Below are positions 1 to 64,000 of a stretch of 64,000 nt of DNA, in pieces. Made by a program: the position numbers and the translations under genes. Positions within the stretch are counted from its first letter, which is position 1, and the number at the start of each line of letters is the position of its first letter. Below the pieces are notes generated by a model. The model was not told the origin of the DNA and made no database searches. It was given only the letters and a program-made list of their open reading frames with translations. The stretch comes from Alphaproteobacteria bacterium (GTDB lineage Bacteria > Pseudomonadota > Alphaproteobacteria > UBA828), in the NCBI GenBank assembly GCA_965221125.1, contig CBDCRW010000004.1, positions 704,001 through 768,000 of the forward strand. Direction: 5' to 3'.

Positions 1-318
1 GCCGTGCGGCCGGCGGCTCGGATCGGAGGCCATAGCGACGCGACGCTCCTTGTTTGCGAGAATGAAAACAGCGCCCGCATGTATTATCGTATTGCAGAAG
101 AATCGCAAATAGGGATGCCGGTTTCATGCGTGTGGCAGATCGGGCGCTGGCGTCGCCGGCGAGAGCGGAATGGCGCTAGGAGGGAAGGGCCACATGGTGA
201 GACTCGCGGCTTGTTCCTGCTCTGGCCTTGGGCCTCTTCAGCGAGGCCTCTCACGTCGTCGCCGGTCTCCCGCGACCTCGTCAAACGGTCTTGAGGGATC
301 TAGAGGTTACAAAAAAGC

Positions 319-339
319 GGTACCGATGTGGTACCTGGG
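319..339 (-). promoter_or_regulatory. Putative integrase arm-type site pair matching the one upstream of integrase 2
   Basis: Minus strand CCCAGGTACCACATCGGTACC vs CCCAGGTACCCTATAGGTACC at 23662-23682 (18/21 identical). Confidence 0.6.
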
Positions 340-366
340 GAATTTCGCTCTATCTGGCTTGAAATG

Positions 367-403
367 AAACACCCCGCTAACTATCTGTGTTAGCGGGGTG
401 TTT
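367..403 (-). terminator. Hairpin/intrinsic terminator downstream of att site 1
   Basis: AAACACCCCGCTAAC / GTTAGCGGGGTGTTT perfect 15-bp stem just 3' of the tRNA CCA end. Confidence 0.7.
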
Positions 404-413
404 TCGGCCGGTT

Positions 414-459
<46 letters not shown>

Positions 460-613
460 TTTGCCTAGAACGATTTCGCCATTTCCGGTCCCTTGACGCC
501 TTTCAGCGCCGGTCATCGTCAATAATGTTATATTACAATGGATTATGTTGGGATTCAAGGCCTGTCAGGCTCGCCAATCGCAAACATCCGCCGTCACCGA
601 TTTTAGTTTTCGT

Positions 614-652
614 GATTCCCATGCGATTCCCAGTGTGGTAGGGTGATTCCCA
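614..652 (+). repeat. Three GATTCCCA direct repeats, probable arm-type sites of integrase 1
   Basis: GATTCCCA at 614, 625 and 645 between att 1 and the integrase start; same position as paired repeats next to the other two integrases. Confidence 0.5.
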
Positions 653-676
653 GCAGAGACAGTTGCGGGGATCGCC

Positions 677-1849
677 ATGCCGGCGCAGATCAAGATCACC
701 AAGCGGGTCATCGACAGCATCGAGTGCGACGGAACCGACCGCTTCTACTGGGACCGGGAGCTGCCGGGGTTCGGTATGCGGGTCAGGGCATCGGGCCGCA
801 AGTATTTTGTCACCCAGTTCCGCGCCAGCGGCCGGCTTCGCCGCATGACCCTGGGCCCGGTCACGGCCATGACCCCGGAGATTGCGCGCAAACGCGCGAT
901 GGCCCTGCTCTCCGAGGCCAAGTCGGGAGGCGATCCTGCTATGCAGCGGGACGCAGACCGGAAGGCGGCAACCGTCAAGCTGCTCGGACAACGGTTTCTC
1001 AACGAGTACGTCCCCGACCACTGCAAGGAGAGCACGGCCTACGAATACCGGCGTTCGGTCGAGTTGTTCATCGATCCTAGGATCGGCAGCCGCAAGGTGA
1101 CCGAGGTCCAGCGGAAGGACATCGCCGAACTGCATCATGCGATGCGGAAGACGCCCTACCAGGCCAACCGTACCCTCGGTGTGCTCTCGAAGATGTTCAA
1201 CATGGCGGAGGTGTGGGGCCTGCGGCCTGACGGCTCGAACCCCTGCCTGCACGTCAAGCGCTTCAAGGAAGAGAAGCGCGAGCGGTTCCTGAGCACCGAG
1301 GAGTTCCAGCGCCTCGGTGCGGTTCTCGACGAAATCCTCAAGGACGGCTCCGAGACCCGTTCGGCCGTCGTGGCCATCCGCCTGCTGATGCTGACCGGCT
1401 GCCGACTTTCGGAGATCCAGAAGCTGCGATGGGAGCATGTCGACCTGGGCGCCGGGGAGTTGAACCTGCCCGACACGAAAACGGGCGGCAGGGCGGTGCC
1501 GCTGGCGCCTTCGGCGGTGCGGCTTTTGGAGTCTCTCCCCCGCGACGACGACAACCCGTGGGTGATCGCCGGCCGGAAGGCTGATTCCCATCTCACCGAT
1601 CTCCAGCATCCGTGGCGGCGCATCCGAGAGCGCGCTGAACTGCCCAACGTGCGAATTCATGACCTCAGACATTCGTTCGCGTCCAGGGCGCTGGCGCTCG
1701 GCGAAGGGCTGCCTATGATCGGGAAGCTCCTTGGTCACACGCAGGTGCAGACAACCGCCAGATATGCTCACTTGGCCCGGGATACCGTCAAAGCCTCCGC
1801 CGCGCGCATCGGAGATAGCATCGACAACGATCTCGAAGCTACGCCATAA
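677..1849 (+). CDS. Tyrosine recombinase/integrase with N-terminal arm-binding domain (island 1)
   Basis: TGCRLSE, IHDLRHSFAS, LLGHTQVQTTARY motifs; adjacent to att. Confidence 0.95.
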   Translation: MPAQIKITKRVIDSIECDGTDRFYWDRELPGFGMRVRASGRKYFVTQFRASGRLRRMTLGPVTAMTPEIARKRAMALLSEAKSGGDPAMQRDADRKAATVKLLGQRFLNEYVPDHCKESTAYEYRRSVELFIDPRIGSRKVTEVQRKDIAELHHAMRKTPYQANRTLGVLSKMFNMAEVWGLRPDGSNPCLHVKRFKEEKRERFLSTEEFQRLGAVLDEILKDGSETRSAVVAIRLLMLTGCRLSEIQKLRWEHVDLGAGELNLPDTKTGGRAVPLAPSAVRLLESLPRDDDNPWVIAGRKADSHLTDLQHPWRRIRERAELPNVRIHDLRHSFASRALALGEGLPMIGKLLGHTQVQTTARYAHLARDTVKASAARIGDSIDNDLEATP

Positions 1850-1891
1850 GGTGCTTGTTGGATTTCACCGACGATCTCAGACCGTTCCCGA

Positions 1892-3061
1892 TCACTGCAT
1901 CCTATTCATGAATTCGTCGAAGAGCGGAACGGTGAAGGCGGCATAACCATATCTCGGGCTGAAGATCATGCCGTTATGGATCAGCGCTTCGCGGGTGGGG
2001 CCGAGCTGTTGGGATGACTTGCCAAGCTCCTTGGCGATCTGCCCGGTTCGGTGAGGACCAGGGCCGCATCTCGCCATGGCGTGCAGATAAGCCTTCTGTG
2101 GATCCGACAATCGTTCATACCGCGATCTGAAGAAGTTGCGGTCCAGTCGCTCGATCACGGCGGTGCTGGCTTTCTCCAAGTCCTTCACGGTAATGGGAGT
2201 GACTTGTGCGGTATTCCATGCCTGATATCCCCATTCCTGAAGGAAGTAGGGATATCCCTGCGTTGCGGCTATGACCTCGCTAATCGCCTCTTCCTCGAAT
2301 TCGACATCTGCCCGCGCCGCCGGCCTGACCAGCGCACGTCTCGCCTCGACCGGTTCGAGGGGGCCTATATCCGGATACTCGAAGAGGCGCTCCGCATAGG
2401 TTTTCGCTTCGCCCGTGAGTCTGACCACGAGCGGCAGCCCTGCGCCAACGACGAGCAAGGGGAGCCGCTTCTGGTCTACCCGATGCACCGCCATAATCAG
2501 CGCCTCGAACTCCTCTCGCGACAGGTTCTGGATTTCGTCAATGAGGATCACGATGGAAGTGTCGCGGGCCCTGGCCGCCTCACCGGCGGCAATGAAAACT
2601 TCCCCGAGATCACGGCTCAGTGTGCCGCTGTCCGCGATACCCGGTTCGCTATCGATGTCCACGGCGAACTCGATACCCTCCACCTTGATCCTTATCGCCC
2701 CGACGAAGCTCTTCAACACGCGCAACCCGGTCTTTACATGTTCGTTCACTCCCTTGGCCCGGTCGAGCTTCAGCAGAAGCGAGCGCAGGGTTGCGACGAT
2801 TGTCTTCGACAGGGGTTCGTGATTGCCGATTTCGATGAAATCTGACAGCGCACCCTCCTCGTCCGCTATGGCCTGGGCCTCATTCAGCAATACCGTCTTG
2901 CCGACCCCGCGCAGCCCCACGAACATGAGGCTACGAGCCGATTGCCCGGATCTGTTGCGCTGTATGGCGAGCCGGGCATCGGCAAGAACGCCGTCGCGAC
3001 CTGCGAGTTCCGGCGGAGGCGTGCCCGCTCCTGGGGCATACGGGTTCACACGAGGGTCCAT
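1892..3061 (-). CDS. AAA family ATP-binding protein with C-terminal winged helix
   Basis: NPYAPGAG N-terminus, Walker A GLRGVGKT, Walker B ILIDE, GYPYFLQ. Confidence 0.85.
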   Translation of the reverse strand: MDPRVNPYAPGAGTPPPELAGRDGVLADARLAIQRNRSGQSARSLMFVGLRGVGKTVLLNEAQAIADEEGALSDFIEIGNHEPLSKTIVATLRSLLLKLDRAKGVNEHVKTGLRVLKSFVGAIRIKVEGIEFAVDIDSEPGIADSGTLSRDLGEVFIAAGEAARARDTSIVILIDEIQNLSREEFEALIMAVHRVDQKRLPLLVVGAGLPLVVRLTGEAKTYAERLFEYPDIGPLEPVEARRALVRPAARADVEFEEEAISEVIAATQGYPYFLQEWGYQAWNTAQVTPITVKDLEKASTAVIERLDRNFFRSRYERLSDPQKAYLHAMARCGPGPHRTGQIAKELGKSSQQLGPTREALIHNGMIFSPRYGYAAFTVPLFDEFMNRMQ

Positions 3062-3239
3062 TCAGTCACCTCTAGAATGTTTAGCCATTGCTAGCATAAA
3101 CATTACCGGCGCACACCAGTTTATAGAACATCCCGATAAACTTCCTACAACCTGAGCTCTGTTCGCTCCGGTCACGCGCTCTCCCCTGCCAGACCCTCGG
3201 ATCACCTCCTGTTTCCGAACAAGGTCCTGCACGATTACG

Positions 3240-4151
3240 CTACCCTAAGACCCCTTTGCCCTCACTTTCTTCGGCCCGGATCTGATCCAACTCTTGGGTA
3301 ATTTCACGCCATACCTGTTCCGTCACCTGTTGCACGTCGTGCTTCAAATCGCCTTGGCCCATCCTCTCCAAGACTATGGAATTCGCCTCCACCCTCAGCT
3401 CGCTCATCGATTTCGCAACGGCATCTTCTATCAGCTCACTCACGTACTCCTGCTTGATTACAAAGCCGTAGTCATCGGCAACTAGGCTCCTCGCATACAT
3501 CACTCCAAGCAGACGATAACGCCTGTCGTATGAGACAAATACTGGTCCTCCACTGTTACCTCCCAACACCGTTCCATCGATAGCGATCAGACCTTTTCCA
3601 CTACAATCCATCGAAGGAATCGATGCTATCGACCCCTTGCGCATCAATGCCAAGCCGTTCAGAGTATCCTTCATTCCGTTCGGATATCCTGCATACAATA
3701 CCTTACTACCGACTCCGAACCGGTCATATTCCAACTTATGCAGAAAGCCAGGCCCCAGTATCGGTACATCGTACCCCTTCGTCTCTATTCCTCTCAGGTC
3801 CAAACATGCCAAATCTATTTCTTCATCCTTGTGTCCGGTGTAGCGATGCACGGCCCGATCAATCCTGATCCGATCCTGCTTCCCGAATCTTACTTGTCCG
3901 TTCGAATCCTTCTTATTGAGCAAAATCACCTGAGTGCCCACACCCTCAGCGAGAACATGCTTGTTGGAAATGAGGAGCAGGCAATCAATTCTCGGACCTT
4001 CTTCAAGCTGTCCCAATGCTTGGACAAAGAATCCAGTGCCTGTCCACTGTATTTTATCGTCGAACTCTACCGAAACTTCGATGGCGACGCGGGTTGCATG
4101 ATGATTGAAGTAATCTTGTCCCATATCCGCCTCCTTAAAGGGGCGAGACAT
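3240..4151 (-). CDS. Trypsin-like serine protease domain protein
   Basis: GTGFFV, SNKHV (His), DLAC (Asp), GNSGGP (Ser); start may be at 4124. Confidence 0.8.
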   Translation of the reverse strand: MSRPFKEADMGQDYFNHHATRVAIEVSVEFDDKIQWTGTGFFVQALGQLEEGPRIDCLLLISNKHVLAEGVGTQVILLNKKDSNGQVRFGKQDRIRIDRAVHRYTGHKDEEIDLACLDLRGIETKGYDVPILGPGFLHKLEYDRFGVGSKVLYAGYPNGMKDTLNGLALMRKGSIASIPSMDCSGKGLIAIDGTVLGGNSGGPVFVSYDRRYRLLGVMYARSLVADDYGFVIKQEYVSELIEDAVAKSMSELRVEANSIVLERMGQGDLKHDVQQVTEQVWREITQELDQIRAEESEGKGVLG

Positions 4152-4513
4152 GGTCGCCCACTACGAGCAGTCGTGTAACCCATCGCCACGCGAGACTTGC
4201 GCCCAATCAACCAGTACTGTCTTCACGCCCTTGTTGCCTGATGCGCAAGCCCTGACCCCAGCGAACCCCCCGGCCCTCGTGTTCGTCGACCCTCCAGTGA
4301 TCTCCGCATTCAGCCCTGTTCGCGGTCGTCATCGTATCGTAACCAGCCGGTTTCAACCCCAGGCTCGTTGCTGCCGTCCACAAAAGAACCGAATCGCTCG
4401 CACAGGTAGCACAAAGGCCAGCCCTTCGCGATTCCTGACGACCGCGCCTGCCGGCAGGCAGGAGGCGGCCCACCACATCGTGCGAGCCGATCTCCCGCTC
4501 TCCGCCGTCAGTG

Positions 4514-5374
4514 TCAGTGCATGGTGACCTTTCCGATTCCAAACAGGTCGGGATCGAACTGCACGAACCGGTCGAACAGCGGGGTCTTGCGCCACTCGCC
4601 GTGGCCGGTCCGCGTCGCATCCTCGCCGCGGCACTCGACCAGACCGAACCAGCGCAGCGGCCGCAGCAGGCGCAGCACGAACAGCACCGGCGCCACCCAA
4701 TCCGGATTGCGCAGCACCGCCTCGTCCGGCAGCACGCTGAGACGCATCAGCGTCTCGGTGTCCTGCCAGCGGTCCCCGGTCGTCGAGAGAGACCACAGCG
4801 CCAGCCCGATCTGCGGCTGGGGCCAGTTTCCGCATTCGGGCTCGCCGAACAGGCTCAGGCTCACCTCCCAGAAGCAGTTCCGGAAGAAGTTCCGCTGGAC
4901 CCGCTCCTGTGCGCCCTTGAGCACGTGGCGCCCGGTCGCCCCGACCCGGAGCCTGCCGTGCTTTCGTATCAGCAGGCTGTCCATCGTCACCAGCTCCCGG
5001 AGCAGCCGCAGTTCCTCGACGTGACCTTCCCGCAGCCGCTTGCCGGCGCGCCATTTCTCCTCGAACAGACAGCCCGGCCAGTCCATCTCCTGGCACATGG
5101 CCGACACGGTCTCCAGCGTCAGGTTGCCCCGAGCGGTGAGTTCCAGCCCGTCCGCTTCCTCGGCGGCGCGCATCAGCACGAACGCGTTCTGCACCATCGG
5201 CGAGTGCGCGATCTCGTCATCCGTCAGATCGAACGCCAGGCGCAGAGCCCCGTCCTCCCAGGCCGGCATGCCGCGCAGCGCATCGATCCGGTCCGCCTTG
5301 AGGCTGGCCCAGGTCGGCACCACGCCATTCAGCCACCGGTCGTAGACGGGCGGCATTCCCGCAATGTGCAACAT
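4514..5374 (-). CDS. Hypothetical protein
   Basis: Globular-looking ORF from MLHIAG with G-rich RBS; upstream extension of the ORF track looks non-coding. Confidence 0.65.
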   Translation of the reverse strand: MLHIAGMPPVYDRWLNGVVPTWASLKADRIDALRGMPAWEDGALRLAFDLTDDEIAHSPMVQNAFVLMRAAEEADGLELTARGNLTLETVSAMCQEMDWPGCLFEEKWRAGKRLREGHVEELRLLRELVTMDSLLIRKHGRLRVGATGRHVLKGAQERVQRNFFRNCFWEVSLSLFGEPECGNWPQPQIGLALWSLSTTGDRWQDTETLMRLSVLPDEAVLRNPDWVAPVLFVLRLLRPLRWFGLVECRGEDATRTGHGEWRKTPLFDRFVQFDPDLFGIGKVTMH

Positions 5375-5850
5375 GTCGAACGCCCCCTTGCTTTCTTCGC
5401 GTCCTGTCGGCAACCGATTCGGCCGCACGGGTTGCCACGACCATGTCCCCCATAGACCGGCATTCCTCGACTGTCGGTCCCGCCGCGTCAATCCCCCAGC
5501 CACCACGGCACGGCCTTGCCGATTCTCACCGTGTCGGGCGTGACGCGGGCCCCACCGTATCTTCCTGCCGCACGCAGCGATAGCTGTGACCCAGTCGGGT
5601 TGACGTCCAGGACGGCCGGCTTCAGCCGCTGCTTTCATTCCAGGTCGGGGCGTTATCGTCCCAGGTAGCCACCTCGACCGGCACATTCCCGGTCACCGCG
5701 ACCGTGGTCGGTCATGAACGTCTTCCCGTTCGCGGCATGGATGAGCCGACTCCGGCACCAAACGCCGGCAGGAGGCGGAGGCCGGCGTCTTCCGGGCGAA
5801 GCGGGAGATCCGGGAGCGGTCTCCCGCGCCACCAGCCGGGAGCCCGGTCC

Positions 5851-6659
5851 ATGCCCGCCGAACCTTTCGACATACACCTGCCGCCTCGGTGCGAGGACAT
5901 GATCCGGGCCGGCGTCCTTGTTTCGATTTCGACCAGCGGCGGCAAGGACAGCCAGGCCATGACGATCCTGCTGTCCCGGATCGTCCTCCGCACCCAGCTC
6001 CTCGCCATCCATGCCCCGCTCGGCGAGGTCGAATGGCCGGGGACGGTCGAGCATATCGAGGCGACGCTGCCCTCTGGGGTGCCGCTCATATTCGCACCCG
6101 TCGCGTCCGGCAAGTCGCTGCTCGACCGCGTCGGGGAACGGGGCATGTTTCCGGGGGTCCGGCAGAAATGGTGTACCGCGGGCATAAACGCGGACCGATC
6201 GAGCGCGAGCTGCGCCGCTACCTGAAGGCCCATCCGCGCTTCGGCGGACGCCTGGTGAACTGCCTCGGCATCCGCCGCGACGAGAGCGCCGCGCGCGCCC
6301 GGCGCGTCCCCTGGCGGCGCAACGAGCGCATGAGCGCAGCCGGGCGCGAGGTCTTCGACTGGCTGCCGATCTTCGACCTCTCGACCGAGGACGTATTCCG
6401 CGTCATCCGGGATGCCGGCCAGTCGCCGCACTGGATCTACCGCCACCTGTCGCGGTGCAGCTGCTCGTTCTGCATTTTCTCGTCGCCCGGGGACCTGCGG
6501 ACGGCGGCCGGGCTCCGTCCCGGTCTCTACCGCCGCTATGCCGAGACCGAACGCCGCGTCGGCCACACGCTGTCGCCGACCGGCAGGCCGTTGCCCGAAC
6601 TGACCGGCATCGCGCCGGCCCGCCGCCCGGAAGACCCCACCGGTCCGGACCGCGTCTGA
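5851..6659 (+). pseudogene. PAPS-reductase-family (PP-loop) protein with a single frameshift
   Basis: SGGKDS in one frame; KRGPIERELRR...SRCSCSFC in another; switch at about 6180-6182; intact paralogues at 31522-32337 and 57905-58762. Confidence 0.85.
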
Positions 6660-6806
6660 CGGACCCGCGGGACGGCGCCCGCCCCGCGTCCCGCGCGCCG
6701 GCGACATGCCCCGAAGCGCAACGAGAGGAGGGCGGCTTCCGCCGGGCGAAGGCCGGGCGCCCGGAGGGTGCCCGCGCCGCCATCCCGCCATTCCGGAGGC
6801 CTGCCC

Positions 6807-7832
6807 ATGACCCAACCCGCCACCATCTCCGCGGACTACACGCTCCGCCCGAGCGAGGTCGCCGCGACCCTCGCCCTGCTCGTCGAAGCCCGCCAGCCGG
6901 CGATGCTATGGGGCGCCCCGGGCACGGCGAAGTCGATGATCGCCCAGCAGGTCGCCGACGACGGCAACCGCCGCTATGTCGACGTCCGGGCGCTGCTTCT
7001 GGACCCCGTCGACCTGCGCGGCATCCCCTGGCGCGACAGCGACGGCCGCACCCGCTGGGCCCCGCCGGTATTCCTGCCCCCCACGAACGACACCGGCCTC
7101 TGGCTCATCAACCTCGAAGAGCTGCCGTCCTGCGTGCCGATGGTGCAGGCGGCGTTGTATCAGCTCGCGCTCGAACGCAAGGTCGGCGAGTACGCGCTCC
7201 CGGAGGGCGCATCGCTGATTGCCTGCGGCAACCGCGAGGGCGACCGCGGCGTGGTCCACCGCATGCCGACCCCGCTGGCGTCGCGCTTCGTCCACCTGGA
7301 GATCCGGGTCGACGCCGATGACTGGCTCGCCTGGGGCGCGGCCAACGGCATCGCGGCCGAGGTGCTGTTCTTCATCCAGCTCGAGCCGACGCTTCTCCAC
7401 CAGTTCGACCCGCAGTCGAAGGAGAAGGCGTTTCCGTGCCCGAGGACGTGGCATTTCACGAGCAACATCGTGCATCGCCGCAACGGCCTCGACCCGTCGG
7501 TCGAGCGCGCGCTGCTGCGCGGCACCATCGGCGAGGCCGCCGCGGTCGAGTTCGCGGCGTTCCTCAAGGTCTGGCGCGAGCTGCCCCATCCCCGCGCCGT
7601 CATCGGCGATCCCGGGAACGCCGACATCCCCGAGAACGCGAGCGCGCTGATGGCGCTCTGCGGCTCGCTCTACCGCATGGCAAGCGACGTCAACTTCGAC
7701 GCCATCGTGACCTATGCGGCGCGGCTCAGGCGCGAGGTGGGCGAGTTCCTCGTCGGCTCCTGCGTGCGCCGGGAGCCGGGGTTGCAGCGCTCGCCCGACT
7801 TCATCCGCTGGGCCGCCGCCAGGACCCAATGA
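6807..7832 (+). CDS. MoxR-like AAA+ ATPase
   Basis: WGAPGTAKS, LDPVDLRGIP, INLEEL, ACGNR, SRFVH, PCPRTW; upstream of a VWA gene. Confidence 0.88.
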   Translation: MTQPATISADYTLRPSEVAATLALLVEARQPAMLWGAPGTAKSMIAQQVADDGNRRYVDVRALLLDPVDLRGIPWRDSDGRTRWAPPVFLPPTNDTGLWLINLEELPSCVPMVQAALYQLALERKVGEYALPEGASLIACGNREGDRGVVHRMPTPLASRFVHLEIRVDADDWLAWGAANGIAAEVLFFIQLEPTLLHQFDPQSKEKAFPCPRTWHFTSNIVHRRNGLDPSVERALLRGTIGEAAAVEFAAFLKVWRELPHPRAVIGDPGNADIPENASALMALCGSLYRMASDVNFDAIVTYAARLRREVGEFLVGSCVRREPGLQRSPDFIRWAAARTQ

Positions 7833-7843
7833 GGGAGAAGCCC

Positions 7844-7978
7844 ATGGTCTGGCGCATCGTCCATTACCCCGCCGGCCCCGCGCCGTCGCGCGACTACGCG
7901 GTGCGGGCGCCCACCCTCATTGCAGCGAAGCGGAAGCTCGCCGCCGCCCTCCAAGTCCCCTTGTGGACGCTCCGTTAG
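7844..7978 (+). CDS. Small hypothetical protein (44 aa)
   Basis: GGGAGA RBS and ATG; fills the operon gap exactly. Confidence 0.4.
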   Translation: MVWRIVHYPAGPAPSRDYAVRAPTLIAAKRKLAAALQVPLWTLR

Positions 7979-7996
7979 CCCCAGAGGAGAGAGCCC

Positions 7997-8896
7997 ATGA
8001 ACCTCACCGACGACGCCATGCAGGTGTCCTTGCGCATCACCGCCTGGTCCGGCCGGCTCTACGACCGCCAGGCGAGCAACCACGTCGCCGTCCAGCACGA
8101 GGCCTCGACCAGCGCCGGGCGCTACAACAAGCGCCTGCTGCCCAAGGCCGCCCTGGCCGCGCTCACCGCGACGGTCAGCGCATGCAGGACCGCGCATTAC
8201 GAACAGACCCTGCCGTGGGACGACCAGGGCTCGCGGCTGCTGACCGTCGCCAACTACGAGCACTACACGGAGCTCATGGACGGGTTCCGCGAGCGCATGG
8301 TGCGCGACCGCGCCCGTTTCATCGAGGATTACGACAACAATGTCGACCAGGCCCGGCTCGACCTCGGCAAGCTCTTCCGCATCGAGGACTATCCCTCCAA
8401 GGAGGCGCTCCAGGGCAAGTTCTCGATCCGCTACCGCATCACTCCGGTGCAGGACGCCGAGCAGTTCATGGCGAAACTCGCGACCGACGATGTGGACCGG
8501 ATCAGGCGCGACATCGAGTGCCAGATCGAGGAGCGCCTGCACGATGCGGTGGGCGATCTCTACCGCCGCTTCGGCGAAGCGGTCGAGCGGGTCTCGGAGC
8601 GGCTGCGGGAGGACGAGAACGGCAAGCCGCTGGTGTTCCGGGATTCGATGATCTCCAACATCCGCGACCTCGTCGATGTGGTGCCGCGGCTCAACATCTT
8701 CGGCGACGACGAGCTCGCGCGCCTCTGCGAGCAGGTGAAGGAGAAGATCGCGAGCGTCGAGCCCGACGCGCTCCGGCCGTCGAAGTCGTTCGATCCCGTG
8801 GCGCGTGCGCGGGTGAAGCGCGACGCCGACGAGCTGATGGAGAAGTTCGCGGGCTATTTCGCGGCGCCCGCCGAGCCGGTGCGGGAGGCCGCGTGA
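7997..8896 (+). CDS. Hypothetical helical protein (DUF3150-like), MoxR/VWA-associated
   Basis: GAGGAG RBS; stop overlaps the next start; TLPW motif and helical composition; family by resemblance only. Confidence 0.7.
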   Translation: MNLTDDAMQVSLRITAWSGRLYDRQASNHVAVQHEASTSAGRYNKRLLPKAALAALTATVSACRTAHYEQTLPWDDQGSRLLTVANYEHYTELMDGFRERMVRDRARFIEDYDNNVDQARLDLGKLFRIEDYPSKEALQGKFSIRYRITPVQDAEQFMAKLATDDVDRIRRDIECQIEERLHDAVGDLYRRFGEAVERVSERLREDENGKPLVFRDSMISNIRDLVDVVPRLNIFGDDELARLCEQVKEKIASVEPDALRPSKSFDPVARARVKRDADELMEKFAGYFAAPAEPVREAA

Positions 8897-10284
8897 TGAC
8901 CACCCGCGTGATCGAGGAATCCGCGCAGCGCGTGAGCGACGGCGTGACCGAGCTTCTGCGCAAGCAGCCCTTCTTCGGGAGCCTCGCGCTCAGGCTCCCG
9001 CTCAGGGCCGACCCGAGCCGGGAGACGCTGGCGAGCGACGGGCACGAGATCCGCTACTCGCCCCGATGGGTCGCGGCCACCGACGCGCACCTCATCGAGA
9101 CCGCGATAGCGCGCGTGGTGATGGCGTGCGCGCTGAAACACCACACCCGCCGGGGCGAGCGCGACCCCGAGCGCTGGCAGATGGCCTCGCAGCTCGTCAC
9201 CCATGCGCTCATTCGCGACGCGGGCTTCACCCTGCCGCCCGACGCCGAGGCGCTGGAGGGGGTGAGCGTGGAGGAGGCATACGACCGCCTGCCCGAGCCC
9301 CGCGACGACGACCCCGGCAATGACGGCGATTCGCCTCCGCCCGGCGGCCAGCCCTCCGGCGCAGGCGTTGGCGACGGGGCTTCGCCCGACACGGCGGACA
9401 GCGACGGCGCGCCGGATGCCGGTGACGGACAGGGCCAGGACGATGCCGGCGATGACGACCAGGGCGGGAACGGACCCGGCGGGGACGGGCAGGACCGCGA
9501 TGACGGTTCCGATGCGCCGGCAAGCCACGATCCTTCTGGCACCGGGGAGATCATGGATGCGGGCGCCCGGGGCGACGGAGACGGCGATGCCGGTGACGGC
9601 GAGACGCCGGTGGACGTCACCGCCGAAGAGCAGGCGTGGGACGAGGCCATGCACCAGGCCATGAACCTCGCCAGGGCCGAGGGCAAGCTGCCGGGCGGGG
9701 TCGAGGAGACGGTGAAGAACGCCCACGCCAGCACGCTCGACTGGCGGAGCCTCCTGCGCCGCTACATGACCGATGCCGCGCGCCGCGACTACAGCTGGAG
9801 CCTCCCCAACCGGCGCTTCATCGACGGCGGTCTCTATCTTCCCTCCATCCGCTCCGAGGGCATGGAGGCGATCGCGGTCATCATCGACACGTCGGGCTCG
9901 CTGCCGGCCCGGACCCTCGACGAATTCTGGGCCGAACTCCGCGAGATCGCGGCCGAGATCCAGCCGGAGAGCGTCCACGTGCTCCAGGTCGACGCCGCGC
10001 TGCAGGACGCGGCGGAGTACGCGCCGGACGACCTGCCCGAGGAGATCGTCGTCAAGGGCCGGGGCGGCACCGACTTCCGCCCAGGCTTCGAGTGGCTCGA
10101 CGAGCAGGGGATACAGCCCGCCGTCTGCCTCTACTTCACCGACATGGAGTGCTCCGACTACCCCGAGGCCGAGCCCGGCTTCGATGTTATCTGGGCGAAC
10201 TGGGGTCCGCCTCCGTCCGGCTGGAACCGCGAGCCCTGGGGCGAGCGCATCGACATCGCCACCGACCGGGCAGCCCGATCATGA
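8896..10284 (+). CDS. VWA-like domain protein (DUF2201 type) with acidic Gly/Asp linker
   Basis: QPFFGSL N-terminus, W..PNRRF, MIDAS DTSGS, GRGGTDFRP, YFTD. Confidence 0.88.
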   Translation: MTTRVIEESAQRVSDGVTELLRKQPFFGSLALRLPLRADPSRETLASDGHEIRYSPRWVAATDAHLIETAIARVVMACALKHHTRRGERDPERWQMASQLVTHALIRDAGFTLPPDAEALEGVSVEEAYDRLPEPRDDDPGNDGDSPPPGGQPSGAGVGDGASPDTADSDGAPDAGDGQGQDDAGDDDQGGNGPGGDGQDRDDGSDAPASHDPSGTGEIMDAGARGDGDGDAGDGETPVDVTAEEQAWDEAMHQAMNLARAEGKLPGGVEETVKNAHASTLDWRSLLRRYMTDAARRDYSWSLPNRRFIDGGLYLPSIRSEGMEAIAVIIDTSGSLPARTLDEFWAELREIAAEIQPESVHVLQVDAALQDAAEYAPDDLPEEIVVKGRGGTDFRPGFEWLDEQGIQPAVCLYFTDMECSDYPEAEPGFDVIWANWGPPPSGWNREPWGERIDIATDRAARS

Positions 10285-10541
10285 CGCGCGCGATCCACGG
10301 CGCCCCCGCCGAGGCGCTCAGGCGCGCGCTGGAAGCGCTGTCGCAACTCTCGTTCTGGATCGCCTGGACGGCCGACCCCGATCTGTACCCCGACGCCCCG
10401 GTCAGCACCCGCTGCCTGCGCGATGCCGCAGGCGGTCTTCGCAAGGCCGCCGGTCTCCTCGACGACGCCGCGGAACAGGTCGAGGCACAATACGAACCCG
10501 GCTTCGACATACGCCATCGTGCGCAAGACGGTCGGCCATGA
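10281..10541 (+). CDS. Hypothetical protein (86 aa)
   Basis: ATGA overlap with the VWA gene stop. Confidence 0.5.
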   Translation: MTRAIHGAPAEALRRALEALSQLSFWIAWTADPDLYPDAPVSTRCLRDAAGGLRKAAGLLDDAAEQVEAQYEPGFDIRHRAQDGRP

Positions 10542-10688
10542 TACGGCGCTTCCGGAGCCGGGCGCCCGGGCGGTTCATGCAACGCGGCGACCAACGCCAC
10601 ATCCATCCGGAGCACGTCGCGGCACGTCGCGGCGTGGACATCGGGCCGACCTCAGGCTACATTGTAGCTCAATCAGGAGGATCGACAC

Positions 10689-10946
10689 ATGAGCACCGTC
10701 GTTCGGGCCCGCATCGACGAAAAGACCAAGCAGGAAGCCGCCGCCGTGCTCGACGCGATCGGCCTCACCGTGTCCGACGCCTTCCGCCTGATGATGGTGC
10801 GGATCGCGGCCGAGAAACGCCTGCCGTTCGAGCCCCTGGTGCCGAACGCGGAGACCGTAGCGGCCATGGAGGCCGCGCGGCGGGGCGACCTGGTCACGGT
10901 CGGCGATGTCGACGGCCTGACGGCCGACCTTCATGCGGACGATTAG
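10689..10946 (+). CDS. dinJ: RelB/DinJ family antitoxin
   Basis: VVRARIDE..K.EAAAVL..IGLTVSDAFR...LPFE..VPNAET; AGGAGG RBS. Confidence 0.9.
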   Translation: MSTVVRARIDEKTKQEAAAVLDAIGLTVSDAFRLMMVRIAAEKRLPFEPLVPNAETVAAMEAARRGDLVTVGDVDGLTADLHADD

Positions 10947-11197
10947 ACGGACCGCGGCCTTCAAGCGGGATTACAGGCGCGAGAAGAGGGGCCGCTTCGC
11001 CAGGACCGTCGATGCCGAACTGGCGGAGGCCCGGCCGATCCCGCCGCGCCATCGCAACCACGCGCTTGGCGGGCAATGGAAGGGGGCTTACAAGGAAATG
11101 TCGACGGCGAGGCCATCCGCCGACCGGCCTCTTTCGATGCCTCCATGGCCGTTGCCGTAGAAGCGGGGATGGCTCCATGCCAGGCAAGGGGGTGCCC

Positions 11198-11884
11198 GTG
11201 CAATTCGACATAAATGTGCTCCCCGAGCCGCAGAGACGGCTGTGGGAGGTGCTTGACGGTACGCCGTCGGGCTTCGTTCTTTACGGAGGCACGGCGCTTG
11301 CATTGAGGCTGGGGCATCGTCAGTCCGTCGATTTCGATTTCTTTTCTCGCGACGCCTTCCAGCCCGATGCGCTCCGAAGGAACATTCCCTACTTGAGCGG
11401 AAGCCTGACGATCCGAAGCGAGGAAAACACCTTGTCATGCGTTCTGAACCTGGATGGCGAGGTGATGGTGTCGTTTTTCGGAGGCCTCCGCATGTCCAGC
11501 GTCAACGACCCGGACAAAGCGGACGGATCTGGCATTCTTGTGGCGTCTTTGCCGGATATCGCCGCGACAAAGGCGGCTGCGGTTCAATCGCGCGCCAGCG
11601 CCAAGGACTATATCGACCTGGACGCCCTGCTGCGATCCGGTCTCTCGCTTGAGGAGGCGCTGGGGGCCGCCAATGCCGTATTCGGCCCTGAGTTCAATCC
11701 TCTGGTGACGCTCAAGGCGCTTGCTCATTACGCAGACGGCAATCTGCACCAGGTGCCGAATGAGGTTCGTGAAAACCTGACGAAAGCCGTTGCTGCGGTC
11801 GATGTTCAGAACCTTCCGGTATTCGAGCCGCGCGCACGCCTTTGTCCCGACGAAACAGGAACGGAGCACGACAATGGCTTCTGA
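11198..11884 (+). CDS. AbiEii/AbiGii-family nucleotidyltransferase toxin
   Basis: LYGGTALALRLGHRQSVDFDFF, K...R...KDYIDL. Confidence 0.9.
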   Translation: MQFDINVLPEPQRRLWEVLDGTPSGFVLYGGTALALRLGHRQSVDFDFFSRDAFQPDALRRNIPYLSGSLTIRSEENTLSCVLNLDGEVMVSFFGGLRMSSVNDPDKADGSGILVASLPDIAATKAAAVQSRASAKDYIDLDALLRSGLSLEEALGAANAVFGPEFNPLVTLKALAHYADGNLHQVPNEVRENLTKAVAAVDVQNLPVFEPRARLCPDETGTEHDNGF

Positions 11885-12338
11885 GATTTCGGATGACGCC
11901 CCCGGAACAAGGAAGGCGGCCCCGGACTCCGATCCGGGGAGGCAGACGCTGCTTGAGGTTGCGCGGCGGGTGGTATGGTTCCAACCGCCTCACGAGACGC
12001 TGCGCGACGAGGTCCAGTTCCTGAACCATGTGATGATCTACGGCTCCTCGGAGGATACGGCGACGGTCCGCCGCGCCTATGGCGACGAGGCACTGCGCGA
12101 TGCCTTGCGCAATGCCTGGCCCGGGATCTTCGATCCACGCTCCTGGTCCTACTGGCACACGGTTCTCGGGATGCTGCCCGTGCCCCCGATGCGCGTTCGG
12201 CAGTTCCCCGCGGAGCCGGGGGAAGCGGTTCCCGAGGTGAGCCCGGCCATTCAGGGGCATGGCGGCCCTCCAAGAGGCCGGGGGACCGGGGCGCCGGACC
12301 GAAACATGCCTGCTCCGGCTCCAGGCCCGTCCGACTGA
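11874..12338 (+). CDS. Putative antitoxin partner of the AbiEii-like toxin
   Basis: Overlaps the toxin stop; RRVVWF, VMIYGS, PGIFDPRSWSYW. Confidence 0.7.
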   Translation: MASEISDDAPGTRKAAPDSDPGRQTLLEVARRVVWFQPPHETLRDEVQFLNHVMIYGSSEDTATVRRAYGDEALRDALRNAWPGIFDPRSWSYWHTVLGMLPVPPMRVRQFPAEPGEAVPEVSPAIQGHGGPPRGRGTGAPDRNMPAPAPGPSD

Positions 12339-13255
12339 TCCCCCTTCTTCGCGGAGTACCCGCTCCCGGCACCGTCTTCCGATGAGCGGGGTTTCGTGTT
12401 TGGGCCGTGGCGCCGAACAGGAATTGGCGCCTTGCTGCTGCGCGCTCCCGCGGCAGGGAGGCGCTCCGCCAACCTTTCCTTGCAAGTCCCAATGGAAGAA
12501 CCACCGGGACTGTCACGTCCGGCCCGATCTGGTCCTGATCTACCGCAAGCCCGACGCCGGACATCTCGATCTCGTGCGTCTCGGCTCGCACAGCCAACTC
12601 GGCCTCTGACCGGCCGCGCCTTCCGGACCCCCGCGATCCCCGCCCTCCAATAGTCGGCCGACGCTCCGGTCCACGACCCGAGGCACTTTCCCCAGGGCCG
12701 GCCGCCGCTCATCCGCCGTCGCCCGCGCGCCGTCTTCCACCGTTTCCGATACCGCCGCACCGCACCGTCCGCCGTTTCCGGCGGCGGCGACGGTCGGGCT
12801 GCGCCTCCCGGAGCCGGAGAGCAGCCGGTCGGGGGCGGGCGTGGGCAGGCGGCGAGAGCCGGCTGCGCCGCGCCGGTGCAACCCTCTGTTGTTTTCCGGT
12901 CTAGCCGGATAGAAGCACGGGTTTTTTTCTCACTTTGATTGGTTGGTGGATTTCCCGGGATGGTGGCCGAGTGCGGGAAGGACGCTGCCTGCGGCATTTT
13001 TTTGATCCTCAGCAGAATCCTCATTGCTGTTGAAGCTGTGGAGCGGTGGGCGCGAGATCGGCGAGTGTGGTCAGGCGGTGGGCAAGCGCCAGCTTGTCCA
13101 CGGGCTGTCCACACGGTCCGCAGGACGCCGATCGGTCCGCAGGACGCGTCCACGGCTCCACAGCTTGGCGGCGGCGGGGAGCGTCCGTAATCTTGGCCTC
13201 TCACTGAACGACAAAGAGAGGCCCGGGGGACGGAACTCCCGCCGGGCCAGGGCCG

Positions 13256-13891
13256 GTGCAGCTTCGCTACGAAACGGGGCTCACCAGCGAGGAATACGTT
13301 AAGACCGAGGCGTGGCGCGACGCAAGGCTTGAGCGCTGCCCGAATCACCCGCACGGCGGATGTTCTGTGGCAAGCCACGGCACCTACGAGCGGAAGACCC
13401 CGCCCGGCGCAAGGGTTCCTCGCTGGTATTGCCGTGAGAGCCATACGACCATCGGCCTGCTGGCCGACTGTCTGGCGGCGCGGCTGCCGGGCACGCTCGA
13501 TGCGCTGGAAGCGGTTGTTGTCGTGGCGGAGGAGGCCGGCAGCCTGGAGGAGGCAGCGGACGAGGTGCGCTGCCCCGAGGACGAGGACGCCATCGAGCTT
13601 CCCGGCGCCGTGCGTTGGATCCGCCGCAGGCTGAAGCTTGTGCACGACGCGCTTGTGCGCGTCATCGGCCTGATCCCCGACCTGCTCGCGGGCTGCGCGC
13701 CCACCATGAGCGCGGTGCGCGAGCGTCTGAAGAGCGACAGCGCGTTGATGGAACTGCGCGGCCTGGTCGCCGGGCAGCTCCGGACGCTACCCGCGCCTCT
13801 GGGCTTCCAACCCCACGGCATCGACGTGGGGAATCGCAAACCGCAGTTCCAACAACGGGCGGGGCCGGACCCGCCGCCGGAGAGTTCGTAG
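13256..13891 (+). CDS. Transposon accessory protein with Cys/His zinc-finger (DUF6431-like)
   Basis: CPNH...C...HGTYERK...WYC; first gene of the element. Confidence 0.7.
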   Translation: MQLRYETGLTSEEYVKTEAWRDARLERCPNHPHGGCSVASHGTYERKTPPGARVPRWYCRESHTTIGLLADCLAARLPGTLDALEAVVVVAEEAGSLEEAADEVRCPEDEDAIELPGAVRWIRRRLKLVHDALVRVIGLIPDLLAGCAPTMSAVRERLKSDSALMELRGLVAGQLRTLPAPLGFQPHGIDVGNRKPQFQQRAGPDPPPESS

Positions 13892-13936
13892 CGTGACGAT
13901 CCCGGGGCCAGGGAGTCCCTGAACGAGGATCGCACC

Positions 13937-15265
13937 ATGAACAGCTCAGACGACGACCTTCGCCAACAGATCGCGCTCTTCCGATACGACGTCATCGCCG
14001 ATCTGGTGCATCTGCCCGTGGGTGCACCGGGTGCCGGCGCGATGATGCGCGCCAAAGCCGAGAAGACCTACACGATCCCCGGAACCACCAGGACCCGGGT
14101 CGCCGCCGAGACCATGCGGCGCTGGATCAAGGACTACCGCTACGGCGGCTTCGACGCGCTCTACCCCAAGCCCCGCACCGACCGGGGGAAGCCCCGGCGG
14201 CTGCCGCCCGAGGTCGCCGAGCGCCTCATCGCGCTGAAGACCGAGAACGACGCATTGTCGGTTCGCGCCATCATCCAGAAGGTCAAGGAGGAGGGTATCG
14301 ACCACCCGCTCGCCTCGTCCACCGTGCACCGCCTCTTCAGCCGCGAGGGCCTGTTCGACAAGAAGCCGCCCGACGGGGCGGATCGCCGCCGCTTCGCCTT
14401 CCGGCATGCCGGCGAGATGTGGATGAGCGACGTCATGCACGGACCCAAGGTCCGGCACGGCCGAACCCGGCGCAAGACCTACCTGATCGCCTTCATCGAC
14501 GACGCCACCCGCGTCATCCCGTTCGCCGCCTTCGCCATGGCGGAGAACACTGCGGCGTTCCTGCCGGTGTTCAAGGACGCGCTGATCCGGCGCGGCCTCC
14601 CGGCCCGCTTGTACGTCGACAACGGAAGCGCCTACCGCTCCCGTCATCTCTCCCTGGTCTGCGCCAGGCTCGGCGTTGCGTTGATTCACGCAAGGGCGTT
14701 CCAGCCAGCGGGAAAGGGTAAGATCGAGCGCTTCTTCCGCACCCTCCGGGCCGGCTGGCTCCGCCACCTCGGCGATGACGTCGACAGCCTGGAGGCGCTC
14801 AACCGCAGCCTCTGGGCCTGGATCGAGGGGGAGTATCACAACAGCCCGCATCGTGGCCTCGACGAGGGGCGCACCCCGCTTGAGCAGTGGGCGCTGGCCT
14901 CGGCCGGCGTGCGCTATCCCGACGCCACCATGGACCTCGACGATCTGTTCCTCTTCGAGGCCAGGCGCCGTGTCTACAAGGACCGCACCGTTAGTCTGAA
15001 CGGCCGCGTCTACGAGGTCGACGCCCTCCTGGTGGGTCAGAACGTCATCCTGCGCTACGACCCGGCCGCGCCGCCCTCGCGCCCTCTCGACGTGGTCCAT
15101 GACGGCAAGCCGGCCGGCAAGGCCAGCCCTCTCGACGCCTACGCCAATACCGCCGTCAGGCGCACCTACCCGGCCAGGGAGATCGAGGCCGAAGATCCGG
15201 CGCCCGAGCCTCCGCCCTCGCCGCTGGCCATGCGCAACCTCAAGGACAAGAAGGAGGACGAGTGA
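13937..15265 (+). CDS. DDE transposase (rve core, Mu-like C-terminus, N-terminal HTH)
   Basis: WMSD, FIDDATR, YVDNGSAY, KGKIERFF, YH..PH. Confidence 0.93.
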   Translation: MNSSDDDLRQQIALFRYDVIADLVHLPVGAPGAGAMMRAKAEKTYTIPGTTRTRVAAETMRRWIKDYRYGGFDALYPKPRTDRGKPRRLPPEVAERLIALKTENDALSVRAIIQKVKEEGIDHPLASSTVHRLFSREGLFDKKPPDGADRRRFAFRHAGEMWMSDVMHGPKVRHGRTRRKTYLIAFIDDATRVIPFAAFAMAENTAAFLPVFKDALIRRGLPARLYVDNGSAYRSRHLSLVCARLGVALIHARAFQPAGKGKIERFFRTLRAGWLRHLGDDVDSLEALNRSLWAWIEGEYHNSPHRGLDEGRTPLEQWALASAGVRYPDATMDLDDLFLFEARRRVYKDRTVSLNGRVYEVDALLVGQNVILRYDPAAPPSRPLDVVHDGKPAGKASPLDAYANTAVRRTYPAREIEAEDPAPEPPPSPLAMRNLKDKKEDE

Positions 15266-16065
15266 TGTACCTGCGCCACTTCGCCTTCACCCGCCTGCCC
15301 TTCGAGACCCCGGCAGAGACCGACGAGCTGTTCGAGTCCAACGCGCGCCGCGAGGCCGAGGCCAGGCTCGGCCACCTCATCGACCTGCGCGGCATCGGCC
15401 TGCTCACCGGCGAGGTGGGCTCCGGCAAGACCACCGTGTGCCGGCATCTGACCGCGCAGCTTCATCCAGGCCTCTACCGGGTCCACTACGTCTCGCTGAC
15501 CACGGGCAACGTGCTCGACATGTACAAGGCGATCGCGTGGGAGATCGGCCTGCCCATCGAGCGCTCCCGCGCCTCGGCCTATCAGGCCATCCGAAACGAG
15601 ATCTCCCGCCTCGTCACCGAGGCCAAGCAGCTGCCGGTCCTCGTCATCGACGAGGCCCATCATCTGCGCAACGACGTCCTTGAGGACCTGCGCCTGCTCA
15701 CCAACTTCGCCATGGATGCAGAGCAGCGCCTGTGCCTCGTCCTCGTCGGTCTGACCGAGCTCAGGCGCCGCCTGGCCATGGCCATGCACGAATCCCTCAG
15801 CCAGCGCCTCGTCGTCCGCCACCACCTGAGCGGTCTCGACCGCGACGAGGTCGACGCTTACATCAAGCACCGCCTCAGGCTCGCGGGATGCGAACTGCCG
15901 CTGTTCGAAGAGCCCGCCGTCGAGGCCCTGTTCCAGGGCGCGCGCGGCCTGCCGCGCCAGATCAACCGCATCGCCCACTACGCGCTCTCCGCCGCCGCTC
16001 TCGACGAGGCGAGGACCGTCAGTGCCGACCACCTGCAGCACGCGCTCGAGGAACTGCGGCCATGA
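15262..16065 (+). CDS. ExeA/TnsC-like AAA transposition ATPase
   Basis: GEVGSGKT, VIDEAH, GLPRQIN; coupled to the transposase. Confidence 0.9.
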   Translation: MMYLRHFAFTRLPFETPAETDELFESNARREAEARLGHLIDLRGIGLLTGEVGSGKTTVCRHLTAQLHPGLYRVHYVSLTTGNVLDMYKAIAWEIGLPIERSRASAYQAIRNEISRLVTEAKQLPVLVIDEAHHLRNDVLEDLRLLTNFAMDAEQRLCLVLVGLTELRRRLAMAMHESLSQRLVVRHHLSGLDRDEVDAYIKHRLRLAGCELPLFEEPAVEALFQGARGLPRQINRIAHYALSAAALDEARTVSADHLQHALEELRP

Positions 16066-17102
16066 CCGGCTTCCCGACCCGCGCCCCGATCGAGCTGGAG
16101 GAGCGGCCGCGCGAGCAGCAATGGCTGGTGGACACGCTATGGGGCGAGCAGGCCGTCGGCATCGTCGGCGGCGAGCCGAAGTGCGGCAAGTCCATCCTGG
16201 CGCTGGACCTCGCGGTCGCAGTCGCCGCCGGCGTCCCATGCCTGCGGCACTTCGCCCCGGCCCGGCCTGGCCCGGTCCTGCTGTTCGCCGCAGAAGACGC
16301 CGGCCACCTCGTGCGCAAGCGCCTGCAGGGGATCGCCCGCGCCGCAGGCGCCCGCTTCGAGACCCTCGACATCGCCGTCATCGACGTGCCCACACTGCGC
16401 CTCGACCATCTCGACGACCGCCGCCGCCTGCAGCAGACCGTGGAGCGCATCGCACCGCGCCTCGTGGTCCTCGACCCCCTGGTCCGCCTGCACGGCGTGG
16501 ACGAGAACACGGTTGCGGACGTCGCCCCGATCCTCGGCTTCCTGCGCGACCTGCAACGCCGCTTCGAGACCGCCGTCCTCCTCGTCCACCACGCCCGCAA
16601 GAGCGGGGCCACGAGGCCGGGGCAGGCCCTGCGGGGCAGCAGTGAGCTGCACGCCTGGGGGGACTCGAACCTCTACCTGCGCCGCCGGGACCGGCAGACC
16701 CTCATGACCGTCGAGCATCGCGCCGCACGCGGTCTCGACGACATCGAGATCGAGCTCAAGGAAGACGGAGAGGAGCCCTCCTTCCGGCTGCGCCAGCCGC
16801 CCACGGCCGGCGGCGGGGCGCCTCAGCCCGAAACACCCGAATGCCGCGTTCTCAAGGCGCTCGCCGACGCCGGGGCGCCGCTCTCGCAACGCCAGATCCG
16901 GGAACGCGCCGCGACCCGGCACAAGACCGTCGGCGTAATCTTGCAAAAGCTCGTCCAGGAGGGTCGCGTCGCGCGCAACGCCGAGGGCGGCTACAGCGTC
17001 GTCGCAGGCGCAGCGGACAAGCGGGCGGCGGCCGCCGCCGCCAACGGCAGCAGTCGGCCGCAGGCCCCGCGGTTCCCGGAGCCCGGTTCCGCCAACGCCT
17101 AG
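16062..17102 (+). CDS. RecA-fold AAA_25 (RepA helicase-like) ATPase with C-terminal winged helix
   Basis: GGEPKCGKS, AAED, VLDPL, VHHARK, LRGSS. Confidence 0.85.
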   Translation: MTGFPTRAPIELEERPREQQWLVDTLWGEQAVGIVGGEPKCGKSILALDLAVAVAAGVPCLRHFAPARPGPVLLFAAEDAGHLVRKRLQGIARAAGARFETLDIAVIDVPTLRLDHLDDRRRLQQTVERIAPRLVVLDPLVRLHGVDENTVADVAPILGFLRDLQRRFETAVLLVHHARKSGATRPGQALRGSSELHAWGDSNLYLRRRDRQTLMTVEHRAARGLDDIEIELKEDGEEPSFRLRQPPTAGGGAPQPETPECRVLKALADAGAPLSQRQIRERAATRHKTVGVILQKLVQEGRVARNAEGGYSVVAGAADKRAAAAAANGSSRPQAPRFPEPGSANA

Positions 17103-17507
17103 GGGTTCGAGCCGGAACCGCCGTCGGGAACCACCCTTCCCCAACGGTCCGGAAGGCGCTGCGCCTCCACCGGGATACTACGTCAGGTGAGCGGCCAGTC
17201 CGTGGCCGGAAGCTTGCTTCAGGCCATGGCAGCACTTCGTCGTGTGGACGGTGGCGAGTCACCCGAAGGGCCGAAGCGAAGCGCAGGAGCGGCGCAGCCG
17301 CTTGACGCGCCGACGGCCGCGCGACACCTCGTCAGCTCTCCTCAAGCACCAGTCCAAACCTCAATCAGACAGCGACCCCGGACCGCCCGCAGAGACCATG
17401 AGCTCCTACGCTTCGATCCGGAAAAGACCGAGCAATCTGGGAAATCAGGGCAGCGATCACGTCAAATAATCTGGGAGATTCGGCGTCAAATAACGTGCGA
17501 AACAACA

Positions 17508-18231
17508 CGGGGCCGACCAGGATAGCCACGTTGCGCGCATGCAGGTCCCGGACCTTGGCCGGACACCTCTGCCACGCCGGGTGGTGGGGCTCTGCCGCGG
17601 CCCGGAGCTTCCGCAACTCCTGCGCCTTCAACGCGCGACCCTCGGTCTCGCTCCAGCCGTTGTAGCCGCGCCAGGGTAGGTAAACGGTCCGCCGCTCGGC
17701 GGGCGCGGCGCGGGCGAAGGCATCGTCGGCGCCCTTCGCGCCGCCGGTGCGCAGGAACCAGCCGCGCCCGGCCAGGTTGGTGGCCATATCCCTCATCACG
17801 TTGAGCACGGGTTCGGGCGTCTTGCGCGCGCCGACGCCGGCATAGATCGGCGTCGGCCCGATCGGCGCCTCAATCTTCTCCCCCGGCTGCCAGGTCCTGT
17901 CGGCAGCCAGCCGCGCATGAGCCCACGACGCGGCCTTCGCGAGAATGTCCCCGTGACAAGGCAGCGGATGGCAATGACAGGCCAGGGTCTTTCCGTTCAG
18001 CGCCGCGAGCTCCGCCAGGGGAATCCCGCCGCTCTTCACCTTGCCCCAGAGCCAGTTGCGGTAGCGCTCGATGACCTCCTCGCGATTGCCGTGTCTGCCG
18101 ATCACGAAGGGATTGCCCCAGCGCGTGCGGCGATCGATCCGCACCACATCGCCATGCTCGTTCGTGCCCTCCAGAGCCGCGCGCAGATCGGGCCGGTCCT
18201 TCATGTTGACGACGGTGGCCATGCCGCTCAT
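17508..18231 (-). pseudogene. DUF4326 fused to SLOG/DprA-like domain, 3' end cut by the transposon
   Basis: IDR.TRWGNPF, LACHCHPLPCHGD; YAGVGARKTP, RTGGAKGADDAF; frame runs into the transposon end. Confidence 0.8.
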
Positions 18232-18256
18232 CTCGATATCACCCTTTCCGCCAGCA

Positions 18257-18982
18257 TCACGGCTTGCGGACCACGAGCGGGCAGTTCACCTCTTCTCCGC
18301 TCGCCATCGCTTCCACAGTGCAATCGAAGATCCTGCGGCCGTAATGCTCCCCCACGTGGCCTCGCCAGCCTCCGGTGGGATCGTGAATGGGGATGACTTG
18401 GTAGTGCTGCTCGATCAGCACGCCGAGCACCAGCGCAGCGGGCACGGCGATCCCCGCCGCCGCGACAGACACCCATCGCCGCCCGCGCCGTTCCCTCTCG
18501 ACCCATCGGTGAAAGTCCTCGGTGTGGACCCTGATCCGGTCCTCGATCTGGCCGGCGCGGTTGGCGGCCTTCGGATTGTCCAGCAAGCCCTCGGTCATCC
18601 TCTCCAGCATCGATCGAGAGTCCGCGCCGTCCGCCGCGAGCCCGTCCATCGTGACCAGCAGTTGCTCGATGTTCTGGTTCAACCGCTTGAGGCCTTTCGG
18701 CGGCTCCTCGTCGGAGTCCTCGTCTTCGGGCGTCTCCGGCTCGAACATCTCATCTGTGCCGGGCAGGGCGTCGCCAGACTCCTCTTCCATCTCGGCTTCG
18801 TCGCCGGGTTCCCACTCGACCCCTTCATCCGAAGGGGCGGGCCCGGCTTGATCTCCCGCACTCGTCGTCTCCGGTTGCCTGGCCTCGAACAGCGGTCCGT
18901 CTGCCTGGACCTGCCCGGTAGGCGCTTCTGCAGGCGCACCGGCCTTGGTTTCGTCGTTCGCCGCCACCTTGTCCTCAGTCAT
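18257..18982 (-). CDS. Hypothetical protein, acidic N-terminus and one TM segment
   Basis: GGAGG RBS before MTEDKV; hydrophobic AAAGIAVPAALVLGVLI. Confidence 0.65.
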   Translation of the reverse strand: MTEDKVAANDETKAGAPAEAPTGQVQADGPLFEARQPETTSAGDQAGPAPSDEGVEWEPGDEAEMEEESGDALPGTDEMFEPETPEDEDSDEEPPKGLKRLNQNIEQLLVTMDGLAADGADSRSMLERMTEGLLDNPKAANRAGQIEDRIRVHTEDFHRWVERERRGRRWVSVAAAGIAVPAALVLGVLIEQHYQVIPIHDPTGGWRGHVGEHYGRRIFDCTVEAMASGEEVNCPLVVRKP

Positions 18983-19498
18983 ACGCACCTCCACCGCGGC
19001 CGGCGACCTTCACGCCGCCATGCCGCAGTCCAAGAGCACGAACCCGCAATGCAGCACCGTCGTCAGCCCCCCGGCAGCTCATCGCCGGATGCGGCCTAGC
19101 CGACCCCAAGCCGAGAATTGCAGTACATACGAGAGCGGAATTGCTTCCTGCCAGCATCGCTGCGACGCCTGCTGCGGACTATTCAAGGAGTGCAGCAGAA
19201 CGTGCGAAGATACGACTGTCAACAGGAATAATCGGCTTATATCAATACGTTAGTAACCTCCAGCCATCTCCCGGTACAACCGTGACACTCCATGCACCTC
19301 GCGACCACGAGTAATATTTCTCACCGGAGGGCATTCCTCAGCTCCTTGCACAGTCTCAGACCATTGACCCACCTACCCAAGGCTGCGCACCATTCGATGC
19401 TGACCTATGTTGCTTCCATGAGACAAACCAAGGTCGACGAGCCCATGCTGGCGTTCTGCGGAGCCGAAGCCGCTCCATGCGCCACGGATGAGGCCTGA

Positions 19499-19741
19499 AT
19501 GCCGGTCGTCTTTCGGCATCGAAACGTGCGCTTTCACTTCTTCTCCAACGAAGGAGCGCCCCGAGAGCCTGTTCATATCCACGCGGAGAGCAGTGACGGC
19601 GAGGCGAAATTCTGGTTGTATCCAGAGGTGAGGGTCGCTCGAAGCGCGGGCTACAGCCGGAGGCAACTCTTGGAACTGGCCGAACTGGTCGGCCAACGCC
19701 GGGATCAGATCGAGAGAGCGTGGAATGAGCATTTCGGTTAG
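19499..19741 (+). CDS. DUF4160 family protein (putative TA component)
   Basis: MPVVFR...RFHFFSNE...EPVHIH...EAKFWL...WNEHFG. Confidence 0.85.
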   Translation: MPVVFRHRNVRFHFFSNEGAPREPVHIHAESSDGEAKFWLYPEVRVARSAGYSRRQLLELAELVGQRRDQIERAWNEHFG

Positions 19742-19985
19742 AGCAACGAAGCTCGCCTTCGACCGCGACACGATGTGGGTCGAACTGGACGACGGCAGAT
19801 CGCTCGGCGTACCCTTGGCGTGGTTTCCACGCCTGATGCACGCAACCTCCGAGCAACGGGAGAACTACCGGATCGGCCATTCCGGCAATGGACTGCACTG
19901 GCACGATCTCGACGAGGACATCTCCGTCGAAGGTCTGCTGATGGGGCGGGGAGACGAGACCAGAGCGGGATCGCAGGCAGCCTGA
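19725..19985 (+). CDS. DUF2442 family protein (putative TA partner)
   Basis: VEL.DGR..VPLAWFPRL..AT..QR, GLHW.DLDEDISVEGLL. Confidence 0.88.
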   Translation: MSISVRATKLAFDRDTMWVELDDGRSLGVPLAWFPRLMHATSEQRENYRIGHSGNGLHWHDLDEDISVEGLLMGRGDETRAGSQAA

Positions 19986-20088
19986 CTCCCACACCGGCGA
20001 ACAGGGTCCGCCGTTCTATCCGTCTATACCTTTCCTGCCCGGCCAAATGCGCAAGCTGTCTGGATACTGAAAATAGCTGCGCCTCCTC

Positions 20089-22353
20089 ATGAACCTGAAG
20101 AAGGTAATATCCTCTGCCGTTTCAAGAGCGAGGAGGAACATTCGGCAAAGAATTTCGGCTCTGTGGATCTACGCGCATCGCGCTCAATACAAGCTGGGAC
20201 AGTATCGGCTTCGCTATGCCGCGATCGTAGTATTTGCCGTTTTGGTACTTCTCGTACTAGCCAGTTTCTATCTGTTGCCGCACTTGCAGGCAGCTCTCGA
20301 GGCCCACTACGCGACAGAAGAAGCCTTCCACGGGCTGCAACGACTGATGCTGAACGTGGGAACGGCACTAATCGGCGCTGCCGCCATCGTTACCTCGCTC
20401 GTGCTGTTCGCCATGCAAGTGAATATCGAGCGCATGCCCCACGGACTCTTTCGGCGCCTGAGCACGGACCGCCGCTTGCTCGGTGCATTTGGCGGCGCAT
20501 TTCTCCTTGCAATCGGCATCGCCACGTTCTCTACCGTTCCGGAGCAGAACTGGTCGGCGTATGTCCTCCTCTCAGCCGCATGGGCGGTCTTGTTAATTCT
20601 CCTGTTGTTCCTTTATGCCTATCGACGCGCCCTGATTCTCATCAACCCGTTACAGCAGTTGGGAATACTCCTTCAAGACACTCGCAACGACCTACGAATC
20701 TGGGATCGACGGGCCCGACGTGCGATGCCCCTCCTTGAGCCCGAAGAGACCGAAGCGGCCGATCCGTCGCACGATGGCCCCACGCATGACCTTGCCCGTA
20801 TAGCTTTCTTCCGGATTAACAGCCGTTGGTCGGATGGAGCAGCGCGGGGTGTCCGACATGCGATGTCGTTCGCCCGGCGCTATGCCGAACACGGAGACTA
20901 CGAAATTTCAGCCACCGCACTGAGCGCCGTCGTTGGCATCAACCGCGCGTATATAACGGCCAAGGGAAAGACGTTCTATGCCAACCCCCCGTTCATGGAC
21001 GATCCCCGTTCGAGAGACTCGTTCATTACAGACACCCTGGAGTACATCCGCCAAAACGTTCAAATCGGAATTGTACGGCGAGATGAGCAACAGTTGCAGC
21101 AGGCCTTGTGGACTCTAGGGGCGCTCGTTCGCTTATATCAGACTATCGACTACTCCAGTCCATATGCCACGAAGAACCATGCCCATCTTGCAGCGGGATA
21201 CCTGTCGCACGCGGTGCAGTCCATGGTTCCTCACGATATGGCCGATGTGCTTATGGAGGGAGTGCGGCTCATGGGGCAATCAGCCCAGCACTTCGTCGCC
21301 CACGGAGAGCCAAATGAAATAGCGACGCTCACACAGAAGATCGCCTCTATCGCTCGTACCGGCTGTGTGAGAGAGGACTACCGCCCAGTCACGATGGAAG
21401 GCATGACCCAGCTCGCGACTCTCACCCTCGATGTCATTCGCTCCAAAAACAGCAACACCGGATTCGCGCTGGGAGAAATCAGCCGGAACGTTGCTCTCAT
21501 TTCGGAGCCGTTTCTCACCGTGCCCGATCCCCCCATGTCCAACATCCACAGCACATTTCTAGGACCATACTACTCGTCGACGAGTACAGAGAGCTTGAGG
21601 TTTCGAATGACGGATTTAGTCAACGCTCTCTCCCAGGAACAAGAAGATCATGAGGGTGCCCAGTCCATCATTTGGAACATTGAGCAATGGGCAGATGACC
21701 TTCACCAACCGACGAAGGCGCTCCTGCTCGCGGCTATAAGAGCGAGGTCTCACTTCACCATCACTGTGTTCCAATGGATTGCAGGCGTAACGGAACTCCT
21801 ACTGTTCCTGTCGAATGCGCCCGCATGCGACCCTCACACTCGTGAAAAGCTTCGGAAGCACGCCCGTGGGTTGATCGCGACCTTGACATGGATTCCTGAC
21901 GACAAGGAATCGGTGACATTCGCGGAGAACCTCATGTTGACCGAGACCATGTTCAAAGCCGGGATCGACGCACGCGACCAAGGCTGTATAGAAGTTGCAA
22001 AGGTGATCGAACAAGATCTCCTGTCGTGGACGTTTAAGGGCGGCAGATACAATAGCGGATGGAGAGTGCTCGAGCGAGGATTGTGTGCATGTGCTGCACT
22101 TGTGTTGATTGGAGAAGATGGCAGCATCGATGCACTCAAGACCAAAATTTGCGTGTGTCTCCGGGACGACCGGGCACCGGAGAAGGAAGTGCTGGATAGC
22201 GCTGCGAGGGGAATTCGTGAAAAGGCCGGTAACCTCCGAATGGATGCCCATTGGTCGTCGAGTATTGATAGAGTTATGTCACAGCTGGATTACAAAAAAC
22301 TTTCGCCGCTATTGCACGATATTGCAGATATCCTATCTCCGCCAGTTCAATAA
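20089..22353 (+). CDS. Hypothetical membrane protein: four N-terminal TM helices plus large helical domain
   Basis: 754-aa ORF, lower GC than backbone, four hydrophobic segments in the first ~180 aa. Confidence 0.8.
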   Translation: MNLKKVISSAVSRARRNIRQRISALWIYAHRAQYKLGQYRLRYAAIVVFAVLVLLVLASFYLLPHLQAALEAHYATEEAFHGLQRLMLNVGTALIGAAAIVTSLVLFAMQVNIERMPHGLFRRLSTDRRLLGAFGGAFLLAIGIATFSTVPEQNWSAYVLLSAAWAVLLILLLFLYAYRRALILINPLQQLGILLQDTRNDLRIWDRRARRAMPLLEPEETEAADPSHDGPTHDLARIAFFRINSRWSDGAARGVRHAMSFARRYAEHGDYEISATALSAVVGINRAYITAKGKTFYANPPFMDDPRSRDSFITDTLEYIRQNVQIGIVRRDEQQLQQALWTLGALVRLYQTIDYSSPYATKNHAHLAAGYLSHAVQSMVPHDMADVLMEGVRLMGQSAQHFVAHGEPNEIATLTQKIASIARTGCVREDYRPVTMEGMTQLATLTLDVIRSKNSNTGFALGEISRNVALISEPFLTVPDPPMSNIHSTFLGPYYSSTSTESLRFRMTDLVNALSQEQEDHEGAQSIIWNIEQWADDLHQPTKALLLAAIRARSHFTITVFQWIAGVTELLLFLSNAPACDPHTREKLRKHARGLIATLTWIPDDKESVTFAENLMLTETMFKAGIDARDQGCIEVAKVIEQDLLSWTFKGGRYNSGWRVLERGLCACAALVLIGEDGSIDALKTKICVCLRDDRAPEKEVLDSAARGIREKAGNLRMDAHWSSSIDRVMSQLDYKKLSPLLHDIADILSPPVQ

Positions 22354-22492
22354 TTTCGGTTTGAGGGACTCTCTGCTGCGCTTGGGACTCTTGCCTGGTT
22401 TGCTGGGCGAAGTAGCCGGTGCACCCACACTTGAGGCCATCGTGCCGGAACAACCTGTGCTTCAAGACCTGCCTTGAAAATGATTTGCCCGT

Positions 22493-23638
22493 TTATCCCG
22501 CCACCTCGGCAATGCGGCTGGCGATCCGGTTTGCGGCCGACTTGACGGGATCGTTGGCGAGGTGGGCATAGCGGGCGGTGGTCTGGACCTGCGTGTGGCC
22601 CAAGAGCTTTCCGATCATCGGCAGGCCCTCACCGACCAACAGCCCTCCGCTGGCGAAGCTGTGCCGCAGGTCATGGATCCGCACGTCACTCAGTCCGGCA
22701 CGCTCTCTGATACGCCTCCACGGGTGCTGCAGGTCGGTGAGATGGCTCCCCGGCTTGCGTCCCGCGATCACCCACGGGTTATCTTTCTGCCTGCCGATCC
22801 CGCGCAGCACCGCGATCGCAGGTTCCCCGAGATGCACGACCTTGGCTCCAGTCTTCGTGTCCGGCAGCCTCAGCTCCCCGGCGTCGAGTTCCACATGCTC
22901 CCATTTCAGCTTCTGGATCTCCGACAACCGGCAGCCGGTCAGCATCAGAAGGCGGACCGCCGCGATGGCGGCGGCCGTCTCCGAGCGCTCCTGCTCGATC
23001 TCTTTCAAAGCGGCGCCCAGGCGCTGGTACTCCTCGTCCGACAGAAAGCGCTCCCGCTTCTCCTCCTTGAACCGCTTCACATGCCGGCACGGGTTCGAGC
23101 CGTCAGGCCGAATCTCCCATAGCTCTGCGAGATTCATCATCTTCGACAGCACGCCCAGCGTCCGGTTGGCCTGATAGGGGGTGTCGCGCATGTTGTGGTG
23201 GAGTGCGGCGATGTCGCTCCGCTGAACGTCCGGCACCCGCAGCTTGCCGATGCGGGGGTCGATGAACAGCTCGATCGAGCGGCGGTACTCCTCTGCCGTG
23301 CTCGCCTTGCAGTGGTCGGGGACGTACTCCTTGAGGAACCGTTTCCCGAGATCACGCATGGTCGGCGCCCCGGACCTGCGCCCCGAAGGGTTCTTTCCGG
23401 CCCTCGCGTCCGTGATGATCTCGGCGGCCCGCACGCGGGCATACGTGGTGGAAACAGCCGTGCAGGGCCCGATGGTCATCTTGATGACCCGCCCGCGATG
23501 GCGCGTCTTGACGATGAAGACCTTGCGCCCCGAGGGATGGATCCTCACGCCGAAGCCCTTGAGGTCGTCGTCCCAGACCACGCGCTCGCGTTCTTTGGGC
23601 TTGAGGGCATCGACGGTGCGCTTGGTGATCTTGGGCAT
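22493..23638 (-). CDS. Tyrosine integrase (island 2)
   Basis: TGCRLSE, IHDLRHSFAS, LLGHTQVQTTARY; adjacent to att 2. Confidence 0.95.
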   Translation of the reverse strand: MPKITKRTVDALKPKERERVVWDDDLKGFGVRIHPSGRKVFIVKTRHRGRVIKMTIGPCTAVSTTYARVRAAEIITDARAGKNPSGRRSGAPTMRDLGKRFLKEYVPDHCKASTAEEYRRSIELFIDPRIGKLRVPDVQRSDIAALHHNMRDTPYQANRTLGVLSKMMNLAELWEIRPDGSNPCRHVKRFKEEKRERFLSDEEYQRLGAALKEIEQERSETAAAIAAVRLLMLTGCRLSEIQKLKWEHVELDAGELRLPDTKTGAKVVHLGEPAIAVLRGIGRQKDNPWVIAGRKPGSHLTDLQHPWRRIRERAGLSDVRIHDLRHSFASGGLLVGEGLPMIGKLLGHTQVQTTARYAHLANDPVKSAANRIASRIAEVAG

Positions 23639-23661
23639 GGCGATTGTCCTTGCGTCCTAAT

Positions 23662-23682
23662 CCCAGGTACCCTATAGGTACC
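23662..23682 (+). promoter_or_regulatory. Putative arm-type sites of integrase 2 (GGTACC x2)
   Basis: CCCAGGTACCCTATAGGTACC; counterpart at 319-339 minus. Confidence 0.6.
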
Positions 23683-23802
23683 TGGAGGGAGTAACTTCGG
23701 GGTTATTCTAGAGCCGTCTTGAACACGAAGGAAGCGTGAAATACAAGGAAAATCAACCTCCTGATCCTTTATGATCTCTCCTGACCACGAACCTAGACCA
23801 AA

Positions 23803-23847
<45 letters not shown>

Positions 23848-23850
23848 CTG

Positions 23851-23887
23851 AAAGCCCTTGAAAACATTGCGTTTTCGAGGGCTTTTT
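23851..23887 (+). terminator. Intrinsic terminator after att 2
   Basis: AAAGCCCTTGAAAAC / GTTTTCGAGGGCTTT stem followed by T-run. Confidence 0.75.
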
Positions 23888-23917
23888 CATTTTGGTCAGG
23901 TGGCCGGTTTGGCAAGT

Positions 23918-23937
23918 TGGCAAACTATTGGCAAACA
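23918..23937 (+). promoter_or_regulatory. Putative arm-type sites of integrase 3, left end
   Basis: TGGCAAACTATTGGCAAACA identical to 54293-54312. Confidence 0.7.
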
Positions 23938-24034
23938 TTTTGATTCGAACGAGAGGCGACGCACGCGCTGCCCTGGTCGTGACTGGCACCCCGTTGGTTT
24001 TCGTTCGGTCACCGGGTGACGCGGGCGGATAATG

Positions 24035-24916
24035 TCACCGGTTTAGAGTTCGCCGCCAGTCTCTTCTGAGGGGCCGGAGCCAGACGTCTTTCCTGGGCTG
24101 ATCCCGTTTGGTGTGCCTGTCGTATCGGCCGCGTCCCTGGGTGGTTCCGACGTGGGTCCAGCCCGATGCCCTGTAGAGCGCGCCGGTGAAGCGCGGGGTC
24201 TCGACGAAGGTCTCGATGAGCACGGGCGTGACGTTGTAGCGCTGGGTCCAGTCGCCGGGTAGTTGTCGGCGCACGAGCGAGAGGATGTGCGAGCCGAGGT
24301 TGGGGATCGCGATCCAGGGCAGGATCAGGAACCTCGGGTTGTCGATCACGAGGGGCAGGTTCTTTTCCCGCAGTTGCGGCGTCCATCCGATGAAGCGGTC
24401 GCGGGGTGCGAGCTTCCGTGCCGCGGTGCTGAAGCCGAGCATGGCCAGCGGCCAGCCGTTTCGGTCGTGGACGGCGTAGCGCATCTGGGCGCCGACCAGG
24501 GTCTTGTAACCGAGATAGTGGTAGCGGGCGACGAACTCGTTCCACAGCTTGCCCTCGCGGCTGTAGCGGACGGCAGGCCGTAGATCGAGCGGGCGAACCG
24601 CGTCGAGGGATGTGGGAGCCGGATGTGCCGGCGGCTCGGTGTCGGGTCCGAACACCATGGGCCGGCGCGGCGGGCGCGGCCATTTCGGCGGCGGCAGGAC
24701 GATCACCCCGTCCTTGTGCATGGCCAGCATGGTCACCCTGGCCATCATGTCCTTGAGGCCGCCGTCGGGCTTGAACCAGCCGATGCGCTGGCAGAACTCC
24801 CTCGACAGGGCATGGCGGTTGGGTGGCGGGTCGGCGGCGATCAGCGCGCGCAGGAGCGCCATTTCCCCGGCGGTGAAGTCGCGCCCGTAATAGCGGCACT
24901 CGACGGCAGCCGTCAT
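24035..24916 (-). CDS. DUF4338 (DruA-like) domain protein
   Basis: YHYLGY, RDRFIGW, RFLILPW..PNLGSHIL, ETFVE, G..Y.ASGW..VG.TQGRG. Confidence 0.88.
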   Translation of the reverse strand: MTAAVECRYYGRDFTAGEMALLRALIAADPPPNRHALSREFCQRIGWFKPDGGLKDMMARVTMLAMHKDGVIVLPPPKWPRPPRRPMVFGPDTEPPAHPAPTSLDAVRPLDLRPAVRYSREGKLWNEFVARYHYLGYKTLVGAQMRYAVHDRNGWPLAMLGFSTAARKLAPRDRFIGWTPQLREKNLPLVIDNPRFLILPWIAIPNLGSHILSLVRRQLPGDWTQRYNVTPVLIETFVETPRFTGALYRASGWTHVGTTQGRGRYDRHTKRDQPRKDVWLRPLRRDWRRTLNR

Positions 24917-27375
24917 CCCGGCGCCATCAGCGCGCGCCTGCGTTCCTCGCTCATCGACCACGGCAGCCAAGGCGACGGTTCGTCCGGCGGTCGGCCGCCG
25001 TTTTCAGCGCAGGCTTGAAGCCATGCCTCCAGCCAGCGCCGGACATCGATGCCGTTCGTCGCCAGCGTGGCGATGACGGAGTACATCAGCGCCGTGAACC
25101 GGGCGCCGGTCTCGCTGTCGGAGCCGAACGAGAGCCGTCGTCCGATGACGGGGCCTCTGAGCGCCCTCTCCGCGGCGTTATTGTCCATGGGGACCTGGGG
25201 CTCGCTGACGAAGACGCTCAGCCCACTGCGATGGTTGAGCAGCGAGCGCAGCGCCTTGGTCTCGCGCGCTCCGGCCGGCAAGGCGCCGAGTTCCTGCTGG
25301 GCGTCCGCGAACAGGCGCTCGACCTCCGCTTCCAACGCGGCCTGCGCGACGGCATACGCCGGCGTCTGGGGTTCGAGAGCGGGGTCGTAATGTGCCAGCC
25401 TCGCCTCGTTCAGCTTGTAGATCGACGCGATGCGTTCGATCCATTTCTGGCACCAGTGGGTCAGCCGCGCCTGACCGGCCGCGCCGTGGATGAAGTCGCG
25501 GCGCTGATGCGCCCAGCACCAACAGAGAATCACCGCACCGTCGAGTTCGCGCGCCATCGTCTTGTAGGTCGAGAGGCGGTCGCAGACGAGGAACAGGGTG
25601 CACGCGGTGGCGCCGAACAAGCGGTGGGCGACCTTGGCGCTACGCGAGGGGTCGATGTGGAAGTAGACCGCGTCGTCGCTCACCGAGGTCCACAGCCAGG
25701 CGCGGCTGGTGCGGTCCGCCTCGCTCAGGGACTGGACGCGCCAGCCGGTCTCGTCGCCATGGCGCACCGCCGCCGCGTTCTGGTGCGCGCGGATCGCCTG
25801 GTCGAATGGCTCGAACAGCGGCAGGAAGCGCGGCACGCTGTCGGCCAGCGTCCCGACGGAGATCGGCAACCCCTGGTCCGACATCCATGCGGAGACCCTG
25901 TGCAGCGGCCGCAGGCAGGCGTAGCGCTCGAACAGAACGCTCGCCCACACGCTGGTTCCGTAGGGCGTCCTGGGGAACAGTCTCGGCACCGGGGGAGCCG
26001 ACACCTCCAGAGGCGACGACGCACAGCCGCAACTCCGGCGCCATCGGGGACGCACGATCCTGCGGGTGTGGGCCTTGACGGCGATCTCGATGATGGTGGA
26101 GGAGCGCTCGCCGTTCATCACGTAGGGCTTCCCGCAACAGGAACACATGCGAGCATTCCTCGGCGGGTTGCGTTCTTCCTTCTTCTCCTCAAGCGCGGGC
26201 CGCTGCGTGCGTCCGTGGCCGGGAGCGCCGGGCTGCTGGCCGCGCTTGCGCTCCGAGCGCGGCTTCTTCTGCTGTTCGCTCCTGCTGCCGAAGAGGGCCT
26301 TCTGCAGTACGGCCGCGCTCGCACGGAGCCTGGCATACTGCATTTCCAGCTTCTCGATCCGGCTCTGTGATGCCTTCGCGTTCTTGCGCAGCCGGCGGAG
26401 CCCCTTCAAGAGCGCCCTGATCGTATTCTTCTGACGCCGCGATCTTCTGAGCGCCACACGCAGCTCGGTGGTCCGGTTGGACACGGCCCTGCGCAGTTGG
26501 CGGATCTCTCTCGACTGCGACCTGATCGTCTGCTTCTGGCGCCATGATCTCCAGAGCGCCGCACGCAACTGAGGGCCTGCGATGGGCCCGGGAAGCGTTT
26601 TCTTCTCCGCGAGAAGCTTGGCGAACTTGGCCTTCATGGCCGCCTTCCCGGCCTCGGCCACGTCCAGCGCGAACCGCAGCCCGGACACCTCGTCCGAGAG
26701 CGACCGAACCCTGTCCGATTGATCGCGCAGCCGTCTCAGCGTCGCGCGCAGCTCAATGTCCCGGTCGAACTGTTGGCGTATCGTCGCCTTGTGCCTCTCC
26801 GTCGCCTGTTCCTCGCGGACCAGCCGCTTGCTCAAACGGTCGACCTCCCTGTTGAGCCGGGTCACCTCCTTGCGCAGCTCGCCGCGTTCCGTGCGCAAGG
26901 CGTCGATCGTGGCCTTCCGGTGCTCCATCGGCCCCGGGGCCACACGCAGCCCGCGGCTCTCCTTGTCGACCTTTGTGATCGGCCGGGGCCTGGACGTCTC
27001 GATGCCGGCTTCGGAAAGCAGCTTCTCCAGGCGCGTGACTTCCGCTTGCAGGGAAAGAGCGTTCTTCGCCGTGCGGCGGACGCTCTCCGTCTCCTCGCGG
27101 GCAGCCTTCAACTTGGCCCGGTTCGAGTCGGCCTGCCACTTCAGGGAACCCACCTTGGCGCGGGCGTCCACCTCCGCTCGGCGCAACTCTTCGCAGCACG
27201 CTTCGGCCGTGTCCGCTCGCGAGCGCTCCCGTTCCGCGCGGGCATGTTCCTGCTCGTACAGGGACCGCCAGTCACGTGCCTCGCGTGTCAGGGCCGATGC
27301 GGAGGACGACAAGATCCCGTCGTCCCCCTCGATCAGCGCCAGGTCTGCCCCGAAATCCTCGTCACGGCTCGCCAT
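24913..27375 (-). CDS. IS66-family transposase with long N-terminal coiled coil
   Basis: LFG.RSE, GQQPGAPGHGR, CSCCG zinc finger, HGDETGW, CWAHQRRDF, DNNAAERALR. Confidence 0.92.
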   Translation of the reverse strand: MASRDEDFGADLALIEGDDGILSSSASALTREARDWRSLYEQEHARAERERSRADTAEACCEELRRAEVDARAKVGSLKWQADSNRAKLKAAREETESVRRTAKNALSLQAEVTRLEKLLSEAGIETSRPRPITKVDKESRGLRVAPGPMEHRKATIDALRTERGELRKEVTRLNREVDRLSKRLVREEQATERHKATIRQQFDRDIELRATLRRLRDQSDRVRSLSDEVSGLRFALDVAEAGKAAMKAKFAKLLAEKKTLPGPIAGPQLRAALWRSWRQKQTIRSQSREIRQLRRAVSNRTTELRVALRRSRRQKNTIRALLKGLRRLRKNAKASQSRIEKLEMQYARLRASAAVLQKALFGSRSEQQKKPRSERKRGQQPGAPGHGRTQRPALEEKKEERNPPRNARMCSCCGKPYVMNGERSSTIIEIAVKAHTRRIVRPRWRRSCGCASSPLEVSAPPVPRLFPRTPYGTSVWASVLFERYACLRPLHRVSAWMSDQGLPISVGTLADSVPRFLPLFEPFDQAIRAHQNAAAVRHGDETGWRVQSLSEADRTSRAWLWTSVSDDAVYFHIDPSRSAKVAHRLFGATACTLFLVCDRLSTYKTMARELDGAVILCWCWAHQRRDFIHGAAGQARLTHWCQKWIERIASIYKLNEARLAHYDPALEPQTPAYAVAQAALEAEVERLFADAQQELGALPAGARETKALRSLLNHRSGLSVFVSEPQVPMDNNAAERALRGPVIGRRLSFGSDSETGARFTALMYSVIATLATNGIDVRRWLEAWLQACAENGGRPPDEPSPWLPWSMSEERRRALMAPG

Positions 27376-27514
27376 GCGCGGAAGCTAGCGCATGTCGAAT
27401 CGCGTTACCAGTCCCGAATTGCTACATGTGGTGGTGTGGACGAAGGCAGCCCCAGCATCTGCCCCATAACCCGGTAACCGAACAATTACCCCCGTTGGGT
27501 ACCGAACCTAAAGG

Positions 27515-27635
27515 TGGAGAGGCGGGCAGGACGACCGGCGCGTCGGGCTCGCGGGAATACGGCTCCACGATGGCCGCCATGCGTATCCCTTATGAGGGGC
27601 CGGCCTTGGGCGAGGGCCTGACCATGATCGGGAAA
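27515..27635 (+). pseudogene. Degenerate fragment of a tyrosine integrase C-terminus
   Basis: Reads GLAGIRLHDGRHAY then, frameshifted, ALGEGLTMIGK; matches GLEDVRIHDLRHSY / ALGESLTMIGK of integrase 3. Confidence 0.65.
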
Positions 27636-27781
27636 TGGCCTTGCTGCTGTAACGGGTCAGGGTCTGGAAGCGATTCGCCGGGTTGCAGGTGCACGACTTC
27701 CATTGTTCGCAAAGGGCGCCGTAGATTGGATTCTTGCGCTCGCGCGTGGAAGTTCCGTCATTCTTCGAGGGATTCCCTGTC

Positions 27782-29137
27782 ATGACGACTTGCGATTGGA
27801 GCAGAGAAGACTGGTTGGAGGGCATGGTTCGCGCCCTGACCCCCTTAGTGGAAACCGTTTCCGCGGCGCCTTATGGCGTCGATCCCATTCCAAATGCGCG
27901 TTACCGGCAATTGGCGGAACTGGCGACGACCGATGAACGTGCAAGAGCGTATTTTGATCAACTACGTCCCAAGCTCGATGAGATACCCGGCGATTTGATC
28001 GATCTGGTGTGTCAGCATCCGGTAATGAAGCCCAACATAGGTGGAACCGGCGACGACCTCGCAACATTCATCCGAATGCCGTCCCACGGCAGCCGCTTAC
28101 AGTTGAGTACTCTGGTCTGCTTCTTGACAAAGAATGCCGCGCAGCATGGGTGCCTGGGAGCCGTCCGACACCTCGACCGCTTCCTGATGCTCAGCTCTGA
28201 AGGTCGCGTGCCCGGCTATCAAATTGCCGTTTTCCGCGGGTTGACCATGGCGGGCGAAATCGAGGTCGCACCGGGACTTGAAATCCTCGAATACGGGCGC
28301 GCGGTGGAGCGTGGCCTGGTGCCGAACGAGTCCTTCGGTCCGGCGGACATCACGCCCGACTATGGCGGCATGGGCGCACTGGTCTTGGCCCGCCAGATGA
28401 CGTGGGGTCCATGCATTGTGCCTCCGCCGACGTCCAAAGACCTTTTCAGAGACGAATTCGAAGGAGCGGCACCTACGTTTCGATGGAGCCCTGGACGCAG
28501 TACAGGCATCGTCTTCGACCTTCTTTCGGTATGTGCTTCTCACACCGTTGAGCCGCTCCGGATATCGTACAGCGCTCCGGAGTTCATCGACGTGTATCCC
28601 GGGCTGGTTTCGGGATCCGGCTCCGGCTTCTCCCATGGAGAGCGATGGTCGAAGCAAGACCTTACCGAGGACCAAGTCCGCCAACTTCGGGAGCTGCTGC
28701 ACCTGTGGGAGAATTTCAGTGCGGCCAAGCACGAAATCCTGGAGTTGGCGGTCAGTCGCCTGTTGTCGGCCACGGGAAGAAATCGGGGCCGGTTTTGGGT
28801 GCCGGATCGTATTCTCGACGCGGCGATCGCCCTTGAAATCATGTACGAATTGAATCCGCCCGAGCTGGCCAACAAACTGGCGACTCGAGCGGCGCACCTG
28901 CTTGCGAAGGAAACGGACGAGCGAATCGAAATATTCGATCGGGTAACCATGTTCTACGAGGCGCGGTCGAAAATCGCGCATGGCGACACCGGCAAACGTC
29001 AAAAGAAGAAAAAGAAGGAGACGATTGATTTCAAGCACGCCGCCGACTCGGGTTTTGCGCTGGCATCCGAGACCCTGCGTGCATTGCTCGACAGAGGTGA
29101 ATTCCCGAATTGGAAAGAATTGGTCTTGTCGCCCTAG
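27782..29137 (+). CDS. HEPN domain protein (ApeA-like C-terminal RNase)
   Basis: AIALEIMY, LATRAAHLL, YEARSKIAHG (Rx4H motif). Confidence 0.82.
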   Translation: MTTCDWSREDWLEGMVRALTPLVETVSAAPYGVDPIPNARYRQLAELATTDERARAYFDQLRPKLDEIPGDLIDLVCQHPVMKPNIGGTGDDLATFIRMPSHGSRLQLSTLVCFLTKNAAQHGCLGAVRHLDRFLMLSSEGRVPGYQIAVFRGLTMAGEIEVAPGLEILEYGRAVERGLVPNESFGPADITPDYGGMGALVLARQMTWGPCIVPPPTSKDLFRDEFEGAAPTFRWSPGRSTGIVFDLLSVCASHTVEPLRISYSAPEFIDVYPGLVSGSGSGFSHGERWSKQDLTEDQVRQLRELLHLWENFSAAKHEILELAVSRLLSATGRNRGRFWVPDRILDAAIALEIMYELNPPELANKLATRAAHLLAKETDERIEIFDRVTMFYEARSKIAHGDTGKRQKKKKKETIDFKHAADSGFALASETLRALLDRGEFPNWKELVLSP

Positions 29138-29264
29138 CGGATCGTCGGAATAGCTGTCCAGCCGGTTCACTCTCCGTTAGGGAACTACAGATGATCGGAG
29201 TAACACGGTGGTGAGCACGTTCGGCCACTGGTGTCCGCAGTGGGCGACAGAAGAATGCGGCTGA

Positions 29265-31370
29265 TCAGAGGCTGGCAGGGGACTGGATGCCGGAGCCGGC
29301 CTGTTGGCCGGTACCATTGCCGTCACCGACAACGGCGGGAGCGCCCGAGTTGGCGGTGTCGGTATCGACCGGCATGTCCTCGGGCTTCACCAGGCCGTTC
29401 ACGACCTGGAGCGTCCCGTCGCTGCCGACCGTGACGATGCAGCCGGCGATGGCGATATCCTCGGGTTTGAAGATCGCGCGGGCCTTGATGGCATCCTGGA
29501 TCTGCTCGAGGCGCGGCTCGATGGTCTCGGCCTCCTCGATCAGCTCGTCGGTCCAGGCGTCCTCGTCCATGTTGACGAGCTCGTCGTGGCGGGTATGCAG
29601 CCGCTCGATCTCGGCCTTTTCCTCGTCGGTGGGCTCGGCCGGGGTGGGATGCACGCGCCCGAAGCGGGCGAGGTCGGACCATTCGACGTCGAGCCTGGCC
29701 TCGGCCCACTTCCAGCGGGTGGCGAGCTCATCCGCCGCCACCTTGAGCCGGTCCATGGCGAGCTGCATCAACAGCGCGGGGTCCTCCAGCCAGACGCCAT
29801 TCTCGTACTCGTCGGCGAAGAGGTCGCGCAGCACCGGACCCCCCGCCGCCTCGTAGGCGTCGATGCCGACATAGCGGGCGAGCATGGCGCCGGCGGGGAT
29901 GCGGTCCTCGGTGAGCATACGCTTGATCTGCCAGCCGGTGGGCCGGTAGCCCTGGTCCTTGACCTGTTCCCATACGGCCACCTGGCGCACGGTGTCGGTG
30001 GTGACGGCGAAGGCCTTCAGGGTCTCCAGGTCGATGGCGTTCTCCCGGTAGGCGTCCAGCAGCTCGGGCGCGGCGTGGCCGAGGCGCAGGCGCTGCTCGA
30101 CGATGCGCTCGGAGACGCCGAAGCGGGCGGCGATGTCGGCGACGGTGGCGCCGGCGAGCGCGAGCGCGCCGAAGGCCTGCACCTGATCGGCCGGGTGCAT
30201 TGCGACGCGCACCACGTTCTCGGCGAGCGAGATCTCGCCGTCGGCGGCGCCGTTGTCGACGATGCGGCAGGGGACGGGATGGTTGGGCTCGCGGCGCACG
30301 CAGGAGCCGACGAGGAACTCGCCCACCTCGCGCCTCAGCCGCATGGCGTAGGAAACGATGGAGCCGAGGTTGACGTCGTCGGCCATGCGGTAGAGCGAGC
30401 CGCAGAGGGCGATCAGCGCGCTCGCGTTCTCGGGCACGGCCGCGTTCTCGGGATCGTCGATGACGGCCCTGGGGTGGGGCAGCTCCCGCCAGACCTTGAG
30501 GAAGGCGGAGAACTCCACCGCCGCGGCCTCGCCGACGGTGCCCCGGAACAGCGCCCGCTCGACGGACGGATCGAGCCCGTTCCGGTGCTTGAGGATGTTG
30601 GAAACGAAGTGCCAGGTGCGGGGACAGGGAAACGCTGCCTCGCGCGACTGGGGATCGAACACATGCAGAAGCTCCGGGCGGAGCTGGATGAAGAAAAGAG
30701 TCTCCGGGGCGATTCCGTTGGCGGCTCCCCATTCGCACCAGTCCGAGGCGTCGACCTTGATCTCGAGGTGGACGAAGCGCGAGGCCAGGGGCGTCGGCAT
30801 GCGGTGAGTGACGCCGCGATCGCTCTCGCGGTTGCCGCAGGCGACCAGCGAGGCGCCTTCGGGGAGCTCGTACTCGCCGACCCGGCGGTCGAGAACGAGC
30901 TGGTACAACGCGGCCTGGACCATGGGCACCGCGGACGGGAGCTCCTCGAGGTTGATGAGGAACCGTTCGTCGGAGTGCGAGGGGGGCAGGAACGACGGGG
31001 GCGCCCAGTGGGTGCGCTGGTCGAGCAGCTCGGCGACCGCCTGGTAGCGCCGGACGATGGCGGGCACGTCGGTGGCGATGCCCTCGTCGCGGCACTGCTG
31101 CAGGATGACCTCGACCAGCATGCGCTCCAGCACGTTCATCGAGCGCCAGGGGATGCCGCGCAGATCCACGGTGTCGAGCAGCAGCGCGCGCACGTCGATG
31201 TAGATGCACCGGAGAGCCGCGGCGACTTGGCTGACGATGTCGCTCTTGGCGGAGCCGGGCGGCCCCCAGACCATGACCGGCTGCCTGGCTTCGACAAGGA
31301 TCTTGAGGGTGGCGGCGAGCTCGCTGGGGCGTAGCGTGTAGTCGGCGGAGATGGTCTGAGGCAAGGTCAT
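29265..31370 (-). CDS. In-frame fusion of MoxR-like AAA ATPase and partial ParB-like protein (probable deletion product)
   Basis: N-part parallels 6807-7832 up to GSCVRREP, then VPCRIV...SLAENVVR..MHPADQ and HTH; C-terminus ends earlier than the 56109 copy. Confidence 0.8.
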   Translation of the reverse strand: MTLPQTISADYTLRPSELAATLKILVEARQPVMVWGPPGSAKSDIVSQVAAALRCIYIDVRALLLDTVDLRGIPWRSMNVLERMLVEVILQQCRDEGIATDVPAIVRRYQAVAELLDQRTHWAPPSFLPPSHSDERFLINLEELPSAVPMVQAALYQLVLDRRVGEYELPEGASLVACGNRESDRGVTHRMPTPLASRFVHLEIKVDASDWCEWGAANGIAPETLFFIQLRPELLHVFDPQSREAAFPCPRTWHFVSNILKHRNGLDPSVERALFRGTVGEAAAVEFSAFLKVWRELPHPRAVIDDPENAAVPENASALIALCGSLYRMADDVNLGSIVSYAMRLRREVGEFLVGSCVRREPNHPVPCRIVDNGAADGEISLAENVVRVAMHPADQVQAFGALALAGATVADIAARFGVSERIVEQRLRLGHAAPELLDAYRENAIDLETLKAFAVTTDTVRQVAVWEQVKDQGYRPTGWQIKRMLTEDRIPAGAMLARYVGIDAYEAAGGPVLRDLFADEYENGVWLEDPALLMQLAMDRLKVAADELATRWKWAEARLDVEWSDLARFGRVHPTPAEPTDEEKAEIERLHTRHDELVNMDEDAWTDELIEEAETIEPRLEQIQDAIKARAIFKPEDIAIAGCIVTVGSDGTLQVVNGLVKPEDMPVDTDTANSGAPAVVGDGNGTGQQAGSGIQSPASL

Positions 31371-31521
31371 GGGCATGCTCCGGATGGCGGATGGACGGCG
31401 CGGGTCACGCCCTCCGGGCGCCCGGCCTTCGCCCTGCCGGCAGCGCCGCTCCACTCGTCGTGTCCGGAGGCAGGGGGCGGAAGCCTGCCGCCGGGTGGCG
31501 GCGGGGTGCGCGGTGCCGAAA

Positions 31522-32337
31522 TCAGGCGCAGTCAAGGCCGGTCGGGTCGTCGCAACGGATGGCGGCCGGGGACACGCCGGTCAGTTCCGGCAGGGGGATG
31601 CGGGAAGGCGACAGGGTGTGACGGATGCGGCGCTCAAGCTCCACGTAGGTGCGGTAGAGCGCCGGGCGGAGCTCGGCCGCGCGGCGAAGGTCGGCGCGGG
31701 ACGCCAGGATGCAGAAGCTGCAGCTCAGCCTCGACATGCCGGCGGCATAGGCCCAGTGCGGCGACTGGCCGGCGGTGCGAATGACGCGGAAGACGTCCTC
31801 GGTCGAAAGATCGAAGACGGGCAGCCAATCGAAAACTTCGCGGCCCGCCACGCTCATCCGGTCGTTGCGCTGCCACGGCGCCTTCCTGGCGCGCGCCGGG
31901 CTTTCCTCCGCGCGCATGCCCATGGCATTGACGAGGCGGCCGCCGAAGCGCGGATGGGCCTTGAGCCAGCGTCGCAGCTCGCGCTGGATCGGTCCGGATT
32001 TAAAATCCGAGGTACACCAGCGTGCGGAATTCGAGGGCCAGAGACCCCGCTCCTCGACCCGTTCGAGCAGGGTCTTGCCGGACGCGACGGGGGCGAACAT
32101 CAGCGGAACGCCAAGGGGAAGAGTGGCCTCGATGTGCTCGACTGTGCCAGGCCACTCGACCTCGCCAAGCGGGGCGTGAACCGCCATGAGCTGGTCGCGC
32201 GGAACCATCCGCGACAGCAGGATGGTCATGGCCTGTGAGTCCTTGCCGCCTGAGTGGTTGATGACCACAAGGGCGCCGGTGCGGATCATTTCGTTGCACC
32301 GCGGCGGTACGGGAACTTCGGCGAGGCGGTCGGACAT
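31522..32337 (-). CDS. PAPS-reductase-family (PP-loop) protein
   Basis: HSGGKDSQ, RWCTSDFK, GMRAEESPAR, H.AY..GMSRLSCSFC. Confidence 0.9.
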   Translation of the reverse strand: MSDRLAEVPVPPRCNEMIRTGALVVINHSGGKDSQAMTILLSRMVPRDQLMAVHAPLGEVEWPGTVEHIEATLPLGVPLMFAPVASGKTLLERVEERGLWPSNSARWCTSDFKSGPIQRELRRWLKAHPRFGGRLVNAMGMRAEESPARARKAPWQRNDRMSVAGREVFDWLPVFDLSTEDVFRVIRTAGQSPHWAYAAGMSRLSCSFCILASRADLRRAAELRPALYRTYVELERRIRHTLSPSRIPLPELTGVSPAAIRCDDPTGLDCA

Positions 32338-32657
32338 GGATCGGTCTCCCCGGCGGTGGCGCGAGAGGCCGCTCCGCGGCCCCCGGAAGGCGCCCCGCCG
32401 AGGCCGGGCTCTGCCTCCTGCTGGCGCTACGCCCACCGGGCGGCGGTCGCTGCGGGTGTGAGACCGGAAGCGGCGAGACCGCGACAGGGAATCTGCCCGG
32501 GCCGGCAGCGGGGGGATCGGCGATAGCGAACTGGAGGCGCGGCGCGGGCGTTGTTGCGAGGCGCTGCACCGGAGTGCTAACTGCCGGTCGTGAGTTGCGT
32601 GGGCGGTCGCGCTACGGCGTTGCGGGCAATGCGAGACAGAGGGGGTTGGAAACCGTC

Positions 32658-33047
32658 ATGGAGGCGAAGGCACGTCGGAGGGTTCCGGCGTTTGTCAGAA
32701 TCCTGGCGCTGGTGTGCGTCAGGCAATCGATGCTCGAAACGCTACACCGCGGCGCGACGCCGATTACGCGGACCGGCGACTACTCGGACGTCGTCGTGGT
32801 CGACGCCGAAGGTCGGCGCATTCCCTGGCCGGAGGTGTCGCGGTTCGACGAGAACGAAATGCGCGATCTGATGCGCGAGATCGTCAACAAGCTTTACACG
32901 TTTTTCGTGAAGGCCGAGGACCCTGATTTCGTGGCCTGGACCGATTTCGTGCGACCGCAGAGCTACCACTGGGACAGGCCGAAGATCGACAAGGTCTTGA
33001 TGCACTTTGTGAAGGAATACGCCCGTGTCCGGCGCAAGAAGGGGTGA
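32658..33047 (+). CDS. Hypothetical protein
   Basis: Globular-looking ORF (GDYSDVVVVDAEGRRIPW); start uncertain. Confidence 0.7.
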   Translation: MEAKARRRVPAFVRILALVCVRQSMLETLHRGATPITRTGDYSDVVVVDAEGRRIPWPEVSRFDENEMRDLMREIVNKLYTFFVKAEDPDFVAWTDFVRPQSYHWDRPKIDKVLMHFVKEYARVRRKKG

Positions 33048-33240
33048 TGGAAAAAGGAGATAGCCAAGGCCCGTGCAATCCTTAGCGCACTGCCGAACGA
33101 AGTGCCGATGCCAAAGACGGGCGAAGCATGATCCGGGGGCTGGCCCCGTGCTTGGCGAGGATACGGTCGCGAGGGAGCGCCACCAGGGCGCCGTCACGGG
33201 GCTGAGTTCCAGACGTGAAACCATCCGCAGAACGGTTTGA

Positions 33241-33568
33241 ATGAGTCTTCCAGACATCGACTTCCACTACATCCGTCCCGTTGACGGCAGCCGCCAGGAC
33301 GGATTCGAAGAGCTTTGCTGCCAGCTCGCCTCGCTCGAGCCCTCCAGGGCCGGCTCACATTTCGTCCGAAAGGGTCGAGGAGGCGCTTGCCCATGGCGAG
33401 GATGTCCGGCTGCCGGTATTCGGGAGCTTCGGCACCAGAATCCGGCCGGCTCGTACCGGACGCAATCCGAGGACCGGCGAGGCCGTTTCGATACCGGCGT
33501 CCACTTCGCCAACGTTCAAGGCGGGGAAGACGCTGAAGGACGCCGTGAATGGGGGTGGGGGATACTGA
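33241..33568 (+). pseudogene. Chimeric scar: N-terminus of an Mrr-like nuclease gene joined to the C-terminal part of an HU gene
   Basis: IDFHYIRPVDGSRQDGFEELCCQLA...RKG then, in another frame, EALAHGEDVRL..FGSF...ARTGRNPRTGE...PTFKAGK.LKDAVN. Confidence 0.75.
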
Positions 33569-33987
33569 CGGCGCTACCAGAGAAAATCGCGCCTGGAAGC
33601 GCCTCAAGCAGACTGAATATGGATCCTGGCCGATTGCTATACGATGACGGACACTATGCGAGCTGTCGGGGCGGTGCCGGAAAAGCCGAAGAAAGCCGCA
33701 GCGTTGACGGCTGGCCTGCTATCGATCCGGATGATGCATCGCGCATCAGGCAAGAAGGTCGTGAAGCTGTCCGTTCTGGCCCACTTCGCCACAGGGGTAA
33801 CTGCCGTTAGAGCAAAATCGGTTCGACGGGATTCTGGCGGCCCGAGTAATGGGCGGAGCTCGCCCAGCTATTCGAGGGCCGAGCCTACCATATCGGTGAT
33901 TGGTGAGTTGGGACGGTATGGTACGAAGGGCATCAGTTTGAGCGTCAATAGAATGCACAGCGCACCAAGGGTGTAATGGAGGATGGC

Positions 33988-34203
33988 ATGAGTACGGGCC
34001 GGGAACCAACGTTTTCAGAATTGGTACGGCTGAGTACGTCGGCCCACCAGGACGGAGCGCGAACCCTGTGGGTACCGCTACGGAATCAATTCGATCGAGA
34101 GGGGCCTGACGCGGCAAGAGAATATCTGCTGGCGCAACGACAGCGGCTCGTGGAGCAAGTGGAGAAACAGCTTGATCAGCTCGATGGGCGAATAGATGGC
34201 TAA
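33988..34203 (+). CDS. Small hypothetical protein with C-terminal coiled coil
   Basis: GGAGG RBS; stop overlaps the start of the SMC-like gene. Confidence 0.7.
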   Translation: MSTGREPTFSELVRLSTSAHQDGARTLWVPLRNQFDREGPDAAREYLLAQRQRLVEQVEKQLDQLDGRIDG

Positions 34204-36274
34204 CGGGTTCCGGATAGAGCGGATATCGATCGAAGGATTCAAGGGGTTCACGAGAGTTCAGGAAATTGAGCTGAAGAACCGCCATGTGTTCCTGTTGGGT
34301 CCGAATGGGAAAGGCAAATCCAGCATCGTTGAGGCCATTCGATGGGGCCTTTTCGGTTCCACCGGCAGGCGGAACGACGTTGTACGTAACGGAAGCTACA
34401 GCGGCGAGTGCCGCGTCGTGATCGATTTGTCGCGGGATGGCAACGAGTGGAATCTCACTCGCGTGTTGATGCCCGGAAGCGGAGAGAGCCGACCGGAACT
34501 GGTGGACCATTTGGGGGAGGTGAGGAACATCCGCGATGTCATGCCTCAGATTCACTCGCTCGATGCTGGCGAAGGAGCACACATCATTTTCGCGGCGCAA
34601 TCTGCTCCTCTCGGCCGTCCTCCGGAGGATTTGAGCCCATTCGAGAAGACTGTGATCGGCCATTTGGGGCTAACCGATGCAAGCGCACTGGCGAGCCATC
34701 TTGATACTTTCGTGAAGGAACAAGGAGAGGAGGAGGCCCGTCTAACCAGACTCGTGGACGACAGACGTGATCGTCTTGAAGAGCGGATCGCGCAGTTGCA
34801 GCGGCAGCGCGGAGGGATTCTCGAAGCTCCACCATGGGATGGTGAGCTTCCACCCTCAATCGCGGAAAGTGAGGACAAGGCGAAGGAGTTGATCAATGAG
34901 ATCACACCGGACGACTCAGACGGTGAATCCAGTGCAATGCGACTTGACGCTCTCGTTGATAAGGCGGACCGAGCTTTAGAGAAGAGGATCGGGCTGGATC
35001 GAACGCCACTCGCCGAAGATCTGGCTCGGCTAGACCAGGTGTTAACCGAGTTGAAGACGATTAGTGACATATTGACGGCCATCGGCGACAAGAAAGACTA
35101 CCTCCAAGAGGCGGAAGAGGCCCGCGATGAGGTCCTCAACGGCGTAGGGTTAGACGAGTTACGCAGACGTATGGAGTCACAACGTCGAAGTGCGGGAGCC
35201 GCAGCTCTCGGCCGGCGGCTGGGTGAGGTCGCGGCTGAATTGATCGATCGCAGCGATGACGTGGGCACAATGTCGTGTCCACTATGCGGGACTGACCACG
35301 ACCGGAATGAGCTAGGCGATCTGATTTCGGCGTTGTCGCAGACCGACGACGAGCAGAATGCCTCGAAACTGCGGGAAATGGAGGGCCAACTGAATGCGGC
35401 CCTGGAAGCAGATCGCCGAGTAGGCCAGCTTAGGGAGGAGCTGCGGGTGTGCGAGGGTGACCTCCGTGATGCGGTAGCCGATTCTGAAGACGCGAAACTG
35501 GCCGAGGCCGTCTCTGGTGGAGACGTTGGAGACTACATCGAGTCAGTGAAACAACAGAAGCTGTCAAAAGAGAAGCAGATAGACGGATTCGAAGATTGGC
35601 TAAAGGGTGTCCAAACGAGGGTTGTGAAGCTGCGCGAAGAAGCGAGGTTTCAAAGCATTCAGCAGGACCTGAAATATTTGAAGGCCGTCGATGAGGAGAT
35701 GCAGGGCGCGGAGCGATCGTTTCAGCAATTCGTGGAGTTCGGAGAATCCGTCAGGGGTATCCAGAGCTCTGTCAGATCGACCCTGACCCATGAGCTGCGC
35801 GCGAAGGCACCAAGCGTCGCGAACAAACTCACCACTGTGTTCTGCGCACTAACTAAGCACGATTACTTCGATCGGCTGGTCATCGACGACGAAAAACTAC
35901 CGAAACTTGAGCTGTTGGTAGCGAGTAGCAGCGATACCTCAGGAACATTGCATCCGACAGGCGTGTTGAACGGACAGGCGGAGAGCGCACTGGCGTTGGT
36001 CCCGCATTTCGCCTTGAGCCAGGCAGAAGAGGCACCGACAGAAGTCTATCTCGTGCTACTTGATGATCCAACCCGAGCCTTCGACAGAGAGCATATTGAG
36101 ATACTCATTGAACGGCTGGCGGATCTAGGCAAGCGGGTCCAGGTTGTTGTTGCTACGCAGGAAACGGAGACATTTCGTGAGTTGCTGCCGAAGTTTTTTG
36201 AGCGTGAGACCTACGTGGTTGTAGAACCCCAGAATTGGTCGCCTATAGATGGCCCGACACTTGTTATCCAGTGA
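34196..36274 (+). CDS. Rad50/SbcC/SMC-like ATPase with zinc hook
   Basis: GFKGF, Walker A GPNGKGKS, central CPLC in coiled coil, degenerate signature LNGQAES, Walker B LLDDP. Confidence 0.9.
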   Translation: MANGFRIERISIEGFKGFTRVQEIELKNRHVFLLGPNGKGKSSIVEAIRWGLFGSTGRRNDVVRNGSYSGECRVVIDLSRDGNEWNLTRVLMPGSGESRPELVDHLGEVRNIRDVMPQIHSLDAGEGAHIIFAAQSAPLGRPPEDLSPFEKTVIGHLGLTDASALASHLDTFVKEQGEEEARLTRLVDDRRDRLEERIAQLQRQRGGILEAPPWDGELPPSIAESEDKAKELINEITPDDSDGESSAMRLDALVDKADRALEKRIGLDRTPLAEDLARLDQVLTELKTISDILTAIGDKKDYLQEAEEARDEVLNGVGLDELRRRMESQRRSAGAAALGRRLGEVAAELIDRSDDVGTMSCPLCGTDHDRNELGDLISALSQTDDEQNASKLREMEGQLNAALEADRRVGQLREELRVCEGDLRDAVADSEDAKLAEAVSGGDVGDYIESVKQQKLSKEKQIDGFEDWLKGVQTRVVKLREEARFQSIQQDLKYLKAVDEEMQGAERSFQQFVEFGESVRGIQSSVRSTLTHELRAKAPSVANKLTTVFCALTKHDYFDRLVIDDEKLPKLELLVASSSDTSGTLHPTGVLNGQAESALALVPHFALSQAEEAPTEVYLVLLDDPTRAFDREHIEILIERLADLGKRVQVVVATQETETFRELLPKFFERETYVVVEPQNWSPIDGPTLVIQ

Positions 36275-36889
36275 CGCAGATCCCGACCGATTCGTCGCCG
36301 TCGATTGCCTGGAGCAACTGCGTTCCCGGGTCAGCCCGTCTGAATTCGGCTACAGGGTTCAGGCGTTGGCAGGACACATCCTTCTGGGACTGGGGCACAG
36401 TATTTTGGAGATCAACCAGAAGGGGCATCCGGATCTCATCAGCGAAAAGGGTGGTCAGGAATTCCGCTTTGAGGTTGAAGCTGATGTTGTTTCGCACGTT
36501 ATTTGACGCCGAATCTCCCAGATTATTTGACGTGATCGCTGCCCTGATTTCCCAGATTGCTCGGTCTTTTCCGGATCGAAGCGTAGGAGCTCATGGTCTC
36601 TGCGGGCGGTCCGGGGTCGCTGTCTGATTGAGGTTTGGACTGGTGCTTGAGGAGAGCTGACGAGGTGTCGCGCGGCCGTCGGCGCGTCAAGCGGCTGCGC
36701 CGCTCCTGCGCTTCGCTTCGGCCCTTCGGGTGACTCGCCACCGTCCACACGACGAAGTGCTGCCATGGCCTGAAGCAAGCTTCCGGCCACGGACTGGCCG
36801 CTCACCTGACGTAGTATCCCGGTGGAGGCGCAGCGCCTTCCGGACCGTTGGGGAAGGGTGGTTCCCGACGGCGGTTCCGGCTCGAACCC

Positions 36890-37930
36890 CTAGGCGTTGG
36901 CGGAACCGGGCTCCGGGAACCGCGGGGCCTGCGGCCGACTGCTGCCGTTGGCGGCGGCGGCCGCCGCCCGCTTGTCCGCTGCGCCTGCGACGACGCTGTA
37001 GCCGCCCTCGGCGTTGCGCGCGACGCGACCCTCCTGGACGAGCTTTTGCAAGATTACGCCGACGGTCTTGTGCCGGGTCGCGGCGCGTTCCCGGATCTGG
37101 CGTTGCGAGAGCGGCGCCCCGGCGTCGGCGAGCGCCTTGAGAACGCGGCATTCGGGTGTTTCGGGCTGAGGCGCCCCGCCGCCGGCCGTGGGCGGCTGGC
37201 GCAGCCGGAAGGAGGGCTCCTCTCCGTCTTCCTTGAGCTCGATCTCGATGTCGTCGAGACCGCGTGCGGCGCGATGCTCGACGGTCATGAGGGTCTGCCG
37301 GTCCCGGCGGCGCAGGTAGAGGTTCGAGTCCCCCCAGGCGTGCAGCTCACTGCTGCCCCGCAGGGCCTGCCCCGGCCTCGTGGCCCCGCTCTTGCGGGCG
37401 TGGTGGACGAGGAGGACGGCGGTCTCGAAGCGGCGTTGCAGGTCGCGCAGGAAGCCGAGGATCGGGGCGACGTCCGCAACCGTGTTCTCGTCCACGCCGT
37501 GCAGGCGGACCAGGGGGTCGAGGACCACGAGGCGCGGTGCGATGCGCTCCACGGTCTGCTGCAGGCGGCGGCGGTCGTCGAGATGGTCGAGGCGCAGTGT
37601 GGGCACGTCGATGACGGCGATGTCGAGGGTCTCGAAGCGGGCGCCTGCGGCGCGGGCGATCCCCTGCAGGCGCTTGCGCACGAGGTGGCCGGCGTCTTCT
37701 GCGGCGAACAGCAGGACCGGGCCAGGCCGGGCCGGGGCGAAGTGCCGCAGGCATGGGACGCCGGCGGCGACTGCGACCGCGAGGTCCAGCGCCAGGATGG
37801 ACTTGCCGCACTTCGGCTCGCCGCCGACGATGCCGACGGCCTGCTCGCCCCATAGCGTGTCCACCAGCCATTGCTGCTCGCGCGGCCGCTCCTCCAGCTC
37901 GATCGGGGCGCGGGTCGGGAAGCCGGTCAT
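36890..37930 (-). CDS. AAA_25 (RepA-like) ATPase, copy 2
   Basis: Translation identical to 16062-17102. Confidence 0.85.
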   Translation of the reverse strand: MTGFPTRAPIELEERPREQQWLVDTLWGEQAVGIVGGEPKCGKSILALDLAVAVAAGVPCLRHFAPARPGPVLLFAAEDAGHLVRKRLQGIARAAGARFETLDIAVIDVPTLRLDHLDDRRRLQQTVERIAPRLVVLDPLVRLHGVDENTVADVAPILGFLRDLQRRFETAVLLVHHARKSGATRPGQALRGSSELHAWGDSNLYLRRRDRQTLMTVEHRAARGLDDIEIELKEDGEEPSFRLRQPPTAGGGAPQPETPECRVLKALADAGAPLSQRQIRERAATRHKTVGVILQKLVQEGRVARNAEGGYSVVAGAADKRAAAAAANGSSRPQAPRFPEPGSANA

Positions 37931-38730
37931 GGCCGCAGTTCCTCGAGCGCGTGCTGCAGGTGGTCGGCACTGACGGTCCTCGCCTCGTCGAGAGCGGCGG
38001 CGGAGAGCGCGTAGTGGGCGATGCGGTTGATCTGGCGCGGCAGGCCGCGCGCGCCCTGGAACAGGGCCTCGACGGCGGGCTCTTCGAACAGCGGCAGTTC
38101 GCATCCCGCGAGCCTGAGGCGGTGCTTGATGTAAGCGTCGACCTCGTCGCGGTCGAGACCGCTCAGGTGGTGGCGGACGACGAGGCGCTGGCTGAGGGAT
38201 TCGTGCATGGCCATGGCCAGGCGGCGCCTGAGCTCGGTCAGACCGACGAGGACGAGGCACAGGCGCTGCTCTGCATCCATGGCGAAGTTGGTGAGCAGGC
38301 GCAGGTCCTCAAGGACGTCGTTGCGCAGATGATGGGCCTCGTCGATGACGAGGACCGGCAGCTGCTTGGCCTCGGTGACGAGGCGGGAGATCTCGTTTCG
38401 GATGGCCTGATAGGCCGAGGCGCGGGAGCGCTCGATGGGCAGGCCGATCTCCCACGCGATCGCCTTGTACATGTCGAGCACGTTGCCCGTGGTCAGCGAG
38501 ACGTAGTGGACCCGGTAGAGGCCTGGATGAAGCTGCGCGGTCAGATGCCGGCACACGGTGGTCTTGCCGGAGCCCACCTCGCCGGTGAGCAGGCCGATGC
38601 CGCGCAGGTCGATGAGGTGGCCGAGCCTGGCCTCGGCCTCGCGGCGCGCGTTGGACTCGAACAGCTCGTCGGTCTCTGCCGGGGTCTCGAAGGGCAGGCG
38701 GGTGAAGGCGAAGTGGCGCAGGTACATCAC
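37927..38730 (-). CDS. ExeA/TnsC-like ATPase, copy 2
   Basis: Translation identical to 15262-16065. Confidence 0.9.
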   Translation of the reverse strand: MMYLRHFAFTRLPFETPAETDELFESNARREAEARLGHLIDLRGIGLLTGEVGSGKTTVCRHLTAQLHPGLYRVHYVSLTTGNVLDMYKAIAWEIGLPIERSRASAYQAIRNEISRLVTEAKQLPVLVIDEAHHLRNDVLEDLRLLTNFAMDAEQRLCLVLVGLTELRRRLAMAMHESLSQRLVVRHHLSGLDRDEVDAYIKHRLRLAGCELPLFEEPAVEALFQGARGLPRQINRIAHYALSAAALDEARTVSADHLQHALEELRP

Positions 38731-40055
38731 TCGTCCTCCTTCTTGTCCTTGAGGTTGCGCATGGCCAGCGGCGAGGGCGGAGGCTCGGGCGCCGGATCTT
38801 CGGCCTCGATCTCCCTGGCCGGGTAGGTGCGCCTGACGGCGGTATTGGCGTAGGCGTCGAGAGGGCTGGCCTTGCCGGCCGGCTTGCCGTCATGGACCAC
38901 GTCGAGAGGGCGCGAGGGCGGCGCGGCCGGGTCGTAGCGCAGGATGACGTTCTGACCCACCAGGAGGGCGTCGACCTCGTAGACGCGGCCGTTCAGACTA
39001 ACGGTGCGGTCCTTGTAGACACGGCGCCTGGCCTCGAAGAGGAACAGATCGTCGAGGTCCATGGTGGCGTCGGGATAGCGCACGCCGGCCGAGGCCAGCG
39101 CCCACTGCTCAAGCGGGGTGCGCCCCTCGTCGAGGCCACGATGCGGGCTGTTGTGATACTCCCCCTCGATCCAGGCCCAGAGGCTGCGGTTGAGCGCCTC
39201 CAGGCTGTCGACGTCATCGCCGAGGTGGCGGAGCCAGCCGGCCCGGAGGGTGCGGAAGAAGCGCTCGATCTTACCCTTTCCCGCTGGCTGGAACGCCCTT
39301 GCGTGAATCAACGCAACGCCGAGCCTGGCGCAGACCAGGGAGAGATGACGGGAGCGGTAGGCGCTTCCGTTGTCGACGTACAAGCGGGCCGGGAGGCCGC
39401 GCCGGATCAGCGCGTCCTTGAACACCGGCAGGAACGCCGCAGTGTTCTCCGCCATGGCGAAGGCGGCGAACGGGATGACGCGGGTGGCGTCGTCGATGAA
39501 GGCGATCAGGTAGGTCTTGCGCCGGGTTCGGCCGTGCCGGACCTTGGGTCCGTGCATGACGTCGCTCATCCACATCTCGCCGGCATGCCGGAAGGCGAAG
39601 CGGCGGCGATCCGCCCCGTCGGGCGGCTTCTTGTCGAACAGGCCCTCGCGGCTGAAGAGGCGGTGCACGGTGGACGAGGCGAGCGGGTGGTCGATACCCT
39701 CCTCCTTGACCTTCTGGATGATGGCGCGAACCGACAATGCGTCGTTCTCGGTCTTCAGCGCGATGAGGCGCTCGGCGACCTCGGGCGGCAGCCGCCGGGG
39801 CTTCCCCCGGTCGGTGCGGGGCTTGGGGTAGAGCGCGTCGAAGCCGCCGTAGCGGTAGTCCTTGATCCAGCGCCGCATGGTCTCGGCGGCGACCCGGGTC
39901 CTGGTGGTTCCGGGGATCGTGTAGGTCTTCTCGGCTTTGGCGCGCATCATCGCGCCGGCACCCGGTGCACCCACGGGCAGATGCACCAGATCGGCGATGA
40001 CGTCGTATCGGAAGAGCGCGATCTGTTGGCGAAGGTCGTCGTCTGAGCTGTTCAT
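38727..40055 (-). CDS. DDE transposase, copy 2
   Basis: Translation identical to 13937-15265. Confidence 0.93.
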   Translation of the reverse strand: MNSSDDDLRQQIALFRYDVIADLVHLPVGAPGAGAMMRAKAEKTYTIPGTTRTRVAAETMRRWIKDYRYGGFDALYPKPRTDRGKPRRLPPEVAERLIALKTENDALSVRAIIQKVKEEGIDHPLASSTVHRLFSREGLFDKKPPDGADRRRFAFRHAGEMWMSDVMHGPKVRHGRTRRKTYLIAFIDDATRVIPFAAFAMAENTAAFLPVFKDALIRRGLPARLYVDNGSAYRSRHLSLVCARLGVALIHARAFQPAGKGKIERFFRTLRAGWLRHLGDDVDSLEALNRSLWAWIEGEYHNSPHRGLDEGRTPLEQWALASAGVRYPDATMDLDDLFLFEARRRVYKDRTVSLNGRVYEVDALLVGQNVILRYDPAAPPSRPLDVVHDGKPAGKASPLDAYANTAVRRTYPAREIEAEDPAPEPPPSPLAMRNLKDKKEDE

Positions 40056-40100
40056 GGTGCGATCCTCGTTCAGGGACTCCCTGGCCCCGGGATCGTCACG

Positions 40101-40736
40101 CTACGAACTCTCCGGCGGCGGGTCCGGCCCCGCCCGTTGTTGGAACTGCGGTTTGCGATTCCCCACGTCGATGCCGTGGGGTTGGAAGCCCAGAGGCGCG
40201 GGTAGCGTCCGGAGCTGCCCGGCGACCAGGCCGCGCAGTTCCATCAACGCGCTGTCGCTCTTCAGACGCTCGCGCACCGCGCTCATGGTGGGCGCGCAGC
40301 CCGCGAGCAGGTCGGGGATCAGGCCGATGACGCGCACAAGCGCGTCGTGCACAAGCTTCAGCCTGCGGCGGATCCAACGCACGGCGCCGGGAAGCTCGAT
40401 GGCGTCCTCGTCCTCGGGGCAGCGCACCTCGTCCGCTGCCTCCTCCAGGCTGCCGGCCTCCTCCGCCACGACAACAACCGCTTCCAGCGCATCGAGCGTG
40501 CCCGGCAGCCGCGCCGCCAGACAGTCGGCCAGCAGGCCGATGGTCGTATGGCTCTCACGGCAATACCAGCGAGGAACCCTTGCGCCGGGCGGGGTCTTCC
40601 GCTCGTAGGTGCCGTGGCTTGCCACAGAACATCCGCCGTGCGGGTGATTCGGGCAGCGCTCAAGCCTTGCGTCGCGCCACGCCTCGGTCTTAACGTATTC
40701 CTCGCTGGTGAGCCCCGTTTCGTAGCGAAGCTGCAC
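40101..40736 (-). CDS. Zinc-finger accessory protein, copy 2
   Basis: Translation identical to 13256-13891. Confidence 0.7.
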   Translation of the reverse strand: MQLRYETGLTSEEYVKTEAWRDARLERCPNHPHGGCSVASHGTYERKTPPGARVPRWYCRESHTTIGLLADCLAARLPGTLDALEAVVVVAEEAGSLEEAADEVRCPEDEDAIELPGAVRWIRRRLKLVHDALVRVIGLIPDLLAGCAPTMSAVRERLKSDSALMELRGLVAGQLRTLPAPLGFQPHGIDVGNRKPQFQQRAGPDPPPESS

Positions 40737-42711
40737 CGGCCCTGGCCCGGCGGGAGTTCCGTCCCCCGGGCCTCTCTTTGTCGTTCAGTGAGAGGCCAAG
40801 ATTACGGACGCTCCCCGCCGCCGCCAAGCTGTGGAGCCGTGGACGCGTCCTGCGGACCGATCGGCGTCCTGCGGACCGTGTGGACAGCCCGTGGACAAGC
40901 TGGCGCTTGCCCACCGCCTGACCACACTCGCCGATCTCGCGCCCACCGCTCCACAGCTTCAACAGCAATGAGGATTCTGCTGAGGATCAAAAAAATGCCG
41001 CAGGCAGCGTCCTTCCCGCACTCGGCCACCATCCCGGGAAATCCACCAACCAATCAAAGTGAGAAAAAAACCCGTGCTTCTATCCGGCTAGACCGGAAAA
41101 CAACAGCTGAGGTCCTCGCCAGAAAGCCAAGAATGCTCACGCCATCGGATGTCGACGGTCTTGCGGGCAGCCGGGTCGAAGGATATTTCGCCGTGGCTGT
41201 GAGCTTCCCTCTTCCATGCTGGGTATTGGTGCCCGTGCAGCGTCTGGCCTCACGCGAGTCTCCTTCGGGCATGGCGCTCCTAAGAGCCTTGAGCGACAAG
41301 ACTTTCAGCGCGGAGTGGACGAATGAGTATGTTTCGCTGATTCGTCGATCAAGTCGTGATGTGATTGATCGGTCATACGACCAGCTGGTGCAACGAGCAA
41401 TGGACGGGCGGGGCCTGTAGAGTCGTACCTAGGTTCTCCGGGTGTTGTGGCGCCACTCGGTGCGCTTCGGTAACTGCTCCCTGACTTCTTCGAGATGATC
41501 GACGGATTTGATTCAGTCGTCGTCGACGGAGTCGGTATCATTACCAGAATAGGCGTATCGGCTTTCGTACGGCGCGAGAGCACGGCACAGGAATTTCTCG
41601 ATTCGTGTCCCCTGCTTCGGGACGGCGGGGAGGCCGAGCGGCTCGGACACGCTCTCGGCCCCGTGCGACCGTGGTGCTCCGGGGCCCTCTCGCCCTTGGT
41701 TGGCGTTATGTCGGGCGGGCGAAGAGGGTCGTGTCCGCAGACAGGGGAAACCAGTCGAATCTTCCGGTCGAGGACCTGGGACGGTGGGAAGGCCAGACCC
41801 GAGGGCATAGTATGGGTTGGCGGCGACGGGAGAATTGCTGTGGCGGCGCGATGCGAGGGAGCAGAAAGGCCGGACCGTACAGTGGGCTCCCGCATCGTCT
41901 GACAGACGCCATTGGCGACCGCGCGATGTGGAAGCACTGGTGGACGGCTAGCCGAGCGTCGGAAACGTCGCTCGCGCTCGAGGCCGGCGGCGTTGCCGGG
42001 GACGGGATCGAAAATCCACGTGATCCGCGTGTTTCGTGCTAACGGTCTAGCGGATGCGCACTATCGGTGTGCAAGATGGACGAGGCGCACCGGGACCACG
42101 ACGATCCGGGGAGGGAACGGGTGAACAGGGCTGACGTCGCCGGTCGTGTCCGTCGGCGAGACCGAATCGGACCCGTCAGCAACGAGTGACAGGCGAGGAG
42201 GTGGGTGTTGCGGATGTTGAAGCCCGGCGACTACGGTACGATGATGGCTGTCCGGCTTGGCTGCTCAGCTTGCCGGGAGGAGCCAAGCGGGCACCCCGGG
42301 TTGACGGCAGGCAGCCTTCACGGCTACCGCTAATGTGGCGAATGAGGCCGGAACACGGCAGGGGGCGGCCATCTTGCAGTTGCCGGTTCCTCTCAAGGCC
42401 TCAACGGTATAGGCTGATCAACACTACTGCCGAGGGCTGACAGATGTCCACGCGCCCTTGCCGAGAAGGCAAAGTCAAGTCCGGACGTACACATGCCGGG
42501 AGTGCCTCCAGACAGACCGCGACGACCAGGGGACTTGGTGCTGCACGCGCAACCACCATCGCCCTGAACGTGCTGCCAAAGCGCTTTCGCGTGTGCTTGT
42601 GAACCCATCTCGCGTTGACGTACGTCAGATACGCCAACTCCTTATGCACTCACCACACAACCGCCACGTAAAGTATAGCAATCGCGAATGCACTTCGAGG
42701 AAACAGCCATA

Positions 42712-43173
42712 ATGACTTCAGATAGTCCGCCATTCAGGCTTTCCCTCTGGAAAGATTACGTGCCGCAACGAACACTTATTGCGACGCAAGTTGAAGGAAA
42801 TAGCCAGGAACCGAAGGTAATTGTTCAAGAAAATTTACAAGAAGAGATTTACTCGTGGCATACACTAGAAGATCCGTTTGGTGGTGTTACCGACTCCGAG
42901 CTACGACAAAAGCTTCGCCACGCTCTTGTGGAGCGCTTGAATCCGTCACTTCCACCGTCTCAGAGGGGTATTGAAGTACTCGAGGAATTCGCACGGCTAG
43001 CGGGAAAGGCTATCGTCGATCGTAAGGTAGAATGGGTCTGGGGACACGGTGCTTCCCAGCATAACGATGCGATGGTAGAGCCACTAAACTCCTTATTGGC
43101 ACTCAAGTTGCATGTGGATTGGCTTCTGGCCTGCTTCATTGCGCGACCCGGAATCTCGGTGTCGGTACGATGA
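42712..43173 (+). CDS. Hypothetical protein, first gene of eight-gene operon
   Basis: GAGGA RBS; stop overlaps the next ATG. Confidence 0.75.
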   Translation: MTSDSPPFRLSLWKDYVPQRTLIATQVEGNSQEPKVIVQENLQEEIYSWHTLEDPFGGVTDSELRQKLRHALVERLNPSLPPSQRGIEVLEEFARLAGKAIVDRKVEWVWGHGASQHNDAMVEPLNSLLALKLHVDWLLACFIARPGISVSVR

Positions 43174-45218
43174 TGTCCTTTCATCTGAATTCACCCGCAG
43201 AAGCAGAAGCGGCGATAGCTAATCTTCTCAAGGAGGAATATTCCAAGCCAAATGGTCAATGTTCCATTTGCGTTCGGGACGATGGTGCCTTTTTGAACCA
43301 AGAATGGCTCAATCTTGGTGTCCTTTACTTTCCTGACTTGCCAAAGGATTCCGATGACTTGGAAGAGTATGAGGCGTGGCAAAATCTTGTGAAACTCGGA
43401 GCGTTCGAGTGGCATATAGCGGACTATAAGGCGATCGAAGAAAAATTAGCGCATTTGCTTGGCCATGAGATCGGCAAGGGTGATTTTCATTTGGGTACTC
43501 TAACTCGCGATATCTCATGTATTGCGGTGAGGACCGGCTTGTTGCTGCCTACATTCGATCCGGCGGCGCTGGACGAGATGCCCTATCGTCGATCAACGAC
43601 TATCATATCAGATACATCTGGTGTAGTACAGGGTGGTCTGGACTTTGTTGCCTCACATCTGAGTCCTGCTGCCAGAATAAAGGTTCCTTCAATCGTGCAT
43701 ATGGAGTTGGTTGGCGCCGCTGAGAACTACTTTAGTCTTCGCAGAGCTTCTAAGACCAAGAATGCCGCGCGCCGCCGTAAGGAACTTGTGGAACACTTAA
43801 AGAGCCAAGGCGGACAACGCTCATTGCTGCGTCTGGAGCTTCACCAAAGTACGGAAGTCGAGCGCACGTTTTTGCTCGGCGACCCGCTGCGGGAAGCTTT
43901 TGCAACAGATAACGACCGTGAATTGTCTGGTCTAAACATTAGTTTGGCAATTAGGTCTTACGCAGACCGTCTAATTTTAGAAGCGGCCCGTCAACATCAA
44001 GCGCATATGGGCCCCGGGCATGAAGTGCGACTACTAACCGCGGATCAGGGTTTGGCTAGAATGGCGTTAGCAGAGGGCATCCGGCCTTTATATTTCGGGA
44101 CAATTGACGCGGGAAGATTTTTTGGCAACTGCTTGACTGGAAGAACTTTTGACCCGTACCAAGGATCGGTGCAAGGGATCTCAATAGCGACGGTACTTTG
44201 GGAATTTGCTACGGCGTTTGGTTCAGCGCGACTGCAAGGGAAACAGACGGGGAGTGAGTTTTGCGTTTCGGCGCTTGGAGAGGATATGTCGTGGGCACCA
44301 TATCATTCCTTAGAAGACCTGCTTTGGTGTCGTCGGACCAATGGCGCGCCCAAGACCGACCCATCCAAAGTTGCCAAGAGGGAGGCTCGGGCCAAGGGGG
44401 ATGATCACGGCGAGGGGGTGGCTAAGCGGCCGAGCCGTACTACGACCTACCGACGCTTTGATGTCTCGAAGTTAGTCCGGCTGGTTTGCGAGCTGGATGA
44501 CGTACAGAAAATGGACGAAGAGGCAGTTGTAGGGATTGTTCAAACGAAGCATACCCGAGGGTTCCAGGAATACGAACGGTTTTTGTTGTCAGGAGGATTT
44601 ATCTCAGAGTCAGGAGGAATTTGGACTGCGGAGCCTCCCCTAATGGATATGTCCGCGGCGCTTCGGAACGAGAACGTGGAGGCTGTTCGTGACTTGTTGG
44701 GCGCTACACCTTCTTTCAGCGACTTCATGGGACTGCTTGGGAATGCAGGCCTCGGGGAGCCGTTGGATACGGAGTTCGCCGGTCGGAGCTCATCCACCTA
44801 TCGAACGTTGGGCGAAATTGTGCATGTCTGCGCCGCGGTTCGGGGAAAGGGGATTTACTCGACGGCGACCGTGCCGGATGCAGAGGGCTTTGCGGAGATC
44901 GCGCTAAAGCGGTTTCGCCAGCTCGACAAAGGCGACGGGTTGGTGTCCACGGGCAAGTGGCTGGAAACGCTTGTTGCAGAGGACGGCATTCATCCCGAAG
45001 TAGCTCGGAAGCTATTGGAGGAAGCAAGACAAAGACGCTTGTTGCGAAGGTCGACAGAGGGATCGACGATGCAAATGCGGTATAGAACGCACATCGTGCA
45101 TATCTTGCGGGTGGTATCCGGTGTTCCGACGGTAGTTCCTGTGCACCTGTATAGGGGAGATTACCTGATTCAGGGCAAGGCCAGTGCGAGCTTGCGGATT
45201 GAAGGAGGCGATCAATGA
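43170..45218 (+). CDS. PIN-domain nuclease-like protein with extended C-terminus
   Basis: PIN acidic motifs IISDTS, VHMEL, ADRLIL, LLTADQGL. Confidence 0.72.
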   Translation: MMSFHLNSPAEAEAAIANLLKEEYSKPNGQCSICVRDDGAFLNQEWLNLGVLYFPDLPKDSDDLEEYEAWQNLVKLGAFEWHIADYKAIEEKLAHLLGHEIGKGDFHLGTLTRDISCIAVRTGLLLPTFDPAALDEMPYRRSTTIISDTSGVVQGGLDFVASHLSPAARIKVPSIVHMELVGAAENYFSLRRASKTKNAARRRKELVEHLKSQGGQRSLLRLELHQSTEVERTFLLGDPLREAFATDNDRELSGLNISLAIRSYADRLILEAARQHQAHMGPGHEVRLLTADQGLARMALAEGIRPLYFGTIDAGRFFGNCLTGRTFDPYQGSVQGISIATVLWEFATAFGSARLQGKQTGSEFCVSALGEDMSWAPYHSLEDLLWCRRTNGAPKTDPSKVAKREARAKGDDHGEGVAKRPSRTTTYRRFDVSKLVRLVCELDDVQKMDEEAVVGIVQTKHTRGFQEYERFLLSGGFISESGGIWTAEPPLMDMSAALRNENVEAVRDLLGATPSFSDFMGLLGNAGLGEPLDTEFAGRSSSTYRTLGEIVHVCAAVRGKGIYSTATVPDAEGFAEIALKRFRQLDKGDGLVSTGKWLETLVAEDGIHPEVARKLLEEARQRRLLRRSTEGSTMQMRYRTHIVHILRVVSGVPTVVPVHLYRGDYLIQGKASASLRIEGGDQ

Positions 45219-46336
45219 GCCTACGAGATAAGCTTCAGCAGGCGCGACGCTCCAGCGAGGGCTCGCCACGGGGGATGTTTGAGCGCTTCGGAGTAACAGC
45301 GAATCCGTTCCCTGCGGCAAGCCAAACGTCGGGGAATCCTCATTATCCGCAAGAAGAAGCAGATGAACTGGCGGAAACGCAAATTGCTGCGTTCGTAAGG
45401 GACAATAGGTCACAGAGCTTGACTGTCGTCGGTTCTCAAGGAGTAGGAAAGACGAATTTTCTAAATTATTTTGAAGAACAATTGACTGATGTCGCAGACG
45501 AATTAGAGGGTTACTATGTTGTTCGATACCTAGCGGATCCTGAAAATACGTTTGATGGCACAATTCACAAATTGCTTCAAGAGTTAGGCGCAGAGCATTT
45601 TGCGAGACTAGCAGAATCGTTGAGTGAGGATCAAAATGCGATACGAGTGGCACGAAGTCAAGATCTTCAGACAGCACTACGTAGGCTTGCAGAAACAGAT
45701 GAGAATGAAGATAGAGCAGAAACTATTGAGTTGATGCTGGCTTGGCTGTTAGGACACCGAGTCCTAAAGATACATCGGGAATGGCTAGGAGTGAATTTTC
45801 GACAAGATACAGTCGAGGCAAAAACTGCGACTTTTCGTGATATCGTAGAAGTGAGCAGCGAAGCGGGAATTCTAAAGGGAATTTTTTTGCTGTTAGACGA
45901 ACTGGAAAAGCAGGATGGCGTTTTGGGCCCGAGAGCAGTGGTAAGATACCTGTCGGCAATCAGGGCGATTATTGATGCCTTGCCGCGAGGCTTGTTTTTG
46001 ATGCTGGCGGTGACGCCGGATGCGCTATTGCGATACACTGCTGCACTGCCAGCGTTACGCGGAAGACTGGAAAATCAGGTAGTATTGGAAGCTTTGCAAG
46101 ATGAAGAGGAAGCAGTAGAACTGGCAGAGTTCTATATCGACAAGGCTCGCGAGAAGGCAAGGGAAGATCGTAATCGGAGGGGAGGAAGTGAAGAAATCTT
46201 GTCGAGGCGTAAGATTGAGAAATGTTTTCAGACGCTTTGGGAACGAGCGGAGGAAAGAGGAGATGACGGTGTCAGGCAACGAGAGTTCTTGAACGCACTT
46301 CATCTTCGTACCGAAAAAGAGCTGCGGGGAGATTGA
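45215..46336 (+). CDS. P-loop AAA+ ATPase
   Basis: NPFP, Walker A GSQGVGKT, Walker B LLLDELE, PALRGR. Confidence 0.88.
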   Translation: MSLRDKLQQARRSSEGSPRGMFERFGVTANPFPAASQTSGNPHYPQEEADELAETQIAAFVRDNRSQSLTVVGSQGVGKTNFLNYFEEQLTDVADELEGYYVVRYLADPENTFDGTIHKLLQELGAEHFARLAESLSEDQNAIRVARSQDLQTALRRLAETDENEDRAETIELMLAWLLGHRVLKIHREWLGVNFRQDTVEAKTATFRDIVEVSSEAGILKGIFLLLDELEKQDGVLGPRAVVRYLSAIRAIIDALPRGLFLMLAVTPDALLRYTAALPALRGRLENQVVLEALQDEEEAVELAEFYIDKAREKAREDRNRRGGSEEILSRRKIEKCFQTLWERAEERGDDGVRQREFLNALHLRTEKELRGD

Positions 46337-46369
46337 AGCAGTGGAGACGAGTGATAGCCTAGGGATGGA

Positions 46370-47845
46370 ATGAGTGGTGTGAGCGAGGACGGGATGGCGG
46401 CTGTAGCAATCGAAAAACAAGATGGAAGCGCGGTCGGGAGAAATACGCCAAATTCTCAGCAAGGGGCACAAACGAAGAGGACAGGGAGGGGATTCGTGAT
46501 AAGCGGTGCTCCAAGGCTGGTAGTGTCTGGGCGAATTCGTAGGGAGTCCGAGAAGCACGATCCAGATCGGGAATATCGGTTTGGTTATGCTGATGAACAC
46601 CATTCGGAATTACCGCACGTGGTCAAGTTCTCGGGTGGCAGATCGAGTGGCATGCTGCTGTTGACACTCTTGGCAAATGACATACTGAAGGCCGAACGAG
46701 GGGATGTCGTGTTGTTCAATAATACGGCAAGCGAGCATCCCCAGACTTACGACTTTGTAAGAGAGTGTAAGGCAGTAACGGAGCAGTACGGTATTCCTTT
46801 CTACCTTGTGGAGTTTCAGACCTATGAAGACGCCCGCAAGGGCGAGTGGACACGGCTGCCGAGCTACCGCCTCGTGAATAGCAAGCCGTGGTCAGAAACG
46901 AATCCGGACGGGGTCCATTGGCGGGGCGAGGTTTTCGAGGAGGTGATGTCGTGGTCGGGGTTCGTGCCAAACCAGTTCCGGCGTATCTGCACGACTAACA
47001 TGAAGTTGGGTGCAACCCGTATGTTCCTGCGCGACTGGTTGGCTTGCAAAGAGTCGATTCCGCGGCTTGGACACTTCGGATCGGGGTGCCGTATAGACGG
47101 GAAGGCTATGTATGCGCGTCACAGGCGCAACGGCGGAGAGGTGCCCGAAGAAATCTACATTGCCAAGAAGCGGTATGGCTGGAGCCGTCCGTATGTCCGG
47201 CCAGAACAGCGATACGAGAGTTTTTCGAAGGCATGGCGACCGTTCGAAAACAAGTGGCTAGCGGGCAAGGCGCATGGCGACCTGGCGGTGTTTGGCAAGG
47301 GAGGCGTCGAGTATGTGGCGTTTGTCGGCCTGCGTTGCGATGAGCCCGCAAGAGTCGGAAGGGTGAAGGAACGCAATAATGGGCCCGAAGCATCCGGATA
47401 CGATGGCGAGCATGTGTACATGCCCCTCGTGGACATGCACGTGGCGGCAGCGGATGTGAATGCGTTTTGGGCCCGACAGGAGTTGGACCTATGTTTGCCC
47501 CCGGACAGTGGGCTCTCGAACTGTGTGTACTGCTTCTTGAAAGGCGGTGCGACGCTGCGGAAAGTGCAACGTGAAATGGCGGGCGCGAAGCGCCAGGAAG
47601 CTCGGCTAGGCTACGGTCCACTCGACGGGACGCCGTGCGACGTCGCATGGTGGCAACGCATGGAAGAGGTGTACGGGCGCGACCTCGTAGCGGAGGAGCG
47701 GAAAATTCAGTCGGAGTTGGAGCATGATTTCCTGGGCTTCTTCGGTGCGGGAAGCCGATTTACGTATCGGTTGCTCGGAGAAGCCGACGAATCGGAGTTG
47801 GAGCAGTTCGACGCCAGTTTGTTGCCCTGCGATTGCACGGACTAG
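46370..47845 (+). CDS. PP-loop / PAPS-reductase-like protein with Cys clusters (probable Fe-S)
   Basis: FSGGRSSG, NTASEH..TY.F, RICTTNMK, GLRCDE..R, SNCVYCFLK, C-terminal PCDCTD; true start may be downstream. Confidence 0.85.
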   Translation: MSGVSEDGMAAVAIEKQDGSAVGRNTPNSQQGAQTKRTGRGFVISGAPRLVVSGRIRRESEKHDPDREYRFGYADEHHSELPHVVKFSGGRSSGMLLLTLLANDILKAERGDVVLFNNTASEHPQTYDFVRECKAVTEQYGIPFYLVEFQTYEDARKGEWTRLPSYRLVNSKPWSETNPDGVHWRGEVFEEVMSWSGFVPNQFRRICTTNMKLGATRMFLRDWLACKESIPRLGHFGSGCRIDGKAMYARHRRNGGEVPEEIYIAKKRYGWSRPYVRPEQRYESFSKAWRPFENKWLAGKAHGDLAVFGKGGVEYVAFVGLRCDEPARVGRVKERNNGPEASGYDGEHVYMPLVDMHVAAADVNAFWARQELDLCLPPDSGLSNCVYCFLKGGATLRKVQREMAGAKRQEARLGYGPLDGTPCDVAWWQRMEEVYGRDLVAEERKIQSELEHDFLGFFGAGSRFTYRLLGEADESELEQFDASLLPCDCTD

Positions 47846-47847
47846 AC

Positions 47848-48987
47848 GTGGCGGAACGGCCGGTCTATCTGGATTGTCAAGCCACGACGCCGCCTGACCC
47901 GAGAGTGGTCACGGCGATAGTCGAAGCGTTTGATGCATTCGGGAACCCACACGGGCGTCAACACGTATACGGGCGAACGGCGGCGGACGCCATAGACGTG
48001 GCTCGGAGTCGGGTGGCCGGACTTCTGAACACGTACCCCAATCGAATCGTATTCACATCCGGAGCAACGGAATCCTGCAACCTCGCACTGCGGGGCGTGG
48101 CGCGCGCCGCCGCTCCCAAGCGACGGCGTATCATTACACTCGCTACAGAACATGCGGCGGTGCTCGAGACTGTAGAGGATCTAGGACGACACGGTTTCGA
48201 GGCGATCGTCTTGCCGGTCAGGCCGGACGGGCTCGTAGACCTCGATTGTCTCGACCAGGTGGTCGACGACGAGACGCTGATCGTTTCCGTCATGGCAGTG
48301 AACAACGAAATCGGTGTGATCCAGCCGCTCGCCAAAGTCGCTTCGATCTGCCGGCGCTATGGCGCACTGTTCCATACTGATGCAACGCAAGCGCCCGCTC
48401 GCATCGAAGTGGATGTCGAGACTTGGGGAGCCGACCTCTTGTCGATTTCGTCGCACAAGCTGTACGGACCAAAGGGCATTGGGGCGCTGTACGTGGCCGA
48501 TGACGGATTGCTTGGACCCACGTTGACCGGAGGTGGTCAAGAGCGTGGCATGCGGTCGGGAACAGTGCCGACGGAGCTCGCGTGCGGCTTCGGAGAGGCT
48601 GCGGAGCTGGCCGGAGACGAGCGGCCTGCTGACGCCGAGCGGATGACTCGTCTTGCCGCCAAGTTGCGGACCGGTATCGATGCGATGGAGGCGGATGTAC
48701 GCTATTTCGGTTCAGACAAGGAGCGGGCGCCTGGGACGTTAAACTTTGGGTTCCCTGGGATCTCCGGCGACAAGCTCGTTGCGATGGTGGAGACCGAGAT
48801 TGCGATCTCGAGCGCCTCCGCGTGTTCCTCCGGAACTGCAGGAGTTTCTCATGTGCTAGCCGCGCTTGGTTGCGGCCGGTCTGAAGCACTTACCGGCGTG
48901 CGTGTGGGATTGGGCCGATTTACGACGGAGACAGACATCGAGATTGCTTTGACGGCGATTGGTCGGGCGGTAGGTACGGCTGCATGA
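47848..48987 (+). CDS. Cysteine desulfurase (IscS/DndA/SspA-like)
   Basis: YLD.QATT, FTSGATE, HTDATQ, SSHKLYGPKG (PLP Lys), SSASACSS (catalytic Cys). Confidence 0.93.
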   Translation: MAERPVYLDCQATTPPDPRVVTAIVEAFDAFGNPHGRQHVYGRTAADAIDVARSRVAGLLNTYPNRIVFTSGATESCNLALRGVARAAAPKRRRIITLATEHAAVLETVEDLGRHGFEAIVLPVRPDGLVDLDCLDQVVDDETLIVSVMAVNNEIGVIQPLAKVASICRRYGALFHTDATQAPARIEVDVETWGADLLSISSHKLYGPKGIGALYVADDGLLGPTLTGGGQERGMRSGTVPTELACGFGEAAELAGDERPADAERMTRLAAKLRTGIDAMEADVRYFGSDKERAPGTLNFGFPGISGDKLVAMVETEIAISSASACSSGTAGVSHVLAALGCGRSEALTGVRVGLGRFTTETDIEIALTAIGRAVGTAA

Positions 48988-49000
48988 AGAGATTGGGACG

Positions 49001-51313
49001 ATGGGATTGAAGCGAGCGATCATCGACGAGATGAAGGTGAAGCAGCTGCGCAAGGCGGTGCAGCAACTGGAATTGGCTGTTGATAGCTATAGGGACAAGG
49101 AATCACTTGCCGGTGCTCTCAGAAAGTCGCGTCGAGCTACAGCCGAGACGTTGGTGGAATTCCTGTCCGAGAAGGACGTAAAGCGGCTGTGCGATCGTCA
49201 GGGGGTTGAGTCGAGGGGACGTCGGCGGGAGCTGATAGCGCGGCTGTTGGAGTCAACGGGTACAGCCTCTTCAGCCGGGGACTCTGGGGAGACGCAAAGA
49301 CCAAGGGCAGGAACGAACGCAAGAAGGCGCCGGACGCGGGGCCGATCGAGTAAGGCTGCACCTGACCTCCTGTTCGGCCACAGTACGGATCGTACTGGGT
49401 TCACGCCGGCAGGAATCGCCGCGTTTTCGGATCTCAGACCGGCTGCGGTAGTGCGGGAACTCATTCAGAACTCGTTGGACGCAGCCTTGATTGAGGCTAA
49501 CGAAGCCTGCGCGGTCGTAAGGTTTGAGCGAAGTACGTGCACGTTAGAGGAAATCCCGGGAATCGAAAGTTACCGTACGGCGTTTGAGCGAGCTGTGGAG
49601 GAGCAAACTCCTTCTGGTAGTGCACGCTCCGTAGTTGAGCGGATACGGCGGACATTACTAGAGGAATCGCACGATCTGCTGTGTGTTATCGACAACGGAG
49701 TGGGGCTTGACGGCAGGCGAATGTCGGCTTTGCTGAGTGACGGGGTGAGCGACAAAGGGGGCAACGCTTCTGGGACTTTCGGCAACGGACACTCGGCGGT
49801 GCTTCCCGCATCGAACCTCCGGTATGTGATGTACGGTGGGCTAACGGCCGATGGTCGCACCTATGGTGCCGGCCAAGCGGTGCTGGCGTCGCACCGGGAC
49901 GAGGGTGATTGGCGCAGTCGATCTGGGCGCGGGGTATATCTGGAGTCATTTAAGCCTAGTGCGGTCGACGTACCGTTCACTCTGGCCTCTGAAGATGCAA
50001 TCCCGCCGATGGTCGTGTCCGCGATTAACAGGATTCGTGCTTCGTACGGACACGGGGCGGCGGTGGTTATCCCGGCGTTTAATAACTTTGAGCACGTGCA
50101 ATCTTTGCGAGAGGCAGTGTTCAAGGCAGCTAGTTTTAACTTCTTTCAGGCGATTCAGGAAGGACGTCTGGTGGTGGAGGTGGAGGATCAGGAGGAAAGC
50201 GGTGTACTCGACACGCTGAGGTTAAGGGAAGTGCTTACGCCGTATCGCGACGAAATGCGCTCTGGTCGTTCGGGTGCGTTTCTTTCCGGACGAAAGGCAA
50301 ATGAAGCCTACGAAACTCTCGTCAATGGGGAGGAACACGAGATTGAGACTACGCAGGGAAACGTAGCGGTGCGCTTGCTTTGCCGGGAAACGGGTCGGCG
50401 TAGCGTGGGGCTATGCAGGAACGGGATGTGGATTACGGATGACCTGCCGATGTTTCAGAACGCGTTTGCGGATCGACAGCCATTTCAGGCGCTGATCCTA
50501 CTCACCTCGGATCGCGAGGATGGTTTCTATGAACTAATTCGAGAGGCGGAGACGCCGCTCCACGATAAGCTGGCGCCGAAACAGATGGACCCAGTTCGAA
50601 GAAAGGCTCTTCGGGACGCGCTGCGTGAGATTCGGGATGGGATCGCGGAATTGGTCCCGCCTTCGACAGAGGACGTTTACAGCCCAAAGGACATCTTGGC
50701 CTTTCAGTTTGAAGATGTAGAGGGGCAGGGGCGAGGTGGCCGCCAGCCGTCCTTTTGGGGCCGGGTGGGAAGCACTCGACGGTCGACGCTGGTGAGGCGG
50801 AAGACAGGGAAGCGGGAGGCTGGAGGAACCGGGGAAGGCGGCGGCGGCGGAGGAGGACGCAAGAAGCGTGAGGGACGGATTGTGACGGAGCGGATATTCC
50901 GGATCGCTTCGGTGCCCACCGACGAAGGTGGGCGCACAGTTCATGTGGAATGTACAGAGGAGTTTGAGGACGCAGAATTGCGGGTATTCGTAGACGAGAA
51001 CGTGGATGCGACTTGCGATCGGCAAACACGTGCTCAGGCGGCGGCGGTGTTGCTGTCGAACGTGAAGGTGGATGGACGCCCGTTGTCTGAGGAAGAACTG
51101 ATCGGAAACGACGACGGGACTGTGGGTGCGAAGTTGGGTTGCCTGCAGGCAAATGCGCGGGTCGTGGTGGAGACCGAGTATGCGATACCTGCAGCGGCTA
51201 TGCGTCTCCCAAGTGGACAAGAGCCCGCACTTCGGTTCGAGGTACAAAGCAGTCGACGGGTTTCATCCAAGGACAGTAGCGAAATTGATGACGAGGTGCT
51301 GTCCGATGGATGA
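49001..51313 (+). CDS. GHKL-fold ATPase-like protein with N-terminal SAP-like domain
   Basis: LCDRQGVESRGRRRELIARL (SAP-like); N-box RELIQNSLDA, G1 IDNGVGL, G2 GTFGNG. Confidence 0.78.
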   Translation: MGLKRAIIDEMKVKQLRKAVQQLELAVDSYRDKESLAGALRKSRRATAETLVEFLSEKDVKRLCDRQGVESRGRRRELIARLLESTGTASSAGDSGETQRPRAGTNARRRRTRGRSSKAAPDLLFGHSTDRTGFTPAGIAAFSDLRPAAVVRELIQNSLDAALIEANEACAVVRFERSTCTLEEIPGIESYRTAFERAVEEQTPSGSARSVVERIRRTLLEESHDLLCVIDNGVGLDGRRMSALLSDGVSDKGGNASGTFGNGHSAVLPASNLRYVMYGGLTADGRTYGAGQAVLASHRDEGDWRSRSGRGVYLESFKPSAVDVPFTLASEDAIPPMVVSAINRIRASYGHGAAVVIPAFNNFEHVQSLREAVFKAASFNFFQAIQEGRLVVEVEDQEESGVLDTLRLREVLTPYRDEMRSGRSGAFLSGRKANEAYETLVNGEEHEIETTQGNVAVRLLCRETGRRSVGLCRNGMWITDDLPMFQNAFADRQPFQALILLTSDREDGFYELIREAETPLHDKLAPKQMDPVRRKALRDALREIRDGIAELVPPSTEDVYSPKDILAFQFEDVEGQGRGGRQPSFWGRVGSTRRSTLVRRKTGKREAGGTGEGGGGGGGRKKREGRIVTERIFRIASVPTDEGGRTVHVECTEEFEDAELRVFVDENVDATCDRQTRAQAAAVLLSNVKVDGRPLSEEELIGNDDGTVGAKLGCLQANARVVVETEYAIPAAAMRLPSGQEPALRFEVQSSRRVSSKDSSEIDDEVLSDG

Positions 51314-52169
51314 GGTTGTGACAGAGGCGAGATCGCCAAATGCCGCGGTTCGGGGGCATGCGTTTCCGTCGCTGGAGTCGGGAAATACCTCTTTTCCGGA
51401 TGGACGATACGTAGTGGGATTCGAAGCTGGGGCTGACGCGAGTTCGTTTACTGTGAGGCATCGCATTGAGGGGGCTCCGCTGATTAACGACGTGATTACA
51501 GGCGGGCTCGCACAGTTCGTCTGCACGGTGGCCTCCCCAAACTCTTCGTATCGAGTAAGCCATGTGTCGGATGCCAGCTCCCACGTGATTGGTTGGCAAA
51601 GCGTGGATCTTGGCGAGCCGCCGATGTTCACGCCGATGGTAGTTGTTGCAAAACCGTTTACAAGGACGCTGGAATCGGCAAGAGACGGTGTCCACGAGCT
51701 CTGGCACGGTCGGACAGTCGCATTCCAACGAGGCATGAGGCTTGCGTTGAGCGATGTCGTGCTGATGCGTTCATCGGTTTTGAATATGTTGCTGTTCGAG
51801 CGGGATCCCGCGCTTTCAAATGGCGAGTTCCGTGTTGAGGCGGAGGATCGAGAGGGATTTCGATTTCGTGCGTATCTTGCCCCCGATCTTCACCAATTCC
51901 TAAGGTATGACACTGAAGACTTGCGGCGAAGTCACATCGTAACGCACATAGTGAGCGCGTGCTTTGGCGTGCTGAAGGCGGATTATGCGGAAGACGAGGA
52001 GGAAGACGGCGGTTGGCGGTCCTATCGCGGTCTCCAGGCTTTGGGGGAGATGTTGAAGGAACACGGTTTGCCGCACTGGTCAGAGGACGACTTCTCGCCG
52101 GAGTTGGCTGCCACCAAACTTTACCCGCACCGGGTCGATGAATCTCCCGGTTCAGCCGGAGAGGACTGA
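51306..52169 (+). CDS. Hypothetical protein
   Basis: Start overlaps the previous stop; beta-rich N-terminus after HAFPSL. Confidence 0.8.
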   Translation: MDEVVTEARSPNAAVRGHAFPSLESGNTSFPDGRYVVGFEAGADASSFTVRHRIEGAPLINDVITGGLAQFVCTVASPNSSYRVSHVSDASSHVIGWQSVDLGEPPMFTPMVVVAKPFTRTLESARDGVHELWHGRTVAFQRGMRLALSDVVLMRSSVLNMLLFERDPALSNGEFRVEAEDREGFRFRAYLAPDLHQFLRYDTEDLRRSHIVTHIVSACFGVLKADYAEDEEEDGGWRSYRGLQALGEMLKEHGLPHWSEDDFSPELAATKLYPHRVDESPGSAGED

Positions 52170-52177
52170 GACAATCC

Positions 52178-53056
52178 GTGTACGCTGAGTTCGATGATGC
52201 GGGATACACCAAACTACGTCGATCGCTGATCCGAAAGGCGGCCAAGGGTTCTATTGCTCAACGGTCGTTTCTTGAGGCGGTACGCGATACCGGTAGGTTT
52301 TTGGCGCACATGAAGGACGTCGTAGGCGTACAGGAAGGTGAGGAACTGGAGCCGCTGGCGGATCGAATGTCGGAGGCAGAGTTCGGGAATCCACCTTCTG
52401 ACACCGAGCGGCGCCTGTTCGAGGCCTGGGGTGGGTTGACACCGAGAGTTGCTTGTCGAACGGCATTTTGGGCACGCGTGACCTACCGGCACATTGAGAA
52501 CGGGCGGATAGAATCATCGTTCTTAGCGGCCAATGGTGGTGGCAACGTGAGCGGCGTACAGCGCATCGATGAAGCATTGAGTTCCACTGGCGAGAAAGCG
52601 ACTTTGGAGCTGGATAGATGCGTACGAACGGTGCTCAGGCGGCTCGGTGGATTGCCTGAGGCGCGCGGGAATCGATCAGTCTACGTGAACTGCCCACTAG
52701 CACGGGCTTGGTGGCGGGAACGTTTGGTCGCGGAGATGGCGGGGGACGATGGTGACGATCTGGAACGGCAGATTCGCGCCGTGGTGCATCCCGAGAGCCA
52801 ACAATATTGGGAAGAGTTGGTAACTTTCGTTGTGTCGAGAAACTCGGTGTTCGGTTCGGTATCGGTTCGAGACACCTTAATTCGCACCCTCGCCATGGTC
52901 TTGGATGATAATCCTGATTCGCCAGTGCGAACGGCTGATGAACTAAGGCGTGTATGCCGATCTGTGAGCTCCATACAGGCGTCGGTCGAACTGAGTGTCG
53001 TGCCACCCCAGGAGGTGCAAACCATGATGCGGGGAATTGTCGAGGCTGTGGCGTAG
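52178..53056 (+). CDS. Hypothetical helical protein (possibly DUF6339-like)
   Basis: AFWA..T and LARAWW motifs; last gene of operon; family by resemblance only. Confidence 0.7.
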   Translation: MYAEFDDAGYTKLRRSLIRKAAKGSIAQRSFLEAVRDTGRFLAHMKDVVGVQEGEELEPLADRMSEAEFGNPPSDTERRLFEAWGGLTPRVACRTAFWARVTYRHIENGRIESSFLAANGGGNVSGVQRIDEALSSTGEKATLELDRCVRTVLRRLGGLPEARGNRSVYVNCPLARAWWRERLVAEMAGDDGDDLERQIRAVVHPESQQYWEELVTFVVSRNSVFGSVSVRDTLIRTLAMVLDDNPDSPVRTADELRRVCRSVSSIQASVELSVVPPQEVQTMMRGIVEAVA

Positions 53057-53067
53057 ACTGTGGGGGC

Positions 53068-54252
53068 TCATTGCACCGTGGTTTTGTCAGCACTCTGAAC
53101 GGACGACAGGTTCCCACCGATGCTCCCGGTGATCCGCGCGGCAGCGTTCTGGATGGAATCTCGGGCGAGGTGAGCGTACCGGGCGGTGGTCTGCACCTGC
53201 GTGTGACCGAGCAGCTTCCCGATCATGGTCAGGCTCTCGCCGAGCGCCAGCGCCCTCGAAGCATACGAATGACGAAGGTCGTGAATTCGCACGTCCTCCA
53301 GACCGGCGCGAGCGCGGATGCGGCGCCAGGGGCGCTGGAGATCGGTGATGTGGGAGCCCGGCAGCCTGCCGCGGATGACCCAGGGGTTGTCCTCCTCGCG
53401 GGGCACGGCCGCCAGCACGGCGCGGGCCTCGGGTCCGAGCGGCACGACCCGTCCGCCGGTCTTCGCGTCGGGGAGTTCGATGCAGTCGTCCTTGACGTAT
53501 TCCCAGCGCAAGAACTGGATCTCCGATAGCCGGCAGCCGGTCAGCAGCAGCAGACGGAAGGCGGCGACTGCGGAGGGCATCTCGCTCTCGGCCTCGGCGA
53601 GAACCTCGCCCAGGCGCTCGGTCTCCTCGGGCGAGAGGAACCGCTCGCGCTTGCTCTCCTTGTAGCGCTTGACGTGACGGCAGGGATTGGACCCGTCCGG
53701 CCGCAGGCCCCAGATTTCGGCGAGCGAGAACATCTTGGAGAGCACGCCGAGCGTCCGGTTCGCCTGGTAGGGCTTGTCGCGAAGGTCGAAGTGCAGCTTG
53801 GCGATGTCCTTGCGCTCCACGCCGGCGATCCGCATCTCGCCGATCGCGGGGTCGATGAACAGCTCCACCGACCGCCGGTATTCCCCCTGGGTGCTGGGCT
53901 TGCAATGGACGGGGACATACTCCTCGAGGAAGCGCCTGCCGAGATCGGCCATGACCGGCTCGGCCTCCGGCTTCGCGTCGGCATCGCGCGGGTCGATGCC
54001 CTTCTTCGCCTGGGCCAGGATCTCCAGCGCCGCGGCTCTCGCCTCGTCGGCGGTGATGCGCCCGTGCTGGCCGATGGTGAACCAGCGCAGCTTGCCGCGG
54101 ACGCGGGTCTGAAGGACGTAGTTCTTCCGACCCGACTTCCGGACGCGGAGGCCGAAGCCGGTCAGCTCCCCGTCCCAGTAGATAGTATCGGCGCCGTTGG
54201 CCTTGACGGCCTCGACGGCGCGTCTGGTGAGCTTGGGGATGCGGTTTGGCAT
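53068..54252 (-). CDS. Tyrosine integrase (island 3)
   Basis: TGCRLSE, IHDLRHSYAS, LLGHTQVQTTARY; adjacent to att 3. Confidence 0.95.
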   Translation of the reverse strand: MPNRIPKLTRRAVEAVKANGADTIYWDGELTGFGLRVRKSGRKNYVLQTRVRGKLRWFTIGQHGRITADEARAAALEILAQAKKGIDPRDADAKPEAEPVMADLGRRFLEEYVPVHCKPSTQGEYRRSVELFIDPAIGEMRIAGVERKDIAKLHFDLRDKPYQANRTLGVLSKMFSLAEIWGLRPDGSNPCRHVKRYKESKRERFLSPEETERLGEVLAEAESEMPSAVAAFRLLLLTGCRLSEIQFLRWEYVKDDCIELPDAKTGGRVVPLGPEARAVLAAVPREEDNPWVIRGRLPGSHITDLQRPWRRIRARAGLEDVRIHDLRHSYASRALALGESLTMIGKLLGHTQVQTTARYAHLARDSIQNAAARITGSIGGNLSSVQSADKTTVQ

Positions 54253-54292
54253 GGGACAAAATTCTTGACGTTGGAAGAGCAGTCTAGCAAGC

Positions 54293-54312
54293 TGGCAAAC
54301 TATTGGCAAACA
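54293..54312 (+). promoter_or_regulatory. Putative arm-type sites of integrase 3, right end
   Basis: TGGCAAACTATTGGCAAACA identical to 23918-23937. Confidence 0.7.
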
Positions 54313-54441
54313 CTTTGGATGGTTTCGCAGCGCAGGAAAGGCGGCGCATGCGTCCGCAAAAATTATGAAAAGGCCAATATATCAGCAGTTTGTCAACATT
54401 CAGTCGTCGTCAGCGCATCTGAGACGCAGTTTGTGGTCACA

Positions 54442-54486
<45 letters not shown>

Positions 54487-54488
54487 CA

Positions 54489-54530
54489 GAAAACGCCGCT
54501 GATCCAATGGATTAGCGGCGTTTTCATTTT
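54489..54530 (+). terminator. Intrinsic terminator after att 3
   Basis: GAAAACGCCGCTGATCC / GGATTAGCGGCGTTTTC stem, T-rich tail. Confidence 0.75.
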
Positions 54531-54880
54531 CGGAAGGATTCTTCCGAAACGCAGTTCGGAATGCATTCGGAATGGAATCTGCGGGAACGCAGGAGGACAC
54601 CAGAGCATATGGGACCACGAAATCGGGGATTATTGGATTATGGCGACATGGTGACGGCGAGGGCGGCCAGCACGGAGGAATCTCCTAACGTGGGCGCGCT
54701 GCTGGTCCGAGCGATCGCCTCTCGCGTCTGCTTGCGAGCAGCTCACTATCGCGTGCGGCCTTTCGGCGGACTCTAGTTGCCCGATTGCGGAGTTCCTCAC
54801 GCCGAATCGGGCGGGCGACAAGCGTCTATGCCAACGCGCTGATGACCGCGTTTCAGGTTGTCCGTTCTCGAACACTACCT

Positions 54881-56104
54881 CTACCCGTTGCGCCGATTAC
54901 GTTCCGCCTCTGCCATTTTTGGCGTGAAGACGGTGAATGTGTCCTGCATGATCGTCTTGTCCGCGCAGGGGTGATGCAGGCCCAACAGGTCGTTTTCACC
55001 AATTACCCGATATACCGTGTAGCCCTCGCCCACACCCTTCAGGCACATTGGAGTGATGTCTTTCTTGACGTACCGGAGGGTGTGATCGAAGCGGGTGGAC
55101 GAGCCCCCTCGGTCGAGCGGACATTCGATCATGGCCCTTTGCAAGCCGGTGCCGTCCAGGCCCTCTTCCGACTCTTCCGAACGGTCAACGACTCTTTCGA
55201 ATAGTGCTCGGCCTACAGTGACAACGCACGGCAGGGCGAATTTGGTCGCTCGGAAGAATCGATCCACCTCCCAACCGATGTAATCGGTTCGAAATGCCGT
55301 GATTAGCCGTCTCCCATCTGCCATGAGGCTGCCTGCGTGGAGGCGGTTCCCCAGCTCGATGAAGTCCTCGTTGTTCGAGCTTTCCCCGGTACCGATGATT
55401 TCCGGCAGGCGCTCCGTCACGAAATCGCACCGTGGCCCGCTGACCTCGAAGGCGTCGTCCAGAATGTCCATATAGAACTTGAGCGGCAGATTCCTGATCT
55501 CGAACGGTCGGTCGCCAGGCTCTTCGTCGTCCGCGGCGGACGTCCAAAAGATCGCACGGCCGGCGACAGCGAGGGCGGAATGGAACAGGCGGGCTGCCAA
55601 AGACCGCAGCTTCCACAACTCGTCCTCGCCGACCTCGTACAGCAGCCAGATCTCGTCTCCGATGCCCTTGACCACAAAGGCATGCTTCCAATCCCAATCC
55701 AGCCCGCAGTGCCCGTCTTGAAACAGCTGCGTGTAGAATCTCCACTCTGACAGCAGGAATTGCCGGTGGAACGCCTTGTACCATTCGGCTAGTTCCTCGT
55801 CGTTGCGCGCGCACGCCCTCATTGTCGCCTTTGCCTCCGTGGAGCCGCAGACGTCCATCGAGATCGATATCACCGTCGTTCGACCGCGGCTCTCCTCCTT
55901 TGGTTCGGGTCCGGGCAATTGCGCACGCAACTCCTGGAGGAGGCCACGACGTTCGGGTTCGGGCTCCCGGCTTGCCATGAAGTCGAGGCACCTCGCCATC
56001 CGCTCCCGATCGTTCGGGGATGTCACAGCAGCTTCGGCAGCACATGCTGCGAGCGCGGCGTCCCTGCTGACTTCGTCGTCTCCAGATCTCCCGTGCACCG
56101 CCAT
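54881..56104 (-). CDS. Class III nucleotidyl cyclase-like protein
   Basis: SMDVCGST (first Asp), VKGIGDEIW (second Asp), DYIGWEVDRFFR, LKGVG. Confidence 0.6.
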   Translation of the reverse strand: MAVHGRSGDDEVSRDAALAACAAEAAVTSPNDRERMARCLDFMASREPEPERRGLLQELRAQLPGPEPKEESRGRTTVISISMDVCGSTEAKATMRACARNDEELAEWYKAFHRQFLLSEWRFYTQLFQDGHCGLDWDWKHAFVVKGIGDEIWLLYEVGEDELWKLRSLAARLFHSALAVAGRAIFWTSAADDEEPGDRPFEIRNLPLKFYMDILDDAFEVSGPRCDFVTERLPEIIGTGESSNNEDFIELGNRLHAGSLMADGRRLITAFRTDYIGWEVDRFFRATKFALPCVVTVGRALFERVVDRSEESEEGLDGTGLQRAMIECPLDRGGSSTRFDHTLRYVKKDITPMCLKGVGEGYTVYRVIGENDLLGLHHPCADKTIMQDTFTVFTPKMAEAERNRRNG

Positions 56105-56108
56105 GGCC

Positions 56109-57371
56109 TCAAGGGCGATCCAGGAATGGGGCCCTTTTGGGCGAAGTGCCTCGACAATGTCTGCAGTCTCCGATGCGCGACCAGTACGTGGCCGCCGTCG
56201 GGCGCACGAGCTTCGCGAAGTCGATGTCGAGCCGGGCCACCGTGGCTTCGAGCTCGGGCCGGGCCTGGGGCTCGAAGGCGAGCTGGCCCTTCACCGTGCG
56301 CGCGACGCAGGCCGCGAACAGCGCCTGCTTGTCGGGCTCGGGCAAGGCCCTGAGCGCCGCGAAGGATTCGCCATCGTCTGCGATTGTCAGCCAGTCGAAC
56401 GGCAGGTGCGAGCGGTCCGCCAGCATCGCCTCGCCCGGCGACCAGTCCGCGAAATCCTCGTCGTTCATGCGGATGTTGGGCCGGTCCGGGGTCTCCTTGA
56501 CCGCGATGTCGAGGGCGTGGTCGTGGTAGCCCGGCGCGAACACCGAGCGGCCCATCTGGAACAGCGCGAGGTCGAAGGCGGCCTCGAAGTCGCCGGCGAG
56601 ATAGGCCTTGATGAGCGCGGTGCGGATCGCGCGCTGGTCGTCGGCGTGGCCGATGCCGACGCCCGCCTCCTTGCGCGCCTCGGCCTCGCGGTCCCTGGGC
56701 GACGCCATCGGCGTCGAGACGGACGGACCGGAGGTGTGAACGCCATGACCGGCAGTGTGGACGTCGTGGGCAGCTGCGTCCGGGTCGTGGCCATTGCCGG
56801 CCGAGGTTGCCGCGCTGCCGGGCCCCGCCTGCTTCGGCATGTCCTCGGGCTTCACCAGCCCCTGAACGACCTGAAGCGAGCCGTCCTGGGCGACGGTGAC
56901 GATGCAGCCCGCCATGCGGTGGACGATCGAGCGGTCCTGCTCGCGGTTGCCACAGGCGATGATCGCCGCCCCGGGCGGAGCCTCGTACTCGCCGATCTTG
57001 CGCTCCAGGCAGAACTGGAAAAGCGCGACCTGCACCATGGGGACGGAGGACGGGAGCTCGTCGAGGTTGACGAGGAACTGCGAGACGCTGTCGGTCGGCG
57101 GAAGGAATCCGGGCGGCGCCCAGCGTGTGCGGCCGTGCTCGTCGCGCCACGGGATGCCGCGCAGGTCCACGGGATCGAGGAGGGGGCCGCGGATGTCGAT
57201 GTACTCGTAGCCGAGCCGGTCGGCGGTCTGGTTCGCGACCTGACTCTTTCCGGTTCCCGGGCCGCCCCAGACCATGCAGGGCTGGCGGGCCTTGACCAGG
57301 GTGGCGAGGACTTCGGCGAGCTCGCTCGGGCGCAGCGTGTAGTCGGCGGAGATGGTTTCGGGAAGGGTCAT
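56109..57371 (-). pseudogene. Deletion fusion of MoxR AAA N-half and C-terminal part of ParB-like protein
   Basis: GGPGTGKS...ACGNRE..VHRM joins directly to AGCIVTVAQDGSLQVVQGLVKPED, which matches the late part of the 29265 ORF. Confidence 0.78.
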
Positions 57372-57628
57372 GGGCGGTCTCCGGATGGCGGGGAAGCGGG
57401 GCGGCCCGGACATCCTCCGAGCCTCGTCTGAACGCGCCCCGGAAGGGCCCACTCCCCTCCCGTGGGAGTTGCGGCAGGCGGGAGAAGCGGGTTACGCGCG
57501 TGGAGGGCGACCGGGCGAGAGTCGGGGCAAGGGCTGGTGGACAGCAGTGGCCGGTCGCGAGGGCGTCGAAACGGTCGGTAGTGCCAGGCCCATTGCCGCC
57601 CCGGCAGGCAGGGTGCTAGATATCGGCC

Positions 57629-57919
57629 ATGCGAACCTGGAGCGACAACATCGAGGCCGTCGCGCGCGCCCTCTGCGAGAAGATGCTGGCGCATGACGGC
57701 GTCAGCGAGGAGCAGCTCGCCGCCGACGTCGACATGTGGTGGCACCAGGTAGCGGCGGAACTTGAGTGCGGGGTCATCGACGAGGCCGGCGAGTATGTCG
57801 GCGGCGAGATCGACGTGAAGCGCAAGATGGCCGGCTACCGCGACTGGATGCGCCGCCATCCCGGGAGCCGCGCGGTCTGGGAGACCGCCCGACACGGGGC
57901 GCCGCTACCTCGAAACTGA
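57629..57919 (+). CDS. Hypothetical protein (96 aa)
   Basis: Globular-looking ORF between the PAPS-reductase and AAA genes. Confidence 0.55.
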   Translation: MRTWSDNIEAVARALCEKMLAHDGVSEEQLAADVDMWWHQVAAELECGVIDEAGEYVGGEIDVKRKMAGYRDWMRRHPGSRAVWETARHGAPLPRN

Positions 57920-58762
57920 GGCGGCTCGGAACCGCGCCGGGCGGTCCCCATTCAGGCCTCGGGGCGGGAGCGGCGTGGGTACGGCGCCGTCGACCGGAAT
58001 GCCCGTCAGCTCCGGCAGAAACTTCCGCGTGGGCGAGAGCGTGTGGGCGATTCGCCGTTCGAGTTGCGCGTATTTCGCGTAGAGGCCCGGACGAAGCTCA
58101 GCGGCGCGTCGCAGATCGCCGCGGGACGCCAGGATGCAGAAGCTGCAACTCAGCCTCGACATGCCGGCGGCGTAGGCCCGGTGCGGCGATTGGCCGGCGT
58201 GACGGATGACGCGGAACACTTCTTCCGTCGAGAGATCGAAAACCGGCAGCCAGTCGAAGACCTCGCGGCCCGCGACGCTCATTCGCTCGTTGCGCCGCCA
58301 GCGCGTCTTCCTGGCGCGCGCCGGGCTTTCCTCCGCGCGCATGCCCATGGCGTTGACGAGCCGCCCGCCGAAGCGGGGATGGGTCTTAAGATAGCGGCGC
58401 AACTCGCGCTGGATCGGGCCAGCCTTGTAATCGCTGGTACACCATCGCGCCGAATTCGAGGGCCAGAGACCCCGTTCCTCGACCCGTTCGAGCAAGGTCT
58501 TGCCGGACGCGACGGGGGCGAATATCAGCGGCACGCCAGCGGGAAGCGTTGCCTCGATATGCTCGATGGTGCCCGGCCACTCGACCTCGCCGAGCGGGGC
58601 GTGAACGGCCACGATCTGGTCGCGGGGAACGATCCGGGACAGCAGGATCGTCATCGCCTGCGAGTCCTTGCCACCGCTGGTGTTGATGGCGACGAGGGCA
58701 CCGGCCCGGATCATTTGGTTGCACCGCGGCGGCACGGGAACATCGGCGATGCGGCTGGACAT
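57905..58762 (-). CDS. PAPS-reductase-family (PP-loop) protein
   Basis: TSGGKDSQ, RWCTSDYK, GMRAEESPAR, GMSRLSCSFC. Confidence 0.9.
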   Translation of the reverse strand: MSSRIADVPVPPRCNQMIRAGALVAINTSGGKDSQAMTILLSRIVPRDQIVAVHAPLGEVEWPGTIEHIEATLPAGVPLIFAPVASGKTLLERVEERGLWPSNSARWCTSDYKAGPIQRELRRYLKTHPRFGGRLVNAMGMRAEESPARARKTRWRRNERMSVAGREVFDWLPVFDLSTEEVFRVIRHAGQSPHRAYAAGMSRLSCSFCILASRGDLRRAAELRPGLYAKYAQLERRIAHTLSPTRKFLPELTGIPVDGAVPTPLPPRGLNGDRPARFRAASVSR

Positions 58763-59014
58763 GGATCGGCCTCTCCGGTGGCGACGCGGGGTCCGCTCTT
58801 CGGCCCCCTGGAATCGCCCGGAGGACGCCGGCCTCGAACGCCTGACGCCGAACCGCAGGACCATGCCGTGCGAAACGCCGGAGGCGCCGCTCGGGCAGGA
58901 TGGGCGCGGAATGACCGCTGCCGGAATCGAAATGGCCGGCGCTTCGTGCTAACCGTGGGCGCCGGCCTCGGCTATGGTCTGTAGGGAGAACTGGACAACG
59001 CAGGGAGAGAGCGG

Positions 59015-59299
59015 GTGAACAAGACGGAGATTGCGGGCCGCGTGGCCGACCGGATCGGAGTCGGACGCTCGGCGGCCGGGGACGCAGTGGATGCCGTGTT
59101 CGAGGCGATTGGGGAGGCCCTGGCCATGGGCGAGGACGTGCGAATCGTCGGCTTCGGTACCTTCGGCACACGGAGCCGATCCGCCCGCACCGGACGCAAT
59201 CCGAGGACCGGAGAGAGCCTGAACATTGCCGCCTCGACCACGCCGACCTTCAAGGCCGGCAAGCCGTTGCGGGACGCCGTGAACGCAGGCGGGTCGTGA
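59015..59299 (+). CDS. HU family DNA-binding protein
   Basis: MNKTE, GFGTF, ARTGRNPRTGE, PTFKAGKPLRDAVN. Confidence 0.93.
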   Translation: MNKTEIAGRVADRIGVGRSAAGDAVDAVFEAIGEALAMGEDVRIVGFGTFGTRSRSARTGRNPRTGESLNIAASTTPTFKAGKPLRDAVNAGGS

Positions 59300-59788
59300 T
59301 CGGCGATCGAGGACAAGCGGGGACAGGAGGGGCCGCATGTTGAATTCGGCCGATTGCCGCTCGAAGACAGCGCGCGCTATAGGCGAGACGCGGTGCTGCG
59401 GGAAATCAAGCAGGAGTAAGGGGTTGATGCTGGGGCACCCTGCCCGCTACCGGCGAGCTGACGAAACAAGCAGATACAGTACTTCAACGGCCTTCGAGCA
59501 ATACCAACCCACGCATTGCGTCGGCGGTGAGATTAGGGCTTGGAGCGTCGGCCATATTATTGTGTAACCATTGACCACATCAAACTTATGAGCGGAAAGG
59601 ACACAGAATTGCGTATCCGGGTCGAGCACAAACACCGAAAAGAGATTCCCGCGGTGCGTCGCGCGCACGGCAGGCCTGCCATCCTGGTCGTACGTGACTT
59701 CATGCAATCCCACATATCCGAGTACAGGAGGGCAAGCTCAAGCCGTCGGCTACCGGCGGCTTCGGTGAACGAAAATCTGTGAGGACGT

Positions 59789-61666
59789 ATGTCCATACCT
59801 GATGAGAAAATGAAAAATATCGAGCGCGTGACACGTCATAGCCCGAACATGCGGGACGAAATGTTGGCCCAGCTCTATGCCGTCGTTCCGGAGGCTTTCA
59901 CCGACGGCCAGCTTAATCTTGACACACTTGGTCAACTCGCAGGTGAAGTCGTATGCAGCGGCAGCGAAGGATTCTCATTTACGTGGTTCGGGAAACGAGA
60001 TGCGGTCGCTATGCTCCAGCTGCCGACGAGGGCAAGCTTAATTGCAGACAGGAGCGCCAGTGTTGATTTCGAAGAGGCATTTCACATCTTTATTGAGGGA
60101 GAAAACCTAGAAACACTAAAGACCTTGTATCGGGCTTATTTCGGCCGTGTGAAACTGATCTGTATTGATCCTCCTTATAACACCGGAAATGAATTTATCT
60201 ATTCTGACGATTTTTCTGATCCGCTGGAGCATTATTTTGAAGTTACAGGACAAAAGTCCTGTCGTGGTGAATATCTGACAACTCGAATCGAAAAGCATGG
60301 TCGCTTTCACTCAGCCTGGTTATCCATGATGTTTCCGAGGCTTGTCTTGGCTAGGCAACTATTGAGCGATGATGGAGTTATATGCATCAGCATCGCCGAT
60401 CATGAGTTGGCTAATTTGAAGCTTCTTATGAACGAAATTTTCGGTGAAGAAAATTTTATAGCACAGTTTGTTTGGAAAAGTAGAAAATTTCCTGACTCTC
60501 GCTCCACGACCCAAGTTTCCGTCGATCACGAGTATATATTAGCATACCGTCGTTCGTTTGGTGGCCAGTTTCGCGGAATCGAGCGTGATGAAAGCAAGTT
60601 TAGTAACCCGGACAACGATCCGCGTGGGCCGTGGATGAGCCGAAGCATGCTGGGACTTGCCACGGCGGAGCAGCGGCCCAATTTGCATTTTCCAATTGAA
60701 GATCCTGCGACCGGAGTTAGTTTCAACCCACCGGCCGCGCGAGGTTGGCGTTATTCAAAGTCTAGAATGAACAAACTTATCGAAGAAGGTTGCATTCTGT
60801 TCCCTGCGAACGCCGCCGGACGTCCCCGAGAGAAGAAGTTCATGAAGGATCTGCAAACGCAATTCATGGCAATACCGAGTATAATCGATGACGTCTTTAC
60901 ATCTGAAGGCACTGCGGAAATCAGGGAAATATTTGGTTTTCAGGCATTCGATTTTCCAAAACCCAAAGAACTTATCCGACGCCTCGTCGAACAAACCACT
61001 ACCGGGCAAGACCTTGTTTTGGATTTCTTCGCTGGCAGCTGTACTACTGCTCATGCCGTGATGGAACAAAACCGCAGGGACGGAGCACAACGCCGGTTCA
61101 TCTGTGTGCAGCTTCCAGAGCCGGTGGATCTTGGAAGCGAGGTCGCGCGTCGTGGATTTACGGACATAGCCAAGCTCGGCCTGCATCGTATCCGTACAGT
61201 CATGGAAAGATATTCCGTGTCTGATGCAGGCAGCCTGATGGCCGACAGCAAGGCCGATCGCAGCGAGGGTGTGCGTGTCTTCCGTCTCGTGGAGTCGAGT
61301 ATTCGAGCGTGGACTGGCGTGGAAACTAAGGATGCGGCGGCCTATGCGGACTTGCTTGAGGAGTTTGCCGATACGCTGGTGGACGGCTGGAAGCCCGAGA
61401 ATGTGATCTGGGAAGTTGCGTTGCGAGAGGGATTTGCGCTGTCATCTCAGATCGAGAAGTGTGATCTGGTCGAACAGACTGTCTACCGCGTGACGGACGC
61501 TGGACGTGAGCAGGGGTTTCACATTTGCCTAGACGACACGATCTCCGTCAAATCTATCCATCCCTTGGGATTGACGCGTCAAGACCTGTTCATCTGCAGG
61601 GACAAGGCGCTCGATGATACAGCCGCGGCAAACCTTGCACTGCAATGCCGACTGAGAGTGCTGTGA
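59789..61666 (+). CDS. mod: Type III R-M system methyltransferase (Mod)
   Basis: IEGENL, IDPPYNTG, HSAWLSMMFPRL, PKP, LDFFAGS. Confidence 0.93.
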   Translation: MSIPDEKMKNIERVTRHSPNMRDEMLAQLYAVVPEAFTDGQLNLDTLGQLAGEVVCSGSEGFSFTWFGKRDAVAMLQLPTRASLIADRSASVDFEEAFHIFIEGENLETLKTLYRAYFGRVKLICIDPPYNTGNEFIYSDDFSDPLEHYFEVTGQKSCRGEYLTTRIEKHGRFHSAWLSMMFPRLVLARQLLSDDGVICISIADHELANLKLLMNEIFGEENFIAQFVWKSRKFPDSRSTTQVSVDHEYILAYRRSFGGQFRGIERDESKFSNPDNDPRGPWMSRSMLGLATAEQRPNLHFPIEDPATGVSFNPPAARGWRYSKSRMNKLIEEGCILFPANAAGRPREKKFMKDLQTQFMAIPSIIDDVFTSEGTAEIREIFGFQAFDFPKPKELIRRLVEQTTTGQDLVLDFFAGSCTTAHAVMEQNRRDGAQRRFICVQLPEPVDLGSEVARRGFTDIAKLGLHRIRTVMERYSVSDAGSLMADSKADRSEGVRVFRLVESSIRAWTGVETKDAAAYADLLEEFADTLVDGWKPENVIWEVALREGFALSSQIEKCDLVEQTVYRVTDAGREQGFHICLDDTISVKSIHPLGLTRQDLFICRDKALDDTAAANLALQCRLRVL

Positions 61667-64000
61667 GGACTGCCCTGGAGTTCCGATTCGATCCGACCGA
61701 GGAAGTACAGGTCTCGGCGATTGAGGCGGCCTGCGGACTGCTCGACGGTCAGCCGCATGTGCCTGGTACGCTGGCTGTTCCCGAGGGAGCTCAATTTTCG
61801 GCTATCGTGAATCGACTTTCGCTTTCCAGGGAAGACCTGTTGAGAAACCTCCAAACGGTACAGGAGGAAGCGGATCTTCCGATTGACACTTCACTGGAGG
61901 TCATCGCCGGAACGATCGACACGTACGGCGGAACAAAGGATATCAGTTTCGAGAATTTCTCCATCGAAATGGAAACCGGAACGGGTAAGACATACGTTTA
62001 TCTGCGCACGGCGATGGAGTACTTTAAGCGTTTTGGGCTCCGCAAATTTATTGTCGTCGTTCCTTCCGTCGCGGTACGAGAAGGTGTCTTGAAAACACTT
62101 CAGGTAACGCGCGGCCACCTGAATGCTCTTTACGGCAATCCCCCATTTCATTTTTGCGCTTACGACTCTAGTAATCTGAGCCAGATACGGCAGTTTGCAT
62201 GGTCTGACGGCCTTGAACTTATGGTGATGACAATCGATGCGTTTGCTCGATCTGAAAACCTGATCCGGCAAGCCAACGACCGCCTTCAAGGGGAGCGCCC
62301 GCTACACCTCATTCAAGCTACTCGACCGGTACTGATTCTGGATGAACCGCAAAATATGGAAAGCGATAATCGCACTGCAGCACTGGCGAGCCTTAGCCCA
62401 ATGTTTGCTCTGCGTTACAGCGCAACCCATCGAACACCATACAACATCATCTATCGTCTCAGTCCCTTTGAGGCCTATCGGCAGGGACTAGTCAAAAGAA
62501 TTGAAATTGCGTCGGTGATCGAGGAAGACAATCAGAATCTACCATTTCTTCGACTCGATGAAGTCAGAATACAAAGCAAAAAGCCAGTTGCGCGCCTTGC
62601 GGTGCATAAATTGATGAAAAGTGGTTCGGTAAGGGAAACTGTTCTGACGATCAAAGGCGAGGACGATTTACGAAAAAAGGCCGGTCGTGTCGAATATCAA
62701 GGTTTTGTCGTCGAAGAGATAAATTTCGGTAGCCAATTCGTGCGGTTCACTAATAATGTCGAACTGAGCGCAGGCCAAACTAGTGGAGTAGAAAATGCAG
62801 AAATGTTTGAAGCACAGATTCGCTACACGATCGAAGAGCATATGCGTAAGCAGGATCGTTTGAAGGACCGGGGCATAAAGGTCTTATCTCTGTTCTTTGT
62901 CGACAAGGTTGAGAACTACGCGTCACAAGACGGCCTCGTCAGATTGCTGTTCGATCGGATATTCGATGAAGTCAAAGGACGGTACGCGGATTGGAAGGAG
63001 CGAAGGGGTGATGAAGTGCGCGCGGCATATTTTGCTACACGGGTAAGAAAGGGAGGGGCACCAGAATATTTCAATAGTACCGGAAGGACCCAAGCGGATG
63101 AGGAAGCATTTGCGCTAATCATGAAGGAAAAGGAGCGGCTTTTATCATTCGAAGAGCCCGTGGCTTTTGTTTTTTCGCACACAGCACTGAGAGAAGGGTG
63201 GGATAATCCAAATGTCTTTCAGATTTGCACCATGCGCGAAGTCGGTTCAGAGACTCAACGACGCCAACAGGTGGGACGCGGAGTGCGTCTTCCCGTGGAT
63301 CAGTCGGGCTACCGCATCCGCGATGAGAGGGTGAATGTGCTGACTGTTATTGCGAGCGAAACGTATGAACGCTTTGTAGCCGAGCTGCAGAACGAGGTCA
63401 GCAGTGAGTACATCTCGGGAGATGAACCGCCGAAACCGGCAGATGCGCGCAAGAAGAGGCGGTTGAAGCTCCGAAAGGCCCATTTGCTCAAGCCGGAATT
63501 CAGGGAACTGTGGGAGCGCATAAGGCAAAAGACACGCTACGCCGTGGCGATCGATGCCAGGAAGCTGGTCGACGACGTCATTCCCGATCTGGAAGCCCTG
63601 CACGTCCGCAAGCCGCGTATTACGATAGCCAAGGCGGAGGTTGTCGCGAACGATGAGGATACCTTCGAGGCGCTAACGCAGAGCGGCGCACGCACGGCCA
63701 TTGATCTTTCGGGACGGTATCCGCTACCCAACCTGATCGAGGTTATGGAAAACCTTATGGAGAATACCTCACCTCCTATGCGGGTAAGTCGAAATACATT
63801 AGTGGAGATATACCGGCGATCCGGGAAGCGGGAGTTGGCTCTGGACAATCCGCACGAGTTTGCAGCTGCCGCCGTAGGGTGCATCAAGAACAGGCTCGCA
63901 GATCAGCTGGTGGAGGGTATTCGTTACGAGAGAATCGACGAATGGTATGAAATGACCCAGTTCGTGTCCGAGATCGAAACGTGGTCCGATCATGTAGTGC
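61663..64000 (+). CDS. res: Type III R-M restriction subunit (Res), runs off the window
   Basis: GTG overlapping the mod stop; EMETGTGKTY, VPS, DEPQ, LRYSAT, ALREGWDNPN, QQVGRG.R; absent from the ORF track because it has no stop. Confidence 0.92.
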   Translation, partial: MRTALEFRFDPTEEVQVSAIEAACGLLDGQPHVPGTLAVPEGAQFSAIVNRLSLSREDLLRNLQTVQEEADLPIDTSLEVIAGTIDTYGGTKDISFENFSIEMETGTGKTYVYLRTAMEYFKRFGLRKFIVVVPSVAVREGVLKTLQVTRGHLNALYGNPPFHFCAYDSSNLSQIRQFAWSDGLELMVMTIDAFARSENLIRQANDRLQGERPLHLIQATRPVLILDEPQNMESDNRTAALASLSPMFALRYSATHRTPYNIIYRLSPFEAYRQGLVKRIEIASVIEEDNQNLPFLRLDEVRIQSKKPVARLAVHKLMKSGSVRETVLTIKGEDDLRKKAGRVEYQGFVVEEINFGSQFVRFTNNVELSAGQTSGVENAEMFEAQIRYTIEEHMRKQDRLKDRGIKVLSLFFVDKVENYASQDGLVRLLFDRIFDEVKGRYADWKERRGDEVRAAYFATRVRKGGAPEYFNSTGRTQADEEAFALIMKEKERLLSFEEPVAFVFSHTALREGWDNPNVFQICTMREVGSETQRRQQVGRGVRLPVDQSGYRIRDERVNVLTVIASETYERFVAELQNEVSSEYISGDEPPKPADARKKRRLKLRKAHLLKPEFRELWERIRQKTRYAVAIDARKLVDDVIPDLEALHVRKPRITIAKAEVVANDEDTFEALTQSGARTAIDLSGRYPLPNLIEVMENLMENTSPPMRVSRNTLVEIYRRSGKRELALDNPHEFAAAAVGCIKNRLADQLVEGIRYERIDEWYEMTQFVSEIETWSDHVV

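Follow-up and report, generated by a model that had tools for sequence, protein, structure and literature searches.

Five consecutive genes, g4–g8 (46370-53056), lie in the 64,000-nucleotide stretch of DNA that was analysed as a whole (the window) and, to judge from the loci compared, are a conserved unit that is widespread and moves horizontally. We consider it somewhat better than an even bet that this unit is a module of a new kind for modifying DNA with sulfur, probably by phosphorothioation (PT), in which a GHKL ATPase (g6) would form the targeting apparatus together with g7 and g8. The genes and the neighbouring features of the window are the following:

42688-43173, + strand: g1, ORF for a 161-aa hypothetical protein
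43119-45218, + strand: g2, ORF for a 699-aa PIN-like protein
45215-46336, + strand: g3, ORF for a 373-aa BrxC/BrxD-like AAA+ protein
46370-47845, + strand: g4, PAPS-reductase-superfamily ATP-pyrophosphatase with a PP-loop, probably an Fe-S enzyme for sulfur insertion; core
47833-48987, + strand: g5, cysteine desulfurase resembling IscS, NifS and DndA; core, yet dispensed with in some variants
49001-51313, + strand: g6, GHKL ATPase of the Bergerat fold, its N-terminal extension SAP-like at a score below threshold; core
51126-52169 (ORF; true start 51306), + strand: g7, 287-aa protein without Pfam family; core
52178-53056, + strand: g8, DUF6339-family protein with an invariant Arg-rich block; core
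53068-54309, - strand: tyrosine-integrase-like ORF, the integrase label being that of the original prediction
54441-54486, + strand: 46-nt 3' fragment of a tRNA-Met-like gene, attachment-site (att) repeat bounding the island

As originally predicted, the eight ORFs exist, all lie on the plus strand and follow one another with overlaps or with gaps of no more than 33 bp; the start of g7 was set at 51306 because its homologues are consistently ~287 aa long. The GC content is indeed lower than that of the flanks (51.2% for g1–g3 and 58.4% for g4–g8, against ~69.5%), and PADLOC, Pfam and NCBIfam-type profile searches found no methyltransferase among the eight proteins, in accordance with the earlier reading. 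A promoter and terminator scan of the window gave a signal at or below the level of shuffled sequence. The integrase-like ORF does stand directly 3' of the cluster; it has >40 tblastn matches in the genome and two further copies within the window. The att repeat recurs exactly over 34 nt at 23814-23847 (+) and 415-448 (-), in each case next to a copy of the integrase; no such copy would be expected by chance, and the genome has just these three. The default repeat search did not flag this repeat, and ARAGORN detected no complete tRNA gene in the window. The island has a type III R-M system beside it.

The conservation of the five genes was observed directly. A g6 homologue lies beside g4 in 31 of 40 related loci, mostly together with g7 and g8 and in three gene orders, and a synteny search thus found g4–g8 recurring together elsewhere. 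The related loci, which include MAGs labelled Gammaproteobacteria, Vicinamibacterales and Thermodesulfobacteriota, show 50-81% identity, and g5–g8 follow g4 in their degree of identity (Spearman 0.81-0.93, with non-independent loci). With 176 clusters (50% identity) at E<=1e-30 among 1.84 billion representatives, the g4 family is not rare in absolute terms, and it spans phyla. The homologues of g4 number at least 1228.

The original prediction had taken all eight genes for one system, in which the PIN-like and AAA+ proteins of g1–g3 act as an effector or abortive arm answering a sulfur mark. The AAA label of g3 is supported (BrxC_BrxD, PF10923, 32.2 bits for a cut-off of 22.2), while the PIN label of g2 is borderline (PIN_4, 21.5 bits for a cut-off of 21.9), PF13638 being carried by 10 of the 120 g2 homologues listed. 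Sequencing run X5 covers g4–g8 with almost no cover on g1–g3, and this lack of cover is no evidence. A single system would agree with the common strand, with the gap of 33 bp between g3 and g4, and with a 1439-nt contig of another sample that crosses the g3/g4 junction at ~95% identity, so that the adjacency recurs in a close relative; a contig of 136,105 bp also carries close homologues of g2 (86%) and g7 (93%). Moreover, the core swaps partner modules elsewhere, and tblastn detected no other partner in this genome. However, only g4–g8 are conserved together, g1–g3 being present in none of the 40 related loci. In genome G403 the same trio stands alone, 4.5 Mb from a core that is already paired with a DUF262 gene, GC and GC3 differ between the two blocks, and g2 occurs in 0 and g4 in 1 of 400 other genomes sampled from the phylum. 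We therefore regard the single eight-gene system, with its PIN/AAA effector arm, as unlikely. On the comparison of loci, g1–g3 are a three-gene cassette of their own, outside the conserved core and simply placed in front of g4–g8 here.

Within the core, the desulfurase is the most clearly assigned protein. The IscS-like label of g5 is strong (PADLOC SspA 5e-129, DndA 2e-127; Aminotran_5 4e-71), with scores under the NCBIfam equivalog cut-offs for both IscS (387.8 bits, cut-off 548) and DndA (340.9 bits, cut-off 480), IscS scoring higher. A desulfurase gene is absent beside g4 in L028, L029 and G063. For g4, described earlier as PAPS-reductase-like, the individual matches are weak, yet consistent across profiles. 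PF01507 (PAPS_reduct) is matched at E 1.3e-3 and 19.2 bits, below the cut-off of 22.5. The best defence-library match is PADLOC SspD (3e-7, 28.5 bits, no single stretch passing alone), and the g4 orthologues of L007 and L036 match SspD similarly weakly; BrxP is matched at 2e-5 over 67 residues only. In hhalign, DndC aligns with the N-terminal half of g4 only (150 columns, probability 66%, E 5e-5), and the CTxxMK motif of g4 with FRWCTxRMKI of DndC. No g4 match at E<=0.01 was obtained with PADLOC DndC or TIGR03183, and a PDB sequence search with g4 gave no match. We considered and rejected g4 as DndC or SspD proper. The distance of g4 from known families (failed DndC model, N-terminal-only hhalign alignment, PF01507 below cut-off) counts against the sulfur-module reading. 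The PP-loop, SGGRSS in g4, is SGGR[ST]S in 32 of 33 family members and SAGRSS in the remaining one; C207, C385 and C388 are invariant in 33/33 members, and C487 and C489 are kept in all 32 members having a residue there.

For g6, the GHKL assignment is supported by its sequence motifs (RELIQNSLDA, DNGxG, GTFGNGH) together with PDB profile matches to Hsp90 (6e-4), MORC3 (0.02) and also MutL. Bergerat-fold motifs I (ExxxN..D), II (DxGxG) and III (GxxGxG) are invariant in 23/23 aligned sequences, the invariant residues being E153, N157, D160, D231-N232-G233, G258/G261/G263-H264, R473 and G475-M476. The SAP domain also proposed for g6 is found below threshold only (E 0.0015, 18.5 bits for a cut-off of 23.9), in an N-terminal extension present in few homologues. 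The g7 family (264 homologues) shows no consistent Pfam family, the 23 members scanned giving three weak matches, each in one member, and g7 has chance-level matches only among PDB sequences. In the g8 family, DUF6339 was detected in 15 of 21 members (best E 1e-8) and R150, R154, R163, W98 and W179 are invariant; a PDB sequence search with g8 gave no match. Neither g7 nor g8 has a DNA-binding or nickase domain recognisable in Pfam or PDB sequence searches, which counts against the sulfur-module reading.

The neighbours of the core in other loci point to DNA and, in part, to PT. Homologues of PbeA (4e-150) and PbeC (3e-42) adjoin it in 8 loci; in L016, L020 and L035 they start between -28 and +33 bp from it. 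In 7 loci there is a DUF262 protein carrying a His-Me nuclease and a C-terminal HH..F..N..N motif, whose gene lies within the operon in L007. DndB (PF14072, 7e-24) lies near the core in 2 loci and an HNH gene in 3. The DUF262 partner is closer to HEC-05 models than to any SspE model, which counts against the sulfur-module reading; PDB sequence searches matched neither this partner nor a 160-aa gene following PbeC. The latter was considered as DndE, which was not detected there, the sole DndE match in G404 being ~2 Mb away. In the present genome, tblastn found none of the Pbe-like, DUF262 nuclease or HNH partner modules.

Links to cytosine methylases were also observed. In protein P0416, a g4-like domain (34% identity, 7e-80) retaining all motifs is joined to a C5 DNA cytosine methylase (M.HhaI 9e-35); P0413 and P0406 resemble P0416, and such fusions account for 3 of the 150 representatives listed. 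In genome G184, a C5 methylase gene (M.HhaI 5e-31) is followed by a GHKL gene (1e-48) and a g7 homologue, the latter supported by hhalign (probability 94.5%). A 249-aa ORF after this g7-like gene was tried as the g8 counterpart and was not significant (probability 2.4%), and a 401-aa ORF of G184 was rejected as g4-like by comparison.

The reading of a sulfur-modification defence module devoid of Dnd, Ssp and BREX core proteins, put forward in the original prediction, is supported. No model of DndB, DndC, DndD, DndE, SspB, SspC or PglZ/BrxZ matches any of the eight proteins; PADLOC gave no match to SspB/SspC among them and none to BrxZ, BrxL or BrxC in g1–g8. The genome, which is 92% complete, showed no DndC at E<=1e-30 (TIGR03183, a model that matched 13 of 251 genomes) and no DndE (PF08870; 3/3 DndC-bearing control genomes positive), and its two DndD matches (TIGR03185) are at P-loop level (E ~7e-4), far below cut-off. 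DUF4007 (SspB) was not matched in the genome in a search without positive control, nor among 21 g8- and 23 g7-family members at E<=0.1.

Like DndABCDE, g4–g8 combine a dedicated IscS-like desulfurase, a PP-loop enzyme with conserved cysteines, an ATPase and small accessory proteins, and DndB- and Pbe-type neighbours occur in related loci; the variants without their own desulfurase recall dnd systems relying on IscS, as given in the available part of PMC12914056. However, models detect no DndC, DndD or DndE, the ATPase is a GHKL and not an ABC/SMC-like protein, and the sequences of g7 and g8 show no relation to that of DndE. Compared with SspABCD-SspE, g5 matches SspA, g4 has its best match in SspD and the DUF262 and His-Me nuclease partner of other loci shares the SspE/GmrSD domain layout, but SspB/DUF4007 and SspC are absent and g4 is ~200 aa longer than the 277-position SspD model. 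BREX type 4 resembles the module in the use of a PAPS-reductase-family enzyme as modifier replacing the methylase, in line with the weak BrxP match, whereas g3 matches only the general Pfam BrxC_BrxD family and is outside the core. Distant relatives are also found in PDC-M33, a PADLOC candidate untried in phage defence: PDC-M33A is matched by g6 (3e-37; 8e-43 for the L029 orthologue) and PDC-M33B by the L029 orthologue of g7 (1e-9), the window's own g7 giving no PADLOC match at E<=0.01. No PDC-M33 model, however, matches g4, g5 or g8. The G184 locus, with its C5 methylase, GHKL and g7-like genes, may be PDC-M33-like. We found no text describing PDC-M33 in the literature, and 'PDC-M' is absent from the main text of the PADLOC preprint. 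Finally, the portion of PMC10853773 at hand describes a DNA-scanning ATPase pair that can be coupled to PT genes or to cytosine methylases (PbeABCD / CxC-ABC-ATPase-DndE). GHKL and g7 show a similar double association, being paired with g4/g5 in this window and with a C5 methylase in G184. However, the Pbe genes adjoin the core in the 8 other loci and are absent from this window, and the fold of the scanning ATPase differs. A literature search found no description of a g4–g8 system, nothing on DUF6339, on PT with a histidine kinase-like ATPase or on a desulfurase with GHKL and phage, and no paper joining PT with GHKL or treating MORC/HATPase/Bergerat proteins as components of a PT system. In PMC12137116 both subjects occur, PT in the reference list only, and Iyer et al. 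2008 (MORC in R-M systems) mention neither PAPS nor desulfurase.

The chemistry, substrate position, complex and defence phenotype that we infer for g4–g8 can be outlined as follows. The module would be the self-contained 'M' half of a restriction-modification-like defence, writing PT links. The g5 protein would draw sulfur from cysteine as persulfide, and g4 would activate the target with ATP and insert the sulfur via a Cys/Fe-S centre, while g6, with g7 and the Arg-rich g8, would locate and prepare the DNA sites, much as DndD/DndE do in Dnd and SspB/SspC in Ssp. Interchangeable partner modules would then read the mark; the readers and effectors are likely to be the partners found elsewhere (Pbe-like, DUF262 nuclease, HNH). 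The GHKL protein itself had been proposed as the reader. We rejected this role, since g6 is co-inherited with the PP-loop enzyme across three gene orders and is paired with a C5 methylase in G184, both of which fit writing machinery; by analogy with DndD or SspC, a place in writing or targeting fits g6. As this genome contains no partner of the kinds seen elsewhere, the module would here be an orphan modifier or work with g1–g3, and a defence role in this organism is putative; the lack of a partner also counts against the sulfur-module reading.

The sulfur-module reading draws on the conservation of g4–g8 as a unit. Sulfur chemistry is suggested by the strong desulfurase, by SGGRSS with five invariant cysteines and by the reproducible distant similarity to SspD, BrxP and DndC; DNA as substrate by the C5-methylase fusions and the GHKL/g7 pair beside a C5 methylase in G184; PT by the PT-type partners (PbeA/PbeC, DUF262, DndB), often operonic; and a defence module by the island, with its integrase, its att repeats and the neighbouring type III R-M system. 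On the other hand, genes of the Pbe-like, GmrSD-like and HNH kinds also act in defence on their own and gather in islands, and the same portion of PMC10853773 argues that modules of this sort frequently lack functional coupling; both points count against this reading. In its favour, g4–g8 fit the general PT core of PAPS reductase, ATPase and DNA-recognising component presented in an excerpt of PMC12707154.

The methylase fusions suggest a mark on the base rather than on the backbone and so count against PT. The same module and logic could produce a thiolated nucleobase in DNA, for example a 2-thio- or 4-thio-pyrimidine, a reading we hold possible but rather improbable. It would suit the fusion of g4-like domains to base-flipping C5 cytosine methylases, the C5 methylase adjoining the GHKL/g7 pair in G184 and the distance of g4 from DndC, SspD and BrxP. 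It would also suit the PP-loop Fe-S enzymes TtcA and TtuA, which thiolate pyrimidine bases of tRNA. Just as tentatively, a base of 2-thio-deoxycytidine type might be made by a PP-loop Fe-S enzyme delivered to its sites by the g6-g7-g8 GHKL machine, the machine that would deliver C5 methylation in sister systems; no thiolated nucleobase is so far known as a mark in cellular DNA. However, the Pbe and DndB partners are known from PT systems, the methylase domains may serve site recognition alone, and all three characterised DNA systems with a desulfurase and a PAPS reductase make PT, as far as the accessible text of PMC12914056 goes. That the cassette thiolates tRNA or other RNA, or makes a thio-nucleotide or thio-cofactor, with an incidental location in a defence island, seems very improbable to us. 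A PP-loop enzyme with a desulfurase is also the chemistry of tRNA thiolation, and g7 and g8 are uncharacterised, but the DNA-methylase fusions, the DNA nucleases and helicases in operon with the core, the sporadic cross-phylum distribution at up to 81% identity, the island context and the dedicated GHKL ATPase with its SAP-like extension all argue for DNA.

The available parts of PMC12914056 and PMC12707154 recognise three kinds of PT system, Dnd, Ssp and BREX type 4, each relying on a P-loop ATPase. Since the most recent screen for further systems demanded a P-loop NTPase in the neighbourhood (PMC12914056, same part), it would miss a GHKL-based module. If the preferred reading of g4–g8 as a sulfur DNA-modification module is true, it would add a further PT-like family with a different ATPase fold and two uncharacterised accessory proteins, and would show that evolution has built DNA sulfur marking on this chemistry core on more than one occasion. 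The orphan Pbe-like and DUF262 genes adjoining g4–g8 would then be accounted for, and a new, compact five-gene tool for testing site choice would become available.

The region 42688-53056 (+) carries eight ORFs, here called g1 to g8, which overlap one another or are separated by no more than 33 bp. As the original prediction described, they are co-oriented and their GC content (51.2% in g1-g3, 58.4% in g4-g8) is below that of the flanks (~69.5%). GC3 is 43-54% in g1-g3 versus 60-66% in g4-g8.

Genes of the region
42688-43173 (+): g1, 161 aa
43119-45218 (+): g2, 699 aa
45215-46336 (+): g3, 373 aa
46370-47845 (+): g4, 491 aa
47833-48987 (+): g5, 384 aa
49001-51313 (+): g6, 770 aa
51306 (+): true start of g7, 287 aa, placed here because its homologues are ~287 aa long; ORF listed from 51126
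52178-53056 (+): g8, 292 aa

A 46-nt tRNA-Met-like 3' fragment at 54441-54486 (+) adjoins the start of an integrase gene. Exact copies lie at 23814-23847 (+), within 23802-23847, and at 415-448 (-), within 415-460; no intact tRNA is found in the window. The whole assembly holds only these three copies, each beside one member of a single integrase family, which gives more than 40 tblastn matches genome-wide, several as tandem pairs.

Integrases of this family
677-1843 (+): integrase
22511-23638 (-): integrase
53068-54309 (-): integrase-like ORF directly after g8, on the opposite strand

These repeats therefore mark a tandem array of integrative islands; one of its segments, no longer than 30.6 kb (23848-54486), carries g4-g8 at its integrase-proximal end. 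The same island includes, in a low-GC patch, a Rad50/SMC-like ABC ATPase with weak P-loop similarity to DndD/PbeC. Downstream of the core come a short gene with a further PAPS-reductase domain and then a type III R-M system.

Other genes of the neighbourhood
34196-36274 (+): Rad50/SMC-like ABC ATPase, 692 aa (PDB Rad50, 3e-7)
54881-56104 (-) and 56109-57452 (-): ORFs of unassigned family after the short PAPS-reductase gene on the same strand, running towards the integrase
57905-58864 (-): short PAPS-reductase-domain gene (PF01507 1e-10, PADLOC BrxP 2.5e-18, SspD 1.4e-11)
59789-63999 (+): type III R-M pair, whose N6_N4 DNA methylase (6e-32) precedes a ResIII/DEAD helicase subunit that continues past the window end

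Profile libraries confirmed g5 as a strong match to IscS/NifS/DndA/SspA-like desulfurases, with a score under the NCBIfam equivalog cut-offs of both IscS and DndA, and g3 as an AAA ATPase, which clears the Pfam BrxC_BrxD cut-off. The PIN assignment of g2 falls slightly short of the PIN_4 cut-off. For g6, predicted to be a SAP-GHKL ATPase, the GHKL part stands: the Bergerat-fold motifs are invariant in 23/23 aligned sequences and the profile matches Hsp90, MORC3 and MutL in the PDB. Its SAP match is sub-threshold, and the N-terminal extension is seen in few homologues. The g8 protein belongs to the DUF6339 family (15/21 members match, best E 1e-8); a scan of 23 members of the g7 family gave no consistent Pfam assignment, and g1 had no match in the family libraries scanned. 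In PADLOC, run on all eight proteins, g6 matched the phage-defence candidate PDC-M33A (3e-37).

The PAPS-reductase-like call for g4 rests on weak matches (PF01507 1.3e-3, SspD 3e-7, BrxP 2e-5), and its family profile found nothing among PDB sequences. When aligned by hhalign with eight DndC proteins drawn from TIGR03183 matches, the g4 family gave 66% probability (E 5e-5) over 150 columns spanning the PP-loop and a common CTxxMK motif. We therefore read g4 as none of DndC, SspD and BrxP proper; these comparisons suggest a distinct family within the PAPS-reductase/PP-loop superfamily. Its PP-loop is SGGR[ST]S in 32 of 33 members and SAGRSS in the remaining one; C207, C385, C388 and the C487 and C489 of a C-terminal PCDCT motif are invariant, and C133 is retained in 30/33. 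With E limits of 1e-3, 1e-10 and 1e-30, a HMMER search of 1.84 billion representatives gave 1428, 726 and 176 proteins, respectively. A distant g4-like/PAPS-reductase-like gene (30-33% identity) lies 200 kb from the window (locus L048, G000:C4:955000-966000, ~4584-8150), followed by a gene whose 885-aa product has an N-terminal ParB domain.

Relatives of g4 were collected in 40 loci, 7 from one genome per species, 31 from metagenome contigs and 2 from the phylum sample (genome G063), with possible repeat sampling of one organism where identities are equal (L013/L022 and L014/L015). Of these, 31 have a g6 homologue adjoining g4, in most cases together with g7 and g8. Eight of the other nine are truncated by contig ends where a g6 homologue could lie; the ninth (L012/L063) has a truly solitary g4-like gene beside topoisomerase-III-like and ParB-like genes. 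In L063 (9248-12777, minus strand) this gene encodes 442 aa and retains every motif, which suggests a plasmid or conjugative-element clade, the same as that of the C5-methylase fusions described below. The core is arranged in three ways: in the window's order, g4-g5-g6-g7-g8; as g6-g7-g8-g4, where g5 may be present or absent; and as g4-g6-g7-g8. By record titles, relatives with 50-81% identity come from Gammaproteobacteria, Pseudomonadales, Vicinamibacterales and Thermodesulfobacteriota MAGs, and only 1/400 other genomes of the window's phylum has g4, indicating that the cassette moves horizontally.

The original prediction took all eight genes as one sulfur-modification defence system, with PIN/AAA as the effector or abortive arm and the GHKL protein as reader. 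The ORFs are real and g1-g3 recur next to g4 in close relatives: the g3/g4 junction lies within a 1439-nt contig of sequencing run X7, and a 136,105-bp contig carries genes closely homologous to g2 and to g7. However, g1-g3 accompany g4 in 0/40 loci, and in genome G403 (core at L005) their homologues form a contiguous trio of their own, 4.5 Mb from the core. The eight-gene model is thus unlikely, and comparative gene order identifies g4-g8 as the conserved unit. The g2 family counts at least 525 proteins, with no member found in the phylum sample of 400 other genomes. As a conserved cassette (window 42688-46336; L047 7275-11187) of a 161-aa, a ~700-aa PIN-like and a ~370-aa BrxC/BrxD-like AAA+ protein, g1-g3 match no PADLOC system and could be a defence candidate in their own right, so far undescribed.

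A function of g4-g8 on something other than DNA is very improbable, since g4-like domains are fused to C5 DNA cytosine methylases and a GHKL/g7 pair occurs beside such a methylase. The fusions are 3 of 150 listed representatives, all retaining the PP-loop and five Cys: protein P0416 has a complete N-terminal methylase (M.HhaI 9e-35) followed by the g4-like domain (34% identity, 7e-80), and P0413 and P0406 the methylase C-terminal part only. In genome G184, without g4, an operon (L068, 5588-11495, minus strand) encodes a C5 cytosine methylase (M.HhaI 5e-31), a g6-family GHKL ATPase (1e-48), a 278-aa g7 homologue (hhalign 94.5%, E 8e-8) and two further ORFs, of 249 and 401 aa. This operon resembles a sister system to g4-g8 based on methylation and is possibly PDC-M33; in L029, a distant core variant, g6 matches PDC-M33A and g7 PDC-M33B. 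The triangle of GHKL/g7 with g4, GHKL/g7 with C5 methylase, and C5 methylase fused to g4 argues that g6 and g7, and probably g8, make up a machinery for targeting DNA to which one or another modifying enzyme can be coupled. The article by Rakesh, Aravind and Krishnan (PMC10853773) describes the same coupling logic for DndD-DndE and CxC-ABC-DndE pairs. We infer the chemistry and phenotype: on balance, g4-g8 is probably a GHKL-based sulfur DNA-modification module of a new type, which would do the marking in a modular defence, with phosphorothioation (PT) as the probable mark; a thiolated base is a rather doubtful alternative.

All ORFs flanking the core were clustered, and recurrent clusters were scanned against family libraries.

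Partner genes beside the core
Pbe-like set, 8 loci: L002, L006, L014, L016, L017, L020, L022, L035
DUF262/GmrSD_N protein, ~600 aa, 7 loci: L001 (fragment), L003, L005, L007, L018, L036, L042
DndB, 2 loci: L006, L019 (PF14072, 7e-24)
HNH/type IV-like protein, 3 loci: L014, L015, L019 (HNH_2 4e-11; PADLOC mREase_IV 4e-15)
Methyltransf_23-like protein, 5 loci (sub-threshold match)

At least one of the Pbe-like, DUF262, DndB and HNH partners is present in 17/40 loci. The Pbe-like set, whose start in L016, L020 and L035 is -28 to +33 bp from that of the neighbouring core boundary, comprises a ~680-aa protein with a sigma-70 region-4 HTH that no PADLOC model matches, a PbeA homologue (4e-150, ResIII/helicase) and a PbeC homologue (3e-42; also DndD 8e-20), followed in L006 and L022 by a ~160-aa gene. 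The DUF262 partner has an invariant C-terminal HH..F..N..N motif, and in L007 its gene separates g5 from g6. Both Pbe and DndB are known to accompany PT modification, and DUF262 with His-Me is the domain layout of SspE; Pbe, DndB, DUF262 and HNH genes occur as independent defence genes too. By tblastn, none of these four partners is found in the window's genome.

The predicted absence of Dnd, Ssp and BREX type 4 cores holds, as none of their core models except the desulfurase matches g1-g8 beyond the weak SspD and BrxP hits of g4. In the window's genome, DndC and DndE were not found (DndE was recovered in 3/3 DndC-bearing control genomes), DUF4007 had no match in a search run without a positive control, and DndD similarity is at the P-loop level only. 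Our search of the available literature found neither PT or a desulfurase joined with GHKL/MORC/HATPase as one system nor any mention of PDC-M33 or DUF6339. According to the BREX type 4 paper (Nat Commun 2026, PMC12914056), its DndC/SspD neighbourhood screen demanded a P-loop NTPase. The paper also mentions small uncharacterised clusters in Sulfurimonas, where DUF262 is present, in Anaerolineales and in Burkholderia lata, and some overlap of these with the g4 family is possible. The EcoSal review (PMC12707154) describes the general PT core as a PAPS reductase together with an ATPase and a component that recognises DNA. These roles would be filled by g4, g6 and g7/g8, respectively, and the GHKL protein g6 would bring in a third ATPase class.

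Follow-up and report, generated by a model that had tools for sequence, protein, structure and literature searches.

A PP-loop enzyme and a cysteine desulfurase in the place of a DNA methylase: a probable mobile defence cassette of uncultured marine bacteria

Here, we describe a gene cassette in a 64,000-nucleotide stretch of alphaproteobacterial DNA (hereafter, the window; contig CBDCRW010000004.1, positions 704,001 to 768,000). The cassette comprises genes for a PP-loop enzyme, a cysteine desulfurase, and three further proteins, which we refer to as the trio (Table 1). It lies in a lower-GC island at ~42-54 kb that is marked by a tyrosine integrase and bracketed by direct repeats that are possible att sites. 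Immediately 5' of the PP-loop gene is a gene for an AAA ATPase, preceded by a gene for a PIN_4-like protein. Neither of the two has a counterpart in any of 80 related loci; they were therefore rejected as core components and are regarded as accessories specific to the window.

Table 1. Features in and around the island (positions are those of the window)
Feature	Position	Strand	Remarks
PAPS_reduct gene	31522-32436	-	canonical SGGKDS, RWCT, GMRAEES, CSFC
Direct repeat, 20 nt, imperfect	41711..41730 and 54807-54826		85% identity; brackets island
699-aa protein, candidate nuclease	43119..45218	+	weak PIN_4, 21.5 bits (cut-off 21.9)
BrxC/BrxD-type (Orc/Cdc6-like) AAA ATPase, 373 aa	45215..46336	+	PF10923, 32.2 bits (cut-off 22.2)
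PP-loop/PAPS-reductase-fold enzyme (FAM)	46370..47845	+	491 aa
Group-I (IscS/NifS/DndA/SspA-like) cysteine desulfurase	47848..48987	+	PADLOC SspA 5e-129, DndA 2e-127
GHKL-type ATPase, 770 aa	49001..51313	+	sacsin/MORC-like N-box ELIQNSLDA; weak sacsin-like domain match
g286, 286 aa, no known family	51309..52169	+	start overlaps GHKL stop
g292, 292 aa, divergent DUF6339 protein	52178..53056	+	PF19866 matches in family
Tyrosine integrase	53068..54309	-	abuts cassette 3' end
PAPS_reduct gene	57905-58864	-	canonical SGGKDS, RWCT, GMRAEES, CSFC

The PP-loop enzyme and its relatives (FAM) have no model in Pfam or NCBIfam; a word-indexed search gave 1228 clusters at E <= 0.001, and 172 representatives were found at E <= 1e-30. 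The protein of the window contains KFSGGRSSG at residues 86-94 and SNCVYCF at residues 383-389, and it ends in LLPCDCTD. Its gene stops at TAG (47843-47845); an ATG at 46394 with a GAGGA Shine-Dalgarno sequence is an alternative start and may be the genuine one, and conservation sets in at residue 48. In an alignment of 30 diverse FAM members, the loop reads SGGR[S/T]S in 28 of the 28 ungapped rows and never contains Asp. Moreover, R205, C207, T208, K212, G320, R322, D324, E325, C385, and C388 are invariant in all 30 members, as are C487 and C489; by comparison, C133 is invariant in 20 close homologues, yet kept in just 14 of the 30. Because the loop and cysteine features are constant over 30 diverse members, we consider them family traits rather than chance. 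To our knowledge, Asp is nearly universal in the PP-loop of other enzymes; its replacement in FAM suggests that the ATP chemistry could differ. Based on a profile alignment, FAM has in total ~200 residues more than SspD, of which ~35 fall within residues 143-186 of the protein of the window, ~85 at residues 226-310, and ~80 at the N terminus. Thus, the features singled out in a preliminary description of this DNA, i.e., SGGRSS instead of SGGKDS, NCVYC together with a C-terminal PCDC, and large insertions, are all borne out.

The desulfurase gene starts with GTG at 47848, two bp ("ac") after the stop codon of the PP-loop gene, the spacing also given in the preliminary description. A TTG at 47833, which overlaps the PP-loop gene, is an alternative start; however, GTG fits because the SspA, DndA, and Aminotran_5 matches open at residue 11-12 of the longer protein that TTG would initiate. 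The score of the desulfurase falls short of the NCBIfam thresholds of IscS, DndA, and NifS. Its translation contains SSHK, which we take to be the PLP-lysine motif, and SSASAC, presumably the catalytic-cysteine loop. A desulfurase gene lies 3' of the PP-loop gene in 70 of the 80 related loci and is missing from three cassette loci (L033, L041, and L062) and from genome G063.

Among the trio, the GHKL ATPase matches the PADLOC model PDC-M33A (E 3e-37, residues 130-558), and its N-terminal ~130 residues are unconserved in most relatives. The model of g286 consists of a beta-sandwich N-terminally and helices C-terminally; its structural matches were generic FN3/Ig-like beta-sandwiches alone (Z <= 8.4), with no nuclease or DNA-binding fold. 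In the family of g292, 14 of 19 members match PF19866 (best E 4.9e-9). Profile searches of g286 and g292 against PDB sequences gave no matches, and the ESM Atlas returned no usable match for g292 and unnamed clusters only for g286. None of the three proteins resembled the eight SspB and eight SspC sequences to which they were compared (hhalign probability <= 0.4%). Our literature search found no paper mentioning DUF6339 or PDC-M33 and nothing on a cassette combining PAPS reductase, GHKL/MORC, cysteine desulfurase, and defense; likewise, the terms GHKL and MORC are absent from the main texts of PMC10853773 and PMC12839542.

The gene order PP-loop enzyme, desulfurase, GHKL ATPase, beta-sandwich protein, and DUF6339 protein is conserved and colinear. 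The cassette is headed by the PP-loop gene in 68-72 of the 80 related loci, which represent at least nine phyla and are all from metagenome-assembled genomes; GHKL is present in 72, g286 in 70, and DUF6339 in 68 of the 80. At five of the loci (L066, L067, L068, L070, and L071), the PP-loop gene occurs with none of the cassette around it, and in two of these (L068 and L070) a Pnkp/Hen1 RNA-repair pair is close to it. The PP-loop proteins share 50-81% identity across phyla, which indicates frequent transfer among uncultured marine bacteria. FAM is patchily distributed: when 200 other genomes belonging to the phylum of the window were sampled, it was detected in one. In a search for further cases of a methylase combined with the trio, the GHKL family was found in two of 400 other genomes of this phylum; a stricter filter, applied to a sample of 220 other genomes that share the phylum of locus L002, gave no match. 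Scans of viral contigs gave two weak matches for the PP-loop family and none for the GHKL family. Many of the host bacteria of FAM bear the names of sponge symbionts.

Judged by its sequence, FAM is a real, strongly conserved, and previously undescribed relative of SspD that is distinct from DndC, CysH, and TtcA. The best profile match of FAM is SspD (hhalign 99.1%, E 8.3e-19, 184 columns), followed by DndC (79.8%, E 1.5e-5), TilS/TtcA-type enzymes (52%, over 63 PP-loop columns alone), and four CysH-like sequences (0.3%). FAM and SspD have in common the motifs SGGxxS, FxxTxxExPxTYxF, LPxxxxRxCTxxLK, VGLRxDE, and SxCxxCF. Moreover, the C-terminal Cys pair is CxC, two residues before the end, in 30 of 30 FAM members and CxxC, two to three residues before the end, in all eight SspD collected, the two pairs being matched by position since the tails are unaligned in hhalign. 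Because the five-Cys layout, including this terminal pair, is common to SspD, we regard the C-terminal PCDC as an SspD-like trait. The loops differ: SGGKDS or SGGRDS is present in the N termini of seven of the eight SspD, while FAM departs from the canonical SGG[KR]DS. Among PADLOC models, SspD matched 29, BrxP 14, and DndC five of the 30 diverse FAM members, all of these being weak matches; for the protein of the window, the BrxP match (E 2.4e-5) covers the PP-loop region alone. A survey of 200 other genomes from the same phylum as the window revealed no genuine BrxP.

Consistent with the preliminary description, in which the enzyme was considered atypical for DndC or CysH, the protein of the window matched neither NCBIfam DndC nor CysH at E <= 0.01, and Pfam PAPS_reduct remained below the cut-off (19.2 versus 22.5 bits) and covered the first ~55 profile positions alone. 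TIGR03183 (DndC) had no match at E <= 1e-20 in the genome of the window. Similarly, PF01171 (ATP_bind_3) did not match the protein at E <= 0.01, and one relative (P0286) matched it at E 0.0088, under the cut-off. In a quick IQ-TREE phylogeny of 61 rows and 313 columns, in which the order among clades is not settled and from which BrxP, present as a PADLOC model alone, was left out, FAM (SH-aLRT 99) is a well-supported clade of the PAPS-reductase superfamily outside those of SspD (SH-aLRT 100) and DndC, and TtcA/TtuA/NcsA-type enzymes fall outside FAM. The two other PAPS_reduct proteins encoded in the window, which carry canonical motifs, form a clade of their own apart from FAM, supporting the earlier distinction between the enzyme and these paralogues. 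Clustering within DndC or SspD, which according to the preliminary description would speak against its idea, did not occur, FAM being nested in neither clade.

The top structural matches of the PP-loop model (pLDDT 70) belong to the PAPS-reductase clade (Z 10.1-10.8; 1zun 10.8, 2goy 10.6, and 6vpu 10.5), while the base thiolases NcsA and TtuA have Z 9.8 and 8.1, with differences near 1 Z counting as ties. The CysH/APS reductase fold is common to the FAM model despite the absent profile similarity. The best phmmer match of the protein to PDB sequences had E 0.66, and Foldseek against the PDB gave no match at E <= 0.001 for this model or that of g286. The step taken in the preliminary description from an atypical enzyme to a thiolated base is not supported by these results: the nearest profile is that of a backbone enzyme, SspD; a C-terminal Cys pair is also present in eight of eight SspD; and the highest structural scores, though partly tied, are those of the PAPS-reductase clade.

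In one genome (G184), the gene ahead of the trio encodes an HhaI-like C5 DNA methylase (E 5e-31), which lies where other loci have the PP-loop enzyme and desulfurase. In addition, at least 19 FAM clusters are fusions of a C5 methylase to the PP-loop enzyme, and in one of these (P0176) the methylase motifs FxGxGG, PCQ, and ENV are intact. A metagenome scan with this fusion returned generic C5 methylases alone, with no match extending into the PP-loop part, which starts at query residue ~402. Among the flanking clusters at 29 loci, DUF262/GmrSD_N is present at 19 and DndB-like at 10 (Pfam identity checked on two members each), and Topo III adjoins a second FAM copy in G063. We conclude that the PP-loop enzyme and desulfurase stand in for a DNA methylase in this mobile cassette of five genes, which probably serves in defence and is common to uncultured marine bacteria of many phyla. 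The position of the enzyme in the methylase slot favors a marking enzyme over an effector.

Fold and family relations, motif conservation, the colinear gene order across phyla, and the exchange and fusion with C5 methylases are direct observations; from these, we infer a substrate, a product, a sulfur relay, and a role for the trio. On balance, we lean toward a module for DNA modification in an R-M-like defence island, with the PP-loop enzyme as the subunit that inserts sulfur. Phosphorothioate would be its likeliest product because the DNA backbone is phosphorothioated by each of the nearest known enzymes, SspD first, followed by BrxP and DndC. By analogy to SspA-SspD and DndA-DndC, the adjacent desulfurase would draw sulfur from cysteine as a persulfide and hand it to the PP-loop enzyme, in which Cys207 of RxCT, the CxxC at 385/388, and the tail CxC at 487/489 may bind an Fe-S cluster, bear the persulfide, or do both. 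The PP-loop domain would then use ATP to activate a DNA oxygen, which is replaced by sulfur. According to this model, the PP-loop enzyme and desulfurase would be the self-marking half of the island, and the trio a separable module that either recognizes the mark, restricting DNA that lacks it, or assists in placing the mark. Binding of SspA to SspD and phosphorothioate synthesis by BrxP with BrxC are described in PMC7188994 and PMC12914056, respectively. A counterpoint to phosphorothioate is that the conserved cassette has none of the P-loop NTPase and DNA-binding partners (DndD/DndE, SspC/SspB, and BrxC) on which all three known phosphorothioate systems depend. The Asp-less loop, the position of FAM outside SspD, the five loci without the cassette, the lack of a nuclease fold in g286, and the single genome with a methylase ahead of the trio count against the model as well.

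This absence of DndD/E- and SspB/C-type partners would also fit an enzyme that thiolates a DNA base, e.g., by adenylating a flipped-out pyrimidine at a carbonyl, in the manner of TtcA, TtuA, and ThiI acting on tRNA. We know of no natural thiolated DNA base and consider this unlikely. The repeated fusion with a C5 cytosine methylase that flips bases and is catalytically intact, the non-canonical PP-loop, the ~200 added residues, the separate clade, and the scores of NcsA (Z 9.8) and TtuA (Z 8.1), which trail the best structural matches by about 1-2.7 Z, are in its favor. However, the sequence affinity of FAM is to SspD, BrxP, and DndC instead of ATP_bind_3, and its five-Cys layout is that of SspD. 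Moreover, PMC10853773 describes DndB-like and DUF262 neighbours as typical companions of phosphorothioate systems and methylase swaps and associations as occurring in these systems as well. We are equally doubtful that the FAM mark is other than ordinary Dnd/Ssp-type phosphorothioation, such as a thiolated flipped-out cytosine or thymine read by a GHKL/DUF6339 restriction trio; such thiolation could occur alone or, in the methylase-fused forms, in tandem with C5 methylation.

The conserved order with the GHKL trio over at least nine phyla, the exchange and fusion with DNA methylases, the DndB-like, DUF262, Topo III, and integrase neighbours, and a distribution (one of 200 genomes) unlike that of a housekeeping RNA modifier argue against an enzyme pair that modifies RNA (tRNA/rRNA thiolation) or a small molecule and just rides mobile islands. 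PP-loop enzymes paired with desulfurases are standard machinery of tRNA thiolation, and the five of 80 loci without the cassette, two of them with Pnkp/Hen1 genes nearby, would agree with such a role, which we nevertheless find quite improbable. Finally, the desulfurase might just build the Fe-S cluster of the PP-loop protein, as PMC7188994 describes for DndA and DndC, and the enzyme might act as an effector by sulfur-free chemistry (adenylation, amidation, or nucleotide depletion). The loop without Asp, and with it perhaps an altered chemistry, and the three loci and G063 lacking the desulfurase are consistent with this idea; however, loss of the dedicated desulfurase, with IscS or SufS taking over its task, is likewise common among Dnd, Ssp, and BREX-4 systems (PMC12914056 and PMC12839542). 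With the enzyme occupying the methylase slot, as a marker would, we regard a sulfur-free effector as very improbable.

Sulfur is known to enter DNA through the action of three gene sets (Dnd, Ssp, and BREX type 4), in all of which a PAPS-reductase-type enzyme is combined with a P-loop NTPase and a subunit that binds DNA. With an SspD-like clade, an Asp-less PP-loop, and a GHKL trio in place of the known partners, the cassette would be a fourth architecture for DNA sulfur modification. With no Pfam or NCBIfam model and weak PADLOC matches, FAM is easily overlooked. A published neighbourhood screen used BLAST E <= 1e-5 to DndC or SspD and a P-loop NTPase neighbour as criteria (PMC12914056); by our reading, such criteria would be unlikely to capture the cassette. 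The methylase swap and the fusions make the function of FAM directly testable, and its product would show whether DNA sulfur chemistry extends past phosphorothioate. Base thiolation, if true, would mean that a thio-nucleobase occurs naturally in DNA, for which it would be the first example, and that a novel type of R-M system has spread among sponge-associated bacteria.

Compared with known systems, FAM resembles TtcA, TtuA, and NcsA in being a PP-loop ATPase whose putative Fe-S centre would be bound by Cys residues and supplied by a desulfurase and in structure (Z 8.1-9.8), but these enzymes belong to another Pfam family (PF01171), and FAM lacks a tRNA-type gene context. The GHKL protein matches gene A of PDC-M33, while the cassette genes gave no match at E <= 0.01 to the remaining components of PDC-M33. 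As in BREX type 4, in which BrxP with BrxC, BrxZ, and BrxL has been shown to make phosphorothioate, a PAPS-reductase-type enzyme stands in place of the methylase of a defence system and the desulfurase is optional (PMC12914056). However, BrxP is defined by the fusion of a PAPS-reductase domain with DUF4007 and by BrxC, PglZ, and BrxL as neighbours (PMC12914056 and PMC12839542), while FAM has no DUF4007 fusion, PglZ and BrxL had no matches, and the sole BrxC/D-like gene is short and specific to the window. Similar to DndABCDE, the cassette pairs a desulfurase with a PAPS-reductase-type, putatively Fe-S, enzyme; DndB-like genes lie beside 10 FAM loci, and Dnd modification genes are interchangeable with C5 methylases (PMC10853773). 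It differs by the weak DndC profile match, the lack of a TIGR03183 match, and the lack of PADLOC DndD and DndE matches among the nine island proteins. In comparison with SspABCD, SspB (DUF4007) and SspC (Orc/Cdc6 AAA+), for which PADLOC gave no match at E <= 0.01 among the same nine proteins, are replaced by the GHKL ATPase, the beta-sandwich protein, and the DUF6339 protein. FAM itself is larger than SspD (491 versus 252-298 aa), forms a separate clade, and has the loop SGGR[S/T]S and tail CxC instead of SGGKDS and CxxC. Nevertheless, it shares with SspD the pairing of a PAPS-reductase-fold PP-loop enzyme with an SspA-like desulfurase, the series SGGxxS, RxCT..K, G[LI]RxDE, and CxxC, and the C-terminal Cys pair.

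Based on profile comparisons, PADLOC scans and phylogeny, the PP-loop enzyme of the cassette belongs to a family (FAM) that forms a distinct clade with SspD as its nearest known profile; having its own clade and these profile scores, FAM is ruled out as a member of SspD, DndC, CysH or TtcA. The reference set comprised 9 DndC, 8 SspD, 4 CysH-like and 6 TilS sequences from the window's phylum together with E. coli TtcA and CysH. Using a 30-row FAM profile as query, hhalign gave probabilities of 99.1% for SspD (E 8.3e-19, 184 columns), 79.8% for DndC (E 1.5e-5, 130 columns), 52% for TilS (E 1.4e-4, 63 columns, PP-loop only) and 0.3% for CysH-like proteins. The PADLOC SspD model matched 29 of 30 diverse members (best 5.9e-12), BrxP 14 and DndC 5; matches of the window protein itself were weak (SspD 2.9e-7, BrxP 2.4e-5). 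In a quick IQ-TREE phylogeny (61 rows, 313 columns; TilS/TtcA rows as outgroup, support 92), SH-aLRT values were 99 for FAM, 99 for DndC, 100 for SspD, 96 for CysH and 99 for two paralogues from the window; FAM is nested in neither DndC nor SspD, and the branching order among these clades is not fixed. The preliminary description had argued that the enzyme is not a typical DndC or CysH and differs from the paralogues. Consistently, FAM is separate from DndC and CysH in the tree, no NCBIfam family scored above its cut-off, and both paralogues carry the canonical motifs.

FAM comprises 1228 clusters at E ≤ 0.001 among 8000 candidates scored, and a profile search run against 1.84 billion representatives found 1424 matches with E ≤ 0.001, of which 172 had E ≤ 1e-30; none of the 120 FAM matches listed has a precomputed Pfam domain or usable name. 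PAPS_reduct was detected at E ≤ 0.01 in six of ten representatives scanned, one of which passed the cut-off, while the window protein remained under it (19.2 vs 22.5 bits, with only the N-terminal ~55 positions of the profile matched). Judged from the alignment, the motif set and cysteines are SspD-like, with all catalytic motifs paired between the two families. Invariant across 30 diverse members are S88, G90, R91 and S93 in the PP-loop, where position 92 is S or T and never D; R205-x-C207-T208...K212; G320-x-R322-x-D324-E325; N384-C385-x-x-C388; and C487-x-C489. Because a CxxC lies 2 or 3 residues from the C-terminus in 8/8 SspD sequences, the odd-looking PCDC tail appears to be part of a five-cysteine layout common with SspD. 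The sequence features described earlier (SGGRSS loop, NCVYC, PCDC end, desulfurase 2 bp past the stop) were all found again, and the large insertions correspond to FAM being longer than SspD by ~35 residues within 143-186, by ~85 at 226-310 and at the N-terminus. The predicted fold (AlphaFold2, pLDDT 70, pTM 0.75) gave nothing at E ≤ 0.001 in Foldseek; in an exhaustive VIA search, the PAPS-reductase clade was best, its rows nearly tied (CysD 1zun Z 10.8, APS reductase 2goy 10.6, CysH 6vpu 10.5), and base-thiolase/TilS structures scored 9.8 (NcsA), 8.7 (TilS) and 8.1 (TtuA). The database copy of the window protein (P0001, 408 aa) begins ~83 residues later, near Val84 and just before the PP-loop; conservation starts already at residue 48, and because ~36 conserved residues are removed, this start is likely mis-called.

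The PP-loop enzyme is tightly coupled to the desulfurase, which is IscS/NifS-like (PADLOC SspA 5e-129, DndA 2e-127) yet under all NCBIfam equivalog cut-offs, and the order of the two with a trio of genes for a GHKL ATPase, g286 (286 aa) and g292 (292 aa) is conserved. Scanning one genome per species, we found 178 FAM relatives and analysed the best 80 of the 178 loci, which are from MAGs of at least nine phyla (47 Pseudomonadota, 12 Acidobacteriota, 6 Gemmatimonadota; also Latescibacterota, Binatota, Spirochaetota, Chloroflexota and others), several with sponge-symbiont names. Based on tblastn with the window's proteins, the cassette is colinear across these loci, some of which are cut by contig ends: the PP-loop enzyme (45-81% identity to that of the window) is present in 80/80, the desulfurase in 70, the GHKL ATPase in 72, g286 in 70, g292 in 68, and the upstream PIN-like and BrxC/D-like AAA genes in none. 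g292 is a divergent DUF6339 (14/19 members match), the GHKL protein matches the PADLOC candidate PDC-M33A (3e-37), and g286 is predicted as a beta-sandwich plus helices, its model giving no informative structural match; none of the three is like SspB or SspC (hhalign probability ≤ 0.4%). The genes on either side vary between loci; clustered by all-against-all BLAST, with names taken from Pfam scans of one or two members of each cluster, they encode a DUF262/GmrSD_N protein (19/80 loci; at the desulfurase position in L033, L041 and L062), a sigma70_r4 HTH protein (11/80) and a DndB-like protein (10/80). The FAM gene lies outside the cassette in 5/80 loci. FAM is otherwise rare: one of 200 other genomes sampled from the window's phylum has it, and viral contigs gave two weak matches. 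In two Vicinamibacterales MAGs (L068, 12909-15608; L070, 11526-16114), a cassette-less FAM gene has a Pnkp/Hen1 RNA-repair pair within a few kb.

The window is a mosaic of islands, with a GC content of 52-60% in the cassette region versus 65-70% for the window; no tRNA genes were found in it. The two paralogues are 83% identical over 245 tree columns and their ATPase-like partners 53% over the first ~200 residues, the partner of paralogue 2 looking shortened or rearranged. These partners matched no Pfam or PADLOC family, and the pairs may represent another PAPS-reductase-based mobile-element system.

Features of the cassette and its surroundings in the window
Feature	Coordinates	Strand	Remarks
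Tyrosine integrases with Arm-DNA-bind_3	677-1849, 22493-23638, 53068-54309	+, -, -	three in 64 kb; last at end of lower-GC stretch
PDC-S45-like trypsin protease beside AAA_16 ATPase	1892-4151	-	defence-like
Transposase (rve/Mu-type, 442 aa) + AAA_25 RepA-like protein (456 aa)	13937-17102, 36890-40055	+, -	inverted copies, identical Pfam scores
IS66-family transposase ORF (820 aa) abutting DruA/DUF4338-domain ORF (311 aa)	24035-27375	-	
ATPase-like partners	29265-31535, 56109-57452	-	GPPGxxKS P-loop; one after each paralogue
PAPS-reductase paralogue 1	31522-32436	-	SGGKDS, RWCT, GMRAEES, CSFC; PADLOC BrxP 5e-17
Small ORF matching Avs2 N-terminus	33241-33810	+	defence-like
SMC/LmuB-like ATPase	34196-36274	+	1.3e-28, defence-like
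20-nt imperfect direct repeat (85%)	41711-41730, 54807-54826		around cassette + integrase island; possible att sites
PP-loop enzyme, 491 aa	46370-47845	+	KFSGGRSSG, SNCVYCF; terminal LLPCDCTD
Cysteine desulfurase	47848-48987	+	GTG start 2 bases past PP-loop TAG (47843-47845)
g286	51309-52169		
g292	52178-53056		
PAPS-reductase paralogue 2	57905-58864	-	SGGKDS, RWCT, GMRAEES, CSFC; PADLOC BrxP 2.5e-18
Type III DNA methylase	59789-61666	+	1e-156, defence-like

FAM is also exchanged for, and fused to, DNA methylases. In several representatives, the N-terminal part is a complete C5 cytosine DNA methylase (FxGxGG, PCQ and ENV motifs intact in P0176); these fusions make up at least 19 clusters, with one more from a search for longer proteins, and form a subclade within FAM in the tree. 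Among 300 other genomes from the phylum, one (G184) has canonical DUF6339; in it, an HhaI-like C5 methylase (E 5e-31), GHKL, g286-like and DUF6339 genes follow each other in the same orientation, and FAM is absent within ~10 kb. The PP-loop gene and desulfurase thus take the place of a DNA methylase before a separable trio. In genome G063, the cassette is without desulfurase, and a second, cassette-less FAM copy has a topoisomerase III gene directly upstream (L223, 10609-12777, minus strand); in the database protein P0286, Toprim and partial Topo IA domains are joined to the PP-loop domain, which may be a gene-call artefact.

Because all tested relatives (DndC, SspD and BrxP) make phosphorothioate, we rank phosphorothioate in DNA first and, by this analogy, consider it a moderately probable product. 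The desulfurase would pass a persulfide to the PP-loop enzyme, as SspA with SspD, which form a complex (PMC7188994); the FAM cysteines would bind an Fe-S cluster, relay the sulfur, or both; ATP would activate a DNA oxygen, which sulfur would then replace; and the trio may restrict unmarked DNA or aid marking. Counting against this reading are the Asp-less PP-loop, a conserved set that includes neither a P-loop NTPase nor a DndE/SspB-type partner, the single genome providing the methylase-trio example, and the five loci that carry FAM without the cassette, of which two lie near Pnkp/Hen1. Base thiolation in DNA, as proposed in the preliminary description, gains some colour from the C5-methylase fusions; we regard it as improbable. 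An RNA or metabolite substrate seems slighter still as a prospect than either DNA product, and a sulfur-free role the least likely of all.

In our rating, the cassette would add a fourth architecture to the PAPS-reductase-based systems that modify DNA with sulfur. In the literature searched, neither DUF6339 nor PDC-M33 turned up in any paper, and none combined a PAPS reductase with GHKL or MORC; GHKL/MORC are absent from the main text of two comparative-genomics papers on Dnd and BREX. The replacement of a methylase by a PP-loop enzyme follows a logic described for two known systems: in BREX type 4, BrxP stands in for PglX (PMC12914056), and the modification genes of Dnd systems are likewise exchangeable with C5 methylases (PMC10853773).
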